A stretch of DNA of 46,436 nucleotides from Paramecium tetraurelia (taxonomy: Eukaryota), in the NCBI GenBank assembly GCA_000165425.1, contig CT868064.1:124001-170436 (forward strand), read 5' to 3'. The notes beneath the pieces were generated by a model that worked only from the letters and a program-made list of their open reading frames with translations, ran no database searches and was not told the DNA's origin. The position numbers and the translations under genes are program-made. Of the stretch, positions 1-46,436 are shown piece by piece (positions within the stretch are counted from its first letter, which is position 1; the number at the start of each line of letters is the position of its first letter).

Positions 1-1195
1 AAAAATTTAAAAGATTCTTTGTAATCCTAGATTCTTTTGAACCTGCGATATACAAAGAGCACATACACAAATAAAATTCAGAATTTGGTTAAGAAGGAGA
101 ATAAGGACCAGTTAATAGTAACAACAAAAGCCAGACAATCGTATTGAAATATTTTGATTCATTTCTAGACGTAGCTAATAGAAGTTGGTAAGAAAAAACG
201 AATAACAATTGTTAATGAACCTTGAACACACTGATTAGTCATCATCTGAAAACCCCGATTCGCTTAATGACCGAACCATGGATCCTAGTCGTCTCAAGTA
301 AGTGAGGAACAGAGAATCTGCTAGAAATTCAAGAGCCAGAAAAAAGATATACTTCGAATTACTGGAGACCAGAGTTTAAGAGTTACAGGATGAAAATGAT
401 AAATTGAGGGGACAATGTACTATTTTATCAAAATCAATTGAAAATTACAATAAACAGCAGGATAAAGTAAGTACTCATATAAATATGTAATAGTTTTCAC
501 AGTTCTTGGAGTAGCAATAATAATTGTTTGGGAGATTGGAGGATTGCATTAATTAAGGGAAAGATGTAACAGAGATTGAGATATTGTTGGATGCACTCAA
601 ATACAGAACATCCTCGAATAAATAGGAGAGGATTGATGCTGCAAAATCATACTTGTATTCAATATTGAATGTTTGTTTGCCTTTACAGACAAAATATTTG
701 TTCAGTATATTGGATGACAAAGATTTCTTTTCTTAAAACTCAAGGTACGTTTTAATCTATGGAAGGAATTACACAGACTATTTGAGAGATGTTTTTAAGA
801 AAGTGGATACGAGAAGTGATGACTTTGGGAACAATGAAAAAATAAAGCAAAAGTTAGGAGCTGCCAAGCAGAATATGTATGAGTAATAAATTTGATCTAA
901 TTATGAACGCAGCTCATTCAAGAAGATAAGGAAGGAGATCAAATTGATATAGAGTGAAGCAGGAAAGGTTGATTTGCTGTGGGAATAGTTGAAGGAGAAA
1001 CTGTAACCTTAAGTCTTGGCTTAGTGTTTGTTGGCTTTGCATAAGGTATGAGTGTGAGTGAATGTGTAGAATGAGTTTAGAGCAGAGTTCTAAGCATTGA
1101 CTATATTTAAGAGACCGAAGGACTCAACAGAGTAGGTAGGGATGTTAATTGAATAATAATCGTTGCAAAGAAAATAAGTCAAAAAATGTAATTGA
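1..1195 (+). CDS. bZIP transcription factor, 5' end outside the window
   Basis: Ciliate-code translation at about 290-420 gives RLKQVRNRESARNSRARKKIYFELLETRVQELQDENDKLRGQC, a basic region (N-x7-R) plus leucine heptads. Small GT..AG introns lie at about 141-168, 467-493, 883-912 and 1026-1049. TGA is at 1193-1195. Confidence 0.88.
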
Positions 1196-1215
1196 TTTTA
1201 ATCTGTTAATATTAA

Positions 1216-2545
1216 TCATTCAAATGTTTTATTTTGGAAACTGAAAACCCTAACTTTGCTTTGTTATTAGGAGGTTTTGGACAGATCAGAGCTGATTCTT
1301 AAAGAACTTTATTTTTTGGACAGACTAGATTGGCTGTTGTACAATAATGGATGATTGAGTGTGGGAGTTTGATCCATTAATGAGCATTCCATTTAATTAG
1401 CGATGTTCTCTAATGAAACAATATTCAATTAAGCTATTTGTTGAAGAAACAGATTGATAGCAAAATCTAATTGAGTTTTAGTTTCCAAAGTTTTTTCAAT
1501 TAAAAGCATCGTTTTCTGCATTCCAATTTAAGTGATAACAGTATTAAGTAAATTCTTGAAATTTTAGACTTGCTAGTCTTCAAGATTAGGCTGATCTGCC
1601 AATAATTCTTTTAAATAGCAATTCTTAAGTTGTTCATTTAACAGTTCCTATAGTTGATATATAAAGTACTTCATCTTAGATAAATCCGATGTAGACGATT
1701 TAGCATAAAGGGAGACCACCAACATTGATTTTCTAGATTTCGATTTATCTGAAAATATGATTATGGTTATGTGAAAAGGGACTCAGGAAAGCACATAAAT
1801 CATTAGTCTAAATTTTGGATGGTAGGACGATAACGATGTTTTCTGATAGTTCCAACGCTTTTTATAAGTAATTCTTGAGATTTGAATCTAGGAGGAAGGA
1901 GTTGAGAAATTGATATTGTATTATGATTGCATCTGCCTTTTCTTGTCTTTCGAAAAAGGAAGTCAAATATATGTTCTACACTTGCGTTGAGTAATAGTGA
2001 AATTATTAAATATTATATTTGGCATTGTCATTTTCATCAATGGAGTAGGAATCCACTTACGCAGCATTTGATTAAGCGATTTCAATGGACAAGGTTCCAG
2101 GCCCAGTTATTGCATCTACAATTAGGTTTTTGGTGAATTAAGTTATTCGTTTAGCCAAATATTATGTAACACAAAAAGGAAGAACCGATATCGATTATTC
2201 ATGGGTTATTATTAATTCGTGCATGTAGGGGAAAATGTAAGGCATCAGTTCTTTCAGTTGTGCAGGATTGAGCGAGGATCTGTCAATGAATATAGAATGC
2301 ACATCTTTGGAAATGCTTTTAATTTTTTGGCCTGACTTTTTCAGGAGGAAATTGTGTAAGGTTACCTTGGCTGGAGACAAAGAATTTTGGAGGCCGTGGA
2401 AAGCAAAGGGCGATTGATATTTCTCATTTGTGATGAGAGGTTGGGTTTATTATTTTTATTTTTTGCCAAAGCAACAGTTAATTTTCTGGAGAAAGTTTTA
2501 ACAACACGATAACTTGGCTTATTTATTTTTGTTATTATTGTTCAT
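1216..2545 (-). CDS. Divergent TGS1-like (RNA cap trimethylguanosine synthase fold) SAM-dependent methyltransferase, about 435 aa
   Basis: ATG at 2545, a 22-nt intron at 1648-1669 that restores the frame, TGA at 1216-1218. SVLPFCVTQYLAKRI...LIVDAITGPGTLSIEIA...AKYN...KADAIII...LSENIVIVLP...IEIQKINVGG...IVYIG runs colinear with TGS1 motifs (SVTPEKIA...VVDAFCGVGGNTIQFA...ADVVFLSPPW...NIVYFLP...VEIEQ...AYFG). Confidence 0.7.
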
Positions 2546-2566
2546 GAATTAATTTAAATATATATT

Positions 2567-2866
2567 TCATTATTTAGTTACTTTTTGTTTGATTTTATTC
2601 TTGAGTATGGACGGCGAAGACTATTTAGCTAGTGGAGAGGGTGATTTGTAGGATTGATGTCGTTTCGAGGCTCTATCGAAAATCCACACTTGATTTTGTA
2701 GACTGAATCTAAGGGTCTTCATGGGTTTGCCCTTGCTTTCTTCAGTGTTCAAGATTTATCCGAGATCATCTTTGTCCGATTCAGGGACTGGAGTATCTGA
2801 ATCATCCCCATCAGTTTTAATGAGTTTCTCACTCACTTATTGTTGTGCCTATCCAATACAGCTCAT
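2567..2866 (-). CDS. Small 99-aa hydrophilic protein with RVxF-like (KTLRF) and SILK motifs, candidate PP1 regulator
   Basis: Intronless frame from ATG 2866 to TGA 2567 (300 nt): MSCIGQAQQQVSEKLIKTDGDDSDTPVPESDKDDLGQILNTEESKGKPMKTLRFSLQNQVWIF...SSPSILKNKIKQKVTKQ. It fills the gap between two genes. Confidence 0.65.
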
Positions 2867-2989
2867 GGGAGCTATTATATAATTAGATATTTATTTGATT
2901 TATAATAATGTGTAGAATTTACTACTGGATAAGAAATTATGATAACTAATCATGATTGTGTATATTGATGTATTCTCAAATATATCATT

Positions 2990-5318
2990 TCATTTCTCTG
3001 CTTTTGCGAAATGTTTTTGACATGAAATTAGTAAACAGAAACTGTAAATCAGATACGGAATCAAGGGACAAGCGTTGCTCTCCTCGGTGGCACAAGCGTA
3101 AGTGTCTCCAGACACATACATCAAATAGTGATGATCCTTTCTATTATCCTGAACTACAAACTCAATTCAATGTCATACTTTCATTGTACACCCTTGAGTT
3201 TTCCAGAGTCGTGCCCTTGATCAGTCCAGTGTATTGAATCAGGAATGTGGCAATGCAAGCCCCGATCATAATGGCCACACTTCCAGCATGTCCCAAAATC
3301 GATCCAAACATCAATATCATTATTGTAACGAACAAAACATTATATGCAACATACAACATACTATGAGTGTACTTGAACTTGGTGAATTCAATTATTCTTA
3401 TATCTTTCAAGTAATTGAGTTTTCCTTCTGCCTCATCAGATGGTTGGAAAATGAACTATTTATTAAATTATCAATTACATAGCTTTTTGCAACGTTGATA
3501 ATTCCCCAAATGTTGATGCCTCTACATACAAACATTATACTGAAACCAATGAACAATCCCAAAAATCCTTCATTTTTTACAAACAATGAATTCAATGCAG
3601 TTGGATATTAATAGAGTTGAGCACCAATTATTCCAATGCATACCAGGAATGCTGTACCTGCATTAGTGGCTTTAAGGAAAACCATGTAATTCTTGGCTTC
3701 CCAATAGATCTAAAAGATTTTGCCTTGCACGTCTGATATGAAGTGAGCAAAACATGTTAATTTATAAGAATCGGAGGAATTGCAACCAATGAAGAATATG
3801 ACTCCGTAGATGATAAATAAAGATATGTAACCAGAAGCTGCAAATAACAATCCAGCAAATCCTTCAATTGAATAGACTATTGATATCAATAGGAACATCA
3901 AGATAGTTGGAATAGCAGAAAATAAATCTCCCAAATAATTTGAGTAGATCAAATTCATTGGCAATATACGATCACTTGTTGCTAATCCCTATTTGATCAT
4001 AATAATTTACCATATTTCTGACATTAGGGCATCCATGAGATGTGTACCATTCGAACAAACTGATATGAAGTACATTAAATATCAATCCTAACAAATAACA
4101 CCAACAAGCATGCATATTTGATTTACCCTCAAAATCAATGTCCTTTGTATTTTCACCTTTGAGGGTAAACTTATCAATAAGAAATGAAAAAGGGAATGAA
4201 ACATGAATAATGAACGAAATCAAAGCAGCAATAATGACTTACCATCTCACATTGAGGGCAGCAAATGACCCAGTCTCCTAGTCTGCACACATTGTTTTTA
4301 AAAAATAGCATACAATAGATCCTAAATATCCAATGCATACCAAATAGATTGGTCCCAAAATAAAAGCACTTCTGTTTTTGCTATCCAACACTTCAGGACT
4401 ATTGATAACAATTTATGAAACAGCACAACATAAGAAAACCAGTACAAATCCTGTGTCGAGGAAGTTCACAATTGCATTTCCAGCTTATTAAGATACCATG
4501 TATGCTAATCTAGTCAATTGTGAGATATTGTTATTGCCAACACTCAAATTTAAGTCAGCTCTTATTAAACCAAATGAAGCAGTCTTCATTGATCTACACA
4601 TCATAGATATACCCTCTCTATACACGAATCCTCCCAGTATCATTCCCATCAAGAATCCAATCATCAATATTGATACTTTCTCGTATTCTTCTTTCTTCAT
4701 GTCTCCTCCCCAAGCAGCCACATTGAAGTAATACATTAAGACATACATGCCAAATAGCAAACTAAACAATAAACTCACTATTGCAAAACCACTTTAGTAC
4801 ATGTATCCGAAGCTCTCCTCCTTCGAAAATTGTGACTTTATAATTGCTACATATTTATACTTATATCAAAGCTCTTGTCAACGATTTACTATTTGTCGTA
4901 GTAACATAATATGCAAATAACATCACAGTCACAGCGCCTAAAATTGCATTGAACATAAATGAGAATGGATAGTCGATAAACCAAATATCCACAACCAAAA
5001 AAAATAGAAATAAGAGTAGAATCATATACAAAAATTGTGCTAGCCACAATCCACCTATTGATGTTTCTATTAAATCCACAATTCCTGATAAATATTATGG
5101 TTCTATTGTTGGCCTATAAGAACTAGGCTAAATATCATCCACTCCTAAGAGCCCTCTCAGTTGATCACTTACAAAGTCTTATTCATCTTTATATTGCACC
5201 GTAAAACCCTTTTAATAATGCTATCATTTCTTACTTATGCTATCAAATGCACAAAATACCAAACTATCCCCACTATACAGATTAAAATTATCACTACTAG
5301 CGATCCTAACCAACCCAT
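2990..5318 (-). CDS. Vacuolar-type H+-translocating pyrophosphatase-like multipass membrane protein with degenerate catalytic motifs
   Basis: ATG at 5318, TGA at 2990-2992, several 22-25 nt introns that restore frame. Many hydrophobic segments follow V-PPase order, e.g. WYTSHGCPNVRNM..PMNLIYSNYLG (cf. YYTS..SPVQDVA..ATNVIFGLALG), EGKLNY (cf. EGTAKPDY) and SGDTYAC..ESNACPL (cf. GDTIGDPLKDTSGPSL). Confidence 0.8.
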
Positions 5319-6091
5319 TGATAAAAACGAATAAAAATTAATTTATTATATATCAATACCAGCAAACCTTTGCCAACTCAAAATATTCTCTATTAACTGA
5401 ATTATTCAACACCACTCATCCTAATAAAGAACCAGTGTAATACAATAGGTGGGAGAATTCACTAAAATCTTATTCACCTCCAAAATTAATGCTCTAAACC
5501 AATTTAAAAAATATAAAAGAATTAGGCTTATGAACCAATCCAGATAACTTAATATATGAATCATACATCTCAATCTTAATACGTTCAACAATAATATTCG
5601 AAAATATTGCTCATTTAAAATTGATTAAAAACATTAGAGCCAATTTGAGACTATATTGCCATAAATTCTAATAGTAATTTAAAAATTGATCTCAATTATC
5701 ATTCGGAATCTTCAAACAATAAGTAATTAAATTATCTTATGAGAAAGTAATATTTATGATTTTGAATATCCTTAAAATTATTGAATATATAATAATACAC
5801 CACTTTGCAGTAAGTAATAGAGATATAATAATAATATCTTAATAAAATTCAATTTAAATCTCCAGATGAATTTAATGTATGATTTAGACATAGTAAGTAC
5901 TTAATTGTCTTTGCTAAATACTTTTGGATTGCCTCCAATCATAGGGTTTAATAAAAAAGTTTTGAGTAATTAGTTTAGGAATCAGACTAAGATCTGCTGT
6001 TGTCGTTTCTTTCATAATTGAGTATATATTTTATGATATATTTGTATAATTTTTAACGGAAAAAAAAGCATAATTAAATTCTGTTTGTAAA

Positions 6092-6806
6092 ATGAATTAC
6101 CATTATCCTGCCTATCCAACTCCTCAAGCTTCAACTAACTTTATAAACTGCGTTCTTGATTTTGATAGTAAACTCTACATCGGAGATGCTCAAGCTTTTC
6201 AAAATTATCAGAATTATGATGTCAAAGCCATAATATCTTTCTCCACAGAACAAAGTAAACATTCTACTAACTGATTAACTAGATTTCCAAGCTAATTCAG
6301 ATGCCGATCAAATGGTTTTGCAAGTAAACGACCGTCCATAATGTGATATCTCTGGATATTTTGAGAAAACCAATAAATTTATCAACAAACATATGGATGA
6401 GAATCACAACGTACTTGTTCACTGTGTGGCAGGGAAATCTAGATCTGCCACTATTGTGTTGGCCTATCTGATGTTCTCTCAAGATTGGACCTTGTAGGAA
6501 GCGTTGATATACTTAAAAAGTGTGAGACCCTTGGTTTGTCCCAATCCTGGATTCATCAGATAGTTGTTGAAATATGAAGAGAAACTATTCGGTAAGGTCA
6601 GAAGCAATTTAACTCATGAGATTACACCGTATTTCAATGTCTAAAAGGCAGACACTATAATACCAGAAGGGCCAGCGGTGGGAAGGAATTATCTGAGTGA
6701 TTAGAATGCTTATAGCAGGAGATCCTCGTTTGTTTCGCCCCCATCTCAACTCATGGGACACTAGAGGTCGTATTAGCAATTGCAATATGGATGGAGATAT
6801 TATTGA
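6092..6806 (+). CDS. Dual-specificity protein phosphatase
   Basis: Contains VLVHCVAGKSRSATIVLAYLM (HCxxGxxRS signature), upstream DRP and downstream RPLVCPNPGFIRQL. One intron at about 6255-6282, TGA at 6804-6806. Confidence 0.93.
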
Positions 6807-6913
6807 ATGAATTCTTTATTAATATTATTTGGTTTGCTTTTTACTTAAATGAAAAATATTTTTATATAGTTAACGAAGTTGTTATTAATTTTAATAATTT
6901 GTAAATAACACAA

Positions 6914-7216
6914 ATGGTAAACTCTACAATATTAAGCAACACGAAACAAATACGAGGATTTAGCTTCTAATTGAAGAAACCAAAAGCATAGAAATCAATT
7001 TCCATTGCATCTTAAAGAATAAGAAGAGGCTTTTCTTTTGTAGTTGAGTAATGGAAAATTAGTAAATTTTAATCACAGCTTTTTTCGCAAAACGAGTCGC
7101 TTATTCAATCGTCCATCTCAATGGCAAGTTAGGATATTTCAATTATGAACTCGGACTTTAGCATTGCCAAGAAGATTCGTGGTTTCAGTTTTGTTAGGAA
7201 CAAGAAGCAATTATGA
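6914..7216 (+). CDS. 100-aa basic, Ser-rich protein with three RGFSF motifs
   Basis: Intronless ATG..TGA frame of 303 nt: ...KQIRGFSFQL...RIRRGFSFVV...KKIRGFSFVR... The motif is encoded by different synonymous codons each time, which indicates selection at the protein level. Confidence 0.75.
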
Positions 7217-7963
7217 ATATGACTAGCATATTATAATCAACTTTTATATTTTTTATCTAATCCTTAATAATTGAAAGAAAGTGCACTGCTTATTCTAAGA
7301 AATACGAATGGTTCTATTAAACAACAAAAATTGTATAATCCTAATCAGACATGCAACAAAAATTCTATGAGTGATTCAATGGGTAACACTTAATCTTTAG
7401 ATAAACACATCATTGAATCCTCATTTTCTTTGATAAAGACGACCTATTCGATAAGGAACAATTGTATTGGTAGATTAGAAACAAAATTTTATGTACTATT
7501 CGAAATAAATTAAAATAGCAAACCCTCTCTTGATCAATCTCAAAAAGAATAAGTGGAAGACAGGAAATTGAGATAACAGCCTAATTTTGGATTGAAATCT
7601 AAAATTCTAATAGGAGTGATGGTATAATATAAAATTAATGTTGACACTTGCCTTTGAATAATATATGATTCATTCAGGTTAAAACAGTTATCTCTAAATG
7701 GTTCTCTCAATAAAAAGAGGAAGTTTTAATTATTTTCTATAAATAAATAATGATTGGAAATCATTTTATACAAATGGGATTTTGTGTAGTGGAACTGGAA
7801 ACAGAAAATAAGTTTAATGATTTATGGTGTTCTAAAGAATGAGTTTTTGTTTTAGTGTTAAGATTATATGCGATGGGATGTGATGTCAGTAGGGGGTGAT
7901 ATATTTTTGAGAATTTTGCAATAAAATAATTGATTTTATTAATAAAATAAATATATTTATAAG

Positions 7964-9710
7964 ATGGAGGATGTAACAATTTAAAATTCTCTAGGAATTA
8001 ATTAGGTAATTAAAGAAACCCTTTGAAAAAAGAAGTGAGGATGATTTATATCCAATTGAGAGGATGGTTAGGAAGATCGAGTTCTTTCAAAAATATTTTG
8101 CAGATCAAAGAGATCTGAATTTTAGTTATTACTTCGAACATGAATACGCAACTTAAAATACATCCATAATAAACATAGATTCAGTCGGAGACAAATTCTA
8201 TATAATTCTTTAGGGACAGGTGGGCATATATTTTAAGCCTAATTTTATGGAGGACAAGGTGTCATCCACTAAGTTGTTGGAGAAGGTGAAAATGAGATTT
8301 CGATAAGCAGTTAACAACAACAAGTTTAAGGATTACTAGATAAATAAGATATCGTCTCAACAATCGGATTTGGCTTTATTAAAAATCTTGTTACCTGGGT
8401 AGTCATTTGGTGAAACTGCTTTAGTGCACAATAGACCCAGGGATTTCAAAGCAGTGGCATTATAACCATGTCATTTTGCCGTTTTAAGAAGATAATACTT
8501 TAAGGAGGTGGTAAGGATTGGCTAGGAGAAATCTTCGATGAAGGAGATGGGGTTTTTTGCAAATTTGGAGATTTTTGAGGGATGGAATGTGAATTCGATA
8601 TACTAGGTTTACAAGGTGTTGGAATAGAGGAGTTATAGGATGGGAGATGTTGTGTATGCATCAGGGGAGAATGCAAATGCGATTTACTTGGTAAAGGAAG
8701 GAGCTGTGGATGTATGCAATGATATCATTTAAGTTGTAACAAGTATTTGTGGAGGAGAAGGAGGAGTTGGAGACGAGGTCGGCTTCTCCATTTATGAAGT
8801 AGAGAGGGAAGAGTTTGTAGAGGAAGATTGCAACGTTGAGTAAACACCAGTTCTTGGGATTAGAAGATATTCACAGTTAAGAGCAGAAGCACAGATTCAC
8901 TTGTGTTAGTTCTAGTTCAGACACAATCCTAATTATTATACCAGTGGAATTGTATATGAAGAAAATCTACAGTCAGCCTACTAGTCAATCGTACGTTAAG
9001 GAGTTTATATAAGTTTAATGCAAGTACCAAGATCAACGAGTATTTATTGATATTAATCAAAAGAATTCCTAATTGTAAATAGCAATCAATTCCCAAAGAC
9101 AGCAATAGTAACAGATCTTTGCGAGAATAAATTAATAATAAAATGCCGACATGTTGGAGTTTTTTTTTAATTTGGAAGCGAGATTTAAGACACTCACACA
9201 AGAACCAATGAAGAGGTTGCCAAAAAGCCAGATTGGAGAGAGATCCCAAAATTACAGTGCTCATGAACAGTATGTAGACAGAAGGTGTTTTACGAGAGCC
9301 AAGGACAGATCTTTATAGGGGAAGGTCCAGACACAGAGTTTATACTAAAATTAAGCATATAGATAAGTGATTCATGAATCAAGGGTAATCGAGAAGAATT
9401 TGCCAAATCTGACTTCGTTTATTGATAAGAATTCGTCTGGCTTGCATCACTCGAAATCAACTTAAGTTAAATACAGGAGGAGGAGTCCATAGAAACAATA
9501 GCAATTACAATTTCAGAATGTTTAAACTACGTTGAATGAAGAGGAATAATAATTAATATCAAATATTCTTTCGAAGAGAGCAATTCAACCTAGAAAACAT
9601 ACTTCTGTGAAACGAGTGAAGTCAACTGAGGATTATACACACAGAAGGACTTTAAAATTCCAGGATTAGCCAAAGATCTGAGCATATTTGCCTATGGATT
9701 AATTAACTGA
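7964..9710 (+). CDS. Tandem cyclic nucleotide-binding domain protein
   Basis: After a 22-nt first intron the frame reads SVGDKFYIILQGQVGIY...PGQSFGETALVHNRPRDFKAVA (CNB-A) and YRMGDVVYASGENANAIYLVKEGAVD (CNB-B), then a long low-complexity tail. The stop position is approximate. Confidence 0.85.
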
Positions 9711-10111
9711 TATAATTAGTAATTAATAAAATCCTATTGTGTATAATTAAAGCTAGTTATATATTCCTTCATATATCTTGATCCTTGGGGTCAGTTTCTG
9801 TTTAGGACATCGACAGTCAATGGGTGAGTTGAAAAAGGTTGAGCCATTTGGGGTTTAAATAAGGGGAAGGAGAGAAAAACAAAGATATGGAATTCAGTAC
9901 AAATTAGTTGAATAATAAATTTGTTAGAATGTATTGGGGAAAGGGCCTTAAGCAAACAGAAGATGGAACCAAAGATTGGTAAGTAGGTAGTTTAGGTGGA
10001 TGAAATTCTGTATTTAATTGTAGGAATGAATAATAGAGGGGGGTAAATTCTTTAGTTTATATAGGATGTGAATTAAAGATTTTAGTTATTAATAATTATA
10101 TTGTATAAAAC

Positions 10112-13100
10112 ATGAAAGTTGAGACATTTTTATACATTCTGCTAATCTTAGGGTATTTCGGAGTGAATGGTTTAACAAATTAACCCGCTGGAGTACAAGC
10201 AACAGCACAAACCGACAGTCAACCTGCATATCTTTGTTCGACAGGTAATAATGAAGAATATACAATAGGCTATTTTTTCAATGATTAGATCTGTATGTCT
10301 TGCTTAACAGTTGCAGGAGGATTATGCACATGTAAAGCATATAATGGCTGTGATACTCTCACTTGCAATGATGGTTATTACTAAGTTGGATAGTATATTT
10401 AAATATCATATTATGTAGATCTTGCATCACAATTCCAGACACCAATTGCGCCAAAGGTGGTTTATCAGCCGACGGAACAAGCATAGTGTGTTACTCATGC
10501 AAAGCAGGTTCGTCGACAACATTGATTGGTATATTTAATAATTATATAATAGGTGGAATATGTGTTTCGAATAATAATTGTTAAACCTTCGATTTGAACA
10601 CTGGTATTTGTACAAAATGTAATGATGGATTCTACAACGTAATGGCTGAATACACTCCCAGCGAATATTTCGATACAACAGCATCCACTTGGACCTCATC
10701 TAATTATCCTCTTTATTTCCAAAATATCTAATAATGTAAGGCTTGCAATGCAGATGTCTCATGCAAAACTTGTAATTTCCTGTAATTATATTCATGATTA
10801 ATTAATCTAGTACTTAATGCACAGCCTGCATTGACAATTTCTATTTGAGTGGAACTAAATGTAATGCATGCATTACAGGATGTCAAAAATGTAATGACTC
10901 TTCAACTTGTACAACTTGTATTTCAACTTCTTCACCACCATATTATTTAACAAATACAAACACTTGTATATAATGTTCTGGAATCTAATATTGGGATACT
11001 TAATAGAAAAAATGTGTTGATTGTACAACAATAGATCCCAATTGCACAGCATGTACTTCTAATACATGTACGACCTGTAGTGCTGGTAACTATCCTGTCA
11101 ATGGAACATGTAAAACATGTACAGGATACCCCACTACATGTTCAGCTTGTGATGCTAATGGTACTTGTACAAGTTGTACTTCAAATTCAGTAATGTCTAT
11201 TTTGGTTTAACAAAACAATACATGTAAAACATGTCCTACTAATTGTTATTCTGCATCAAATTGCTAATTCAACTCATAAAACAATACTACAATTTGTACT
11301 TTATGTCAAGATCTTTACTATGTTAATGCTTCAGGACAATGTGCTTTGTGTGATTCAGCTGGAGAAAGTAATGCTTTGAGATGTCACTATGATGCAACTG
11401 TTACTGGTAACATAGTTTACACCTAATGTAAATCCCCTTACTTCTTGGCTAATAACAAATGTACTCAAGCATAATCTACTAACACTTGTGCCAAATTACA
11501 AGTAATAGATAGTCAAACTCAATTAAGTAACTAAAACTGTGCTGAATGCTGGCCTGGATATATTCAAAGTGGTGCTACTTGTTTCCAATGTAATAATTGC
11601 CAATCTGGAAGCTGTTCATTAAATACAAGCAACTAACCATCATGTACTCTATGTGTTGATGGATACTATGCTGATACAAATCAAAATTGTCAATCCTGTA
11701 TTTCCAATTGTACTTCATGCAGTGGATCCGGGATCGGAGATTGTACAAATTGCTAAGCTGGTTATTTCAAGGGAACCACTTCATGCACAGCTTGTACTGT
11801 TGACAGCAACAATCATGCAACTTGTTTGGTTTGCTAAGATGCTACCAACTGTTCCAGTTGCATAAATGGCTACTATGTTTCAAATGGTTTATGTTTGGCC
11901 TGTTAATATGGATGTAGTTAATGTACTACCCCAGGAAACGTATGCACAGCATGTATCAACGGATACTACTTATAAAATGGAGGTTGTGTTCAAGACAATG
12001 GAAATTGCTATTCCACTGATAAGCAGAATGTCCTCACCACAATCCAAGCAAATTAAACCAATGGTTGTTAGATCTGTAATTATGGTTTCTACTTGACCAG
12101 TGGATGGCTAACTTAATAAACCTCATCATAGATTCAAGATTATGTTTGCATGTAATGTGTCTATCCTTAAACTGCTGTATTTTTATTTGTTTTTAATCTT
12201 TTTAGTTTGTTTGCAGAACCAACCCATAAGATGTTTCTGTATAATCCGTGTAACCCACAGTAACCTCCCTCACACCTAGCAGTCAATACTTTGCCAAGGG
12301 TTCAGTTGTTACTACTATTTCCAATTTCGGATTATTAGATACAAGATACACCTAAGCCACATGTGCCCCTGGATACTTCTGGACCAATCAAAGTTGTATG
12401 CCTTGCATGTCAGTAACTAATGGTACTTGCACATCATGCACTAATCTTACTGCTTGTACCCAAATTACATGTTCCACTAACTATTTCTTAACCACAATCA
12501 ATAACACTCAATTATGTGCACCCATACCAGCTGGATGCAGTGAATTAACATACTCAACTACTCTTCTTGCCTTAGCCTGTACAAAATGCAACACTGGATA
12601 CACTCTAGTCGGATCATCCATCTGTGTTTCAAATACTGGTTGTTAAACTGTTAATCCAAGCACTGGAATATGTACTCAATGTTCAGATGGCTTTTACTTC
12701 AATTGGGATTTCGTCTTGAATGCATAATAAAATCCTCCAACCACCAACACCAAATATTACTCCACATTCAATCAATTCTGTTCAGCATGTTAAGCAGGAT
12801 GTTAGACTTGTCCATCCTAATACACCTGTACTTTATGTTTACCAGGATACTTCTGGTATTAATCAACAGTCACCTCTAACACTGGTGCATTTATCAAATA
12901 CAGTTCCAATTTGACATCAAATATTTCAGGATAATGTGTCACATGTCCTAAATACTGTTAGACTTGTACATCAGCTACTACTTGCAGTACTTGTTATCCC
13001 AATTTCTAACCAGATCCTAACTCAACTGTCGGTGCATGCATGTGTCCATCAGGATATAATTTAATTACTTCTGGTTCATCAATAACATGTATCTAATAAA

Positions 13101-14416
13101 CACAAACTACTGCAATATGCAATATAACTGCTTGTTCTCAATGCAATGCCGATAACACTCAATGTTTGGCTTGCTTAGCACAATATTAAGGAAAGTCCTA
13201 CACTTTAATGGGATCAACTTGTGTCACTTGCACATAAAATTGTAGCTCATGCACATTGATGACTGGCAGCACAAGTCAAACTACTTGTTAAGTTTGCTAG
13301 AACGGATATTATAAGACTCAAAGCGCCAATGATCAACCAGTCCTCTGTTCTATTTGCTCATAAACTGGAGCTCTCTTATGTCAAGGTCCTTTGGAGAATG
13401 CCACCTTCTCATAGGTCACAGTTATCCAATGTCAAAATAACTATTATTTATATAATGGAACTTGTGTTCCAGTACCCACTACAGCCACTTGCTATACAAT
13501 TTCAGCTTAAAACGGCAGCAATTGTCAATAATGTCTCCCTGGATATACATTATTTGGAAGCACTTGTTAAACATGTGCCACAAGCAAGAACTAGAATTGT
13601 GTGTAATGCAATGCAAATGCTGATTAAACTGGATTGTAATGCACTTAATGTTAAAATGGATATGTGATTGATTCTACCAACAACGTTTGTGTTGCATGCA
13701 TAAGTGGATGCACTAAATGTACTTTGATTGCTGCCACTTAAAATACTGCATAAAGTACTTTATGTAGTGCCTGCAATGATGGAAATTACTTGGACAACAC
13801 AACTGGAAGATGCTTTGCTTGCCCATATGATTGCAAGACATGCGATACTAAATTTGTACTTATTTTATTTTATAATATCATAGACATGCACAACATGCAA
13901 GGATGGATTTTATTTGAAATAATCACAAACTACATTCAATGCCAAATAATACACCTTCAAACCATGTTACCCATGTTAGTCTAATTGTGCAACATGCTCA
14001 GCAAATGGAAATGTCTGTTTGACTTGCTCATCTGGATATGTCTTATAAAATGGTGGATGTGTCAATTTGTAATAATCAATCGTCAATGATGCCAACCAAG
14101 TACAATTATGCCAATTGTTATTAACTTGACACAACTAACACAGGATGTCTTAACTGTTTAGCTGGATTCTACTTAGATGCCTCTAAAGTATGTTAAGAAT
14201 GTGTTTCTCCATACAACAACGTAAGATTAATCAATTAACCTTTAGTTTGTTTGTGGCCTCAAACCAGTTAGTCCAACCAATCCAGTAGACCCAGGAAATA
14301 ATAATAATGGTAATACAACACCAACTGACACCACTATCCAAATTGGATAAAATCCAGCTCCACCAAGTTCATATTCAATTATATTGGGAATGCTAATAGT
14401 CATAGTTTTATAATGA
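10112..14416 (+). CDS. Large Cys-rich (CxxC / furin-like repeat) surface protein with signal peptide and GPI-type C-terminus, two tandem modules
   Basis: N-terminus MKVETFLYILLILGYFGVNG, dozens of CxxC..GYY repeats, multiple tiny introns (e.g. 10245-10268, 12177-12205, 14221-14245). The frame stays open across 12206-12380. It ends PAPPSSYSIILGMLIVIVLQ-TGA. Confidence 0.88.
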
Positions 14417-14456
14417 GCATTTTTAGATAATCATAATTATATTTTAAATACGGTTT

Positions 14457-16631
14457 ATGTATATTAAGTTTGCAACTATCTTTATCCTGACTTTCACATC
14501 ATTCGCTTAAACCACTGGGCAGGATTGCACTGAGTTGAGTTGCATATCTACTGGTGCTCTCAAACAACAATACACCACAAGAGTATCATAAAAGTGTATG
14601 GAAGGTAAGCTTGATGATGATCAATTAAATTAGGGTATTTTTGGGCAGGACAATCATGCTAACCTTGTAAGCCAATCTAGGGTGGACATTACGCTTGCAC
14701 TTCTTATTGGGGAACTGGTACATTGTATTGTTTATCTGGTTGGACAATCCTAAATGGGTAAATAATAAAATTACGTACATAGGGTTTGTGTGAATCTACC
14801 CAATGGATGCTTAACCTACTAGTTAAATCAGGATTAGAATGCTTATGTTTGTGGTTCTTGTGATACTGGATTCACTCTGATAGCAGGAGTGTGTGTATAA
14901 AATTAAGCATGTGTCACTTACAGCAGTACTAAATATGTGTGTACTTAATGCTAATAAGGATATTATTTAAATTGGGATTATATACCTGATGTCTCTTCTG
15001 CAAGCGACAACTATTATAATTATTTTGGTAGCTTTTGTAATCCTTGCAGCATTTCAAGTTGTGCAAATTGTCCATCAGCGTAATCATATGCTTTATACTT
15101 AGCAATACTTGTACTTAATGTAAACCAGGATTTTTTTGGTCATTTAGTGGATTAACATCTACTTCTGTAACATCAGGATCTGGAACATGTGAAAAATGTC
15201 TTGATAATTGTATAAATTGCACAAACAATACAAATTGCACATAATGTTCTGATGGCTATTATGCAAACACAATTAATGGTATAACAACATGTTCTTCATG
15301 CTAACCTTCTACAACGTGTGTCAAATGCAGCAATTCAACAACATGTACTTAATGTCTAAGTAGTTATTAATTATTAAACCCAACCACTTGCGAGAAATTG
15401 TATGATGGTTGTACTTAAATGGATACAAATAAGAATTGTACATCTTGTTAAAGTAATTACGTATTGAATACATAATCACCCAAAACTTGCACACCTTGTG
15501 GAACAGGATGCGCGACTTGCTAATTAAGTAATAATATAGCCACTTGCACTGCATGCCAAGAATTTTACTATGCAACAAAAGATTCCAATGGAATTGTCAC
15601 TTGTGTTGAATGCAAATCCAATCCATAATCCACTGGTTGGTTGAGATGTGGAGGTCCATATGATAGCCCATCATACACCACAGTTTAAGTAACCCAATGT
15701 ATCGATGGTTATTTCTTGGTCAATATAACATCCAATAACATCACTACACCCACTTGCATTGCAGCCATTCCTTCATCAGCTTGTCTGACACTTACCACAA
15801 CATCCACCAACACAAATAATATCTGTGCCACATGCATACCTAATTACAATCCTTATGTTGATGGAACTTGCTTATCTTGTCCTCCTCAATAAGGAGCCAA
15901 ATAACAACTCTCCAGTCAATGTAACAAATGTAGTGGAACATCCACAACCAATATCTCTTGTGCTGGATGTAGTCAAAGATACTTCCTTTAATCTGCAAAT
16001 TCAGCAGTTTCAGCCACATGTGCCACTTGTTCTGCTAGTGGTGGATGTCTTGAATGTCAATCTAATCTTAATTGTACTAAATGCGATGTTGGCTACTTTA
16101 AGACTGGGGATTCGAACAATTCTGTATGTCAACCTTGTCTCAAAAATTGTGCTGTTTGTACTGATTCAAATGTATTGATTCACTCATATTTTAGAAATGC
16201 ACAACTTGCATGGATGGCTATTTTGCTTATACTGGTTCACAAACAGCTTAATCTGCTTGTGTGGCTTGTTAATTTGGATGTGCTACATGCAATAACCCTG
16301 GAAGTACATGTTAATCCTGTATTGATGGATATGTACTCTAAAGTGGTGGTTGTGTACCTTTGAATTAAGCTAATTGTGCAGTAAAACTTAACTCCGCAAC
16401 AACAACAACTATTCAAACCTATAATTCAAATGGCTGTAGTATTTGTAAATATGGATTCCATATGATATCCAATCGTTGCTTTTAATCAGTCCAACCTTAT
16501 GCAGGAGTATTTAAATATCTTATCTTTAGTTTGCTTATAAGCAATTAAGCGAATAAACAATTATTAATGACACTCCACAATTTGGATTTATTTTGACATC
16601 GATGTTCATAATGTTACAATTTGTTTTTTGA
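14457..16631 (+). CDS. Cys-rich surface protein, single-module paralog of the upstream gene, GPI-type C-terminus
   Basis: Signal peptide MYIKFATIFILTFTSFA, CxxC repeats, introns at 14605-14633 and 16507-16529 among others. It ends QFGFILTSMFIMLQFVF-TGA. Confidence 0.87.
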
Positions 16632-16667
16632 AATGGATATGCAAATATATAAATCATACAATATTAA

Positions 16668-18601
16668 TCATTTAAAAAGAGTACTATATAATTCACTGAT
16701 CTTTAACTCCCCAGATTTAAATGTCCTCTATAGTAATTGATCGCTCCTCATCTTTCTATGTCTAAATGACAATTGTAGTTTGTACAAGTTTAATGTATCG
16801 TTCTATTCAGTTATTATTCTCTTTGGTTCATTATTCTTCTTTAAAGCATCTCCGTAGAGCATTTTTAAATCAGTCAACTAACTTAAATTGATTATAGTCC
16901 TTAACTTAATCTGTTTGGACTTCACTCTCTTAGTAAAATCTTCAGATGATTACTTGCTGTGTATCTTAGCAGAGGATAACAGTATTTAAGCATATTCAAT
17001 AGGAGGAGAACGTTCTTTTGATTCCTTTGGTGAATTCAAGGGATGTGTATGAGCAGTCCTTTTAACCACTCTATCCTCCTTGAATATTTTATCAATCAAT
17101 TTCTAATTAAAACTGGACAACTTCCTTTCTCTAACTGTTTTCACTACCTTCTTCTCTTCCTATTATTGTTCCGGTTCCTAAGATTCCAAAATTTCAGTTT
17201 GTTGCTTTAAACTCTCAAATGGTTTAATTTAGGATGGACTTCTAATTATTAAAGTTGGCGATTCCAATCCACTCGATTAAAATGTCTTGCCCTGCTGTAA
17301 ACAAGTAAAATCTCTGGCAATCATCAATGAAGAAGTCATTGATTTTTTGGAATTGCCCCCATTCCCTCCACTTATCTTAGTGTAATCCCTTTTTATTATC
17401 CCTTTTGGAAACAACTTGGAGGGAGCCTGGAGTGTGCTCTGACTTTTCCTCAACCAAGGATGACCCAATACCTAATAAGCTGAATACCTCTCATTTGGAT
17501 CTGGATGCAACATCAATTGAACGAGTTCCTTGTATTCCTTGCTCAAAGTAATGTTTGGAAATTAGTAGTTTAATTTTAAGATGTTCTGAACAGTCTACTC
17601 TTAGATTGGTCGAGTGAAGGGCAGAGTGCCACACACTAGAGCAAACAATATCACTCCCATTGCCCATATGTCTATAGATGGTCGTATCTATTGGATTTAT
17701 CCTGATAGCACTTCAGGAGGCATGTAACTTAAACTTCCCAAATCTATCTTATCAATGATAAAGTTTGTAGCCACAGTAGCAATACCAAAATCTATGATCT
17801 TGACCTATTTGTCTGTTTTAGATGTTAAAAGAATATTCTCCAGCTTCAGATCTCTATGTACTAGCTTTTAATCGTGGCAATAACAAATGGCATCTGCGAT
17901 TTATCGAAATATAATGCGTGCCTCTTCCTCAGTAAGTTTTCCCTTCTCTAAATGATTACTCTATGAAATATTACATTGAATATAATCCACTAAGTCCCCT
18001 CCTTCTAAAAATTCCATAATTAAAACTACCTACATACTTGGAAGTGTGTAGCAATTGATAATCTTTATAATGTTTTTATGTCTTAGATTCTTCATTACTT
18101 CTGCTTCTCTAAATACCAAGTCTATATCAGCAGCATTCCATAATTTCCCTGAATCGATAATTTTAATGGCAACTTATTCTTGAGTCAGCTTATGTTTACC
18201 CAGCATCACTTTGCCAAATCCTCCTTCCCCCAAGGTCTTCATAATCTGATAGACACTGAATTGGGAATAAGCATCAAAATCTCTAGCTAAAAGTGAACTT
18301 TATAGGAAGAATGAAATTACAATCGGAAACGTATAGCAATGTGCCATCTTTCAGAAACATTAGATCTTCCTCAAAGATCTCAACCCCTTATTAGGTAAAC
18401 AATCGAAGTCGATCTAATTCTATTGAATAGAAATGTTCAGCCTTCTTTTTAATATCTTTCATACTGATCTGATTATTATTAAGCTCATTTTACTAGCGAA
18501 TACTCCATTGTAATGATCGCACTATTCAAATCTCCATTAAGTGTAAGCAACAACTTTTGTTTGCGATTCTCTTCAAAATAATTATCATAAATGTCTAACA
18601 T
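16668..18601 (-). CDS. CAMK-group (AMPK/SNF1/MARK-like) Ser/Thr kinase with N-terminal KHA/DCX-like domain
   Basis: LGEGGFGKV, VAIK, HRDLKLENILL, DFG, GSLSYMPPE, DIWAMGVILF and HPWL are all present. N-terminus has RLFTQQGVEIFEEDLMFLKDGTLLYVS. Several tiny introns. Confidence 0.93.
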
Positions 18602-18831
18602 ATTTATTATAATCAAAAATAAAAATTATATCAAACTTATCAGGTTGTACTCCGTTACTTAATGATATATTAATGAGAATCTGTAGTATATTTTATTTAT
18701 TATGTTGTAATAACTAATATCATTATTAAACCTATTTGTTTACAAAATTAAATACTAGATGATCACATTTACTGAAACATAAATAAATTGACGATTTTAA
18801 TATATTTTATATATTTATTTGTGTATATATT

Positions 18832-20336
18832 TCAATGTGACTCTTTCTTGCCTGGTAACAACTTAGACAAAAATCCATGATCATTGCTCTCACCCTCTGG
18901 CAATTTGAAGCTCTTCTTGATCTTGTAATAAGGGGGTCCCCAATTCTTTTCCAAGTAGATGTCTATGAATGCTTTCTTGAAGTTCTTGCACCAATTATAA
19001 TATCTAAATTATTATAATGAATGATTTACCTAAGAGAAGCCAAGAAGCCTCCATTTGAGAAATAAAGGTTGTGCCAAGCATTCTCATTGTTATATTTGTG
19101 ACACAAGAATGTTAGGGTATTTTAACCTAACAAAATTGGTACTTTACTATATCCATCATATTCGGCATTTAGTGATTTACCTGCAATGTTTCTTTCGATA
19201 TTATTTCTAACAACGTGAAGTTGATGGAATCCTGCCCAGAAACAATTAGTTGTAGGAACATCATTTACATCACCAAGTCCGAAAATGTTCTTAAATTTGT
19301 TGTGCTATAAGGTTTTGATGTTGACATCCAACAATCCCTTTGATGTGGTGAGACCAGCCTTAACTAATTAGTCATGAGGCTTTGTGGGTGCAACTGCATA
19401 CAAATGATTGAATGGTCTTGTCTATCTGCTGCCAGTTTTAACATCTTCGAAAATTGCTGTATTTTGTTATTTATTCACTTCAACCAATTTCAAACCATAT
19501 TCCACATTGATGTTTCTTCTTTTTATCTCCTCCTTGAAGAATTAATCTCCTGCATCATTGTACTAAACAAATCGCTCATTTGGTTAAATAATTGTGAGTC
19601 TCTTTATTGGTGATTGACGACCATTTGCTGTCTGCCATTCCCATATCCTTTAACTCAACAGGAAATTATAGGACTCCACTTCTCCACTGAATGGGAATTA
19701 AGGAATGCAGAAATATGCTTCACCGTGGTTGAAGTTGTAATGCCATCTTGTATATTTATGATTTGAGGAACGCCAACTTGGATGATCAAGATTTGTGAAG
19801 ACTGGAGAATCAAAATCTTACCAAGCCTCTTCGAATCCCTTGATTGCATCATAATTCACTTATTAACCTATAGAAATGTTAACATTGATATTTAATACCC
19901 ATAGCCACAACTAATTAACCATAACTGATACGTCTGCCATTTCTCAATATGATGGCATTCTCTTCTGGCAAGATTGTTTGGGATCCCACTTAATCTGAGT
20001 GAGCTGTGTACATATTGAGTGACAATTTGGCATTTAATAAGAAATCAGTCTTTGGCTGTCTTCTATTATTCATAGATCTATCTGATTGGTGTTATTTAAT
20101 TGATATTCTAATCCAATACTACCATGGTCTTGTATTTTCCATGTGAAACCTAATCAATTATCAGAATATCCTAATACCTTATCAAGTTGTCTGCTTAAAA
20201 CACCACCCAAATTACATCCGATAATTACAACATCATAATGATCAAGATCTTTCTTTGTAGGCTTACGCTTGTTAAACACACCCGCGAAGTAGCGAGGTGT
20301 AAGCGAATGCCTCAATTGCATTCCAGATATTAGCAT
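18832..20336 (-). CDS. Mitochondrial sulfide:quinone oxidoreductase-like protein lacking both catalytic Cys, probable ortholog of ciliate ATP synthase subunit ATPTT1
   Basis: Basic mitochondrial-type presequence, then HYDVVIIGCNLGG, ISYGQLVVAMG, GLLDVNIKTLQHNKFKNIFGLGDVNDVPTT and AEYDGYSKVPILLG, colinear with SQOR. ATG at 20336, TGA at 18832-18834. Confidence 0.82.
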
Positions 20337-22335
20337 TTTTAAATTAATCAAATAATATACACTAAACTTTCATATCTCAATGGTGTTTTCGGCATTCCTT
20401 TATAAATTACCTTTGATTTAGAAATGCAAAAAAGTCTAGAACCATTTAGACTATTTTTCTTGAATTCATTTTATTAATTGATAATCAACAAAAAATTACA
20501 TCTATTTTAAAATATTTATTTATCTGGAAAGTTGAGTTTCAGGACTTTCGAAAAGCCATGTAACTGTAATTTAAATGTGTTTAAATATACAAAACTTAAA
20601 TCCTATTTGGTAATTGAAAAAAAGCATAAGAATTTATTTATATTAGTTGTGACCTAATGGATGTATGGACCATAAGATCTTGTCTCCAAGCAGTATTAAG
20701 AAATTATTAATAAAAAATTATAATATTTATTGTAGGTCTAATATATACAAATCATAAATACAGAAGAGTAACATATAACTTCAATTTATATGACATATCT
20801 ATGAGACATAATTAGAATAAAGTTATTAATAACAGGAGAATTCACTAATTTATAATTGTTTTTAATTATTAAGATATATATTGAGGAGTTCAATAAAGAG
20901 TCCAAAAGAGTTAAAATATAATTTATTTATTTTTAAAGCAGAACATTTCAAATTAATTCAAAGAATTTGATTAGAAATAAAATATTGATAATATAGTAAC
21001 CAAACTGTTAAATACAATTTAGATTAAATAAGAATTATAAATATCAGATTAAAAAAAATAATTAACTAAACCTAATTTAGATTGATTAATCTAAACCTAA
21101 TAATCATTTAGAAATTAACTTTACTTCAATATATTTTGCCAAATATATATTTATTATATTATTTATATTGGATTTAATTGGTCTATTTATTCAATACATT
21201 TTGATGGAAGTTAGAAAATATAGAACAAACAAAGAGAGATTGAGTAACTAAACTAAGTAAAGATGAAATAAACTTATTAATTAGATTTGATTTAGAAGTA
21301 GAAATATATTAATTTTCAACAATTATCGATTAATTAGTTCATTAGATAAAAAAAGTCTGCATTTGTCTAAATTCAACTAGTAATAATTAATTAGTTTGGT
21401 TAGTATATCAAAATATTTTACTCAAACATCAAATTATTCTTTTATTATAAATCACATAATAATTTAACATACTTTATAAGATTATATATGTGATTTTATA
21501 TGTATTTGTTAGAATTTATTGAATATATTAAAAAATAAAATTTGAGCAATAAAATTGAAATTAGTAACCCTAATTTATATGAAACTGAATTCTTATTACT
21601 AACACCATCGGAAGATTATGCTCAGCATATGTTTAGTAAAATAATTCCTTTTAAAAACTCACAATATTCGATTTATATATTTTTTTTATTCTTGATCATT
21701 AATTTGATAGAGAAGTTGAGCAGAAGAAACTCTTGATATTCATTACTTATTGAAATCTGTCTTAAATTTTGAAAAATTCACTACTTTGATATAAATTTAA
21801 TGCTTAATTCTTATAACAAAATAAGTGAATAAACTCTTCAGTCAAATAAACAACAAAAAATCATCTTCTTTATATTGTATAATCCAATAGAAACAATCGA
21901 TGTATGATATAACAACGTGTTCATTTTTTGAAAGTTAGTATAAAAATTCAAAATTTCTTTTTCCTACTATCACCTTAAATTTTTCGAGGTTGAATTATGT
22001 TATTTTATTTTACTTTACTTTTTTGAGGCTGCATTTAATTCTATGAACTCCTATAATATAATGAATCTATTTTTTGCTTATTGATTAAAAAGTTGGAATA
22101 GAAATACAGTTTTGCATTGATTTGCATTTTGATGATATTGAAGATCATAATGTAATCGTTGGAAAAAAATGATGAAAACACTATTAAAAATAGAAAAACT
22201 ACCACGACATAAGGGTATTATGAGGATATCAGAAGTTCAGAAACAGTAAAAGATAAGTTTGGATGGATTAAAATCAGAATGAATCTTGATCTCTATATTG
22301 AATGATGAATATAGACAAAATTGACTTATAATATA

Positions 22336-22548
22336 TCAAGTTCTGGCTTTCTTGATTCTTTTGGCTAAGGCACATTTATATTTTAAAAGATTTCTAGACG
22401 AAAGTACATCATTTGATGTTTCAAGGACTAAAAAATTTATTCGTTATTGATAGATCTCCATCTTCTTAACTGTTTATGCTTCTGAAGCTACTTCTATATC
22501 GTCATTCCATATTGAAATTGACCCATCTTTGTTGAAATTTGAATTCAT
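22336..22548 (-). CDS. Small hypothetical protein, 70 aa
   Basis: ATG 22548 to TGA 22336 is open in the ciliate code (MNSNFNKDGSISIWNDDIEVASE...KRIKKART) and is more GC-rich than its flanks. No recognisable motif. Confidence 0.4.
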
Positions 22549-22968
22549 TTGTTTGGTTTCTTTGCAAAAATGGTTTGAGTTGAGGAAAATTTAATTTAAT
22601 AAATAAATAAATAGGAGCTTGAAAGAAAATCAATTTAAATACTAATTTCTACTTGAAGATCAAATTTTTGTGGATTTGCCGAGAGCCTACTATACGACAT
22701 CACTATCAAGAAAGATTTTCTAAGAATGTCAAACATAAGAAATATTTAAAACGGATTTATAATATTTAAATATATGCCGCTAATATTAGTATTAATGAAA
22801 TTTATTGATTATTCATAAAAATATGTTCTTTACTAAGATGTAAAATTTTGAAATAAAAATATTCTCTATCACTTGATTATTTAATCTCTTCCTCTTTTAT
22901 ATAAAATGAAAACATATCCTTACAATTTAGAATGATAGAGAAAATAATAAAATACGTAATAAATAATA

Positions 22969-24531
22969 TCAAAATTCTGCACCACAGAATAAGCATAGTA
23001 AATCAGAATTTGGATGTCCCTTTGTTATTATATCCTTTAAAGAATGAAAATCTATTTCCTTATCATATGAGATATTCACAGAATCAAAGATGACTCTGGT
23101 GAAAAATTCAGATATATCATTCAAGAAATTCGTATCTTATGTCTTGACTATCTTACTCATGGTTTGATGACTTAATTTAGAAACTTCAGGGTAAGAGAGT
23201 TTCCCATTTCTATCCATATCAGCGATTTTGATGAATAAGTCAATGCGTTCTTCCTTAGTTTTGGCTTATACTGAACTCATCAGGAATAAAAATTGTTACC
23301 AATCCAAAAAGCCTGAACATCTAGAATCTATGATATTAAATATTCCTTTAGCCATATATTCTGATTAATCTTAGATATTCTCTATTCCTTATCTATAAAA
23401 ATCGTATGATATCCCTTTAGTCAATTTGTTTTTTTCTCTCTTTTAAGTTATAGCAGTTAAAAGTTGAAGCACTTTAAAAAATGAATAAAAAGCATACAAT
23501 TAAGCTCTATTCAACTTATATTTAGCTTAGATATCTGGGATATTCATTTCAGTGAGTAATGGTATGCTTTCCAACCAATTCTGTTCATCTGAAAAATAAT
23601 TCCTGGGTTTAAATTTGTTTTTTTATTATTCTTTATCCAGAATTAATTGTAAAGGGTGACTAATTCTTTTAGAAAGAGTCTTTGATTCAAATGCTCTACT
23701 TTTGGGAGTAGGATATTAAATTTGGTCATAAAATTTAATAATCTTTTTGACATCATCAGTTTTTTGAGATAATTAATTATGCATATTTTCAATATAATTT
23801 TGTAATTCTTCTTAACATTTTTCCATGTTTTCTATAAAATATTTCTCTTATTTATTCATCTTAATTTTACTTGTGAAAATAAAACTAGATTTTTATGTCT
23901 TTGGTGATAGAAAGGGTCTTGAAGATTATACACTAGTAGTTCTTGTGTAATTATCGTAAACAGATTGCAAATTTCTCATTTCTTTTGTTAAAAATGTCCC
24001 TCTATGTGTGGTGGGAGGTGATTTTGGCACATCTTAATGAACTGATATAAGGGAGAGACATGATTTTAATTTGCATACAGGTATTTATTACAATCCTTCA
24101 TTGGAATGATAGCTTTATGAAGCTCCTCTATCAATCTTGTTGATTTATTTAATATAGTGATCAAATGGGCGAACAAATAGCCAGAATAGATTAGATCTGG
24201 TACTAAATAAATAGGATTTGCTTGACTTCGAATAGTATTTTATTTAGTTGCCATAAATATCATAAAAAAATATAGTCTTATTCAAGAGATTTCTCTCCTT
24301 CAAAAATTCATTCAATTCCATTTTGATAAGAGTGTCTATTTTATATTTGATCAATTGTTTAAGATTTATTTCAATGTGTAAAGGAGTGATTTTCTAATCT
24401 GTTAAAATATCATCAACAAATATAGCTAAAATCTTTTCTTTTTGAACAGGGATTTGTTCATTATCAATAAAACCCCATTAGGATTGTCTTTATTGAATTT
24501 TTGAATTTCCTGTGATCATCAATCGAGCCAT
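22969..24531 (-). CDS. Protein with C-terminal calcineurin-B/NCS-like EF-hand domain, about 520 aa
   Basis: Frame length 1563 nt. Contains IFNIIDSRCSGFLDWQQFL and ERIDLFIKIADMDRNGKLSYPEV (canonical DxDxNGxLxxxE loop) and ends LLCLFCGAEF-TGA. Confidence 0.82.
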
Positions 24532-24664
24532 TTTTAATATAATATTTTAATCAACAGAGTATAATAAATCTCATTTAAAATAAAATTCTTAATCAGCAAT
24601 TTAATTTCAATTAACCAGCAAACTCGTGTTGATGATTACATATTAATAAAAATATTAATTATTT

Positions 24665-25263
24665 TCATTGTATTTCTATCTATGGATCATCATTGATTTA
24701 CCAGCCTGTTAAATCAGCCATAGACTTGAAATGAGTTAGAATTTCTTGGTTTTAAGTACTGTGATTTTATTTTTACTCGAAAATAGTTGTCAATAATTTT
24801 TGTTTTCTTTTGATTCTTTCAAATGGATACCATGGTTTAGTTTCCTTTAGAGATTGCCTAACCTATCCTCCCTTTTTAAAAAAATGTTATTGTTTTATGA
24901 TATTTAGATGAGTATCCAAATTCAAACTTCTCTTTTGCTTCTGATTTTCTAGAGTGAGTTGTTTATTATTCGAGGCAACTCTATGGGTGTGGATAATCAT
25001 TGGTTGACAGAGTTAACTCATAAGAATCTTGTTATCTTGGGGCTGGAGTATCGATTACTATGACTCCTTTGTAGTTTCTTACCCTAACTATTTAACCTAC
25101 TTACGATTCTTCGCTATTAATTTTATGACATCGGTTTTGGAGTTTATGGTGGATTTATTTGTTTATTTTGTATCATTCTAATATTTGATCTTATTTGTAA
25201 ATTGTGCATTGTTTCGATATAAATTCAATCTCGCTCGACTTAGCTATCCTTGTATTTCTTCAT
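24665..25263 (-). pseudogene. Hypothetical ~200-codon frame whose nearest ATG is out of frame by one base (pseudogene or sequence error)
   Basis: The frame 25264 to 24665 has no TGA for 199 codons and ends DLTGWQINDDPQIEIQ-TGA. The ATG at 25263 is in another frame and meets TGA at codon 13. The first in-frame ATG is near 25021. Confidence 0.45.
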
Positions 25264-25306
25264 TTAAATATAATATTATATTATTAGTAACAATTAAGAA
25301 ATTCAC

Positions 25307-26874
25307 ATGGGAATATGTAGTAATAATAAACCAACCGGAGATATTAAACTAAATATTTTTCTAAAATCTCTGCTTTATCACAACAACATAAATGAATAGT
25401 TTACAGCCCCTATTGGTACCATCAAGGATGAACCTTAATTACAAGCAGAATATTTCAACATATAAATTTGGAATTAATTTGAAGCCTTAAGAAAAGTTAG
25501 GGAGGATTAGAATTAGCTTTATAACATGCTTGCTTTCTTTGCATTTAAACAGGTTATCGAGAGAAATGACTAGGTTTTGTTATAAAAAATGTAAGCGGTA
25601 TCCCAATCTTTACAATGGTAAGTGTAGGTAAAAGGAAAACAAAACATAAGCAACAACATGAATTTGAAAAATGAATTCCTCAATCTCCTGCAGAAGGTTG
25701 TTAAAGACAATTATCTTTTTGAATTGTATTATTCTGATATTAAAAACAATCGTAACTTCTATGTGTTATGTATAATATTTTTTAGAAACTGGGCTTTTGA
25801 TATTGCATCAAAATACAAAGCGATACCTAGCAACTCAAATGAAATACAAAAAATGTTAGATTGGACTGTCCCATTCAATTTGACAGATTAAATACTATTT
25901 GGAGAAATAGTTCTAAATATGAACCTGTAATTGTTAATCTTATATTTATAGGAAAATTAACATATTCGATACATAAACTAAATCTCTATAACAATTTGGG
26001 ACAGCATAAAATGAAAATTATATTATAAAAAATAAAGATCAAATTTTCATCGGCTTGCCCAAACAGTATTTTAGCAGAGTCAAGCCTTCTGCCATTATTT
26101 ATCAATTATACAAGTACACAAATTAGGCTAGAAATGTGGCTGCAGAAATGCAGAGATTTGTTAGCGAAGATTTAAATTAATAAGAATTAATTTATGAATA
26201 TTAAATGACTCAAGAAATGTTTTAATAAATCAAGCTTAGAGGATTTAAAAGAGTGAGAGGAGATGGGAACTGCTTTTACACAGCCTTCATCTATTAGTAT
26301 CTATCAATAGTAATAACAAAGTTTGGAGATTAAGACTTTAAACAATTTGTAGAAATTTTACAAAAAATTGATTTCAATCTTACTCATGAAACTATATAAA
26401 ATTTCCCAGTCGAAATTAGAAAGGATCTAAAGTAAATATTTCTAAGTTTTATTTATGAAATAATTGGGAGTAACAATTAGATTTAAGCCTTTGAAAATGA
26501 GTTTTAAAATACTAGAAGTATCTTTTATGCCTTATCCATAATATATGCAAAAAATTTAATTCATTATTTTGTTGAGTAAAAGTAATCCAATTCTTATATT
26601 TAGTTACGAGTATAAAGTATTATTGGGAGAGGAAGCAGAAGAATAAATTTAGCAATGGGAACTTGAGACGGATAACATTTAAGTATTGCTTGTGATTTTA
26701 GCCAATTGTTTAAATCTTATTCTCCATTTCTATTTCATTGACGCTGATAACAAAACAATTGATTTACAACTCTATTAACAATCTTAGAATGAACTAACAA
26801 TCCCAAAATAAAACGTGTATTTACTATTTTGCCCAGGACATTATTGTATAGGATTACCTATAGAAAAAAAATGA
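25307..26874 (+). CDS. Otubain-like OTU deubiquitinase (peptidase C65) with N-terminal MGxC acylation motif
   Basis: Starts MGICSNNK. Catalytic RVRGDGNCFYTAF lies at about 26250-26290 and LLFCPGHYCIG at about 26820-26855. Three small introns are apparent. Confidence 0.88.
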
Positions 26875-26957
26875 TTTTGAAAAAACTATTCCGCATATTT
26901 TATATATCACATATAATTTGATTGATCAATTTATATTTCTATTTATTATTTGATTTA

Positions 26958-27902
26958 ATGTTTTAAATACCCAAAGATTACCTAGTTAATTGCCTATATA
27001 AAAAGAACCAAGATCCTAATAAAAACTTGGAAAATAATGAAGATGACGAGATATTTAAAAAAAAAATCGAGGAAAGAGTATTTACTTATAAAAAAAATAA
27101 AAACGATAAGGACTTAGAAGTTCTATAGTAAATCTATAATGAAGCCTATAAATCTAAACCAATGGATGATTGCCATAAAAGATTCATAAAAAGTATAAGG
27201 TCCAATACTTAGTTATTTAATTATTATTCTATCAAATAATTATAAGAAAAACATAAATTGCTGAAGTTATGTAGTAAATACAGGGAAGTAAGAGGTGATG
27301 GCAATTGCTTTTATACTGCCTTAGGCTACAGATTCTTATAGATACTATTGTGTGAATATAACTTAGAGGAATTTAACTATTTTTTGGATAAAATTGAGCA
27401 AATAGACCTCCCATTCAAAGTATATTGCAAGACTATAAAAATACCTGAAGAAATCCAGAAAAATTTACGAAATGAATTTCTATTCCGATTATGTGAGATT
27501 AGATAAATTGAAGACAAGAACGAAAGACTTAATAAATTGATGGAATAATATTCAGCCTATGAATCTAAAGGAGATATCGATGGTAACTTTTTTGCTTTGA
27601 CAACAATCTTCTTTCGAAATGTTTCATATTATGTAGCTGCAAAAAGTGAGTTTGCCGAAAGTATCTTTGATATTGATAATCTGTTAATTTGGGGAGAGGA
27701 ATGCAACAATAATGAGATAGTAATCAAAGAACTTTCAGAGTTCTTGAGAGTGTAATGAATTATGTTTAAATATTCTAGAATGATTGTTTTGGTGTTCATA
27801 AAAAATGGTACTACTTCGAGCATTGAATATTCTGGGGAGCTTCATTACCATCAAATATTGCTTCTTTTCCAGCCTGGACATTATAATATTGGATTTGAAT
27901 GA
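26958..27902 (+). CDS. Otubain-like OTU deubiquitinase (peptidase C65), short paralog, about 305 aa
   Basis: REVRGDGNCFYTALGY and LLLFQPGHYNIGFE-TGA. A 27-nt intron at 27752-27778 removes an in-frame TGA. Confidence 0.9.
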
Positions 27903-27918
27903 AATTATATATATTATA

Positions 27919-30895
27919 TCAAGAAAACTTGGATTTATGATGTCCTTTAATTAGTTTGGTTTTGAAAGCATTTTTGCTTGAATATACACCTGATGATAGT
28001 TATTATTATTTGAATTCTTAAAGATCAGTTAGAATATTATAATTATCTTCTTCTTCTTCATCATAGTCTTATTATTAGAATACATCTTTATATTCTGAGT
28101 CATCATATTTTTTTGGATCTTGATCATTTAGATTTTGTTGATTCTAGTAAGTAAACTGTTTTTATTTGAATTATTCATATGTCTTCAAAGCATTCTTTGC
28201 TCTACTCAAGGCCTTCTCTTTCTTGTCTTCTTTTTCTGCTTAAATTAATTATTATTATTATTCCTTTTGCTACTTACTACCATATAATCGGTCCAATAAT
28301 TGTTGTTTAGATGAACTGATTTACCCATCAGTTTTTTCAACTTTAGTTGGAATAATAGTGTCTTTGAGTTCTTCTAATAATTCATTAGCTTCCTGTTCTG
28401 CGGCATCGGCCCTAGATTTTTCATCTATTCTGTAACCCCAATTAACATCATGGCCCAAAATCAATGCTCCTATTTTTGAGATTTATCCATTTCTAAATGC
28501 CCACAAATAACAACAACAATCAAATGAGGATGTTGCAAAATGCGATCCATCTTTACAGACTTCGATATAAGTTATCCCATCTTGATGAGCCTTTCTTTGA
28601 TATCCAACCTCCTTAATATCTCCGATTACAAATATCTATTAAATATTTGATTCTTTAATACTTAAGCAATATCTTCTTATCCATAATCCATGGCTGTTAC
28701 AAATGTATCAGCATCATTGTTCTTTCTCGTCTTTATCTTTTACTCTACTTAATGTAGATCCACTTTATCTAAGACTTGTTTAATATTCCAGATTTTTAGA
28801 TTACCTAATTCATCACCCAAATATAATAAATCATCATCATAATTTATTGAAGTCACAGGAAACTATTGATAGATGTTAAATTTACTGTTTCTTCTTAATT
28901 AGTCAAAGAGATGGCTTTATATGTTTTTTACAATAATAATTTTGATTTGAATTTGCTTTCCAAAACTCCTATGAAATACACATTTCCGATAGAATCAACA
29001 CTTACAATGCAATTATGGGATTCCAAAAACATTACTTTTTTCAACTCATATTAGCATTTCCAGACTAGTTCTTGTCTGTAAGAAACTAAATCTATAATAA
29101 AGATAGCTCCATCATCAGCACAACTGACTAAATGTTCACTATCTTATTTAACATGCAATGAATTAACACTTAGATGATGCTGTTTCATTTTGTATCTACA
29201 TGATTTGTGAGCATCTTGAGAGTCCTCATCATGAATGTTGACAGTATCTTCTCTGCTGCAACTAATGACTCTTCTATTAGTATCATTGCTCCAATGAGCT
29301 AAATCAGTGATCATCTTGTGATGTCTTTCAAATTTTTTCATTTTAGCACCATTCTTAATATTGACAGTGAATATTCTGCCTTCAGCATCTCCAATAAACA
29401 ACTTCCTTTATCTTGCATCAATAATCATAGTAGTTAATTCAGCAACACTCAATTCTCTATAAACCTATTGCAATTTCCCAGTTCTAGCATCCCAAGTTTT
29501 AACGCTATCAGGATGAAGAGTGATAAAACATGTTAGAGTTTAATTATATAAAACTTTTAAACACATTTTCTCATCTGTCAACATCTAATCTTTGGGCTCA
29601 TCATATTCATAAAAGAACATCTTTCTTGCACCTACAACAATTTATTTTTTTGGATAGGTTAATGTAAATGCTTAGATTTCATCTGCAGGAACATTGAAAG
29701 TTTAGATTTATAAAAAGTTTCTGACATCCCAAACTTTCACCATTCCAGAAATATCTGCTGTAACTACTTAAGATGTTCTAGGCAAGCATTTTACTCCAAC
29801 TAATGGATGATTATGACCTCTAAGTAAGAAAATCTTTTCTTTTACATAAGTATTCCACACAAATGCTTCATGATCCAATCCAGCACTAATCAAACACTAA
29901 TTCATGGGACTCCAATCACTCCAATCTAAACTATACACACCTTTTTCATGGCCTCTTAGCTCTTTCTTAGGTTGATGTGTAGCACTGTCCCATAAACAAA
30001 TATTGCCATCTAAACCACCTGTCACTAGAGTGTTTTACTAATCTATTGCCAATATATCACCGATAGGAGAAGAGTGTCCGTATTATTGGGAGTCTCTTTT
30101 AATAAAAGGGTTCCAACCTGATAAGGTCCCTCTTTCTTTTAAATCGTATGTGTCATATATATGAATTATAGAATCCGATCCACCTGTGTATAAGAAATTA
30201 GATTAAGAGGAACTCCACCTTGCATATCTCATACACAATTATATTTCTGGGACCGAGAGAATTTACTTTAAGTTGAAACTACTTGAGTCCCAGAAATTTA
30301 TTGTTAAATCATTACTGCTACTCGCAATTAAATTTTAATCAGGAATAAATTCTGCAGATAATACATATCCTTTGTGAGCATTTACATTCCAAATTAGTTC
30401 ACTTGTATTAGAGTTGTATACCTTAAATTTTGGAGACTCTTTCTCCAATACTAAAAGCATTTTCAATCTGTCAAAGAAATACACTCTATCGATCACTGTC
30501 TCATGCTTTTGTTCATCTTTAATGTTTTCTGCTGGATGATAACTTTTTATTACATCTTTAAATGATCTGTCATTTCTTAATAATCCTAATTCAATTATGT
30601 GATTGCTAAATTCCACCCATTCCATCGTACCATCACCATTAACATCTATTTCTTTAAATAATTCAATTAATGCTAACGTTATTTTCTTGGTCTCCTCTTT
30701 TGAATCCTTATTGTAATCCAAGTGCTCCAACATGACTTTGAGAAACTGTTAGATGGTCAATCCTTATCCTTTTGAATTTTTATCTGGGAAGCATCTTTCT
30801 ATTACTGCCATTTTCTTCTTATGCAATTTCTCCATAATATCTATTTCTTTTTTTTCATAATCCTAATCATAATCCTCATAATCTTAGTTCTTCAT
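27919..30895 (-). CDS. EF-hand plus WD40-repeat protein (WDR49/WDR64-like architecture), about 975 aa
   Basis: [24 protein letters not shown]-hand followed by many GH...WD repeats ([41 protein letters not shown]). Introns of 23 and 26 nt give an exact multiple of 3. Confidence 0.9.
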
Positions 30896-31181
30896 TATTC
30901 TTTACAATTATTAACAATAATAAATTAATTATAAATACACATTGATTGTGTAACATTCAAATTAATATTATCTTAGTAATCATCTTACTGTCACCTGACA
31001 TTGGATGAAAGGAAACAAGAAATGTTATTAGTCATAATTACTATACAAAAAATAGACATGTCGATTAAATTTATATTATTTAATAATATGATAAAAAAAG
31101 AATGCAACAAAAATATATTATTACAAAAAAATCACTTTTTGTTAGGAACAGATGATACTCAAACTGAAATAGTCATTAAAT

Positions 31182-34100
31182 ATGCAAACAAATAGTTTAG
31201 TTTCAAAGCCTATAATTAGAAAATCCATTTTTCTTACGATGAATTTATATAGACAATCAAAGTTCTTTCGTAAACTAATTCCAATATTTTTCGTTGTTAT
31301 AATGAGATTTAACAAAGCAGGACAGAAGAGGAGGAAATTTATAATATCTCATAAGCCTTATAATATTATTAGGACATCTTCATATATAAAGATAATCAAA
31401 TATTTTTAATTGATGAATATCAAAGGTTTTAGAGATTAGAGTTAAAAAGTAAGATTTTAAAGGATAAATAGAAGAAGCTGCCTATTGCCAATTTTTATAA
31501 AAAGAAAAACATCTAAATAGCCAAATTCAAACCGTTAACTATTATAAAATTAGAACAAGATTATTGTATATTATACTAATCTAGCAATTAATATTATCTC
31601 AAATTCCAGTAGTCAAAAAGAATTACTAATAAACTTAAAATATTGCCTATTGTAGAATAGAAATTTGGAAAAATCAATAAGGATAACTTTAATGATATCT
31701 TCTCAGTTTAAAATGAACAACTCGATTACTCTGATTATATTTATAATCTTTGCTAAAATGTTTAAGAGCTTAAGATTGATAGCAAGTATATCTCTGCCAT
31801 TAATCGAATTCAAAGATTTGTGCTTAGAAGATAATTAAAATCTAAGTTGTCCATAAATTAAAAGTAACAAAAGTATAAGATTTTATGGAGAAAATCCTTA
31901 ATTTGGGAGGACAGTGCCTTTTTTCTATTAATAGCATTGAACCAAGATACTAATAATAATTAATCTATTTTGATTGAAGGGAAATAAATAGACCATTCCT
32001 TAGGTAGAGAAGTTTATGGATTATAACAAAAACTATTTTTGAAGTATGAAATGAGAGATATTTTAATTACTTCCAATAAAATGTTATAATAAGTTGAAAT
32101 TGTTCACGAAGGATCAAATTTGAGACTGAAATCAGAATAATTTGATTAAATTTACGGAAGAATATTCCAATATGATAATTCTGAGATGGAGTAAACATTG
32201 AATTTAAGAATTGCAAAGTCGAATTCATATCGAAATTAATATGTCTAAAATGGGTTTCTAAATCATTTACAATTAGATAACCAATAAGAAAATAAACTTG
32301 ACTAAAAAAACATAAAATCCCTCTTTAAGTTGTTTTACTTTTAATATAGGAGACACAAATTATAGAACATTGTCTAATATACCCCAAAAGATATATTATC
32401 ATTCCCAATTCACTTTTTAACTGAATCAGAAATGGCAAACTTAACTTAACATGACCATGACACAGATATTTAAAATGTAGAAAATGAAGAACATCAAATA
32501 CAATATAAAAGTATTGAATACAAAACAACACTTAATGAATGGGATTTTATTCACTCTATAATGTTTGAAGAAATTAACTTCTAAAATTATTTATATAAAG
32601 TAAGGATTTACTATTCTAAAGAATTCTTCAAGGAATTAACTCTTCAGATTTAAAGTATAAACTTATTCCATAAATATGTTATTTCAAGCATCTCAAATAT
32701 GGTTTTTAACAAAAAGTTGATTGAAATTGTTCATAATATAAATTCTAATTTAGTCTCAAATTCTTTTGTTGTTAATAATGATATAATGCAGGAAATAGTG
32801 AAAAATCTAATGGTTTTCAAAATTTAAAGGAGAGTTAGATTCTTCTAATTTATATAGCGCTATCATACGAGAAATTCAAATTTTCTATTAAGGATTTCAT
32901 ACATCTTCTCGTAAAATCAATACTTCAAAATTATCTTTAGATATAAAAAGAAAAAAATTAGAATCCTTTTTAATCAACAATTATTTTTGCTAGATCTAGT
33001 AAAGTTAGCCAACTTTTACACTTTAACTAAATCGTAACAATCACATTATTAAATATCAAGCTTTTCGCAATTCTTAGCCATTTAGAACTCAACTAATTAG
33101 AATGATTATAGATTTAAATTAAGTAAATTAATAAATTTTCTCGAAAACATTATTAAGATCAGACATAACTCCTTGTATTTTTCCTTAAAATTGCCAATAT
33201 CATAAGTTAAATAACAGTATCTTAAATCGAAATCCTACACTCCAAACTAAGCTTATCATAAAAAAATTATAACCATTCAAAGATTCTATCGATTAATATT
33301 AGCTTAATCCTTTCTAAATGCTCTTAAAAAAGCACAATAAAAACAATAAAACAAATTGAGGCATCAATGTATTAGAAAAATACAAGGAAAATATTATATT
33401 ATATATTGCTATGAAATATCACAAGTCGAACTTTTAGCAAAAGCAGTTCAGTACAAAGAGAAGTGTAATTGTTTCTAAAAGTGTTTCAAATTTAAGCAAT
33501 CTGACTTTATCAATTATAAATAAATGAACAAGTATCAATTCTTGGCAAATTGTATTGATTTAGTTGATGGTGAAATTCAATTCATATTAGAGAATTACTA
33601 AGTGTAACAATCTAGTGAAGTTGCTCAGAATGATAATGAATATTAAAACTTACAAGATTAGTCATACCATAGATAGATTCGATCAAGGTTAATCAATACT
33701 AAGAGAGATCGAAACGTACTATATAATGTTGTTTACTCTAATCAAAAAATTCTAAATTCTTCGTGTGATTCATTTTTAATTAATATCAACTTAAAATCAA
33801 TGAGAAATGTTTATCATTCAGAAGATAAGCATACCTTAATTAGAAATGTAGCAGAAACAAGCTTAGATAATATCAAATATGAAAATAACAATTTAAAAGT
33901 CAATATATCCAAGATTATTCCTGAAAAGCTTAAATTTTCCTAAAAACCTCGATTTTAGGCATGCTAAAAAATATTGAGGTAAAAAGCCTAGGTGGAGGTT
34001 TTACACAAGACCACCTAAAGATTTGAAAATCAAAAGTATTTATTATAAATATAATTTGTAATCGAGTAAGCAAGATCAATAATTCCAATTCAGAAAGATA

Positions 34101-34732
34101 ACCATTTTGGGTTATTTTAAACAGAATTTAAGATCCTGGCCATCAATATGAAAACTAAAATAGAAATACATTGGAATATATCATTTGAAAATGCAATATT
34201 GTTAACTTCTAAAACGTAGAAAGATGAAATCACACAAGGTATAATATAAAACCTTTCTTTATTGAATGATAGGTTTTTATTTGTGACATCTAAAACAGAA
34301 ATTAAATTTGAAAATGTTATATTTATAAAATTAAAGTGTATCCAAGCGATTTAGAAAGTGTGTAGAACAAGAAAATTTTAAAAGAATTACTTAATTTATA
34401 GGAATATCAAAAAAATGAAATCTTAGATAATTCTTCATACTACACATTAAGATTATATCATTATAGTATAAATCTCAAGAGAAATAATATATAATTAGTC
34501 AATATGGTTATTTATTTGGGATTTGAAGAATTTTAATTTGAAAAAAATGGAAGTATAATTAACGAAAGTATGATATAAATAACAATTCTAGTATTTACAT
34601 TTTTGGAACATTAGCCCCTAAGCTTTTGCAAAGACTCTCTTACATTAGGTAGTAATTACAAATGATAGAATATTCTTTAAAAAGTTTAATGAACTAGAAT
34701 TTTAAAATAAGTTTGAAAGATTTTTGAATTGA
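31182..34732 (+). CDS. Large hypothetical protein with several IQ-like motifs
   Basis: Long frame of about 3.5 kb with few TGA. IQ-like segments include AINRIQRFVLRRQL, KIITIQRFYRLILA and CIQAIQKVCRTRKF. Intron positions were not resolved and the ends are approximate. Confidence 0.6.
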
Positions 34733-34861
34733 TGGCGTGAATGATATTGTATCCATAAGAATAAATATTTTTTGCAATACAATTATCTTTTTATTGATTT
34801 GTTTAAAATTCATCCAATTAAAAATATATTAATTATTTTAAAAAAAGAGGTAACTTTAGAA

Positions 34862-37800
34862 TCATTTAACAGATTCAAAAATTAAATGCGTAACTCTTAT
34901 GGAGCGTGTCTGCTTCTACTTATATTAAAGGCATCTATGTTTAATTTTTTAAATTATCAAAATTATCTATTTAATGAAAATTCCCAATAAACCAGATATC
35001 AGTACATATATTTAAGCAAAGCCTAGTAATATCTTATTTTCATCGCTAATCAAATAATTATAATCTTCTAAATGTAATATTGACGTCAGATTAAAGATTA
35101 TGATTGATGTTTCCAATAGGATAATTTGGAATTTATCCAATTTCTCCAAATTGAATTTTACAAAAGCTAAAAATAATAAGTAAATCACATTTGTTGTGCT
35201 TAACATTAATAATTGAATTAAAGAATGATTTTGAAAACAAATTAAGAAGTAGCAAAAAAAAAACTGTTTAAGTAGGTAAATTGCCTTGAACCTTTTATTC
35301 AAATCAGAGTTTATTCTTGATAAGCCTCCTTTTAATGATGAGATAACAAATTTTACTGTAGCAAGCAAAGTCATATACGATAAGACATTTTATATTCGAG
35401 AAATAGTATCAAAATTTGATGTGGATTCTAAATATAAAAATGTTTTAAATAATATGTCCCAAGCATTTGCTAATAGCAAACTTTCTATTCCATCCTGGTT
35501 AAATTAATAGACAAAAACTAAGATATAATGGAAAAAGCCAAATAACCAATTGAATAATTTAGGGAGTACCTTGGATTGTATATTTCTTAATTTGAAAACT
35601 AACAAATTTTAAATCTGAATTTTATAAACTAATCTAAAACTGACTTAACCGATGGCTTTCAATATAATTACAAATATAAAGGTTGAAAAACTTTAAACGA
35701 CAAAAAATTGCAGATTAGTTATTAAATGGGCATTAAGATTGTAAAACCTTAATTTAGCATATGACTCAATAAAGTCGGAATAGAGAAATATTTAATAAAA
35801 TTAACCTATTTTTAGAAATTCTAAAACTGGAATAATGCTTATTAAATTAGTGGCTTCAAAAAAAAGGTAAAGATTTTCAGGGTAGATAATATTTGCATAC
35901 TTTAAATACGATTAATACTGTAGGCTGTCCAATATTTCTACAAAAATTTGGAAATTTCCAGAAATTAACATGATAACACTACCAATTCCTTAAGCCATAA
36001 TCATAGCTTCTTAATATTTGGTGAGTTGCCTAGTTTTTTCAACATCGGATTAACTCAGCTTAGTAAATTATTTGAGTAATAATTATTCAGATGGATTTAG
36101 TAATTCCAAATTATATTAATTAAACGCCACATTCATTAGAGTTAATTATAATCTTGTGAGACTACTATTATTTGATGTTAAGAACTCTAATTTTACTTGA
36201 AATTAATAGTTAAGAATTTAATTTATAACTGGTTAGAAGTTCGATTCTAGATTTATTGCATAATCTTCAGGATTTATTTCATCAACACTGAAATCAAAAA
36301 GAGATTATAAATCATAACTATCCTTAAAAAAGATTGCTTAGGAAAATGATATCTCAATATAATATTTATTATATGTTTAGTTTAAGAATTTCACTATCAT
36401 ATAAGGAGACTCAGAGTATTCACATTCTGAGTAACTATTGTTTTTGTCTTAACATTTATAATCAATTTCAATTTTACAATTTGAAGAACAACCGTCCACA
36501 TCATTAAGATTGCCATCGTCACATTATTCATCGTAAGATTTAATTCCACTTCCACAGTCATTCTAACAAATATTTTACTCAAATTAAAAATATTGTTAGC
36601 ACTCTTAACAAATTCCTTCATCGCAATCTATGCAATATTAAGAACAAGAATATTGGCAATTATAGCATCCATCAAATTAAATGTTATTTCCATCATCGCA
36701 TTATTCTGTTTATTATATTATACCATCACCACAGATTGGAAGGCATATCCCATCTTTATTGGTTTCTCCAGTTGGACAATTATCATAACAAGTACCATCA
36801 ATACAATTATTGCATTCAGTTAAACAAGATAGCTAGCATTTATGATTTATCTCAATAAAAGGCCATAAACAAAGAAAACATCTTTTTGAATCAATACAAA
36901 ATTCACAATTTTCAGGGCAAGCAAATCTACAATTTATACAATCATCTAAATTTGAATCACATTCTTCTTATGATATAATTGCTACTTAATTATCCCCACA
37001 AATTTATTGGCATGATCCGTTAATAAGCGACCAACCTCCTATGCAAGAAAAACAATATGAATTCTAACATTAAAGACATTAAATCTGACAACTACCATTA
37101 CATTTATAGCATCCTATTTCAATTAAACTAATATGATGTTCATCTTTGAATACTAGTATTCCTTTGGTAATCTAAGATATACATTAGTTCTTTAATAGAA
37201 AATAATCAACCAAGCATTTTTTACATTTACCGTATTCGCAAATTTCGCAATATTAAGGACATTACAATATTTTACTGTCATTTTCAACCTATGATATTCC
37301 AAGATTACATTGGATGTCATTATCCTCACAACAACTGACATTGTTCTTCTCAGTAATTTAATTTTGATTTACGTTTGAAGTAATACAATTAAGAAATCTA
37401 AAGTTAGTTTTAATCTCCAAACATTTACCACTTATTAATTAATATGTTGGGTTACAATACTAACAAACTCCAAAAATACATTCATAACAGTTTTATATAC
37501 ATTAAAAATAACAATTATTACATCCATCATTCGGAATAGTATTTCCATCGTCACATTCTTCATCCTATTGAATTATACCATCTCCGCATACTTTCTTTTC
37601 ATTTTCCTCTTAAGCAAATGAAAATTAATTATAATCAACTTAACTTTGATCTAATGTAAATTCTCCATAATTTCGAATGCATATTCCATTTGAGTAATAA
37701 TATCCTGAATTGCACATCTAACATTAACCAAATTGACATTTTTGGCAGTTCACAGGACATGCAAACTTACATTCATGACACCCATCAAAAGGAAAATTAT

Positions 37801-39069
37801 TGCCATCATCACATTGCTCATTTCCTGTGATTAATTTATCTCCACAAGAAGGGTCGCAACTTTTATTTAAAGCATTATAATCCCATCTAGTATCACACAT
37901 CAGACATTCTCCTCTAACACAAAATGTACATCCTTCCAAACAAGATTCTTACTTAGCAAAACAACCATCAAACGGTGCTAAATTGTCATCAACACATGAG
38001 ATTAAGTTTATTGGCCCTCGTAGAATTACAGACAATTCACGAATACATACAGTGCCATCTACACTATATATTTCTAATTTAATTTGATTTCTAGTATCGT
38101 CTATTGTCCAAGTTCTATAATCCACTTACTTTTTATCATTAATTAGTCCATACTTCCATTCATCATTTATGTAAACTCTAACAATTATAGGCAAGGCTGA
38201 AATATATTCAATTCTAAATTGTATTATTAAAGAAATATGATCTGGCAGTGTAAGATAAGTTATTGCAGAATCCCATTTATTTAATACAAGCATTTTTAGT
38301 TAAACTATAATTACTCACACTATTACAATCATTTGTCATTTATGTAAAAGACGGAAATTTATTCTTTATCCAACCTTCAAGCCCATTATCAAGGTTTTTC
38401 AGTTGAAAAAAAGACTTCCACAATATCCACATCGTGCAATCATTCGTAGAATCTAAGCAAAATTGACATCCTGACTGACATTCATTTAATGTTATAGAGA
38501 AATCAGTAAGTCCCCAATAGTTCTTAATATTTTAAAATAACACATACAGCGCTTGAACAATCAGAGCGTATTTCAACAATAATAGAATTTAATGTATGCA
38601 AAAGCACATTACTATTTAATGAAGAACTAAAGTCTGAGCCAGTACCTGCACATAAATTCGATCCTATATTATCTGGATAATACCAAGATTTTGTCCATTA
38701 ATCTATCACAATATAAAAGTACTGAGAAGTTGGCCAATCATCAATTCTAAAGATATTTTTTATATTAAACTTCCAAAAATTGAAATCTATGCTCACACCA
38801 TAATGAGGTGGCAGTGAGAAATAATTCATTATTGCTGTTTGTTATGACGAATAACATCCGAAGATCTGGTATCCCCCAAACATTAGGTTTCCTCCACAAC
38901 TGTATGTATGAACAGTGGCCCCATTATAAGGGTTTTTAATTAACCACCCTAAATGAATATGATAATATCTACCTTCGTCACCAGATATTGATGATGTAAC
39001 AAAATGTTAAATATAATATGCTTCAACAATTATTCCTAAAATCTGAAAATGGAAGAACCGAACAAACAT
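34862..39069 (-). CDS. Large surface/membrane protein: signal peptide, LPPHY-type N-terminal domains, Myxococcus-type Cys-rich repeats (CGDG..EQCDDGN..DGC), C-terminal multipass TM region
   Basis: ATG at 39069, FGGYQIFG...FSLPPHYGV, repeated CGD(K/G)..E(Q/E)CDDGN..P(F/N)DGC, then GNFQIFVEILDSLQYQSYLKYANIIYPENL followed by several hydrophobic helices. TGA at 34862-34864. Confidence 0.85.
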
Positions 39070-40199
39070 TAAATAAATAATTATGTAAGAAAACTAAAAT
39101 AAGTCTGATATAATCAATGTTTTATGACAAAACAAACTGAATAGCTTGCTATTCTTAGTGATAATAATTAACCATCAGTGGTGCCTTTGATTATTTGTAT
39201 TTTATACAAAAGGTTTGACTTCAATAGCTGTAACATAATTCTAACACTATTATTTTTCTTGGACTTTTCTCGATAAAATGAGTTTTTATTTATATTTATT
39301 ATTATATATCATTTCATTAGGTAATCAGAAATATATTTTATAATTAAGGAATTTACTTATCAAAAATATTTTTTTCGGAAGTGAGTGGATTTATTTTCTT
39401 ATTCATTAAAACAGTTTATTTGAATATACATTAGATAAATATTCTGATTTTAGTTAGAATTATTCCTTTTTTGAGTTTTCTCTTAAATGAGAATCGTTTT
39501 AAAACCAAATTTGATGTCTTATTTATAAAAAGAAGATTAATAATATAATACAAATAAATAAAGTCAATTCAAGAATTTAAGATACATTTTCATTTGTCTT
39601 TTCTTAAAATAATTTAAGAATATATCTTGTCTTTATTGACATAAGATATTGATTGATTTTAAATATATTTTTAATTCAATAGCCTTGTTCACCTCAAATA
39701 AATTTGTAAAAAATATAATTAAAATAATCCAACTTTATCATTGATGAAAATTTAAGTCTTTTATTAAAATTACCTATTTATGACTTTTGAAGATTTTCAT
39801 GAATTCTAAACTTAACTTCATGATTTAAGGTTGGAGCTATAATTTTATGAGTTATTATAGAATTCATTCCAATTCTTCATGAATTTGGTTTCCAAAGATC
39901 AATAATTTAATTTATATTTATTACATTAGGAATATATCAATTATAACCAATACACCGATGCTTTATAAGGTGTCTAATTTATTGAATTATTTTTCTCTTT
40001 CAATAAATAATGGACTAATGTTGATCCCCAACAGCTCTTAAATAATACTATATTTAAAAAAAACATTATAAGGGGTAATGTATGACACAGGTATTTTCAG
40101 TATATTGAATCTGATTTAAAAATGAACTCTGATTGATTGGTCCAATATATAAAAAACAAATTTTCAACTTAAAAATGATAAGTTCATGTAAATAATAAA

Positions 40200-42301
40200 T
40201 CAGATGAAATGGATGAGTCGGTTTTATACTCCCATTTCTTAAAGGATTATTGGTACTGATGATTACATCGGAGGAGGTCCACAAATCAAAAATCTTTGAT
40301 AATCCATAGTTTTCCCCAGGAATTTATCAAACATTTCTTTACTAAATCTCTCCTCAATAGTTTCTATTCCTTCAATTTTCTCTTTTATTTTAATGATCAA
40401 TCTCAAGTATTATTTATCTAAGTATTTTTATAATTAAATTATTGGGAATAGAATATCAGATCCAATTAATTCTGATTTATTGGCTGCTGCAAAAAATAAA
40501 GTAATGTGTATATTTGTATTGAATTAACAATCATAAGGATTCAAATTATCAGCTGTTTATTTGCCAAACTTGTTTAATGCTATTTGGTGAATAATTGTTT
40601 TTAGAAGAAAATCTAATAAATCTAAAAATGGAAATATTCCTGTTCCTCCACATATAATAACAATATTGCCTCTATTGGGTAGACCATGAGGTGGCCCATA
40701 AGGTCCTTAAATATCATAAATCTCATCCTTATGATTATGAATATATTATGAGAAACCACCCTTTAGATCATAGCATTTAATCATTAATGGCAGNNNNNNN
40801 NNNNNNNNNNNNNNNNNNNNNNNNNNNNNNNNNNNNNNNNNNNNNNNNNNNNNNNNNNNNNNNNNNNNNNNNNNNNNNNNNNNNNNNNNNNNNNNNNNNN
40901 AGCGCATCACTAAGCCCAGAAACCTAGGTTGTTAAGGAACTTTGGCTTACTATTTTGTTGTATATATGTAGTCGATGTATTTAACTAGTTCCTTTCTATA
41001 AACAACATTTTCAGGAGCCATAGAAGCTACACATGTGTATTATCGAATTGGAGTTTTCTTAGATTAAATAGATTAGATTTGAAAATATTTGCCAAATGAA
41101 TGAATAGTTGTAAATTGAGATATTATATTAGGTTTAGGATTAGTGAATCCAAAATAACTTGTTTTATCATTTAATTTGGTTATAGTTTCCAATTTCCATT
41201 AAGTACTATTATTTGAATTGTTTTCATCAATAGGAATTGTAAATGCAATATTATTTAATGATCCAATAATATGATTTTTCAATAGTACAATTGCATTTTA
41301 AGAATGAGGATATTATTTAGCTGTTCCATCCTCTAATCCACAGCCTCCGTAAACAAATCTAGAGACTTCTCGGCCTTTAACTCTTTCCCAAATATATTAA
41401 CCACCTGGGTGTGTAAATCCTGTTAAATCAATGATTTCATCATTAAAAATTAACCAAAATTTATTCTGAAATTCATTGTAAATATGAGATTATTCTAATT
41501 AATAGGATTAAATATCATACCATTCTACTCAATATATTAGATTAACAATGAATCTTATAGTGTTCCGGAGTGTTCTTTTGGCATTGAATTTTTCTAAATC
41601 AATATTAAATATATCTTTCCCTTTTAATATAAGAATTCAAAAATGATTCTCCATAAAAAAATAAAACTATATACGCACCAAAAGGATATTATATCACCCT
41701 TTCCATTTTTATTCTGAAATTGATAAGTCATATAGTAGCCAAATCCTAATTAGATTTTCCCAAGAAGATATATTACATATCCCGAATAGACGTGTAGAAG
41801 GGATTTTATTTTCAGGTGTGTTTATGTGTTCACTGATTGAATACAAAATTTTATTATGACCCCTCCTAACATCTAAAAAATCATCATTCCCAAAAATATA
41901 TATCCAATTATACTATGAAATCCCTATAGGTTTTGGTTCCCATAAAGAGGAGGAGTATTCCCAGAAAATATCATAAATAATTCGGCTATTATTGAAGGCA
42001 AAACTACAAGGCTCATAATGATAGCATGAATATCATATTTATTTTTTAGCAATATACCGTATCTATTTGCAATAATTCCCAGATCAACTAGAATTGCCCA
42101 TCCAATAAAATTAGAATATTAATGAAAGTAAAACAGGACATATTTATCATTACTTTAATCTTCTTATTAGTTGACATCATAAGGATCTTACTAGCTTATC
42201 AATGAATCTTCTAGAAATGAATTTTAAGGATATTGATTGCCCTAGCCTGAACAATAGGACAGTGTAATTACAAATGCAAAAAGCAGCAATTTAGTCAGCA
42301 T
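40200..42301 (-). CDS. Cytochrome b561 - cytochrome b5 - NAD(P)H:cytochrome b5 reductase (FNR-like) fusion protein, interrupted by an assembly gap
   Basis: Signal peptide, four His-bearing TM helices (FHQYSNFIGWAIL, DIHAIIM, FHSIIGY, LHVYSGY), a b5 domain (WLIFNDEIIDLTGFTHPGG...YPHSQNA), FAD motif RQYT and GGFSQYI, NAD motifs GPYG, GGTGIFP and CGPP. TGA at 40200-40202. Confidence 0.9.
40794..40900. other. Assembly gap (N run)
   Basis: 107 consecutive N. Confidence 1.
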
Positions 42302-42919
42302 AGTATATAATTATTTATTAGATAATAATTTCACTTTAATGTTGGTTTAAAAGAAAAATTGATGTCATATTATGTCATCAAATCCACTTAGAAAATTTTA
42401 GAGCCTATAGTCAAATTACGTAATCAAGAATTTTATTATACTAACGATATTTTATATTATTAAATCTATACTAATTTGTATAACCATAATGTGCATACAA
42501 AGGGTAAATTATTAATAGTTTGGCTTCAAATTATGTCATAAGCCATTTAATTTACTTCCCGAACAAATTTAAAGGAATTAAGCCATAATATTATATTTAT
42601 CGAATTGACTTAAACAATATATTTAAAATGTTTTTAAATTTCGAGTTGTAGAAAATTATAACATGCTTCTTTGAAATAAATTTGTTAAATCGTGTTTTCT
42701 CTTATTTATTTAACAGATTTTTTAACCAAATTTGAGCAAATATATGAATAATGGATTAAATTGGTGATCGAAATTAAGTGAGATAGAAAAAACAAAAATA
42801 ATTTAAAGCAACAATTTAAAATAATTTCTTAAAGAGAATTAAAATGATGTTAGAAAATTAAAGTTTAAGTCAAATAACAAAAGGATAATCTGCCGCTGGC
42901 TGCAGTACTAAAGACGCTA

Positions 42920-43069
42920 NNNNNNNNNNNNNNNNNNNNNNNNNNNNNNNNNNNNNNNNNNNNNNNNNNNNNNNNNNNNNNNNNNNNNNNNNNNNNNNNN
43001 NNNNNNNNNNNNNNNNNNNNNNNNNNNNNNNNNNNNNNNNNNNNNNNNNNNNNNNNNNNNNNNNNNNNN
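42920..43069. other. Assembly gap (N run)
   Basis: 150 consecutive N. Confidence 1.
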
Positions 43070-45726
43070 AAAATCTCTACCTCTATATTAGAAAATTTTT
43101 GTATAAGATTAATTCTTTTTTTTTTAGCAACAGAAAAAAAAAAAAATTGTAATTGAGCTCTACAAATTCTATCAATTTAAAACCACAATATAAATGCAAA
43201 AACCATTACTTGCTAATCATGATTATTGTTTTCTAAATATATCATGAATATCAAAATAGTTCTTTTATTACATTCTTTTATAATTTCCAATTATTTTTAA
43301 TTTTAAATTAATAAACCTAGATTAGGAGAAATGAATTCAAATATGATATTCACACTAATGAATTGGCTATCTTATCCACTATCCAAAGTTTCATCTATTT
43401 TTTCAGTATTTAAAATTCAATTAATACAAGTTTTGTTTTAGGTATAATTAATCAGTTTGTCAATGAATCAAGATTCTAAGCATTTGAAGGGTGGACTTTA
43501 TACTCCAATAGACCAGAATTATTGACTTTTCTTAAGTCATATTTTAATCAGTAGAACTAATTTGGATTGATGTATGACTGATTTCTGAGCTTAATTCTTT
43601 CTTTTGAAAGTCCTCGCATCCTAAATCAAGTAAATAGCTGAACTTTGGTGGAATTGTCCTAATAAAATACGTGTTACCTTGTTCCGATCCTGAAGCTTTT
43701 GTTTTTGCTATTTTTAAATCCAGAGGCTATAATTTGGTAAATTTCGTCAGGAATAACTGGTTAATTTTTCCTTCCGTAAGTTCATTCTTAACTATTCAAG
43801 CCTTAGAAACTTGATTGCAGGTTTATTGGCATCGCTTTCAGACATTCTCAAGTTGAATGGTTAATTAAGATAACTAATATTCAAACTACACCAATAAATC
43901 CCCAATAGCAGAAAACATTTTTTAGTCCTAAATCATATTTATTCCTATTTGTCATAATTGAAGCTGAGTATCAAAATAAAACCAGAGTCTTGCTATACTT
44001 GTGTGTCTAAAATATTCATTAAGAGTTATTATACGAAGCTAAATAAGCTTTTATAAGAGCCAGTAAATATGAATACACCTAATTCAAAAGCAAAATTTCT
44101 AAAGCCATTATTTATTTGTTTATTTTTCTAGGATCTAGTTAACATTCTATTACATTAAGAATTAATTAAATTTGAAATAAATAGTCTATTTATTAAATTA
44201 ATTAATATTTGATGTGATGTATTTTAATTAAAAGAATTCGGTGTTTTGAATACAATATTAAAATTAAAATAGCTCATAATTTTTCAATTATAATGCAATC
44301 TAATAATATTAATAAAAAAATTTAAAACTGTTCTGTCACCCTAAATTTAAGCATATCGTTAGAAAAGAATTGCCTCAGCATGTCTTTAGAAATTTAAAGT
44401 AACATTTATTTTTCTTTGAATCTAAATTATATATATTTTTTTTTAATTTAATCCTACAATTTATCTAAAGTCCTAAAATTTTATTTTAGGTCTGAAAAAT
44501 ATATTTCTTAATGTTTTATTTTAGAATTAATATTTATAAGGGAAAATTCTTTTGACTACTTTGTCTTCAGAATGATAAAGTCAATAATCGAAACTTATGC
44601 TGCCATTATTTATGATTACTCATTTAAGAATTGAAATCCTTGACGAAAACTGATTTAATTGTTGTTTTTAATTTATCAATTATTATTATAATTATTCAAA
44701 AGCTATAAATCCATATTATCAATTGATCCTTCTGAATTTAGGTATGGGTTTGATTACTTAATGAATTTGTTTTTGTAATACGATTATTCGTTTAATTCAA
44801 TTATGAATGAGAAGGATGACACTTAAATATTTTCTTATAGATTAATTTTTATGGAATATAATTTCCAAAGATCAGAAAGAAAGAAGATTTGACATTACTT
44901 TTTTAAAGTAGTTCCAAACTTTTAATAAAAGAGAATCTTAACTAAGGATCTTATAAATTTAGTATTGTTATGATAATTATGTATAATTCATATTACATGA
45001 TATTTTCTAATTTTTTTGGAGAATTTTTGAATAGTATTAAGGAAATTTACACATCCATTTTCATTAAATCAAAATAGTAAAATCTGATTTTCAGTATTGA
45101 TTTTAATTTATTATACCAATACGTATGATAGGGAGAAGAAAATTGATAAAATTTGATTATTTCACATATTATTCTATTATGCTCATGATATTTGACTTTA
45201 CTCACTTTATCAGTAGCATCCTAATTCTATTAATTCAAAAATTCCATTTTGAAAATCGCTATTGCTTCAATTTCTCATATTAAAAATTTACAGATGGCTG
45301 AAATAAACATAATCCAATTCATTCAAGGGCATCACTAAATACTTAATAAAAATAGATAAAACCATAGTGAGTACAAAGTTTATTTAGTTTAAACTATTCC
45401 TATTTTGGATTATACATTTAAACTTCTTCATTAAACTAAAATAGTAATATTTCTAAAAGAACAAACTTTTCTACAAACAAATTATATTGATTAAATTTAA
45501 AAATTATGCAAATTTTGAAAAAAGTCATCAATTTTGAGGATAAAGGATGATGCAAAATGTTAAAAACAGAGGCAAGAATTCTTTAATATTAACTGATTAA
45601 ATATTAATAAACTTTCTTATAAGTAAAAGGGATATATAATAAAATCAAAAGTTGTGTTTAGTATGAATATTATGAGATAAAAATATATAAAATGAATAGG
45701 ATTATACTAATTAATTATTAATTTCA

Positions 45727-46436
45727 ATGATAATGATCAAATGTCCCATTCTTAAAAACGAAGCAATAAAGGGATGTTGTTTAAATTAAATTTGTCAGGA
45801 AACACCATAATATTGTTATGAATGCTTGATTTATATGAATGGTAAAGATAGAGATTTTGGAAAAGAATTAAATACATGCAGTGAAGAACTTCTCATTCTA
45901 AGAAAGAGAGATTCGGAAAAGAATGATGATGCATTGAGTAAATGCGGTAATGAGTGCACAAATATTTTAAAATAGGTGTCGCACTAAATAAGTAAAATCA
46001 CTATTAAGAAGCTCTTGATTGTTGCGATAAATCCATTTCTATAAACCCTAATAATGATATTGCATGGTGCAACAAGGGTAATGATCTTTAAAATACTTTT
46101 ATTAAGCCGCGGCATTAAATAATTTAACTCACTATAAAGAAGCTATTGATTGTTGCGATAAATCCATTTCTATAACCCTAATAATGATACTGCATGGTGC
46201 ATCAAGGGTAATGAACTTTAAAATATTATTATTAGGTGCAGCATCAAATAATTTTAACTCACTATAGGGAAGCTATTGATTGTTTGCGTAAATCCATTTC
46301 TATAAACCCTAATAATGATACTGCATGGTGCACAAGGGTAATGAACTTTAAAATATTATTATTAAGGTGCAGCATTAAATATTTTAACTCACTATAAAGA
46401 AGCTATTGAATGTTGCGATAAATCCATTTCTATGAA
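45727..46436 (+). CDS. TPR-repeat protein with N-terminal Cys cluster, 3'-truncated, indels in later repeats
   Basis: MIMIKCPILKNEAIKGCCLNQICQETPQYCYEC, then GVALNKQNHYQEALDCCDKSISINPNNDIAWCNKG, a 34-aa TPR that repeats with an intron between units. Confidence 0.8.
45947..46436 (+). repeat. Tandem ~130-bp repeat (about 102-bp TPR exon plus about 29-bp intron), about 3.7 copies
   Basis: Near-identical units of CACTAT..GAAGCTATTGATTGTTGCGATAAATCCATTTCTATAAACCCTAATAATGATA.TGCATGGTGC..CAAGG-GTAATGA.CTTTAAAATA..T.TTATTAAG. Confidence 0.92.

What the first reader, a model, noticed from the sequence alone, without database searches (positions are those of the whole stretch)
40200..42301. One-polypeptide transmembrane electron chain: cytochrome b561 + cytochrome b5 + FAD/NAD(P)H reductase
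Seen: a signal peptide and short acidic ectodomain, a b561-type bundle with all four heme-ligand His, a b5 domain with HPGG and a second His (YPHS), and a complete FNR-type reductase (RxYT, GxxS, GPxG, GGTG, CGP). Established: b561 proteins usually take electrons from cytosolic ascorbate, b5+b5R fusions (NCB5OR, nitrate reductase) are soluble, and NOX/FRE enzymes use a different ferric-reductase membrane domain with no b5. Inference: electrons could flow NAD(P)H > FAD > b5 heme > two b561 hemes > external or lumenal acceptor. That would be an independently assembled analogue of NADPH oxidase/ferric reductase, perhaps for iron reduction or ROS production in food vacuoles. I know of no functional characterisation.
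Basis: partly seen in the sequence, partly recalled or inferred. Interest (0 to 1): 0.85.

Follow-up and report, generated by a model that had tools for sequence, protein, structure and literature searches.

The report
Ciliate self-fed membrane electron wire
This Paramecium gene encodes one membrane protein that joins an NAD(P)H-oxidising flavin enzyme to three haem sites crossing the membrane, so it probably exports electrons, most likely to reduce iron, doing the job of ferric reductases and NADPH oxidases with different parts.

Summary
Window 42301→40200 (minus strand, code 6, Paramecium tetraurelia) is one 652-aa gene. Four of four public runs bridge the N-gap in frame, and one RNA-like run splices its 26-nt intron. 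It has a signal peptide, a five-helix cytochrome b561 (Pfam above cut-off; best folds AtCytb561 and Dcytb), a cytochrome b5 and an FNR-type FAD/NAD(P)H module, with b5 and reductase on the cytosolic side. It belongs to a family: 11 loci in this genome and 95 full-length proteins, 87 keeping all six haem histidines. Named members are Paramecium, Tetrahymena and Blepharisma; 32 of 60 scanned carry an outer DOMON domain. The three basic ascorbate-binding residues of Dcytb are mostly lost, and Paramecium reportedly lacks ascorbate synthesis. Best reading: NAD(P)H→FAD→b5→two b561 haems→outside, most likely a ferric/cupric reductase (0.55). Superoxide production is less likely. It works like FRE/NOX but fails their histidine test. 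No activity is shown, and ten paper searches found no description; two key reviews could not be read. This scan noted the same b561-b5-reductase design earlier in early-diverging fungi, so it is probably not ciliate-only.

The parts
40200..42301 (-). Whole gene, 652 aa + TGA, genetic code 6, two exons
   Evidence: ortholog P0016
41521..42301 (-). Exon 1 (signal peptide, ectodomain, b561 domain, linker)
41495..41520 (-). 26-nt GT..AG intron
   Evidence: skipped in 1 of 4 runs laid, the RNA-like X17; ends; frame change at the same place in paralogs L015 and L017
40200..41494 (-). Exon 2 (b5, FAD and NAD(P)H domains), spanning the assembly gap
42248..42301 (-). Probable signal peptide, residues 1 to about 18
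   Evidence: hydropathy; no dedicated predictor was run
42137..42247 (-). Short acidic, low-confidence ectodomain (7 acidic, 1 basic in 37 residues), where many relatives have a DOMON domain
41624..42136 (-). Cytochrome b561 domain, five helices; His60 (42124) and His129 (41917) for the outer haem, His92 (42028) and His170 (41794) for the cytosolic haem
   Evidence: Pfam; model; folds; pairing rule from PMC10691727
41247..41468 (-). Cytochrome b5 domain, His289 (41411) and His324 (41306), His-His spacing 35
40683..41246 (-). FAD-binding barrel with RQYT, GxxS and GPYG, and a helical insertion after RQYT
   Evidence: no Pfam FAD_binding_6 hit for this protein or P0016
40203..40682 (-). NAD(P)H-binding domain with GGTG and CGPP; aliphatic C-terminus
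40794..40924 (.). Assembly artefact: 107 N plus 24 unsupported letters, in place of 14 real coding letters
   Evidence: 4 of 4 runs; two codons between the same pieces in paralogs

Best explanation
A single-chain, NAD(P)H-driven trans-membrane reductase, most likely a ferric/cupric-chelate reductase of the cell surface or the endolysosome/food-vacuole system. SHOWN: one polypeptide; domain order; six conserved haem-ligand His; intact flavin and nucleotide motifs; b561 and FNR folds; loss of most of the Dcytb ascorbate site. INFERRED from family knowledge: cytosolic NAD(P)H gives a hydride to FAD; FAD passes single electrons to the b5 haem; b5 replaces ascorbate as donor to the cytosolic b561 haem (His92/His170); the electron crosses to the outer haem (His60/His129) and, in DOMON-bearing paralogs, to a fourth Met/His haem. 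INFERRED most weakly: the acceptor is Fe(III) or Cu(II), and the compartment. About 0.8 for the outward chain, 0.55 for metal reduction as its job.
For: One ORF; three paralogs are single open frames from b561 to the stop (L018, L022, L024). Six His kept in 87 of 95. Model of P0016: pLDDT 90.6, pTM 0.85. Membrane domain: AtCytb561 Z 13.9 and Dcytb Z 13.8, against NOX5 and STEAP4 Z 10.1; the five best Foldseek rows are b561. Loops 1 and 3 and the tail are basic (3, 3, 5 K/R), loop 2 has none. Basic residue at the Dcytb ascorbate positions H2-7, H2-3, H4-7 in only 9 of 95, 8 of 95, 14 of 93; none of the three in the window protein (positions from PMC10691727). Paramecium lacks GULO and GLDH (PMC4396506); no ALO-domain candidate in G000. 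DOMON in 32 of 60, with Met and His ligands in 31 of 33 each. The CYBDOM protein HYP1 exports electrons and reduces ferric and cupric substrates (PMC10784544). No Ferric_reduct candidate in G000.
Against: No activity, haem, flavin or location data exist for any member. No Nramp candidate was found in G000 (control rang in 8 of 14), and other Fe(II) importers were not searched. The outer-face residues tied to Dcytb ferric reduction (H2+22 His, H3-3 Tyr, H4+25 Phe) are not conserved in the family. Basic residues remain at H1+23 (64 of 89) and H4-3 (76 of 93), so an altered ascorbate site is not excluded. Loop 4, expected outside, has 2 K/R. Family searches in G000 are insensitive: PF03188 found 2 of 11 known loci, so the absence of FRE/NOX is weak. 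Z 13.9 is near the level that helical bundles can reach by chance (note), and the Foldseek E-values were 0.02 or worse. Expression rests on 1 of 4 runs, whose RNA status is a guess.
Confidence: 0.55

Rival explanations
1. Same outward chain, but the acceptor is not a metal chelate: a lumenal or surface redox partner such as a quinone, monodehydroascorbate from prey, a free GPI-anchored DOMON protein, or a haem or copper enzyme.
For: Dcytb ferric-site residues are not conserved. Four stand-alone DOMON genes without b561 lie in G000; at least two end in a hydrophobic tail and could partner DOMON-less members such as this one. An Atlas cluster of 179 proteins joins peroxidase, DOMON and b5 (score 0.76, lead only).
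Against: The characterised b561 and CYBDOM proteins read about here reduce ferric chelates. No partner link was shown.
Confidence: 0.22
2. A NOX analogue: the outer haem reduces O2 to superoxide to kill prey in food vacuoles or for signalling.
For: Same overall plan as NOX2, which the whole model aligns to end to end, loosely (Z 17.6, rmsd 10.2). No NOX/FRE found in G000. 18 of the 33 eukaryote proteomes without an FRD protein were alveolates, species not named in the passage (PMC3591440).
Against: Recalled, not tested: b5 (about 0 mV) and b561 haems (about +20 to +170 mV) lie well above the O2/superoxide couple (about -160 mV), whereas NOX haems are near -250 mV. No EF-hand or other regulatory module in the Pfam lists. 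The NOX His pattern is absent.
Confidence: 0.13
3. A membrane-anchored b5/b5-reductase fusion (NCB5OR-like) that feeds cytosol-facing desaturases or P450s, with the b561 part as anchor or overflow.
For: Best reductase fold match is human Ncb5or (Z 18.6), tied with many other FNR-family members.
Against: All four b561 His, including the outer pair (89 and 94 of 95), are conserved. Outer DOMON haem ligands are conserved. The b5 has only 0-2 acidic residues around HPGG, unlike the acidic patch recalled for free b5. Ordinary b5 reductases exist separately in G000.
Confidence: 0.06
4. Inward direction: oxidation of an outside reductant (for example superoxide or Fe(II)) with electrons delivered to the cytosol.
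For: b561 proteins of some bacteria oxidise superoxide (recalled). Direction cannot be read from sequence.
Against: Reducing NAD(P)+ through b5 would be strongly uphill (recalled potentials).
Confidence: 0.04

Closest known systems
CYBDOM proteins (DOMON + cytochrome b561; Arabidopsis HYP1 and CRR, insect CG8399, animal SDR2)
   Same: Signal peptide, H1-H4 in the first four helices of a five-helix b561, outer DOMON with Met/His ligands in about half of the family, outward electron flow.
   Different: CYBDOMs use cytosolic ascorbate and keep Arg at H4-7; this family mostly lacks it (14 of 93 basic) and carries its own b5 and FAD/NAD(P)H module. The window gene has no DOMON.
Single-domain cytochromes b561 (human Dcytb, PDB 5ZLG; AtCytb561, PDB 4O6Y)
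   Same: Four-His two-haem core; best structural matches (Z 13.8-13.9 over 162-167 residues).
   Different: Six helices, ascorbate donor, no fused reductase.
Ferric reductase domain superfamily (yeast FRE, plant FRO, NOX/DUOX, STEAP)
   Same: One chain with membrane di-haem domain and C-terminal FAD and NAD(P)H domains; some FREs also carry DOMON (PMC3591440).
   Different: FRD haems hang on two His in each of two helices; here one His on each of four helices. A b5 lies between membrane and flavin domains. No PF01794 hit in 60 of 60 scanned.
NCB5OR / CYB5R4, fungal CBBR and the b5-b5R part of nitrate reductase
   Same: b5 followed by an FNR-type reductase in one chain.
   Different: Those are soluble and have no b561; NCB5OR has a CS domain between the two; here the b5 His-His spacing is 32-38 and the FAD domain has a helical insertion.
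(Peroxidase)-DOMON-b561-b5-reductase proteins of early-diverging fungi
   Same: Same domain order from DOMON to the NAD(P)H domain, by those notes.
   Different: Often tipped with a peroxidase; common descent with the ciliate family was not shown here (one search found no hit among 2211 long candidates, a weak test).

Membership tests
Cytochrome b561 | Four His on four consecutive membrane helices | tested here: met
   His60, 92, 129, 170 on helices 1-4 of the model; kept in 89, 95, 94, 93 of 95
Cytochrome b561 | Pfam PF03188 above curated cut-off | tested here: met
   35.1 bits against 23
Cytochrome b561 | b561 fold | tested here: met
   Ranks 1-2 of 48161 chains are 4O6Y and 5ZLG, Z 13.9 and 13.8, rmsd 3.3-3.4; Foldseek ranks 1-5 are b561, TM 0.62-0.65, E 0.02-0.28
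Cytochrome b561 (ascorbate-dependent type) | Basic residues at H2-7, H2-3, H4-7 (cytosolic ascorbate site) | tested here: not met
   Leu, Tyr, Leu in the window protein; two or more basic in 2 of 93 (definition)
Cytochrome b561 | Two b haems bound and trans-membrane electron transfer | not testable with these tools
   needs spectroscopy and electrophysiology
CYBDOM | N-terminal haem-type DOMON domain | tested here: not met
   No DOMON in the window protein or P0016; present in 32 of 60 relatives
CYBDOM | Conserved Arg at H4-7 for ascorbate | tested here: not met
   basic in 14 of 93; conserved in CG8399 and R307 of HYP1
Cytochrome b5 | HPGG His and second axial His | tested here: met
   95 of 95 for both
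Cytochrome b5 | Pfam PF00173 above cut-off | tested here: inconclusive
   20.5 bits against 23.7 for the window piece; above cut-off in P0004, P0024 and many relatives; profile hits solved b5 at about 1e-10
FNR / b5-reductase superfamily | RxY(T/S), GP, GTG, CG motifs and two-domain fold | tested here: met
   R 85, Y 93, GP 92, CG 85 and 89 of 95; Z 18.6, rmsd 3.5 over 242 residues
FNR / b5-reductase superfamily | NADH or NADPH specificity signature | tested here: inconclusive
   Neither the b5R acidic residue nor the FNR Ser-Arg pair is conserved at the aligned positions
FRD superfamily (FRE/NOX) | Haem His paired on two helices (101/115 and 209/222 in NOX2) | tested here: not met
   His spacing 32, 37, 41 (medians), one per helix; definition in PMC3591440
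FRD superfamily (FRE/NOX) | Pfam PF01794 Ferric_reduct | tested here: not met
   no hit in the window pieces at E up to 1, in 8 proteins at E 0.1, or in 60 of 60 at E 0.001
FRD superfamily (FRE/NOX) | C-terminal cytosolic FAD and NAD(P)H domains on the same chain | tested here: met
NCB5OR / CYB5R4 | Soluble b5-CS-b5R architecture | tested here: not met
   five membrane helices; about 30 residues between the second b5 His and the first barrel strands, no CS hit

The most novel reading that the evidence does not exclude
An overlooked eukaryotic superfamily of NAD(P)H-driven trans-membrane oxidoreductases, built from b561 + b5 + FNR instead of the ferric reductase domain. It is older than the deepest ciliate split, replaces FRE/NOX altogether in ciliates that cannot make ascorbate, is of one descent with the DOMON- and peroxidase-tipped versions in early-diverging fungi, and has diversified into metal reductases and ROS or peroxidase-coupled enzymes as FRE, NOX and DUOX did.
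Probability: 0.3. Interest if true: 0.87.

Novelty: new variant of a known kind. Interest (0 to 1): 0.68.

Why it matters
All characterised b561 proteins in the papers read here draw electrons from ascorbate, and NAD(P)H-driven export is the domain of FRE/NOX. This family joins a b561 to its own NAD(P)H source, a convergent solution to the same task. It gives ciliates, major bacterial grazers with no FRE/NOX found here, a concrete candidate for iron release from prey or for vacuolar redox chemistry, testable by RNAi in Paramecium or knockout in Tetrahymena. It would also be a compact natural model of b5-to-b561 electron transfer.

Tried and rejected
Two genes split by the gap: rejected (intact paralogs and orthologs). 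Retained IES or intron in the gap: rejected, 14 coding letters fill it. The 28- and 29-nt skips in run X17 as introns of this gene: rejected, they read GT..AG only on the plus strand and would shift the frame over RQYT. Plus-strand gene from those splices: no ORF over 148 aa. Complex prediction of the b561 part with the b5 part and three haems: no answer, score 0.00, alignments not used; not evidence either way. NAD_binding_6 hits in G000 as NOX/FRE: two of five (L028, L032) read as ordinary b5 reductases, L030 shows a b5R-like barrel start, L029 and L031 showed no reductase frame of 150 aa or more and were not resolved, though L029 has the same upstream gene as L028. FAD_binding_8 in G000: nothing, but the control rang nowhere. 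Context of metagenomic relatives: P0113 found no locus; profile scans of viral and prokaryote collections could not be run on these alignments, so viruses and prokaryotes are untested. Long (1366-3900 aa) relatives such as the fungal peroxidase fusions: none among 2211 candidates, weak test. First homolog search was swamped, 3 hits among 8000 candidates. Whole-model fold searches tested only the reductase part. Paper searches: no paper describing this architecture in the listings. Earlier-finding look-ups by sequence and place were empty.

Full report
1. The sequence. The window is AT-rich ciliate macronuclear DNA. A paralog from the same genome is 100% identical to a named Paramecium tetraurelia protein. 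On the minus strand under code 6, an ORF starts at 42301, changes frame at a 26-nt GT..AG intron (41520-41495), runs into 107 Ns (40900-40794) and ends at TGA 40202-40200.

2. The gap is an artefact. Contigs of 4 of 4 public runs, from 4 studies, join 40793 to 40925 with 14 letters between. The coding length becomes 781+570+14+594 = 1959 nt, 652 residues with no internal stop, 566 identical to the P. pentaurelia protein P0016 of 649 aa. One run, X17, whose RNA status is a guess, skips the 26-nt intron in a 2307-nt contig; the other three skip nothing and behave like DNA. X17 also skips two stretches that are GT..AG on the plus strand, so its contig mixes sense and antisense splicing. Expression evidence is therefore one run.

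3. Domains. Pfam on the three window pieces: b561 and NAD_binding_1 above cut-off, Cyt-b5 below cut-off, FAD_binding_6 not hit; P0016 gives the same picture. The model of P0016 from 106 sequences has pLDDT 90.6 and pTM 0.85. Its reductase part matches Ncb5or, b5 reductase and many FNR-family chains at Z 17-18.6. The window's own membrane domain, folded alone (pLDDT 92.6), ranks AtCytb561 and Dcytb first among 48161 chains (Z 13.9, 13.8), with NOX5 and STEAP4 at 10.1; the tool warns that helical bundles reach about 13 by chance, and Foldseek ranks b561 first without a significant E-value. HMM, His pattern and fold agree. The family profile hits solved cytochromes b5 at about 1e-10.

4. Topology. 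A hydrophobic N-terminus (no signal-peptide predictor was run), an acidic 37-residue ectodomain, then five helices. Loops 1 and 3 and the tail carry 3, 3 and 5 K/R, loop 2 none, loop 4 two. With H1/H3 on the outer haem and H2/H4 on the cytosolic haem (PMC10691727, passages), His60/His129 face out, His92/His170 face in, and b5 and reductase are cytosolic.

5. The family. A search of G000 with the C-terminal piece gave 14 matches at 11 loci. Of the 10 others, 8 show all three parts in order by tblastn, one (C202) by eye, and one (L016) is broken by stops and frameshifts. Three are single open frames from b561 to the stop. A profile search of 1.84 billion representatives gave 192 proteins at E up to 1e-30 and listed 150; 78 of these span the whole b561-b5-reductase profile. 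With other hits, 95 of 170 proteins are full length; the 75 partial ones were left out of the counts. All six His are kept in 87 of 95; three of the eight exceptions are cut at the N-terminus. Most are 17-34% identical to P0016. Blepharisma and Paramecium lie on opposite sides of the deepest ciliate split (recalled). The nearest Atlas cluster is eukaryotic, commonest Ciliophora (0.94). Of 60 full-length members scanned (of 95), 32 hit DOMON, 30 above cut-off, and none hits Ferric_reduct; P0096 passes all five cut-offs for DOMON, b561, b5, FAD and NAD domains. The DOMON Met and His ligands are kept in 31 of 33 each.

6. Why the fusion makes sense. Dcytb and AtCytb561 bind cytosolic ascorbate with basic residues at H2-7, H2-3 and H4-7, and H4-7 is conserved in insect CYBDOMs (PMC10691727, section 18 part 1 of 2). 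In this family they are basic in 9 of 95, 8 of 95 and 14 of 93. Against this, H1+23 and H4-3 stay basic in most members; they could bind b5 or an altered ascorbate site. Paramecium lacks both terminal enzymes of ascorbate synthesis (PMC4396506, passages), and no ALO domain was found in G000 (control 3 of 14). No Ferric_reduct candidate was found either (control 4 of 14), and 18 of 33 proteomes without FRD proteins were alveolates (PMC3591440, passages). These genome searches are insensitive: PF03188 found 2 of 11 known loci.

7. Mechanism. Inferred chain: NAD(P)H → FAD → b5 haem → cytosolic b561 haem → outer b561 haem (→ DOMON haem where present) → acceptor. By recalled potentials this runs downhill to Fe(III) chelates but uphill to O2. 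HYP1, a CYBDOM, exports electrons to ferric and cupric substrates (PMC10784544, passages). I put the outward chain at about 0.8 and metal reduction at 0.55. Against metal reduction: Dcytb's outer ferric-site residues are not conserved and no Nramp was found in G000. NADH versus NADPH cannot be called. Compartment is unknown.

8. Comparison. It works like FRE/NOX but is not a member: the His are one per helix, there is no PF01794 hit, and a b5 is inserted. It is a b561 by fold and ligands but not of the ascorbate-dependent type. It shares b5+b5R with NCB5OR but is a membrane protein without a CS domain.

9. Novelty. Ten searches of open-access full text (listings and abstract starts only) showed no paper on this architecture. 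Databases label members by one domain or as hypothetical. Iyer 2007 on DOMON and Asard 2013 on b561 were not held, and I saw nothing of them; either may picture the architecture. No supplements were read. Earlier notes of this scan report DOMON-b561-b5-reductase genes, some with a peroxidase head, in chytrids and Basidiobolus. I could check this only partly: an Atlas cluster of 179 peroxidase+DOMON+b5 proteins scores 0.76, a lead, and a search of long proteins found nothing. The design is thus probably wider than ciliates; whether it arose once is open.

10. Verdict. Real, conserved, apparently unstudied: a new variant of a known kind, interest 0.68.

Noticed in passing
window 40960-40988 and 41110-41137 (+): Run X17 skips 29 and 28 nt that read GT..AG on the plus strand: a spliced antisense RNA overlapping the FAD domain, apparently outnumbering the sense form there; no long plus-strand ORF results.
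   Followed up: partly
G000 C74, C5, C86, C402 (L033-L036): Four DOMON genes with no b561 downstream; L034 and L036 keep Met and His and end in a hydrophobic tail (AIR12-like); possible partners in trans for DOMON-less family members.
   Followed up: partly
L016 (G000:C71:6600-7600): Broken paralog about 10 kb from the intact L017; it has lost the b5 region, while P. octaurelia and P. primaurelia each have two intact proteins on contigs of equal length (P0010/P0019, P0011/P0018).
   Followed up: partly
window 40763-40767 and 41131-41132: Small assembly errors: 4 of 4 runs differ at 40763-40767 (frame kept) and 3 of 4 at 41131-41132.
   Followed up: yes
window 42890-43069: A second N gap (42920-43069) is also preceded by GC-rich letters that look like low-quality read ends.
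   Followed up: no
ESM Atlas: A cluster of 69 proteins of 614 aa, 95% viral (Nucleocytoviricota), with b5, FAD and NAD domains; whether it has a membrane domain was not checked (score 0.78, lead only).
   Followed up: no
P0056, P0063: Two relatives have Met in place of the fourth b561 His, possibly a His/Met cytosolic haem.
   Followed up: no
P0076, P0082, P0162: Members with two or four DOMON domains; L024 also appears to have a second DOMON-like region and a cysteine-rich repeat upstream.
   Followed up: no
window 215-38293: Ordinary neighbours with no evident link: bZIP (215-895), H+-pyrophosphatase piece (about 3972-4802), cyclic-nucleotide-binding protein (7971-9681), cysteine-rich surface protein (10734-15467), kinase (16668-18347), EF-hand protein (22969-24531), WD40 protein (28853-30895), DUF4215 protein (34862-38293); 18720-19940 looks by eye like a sulfide:quinone reductase piece but had no Pfam hit.
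   Followed up: no
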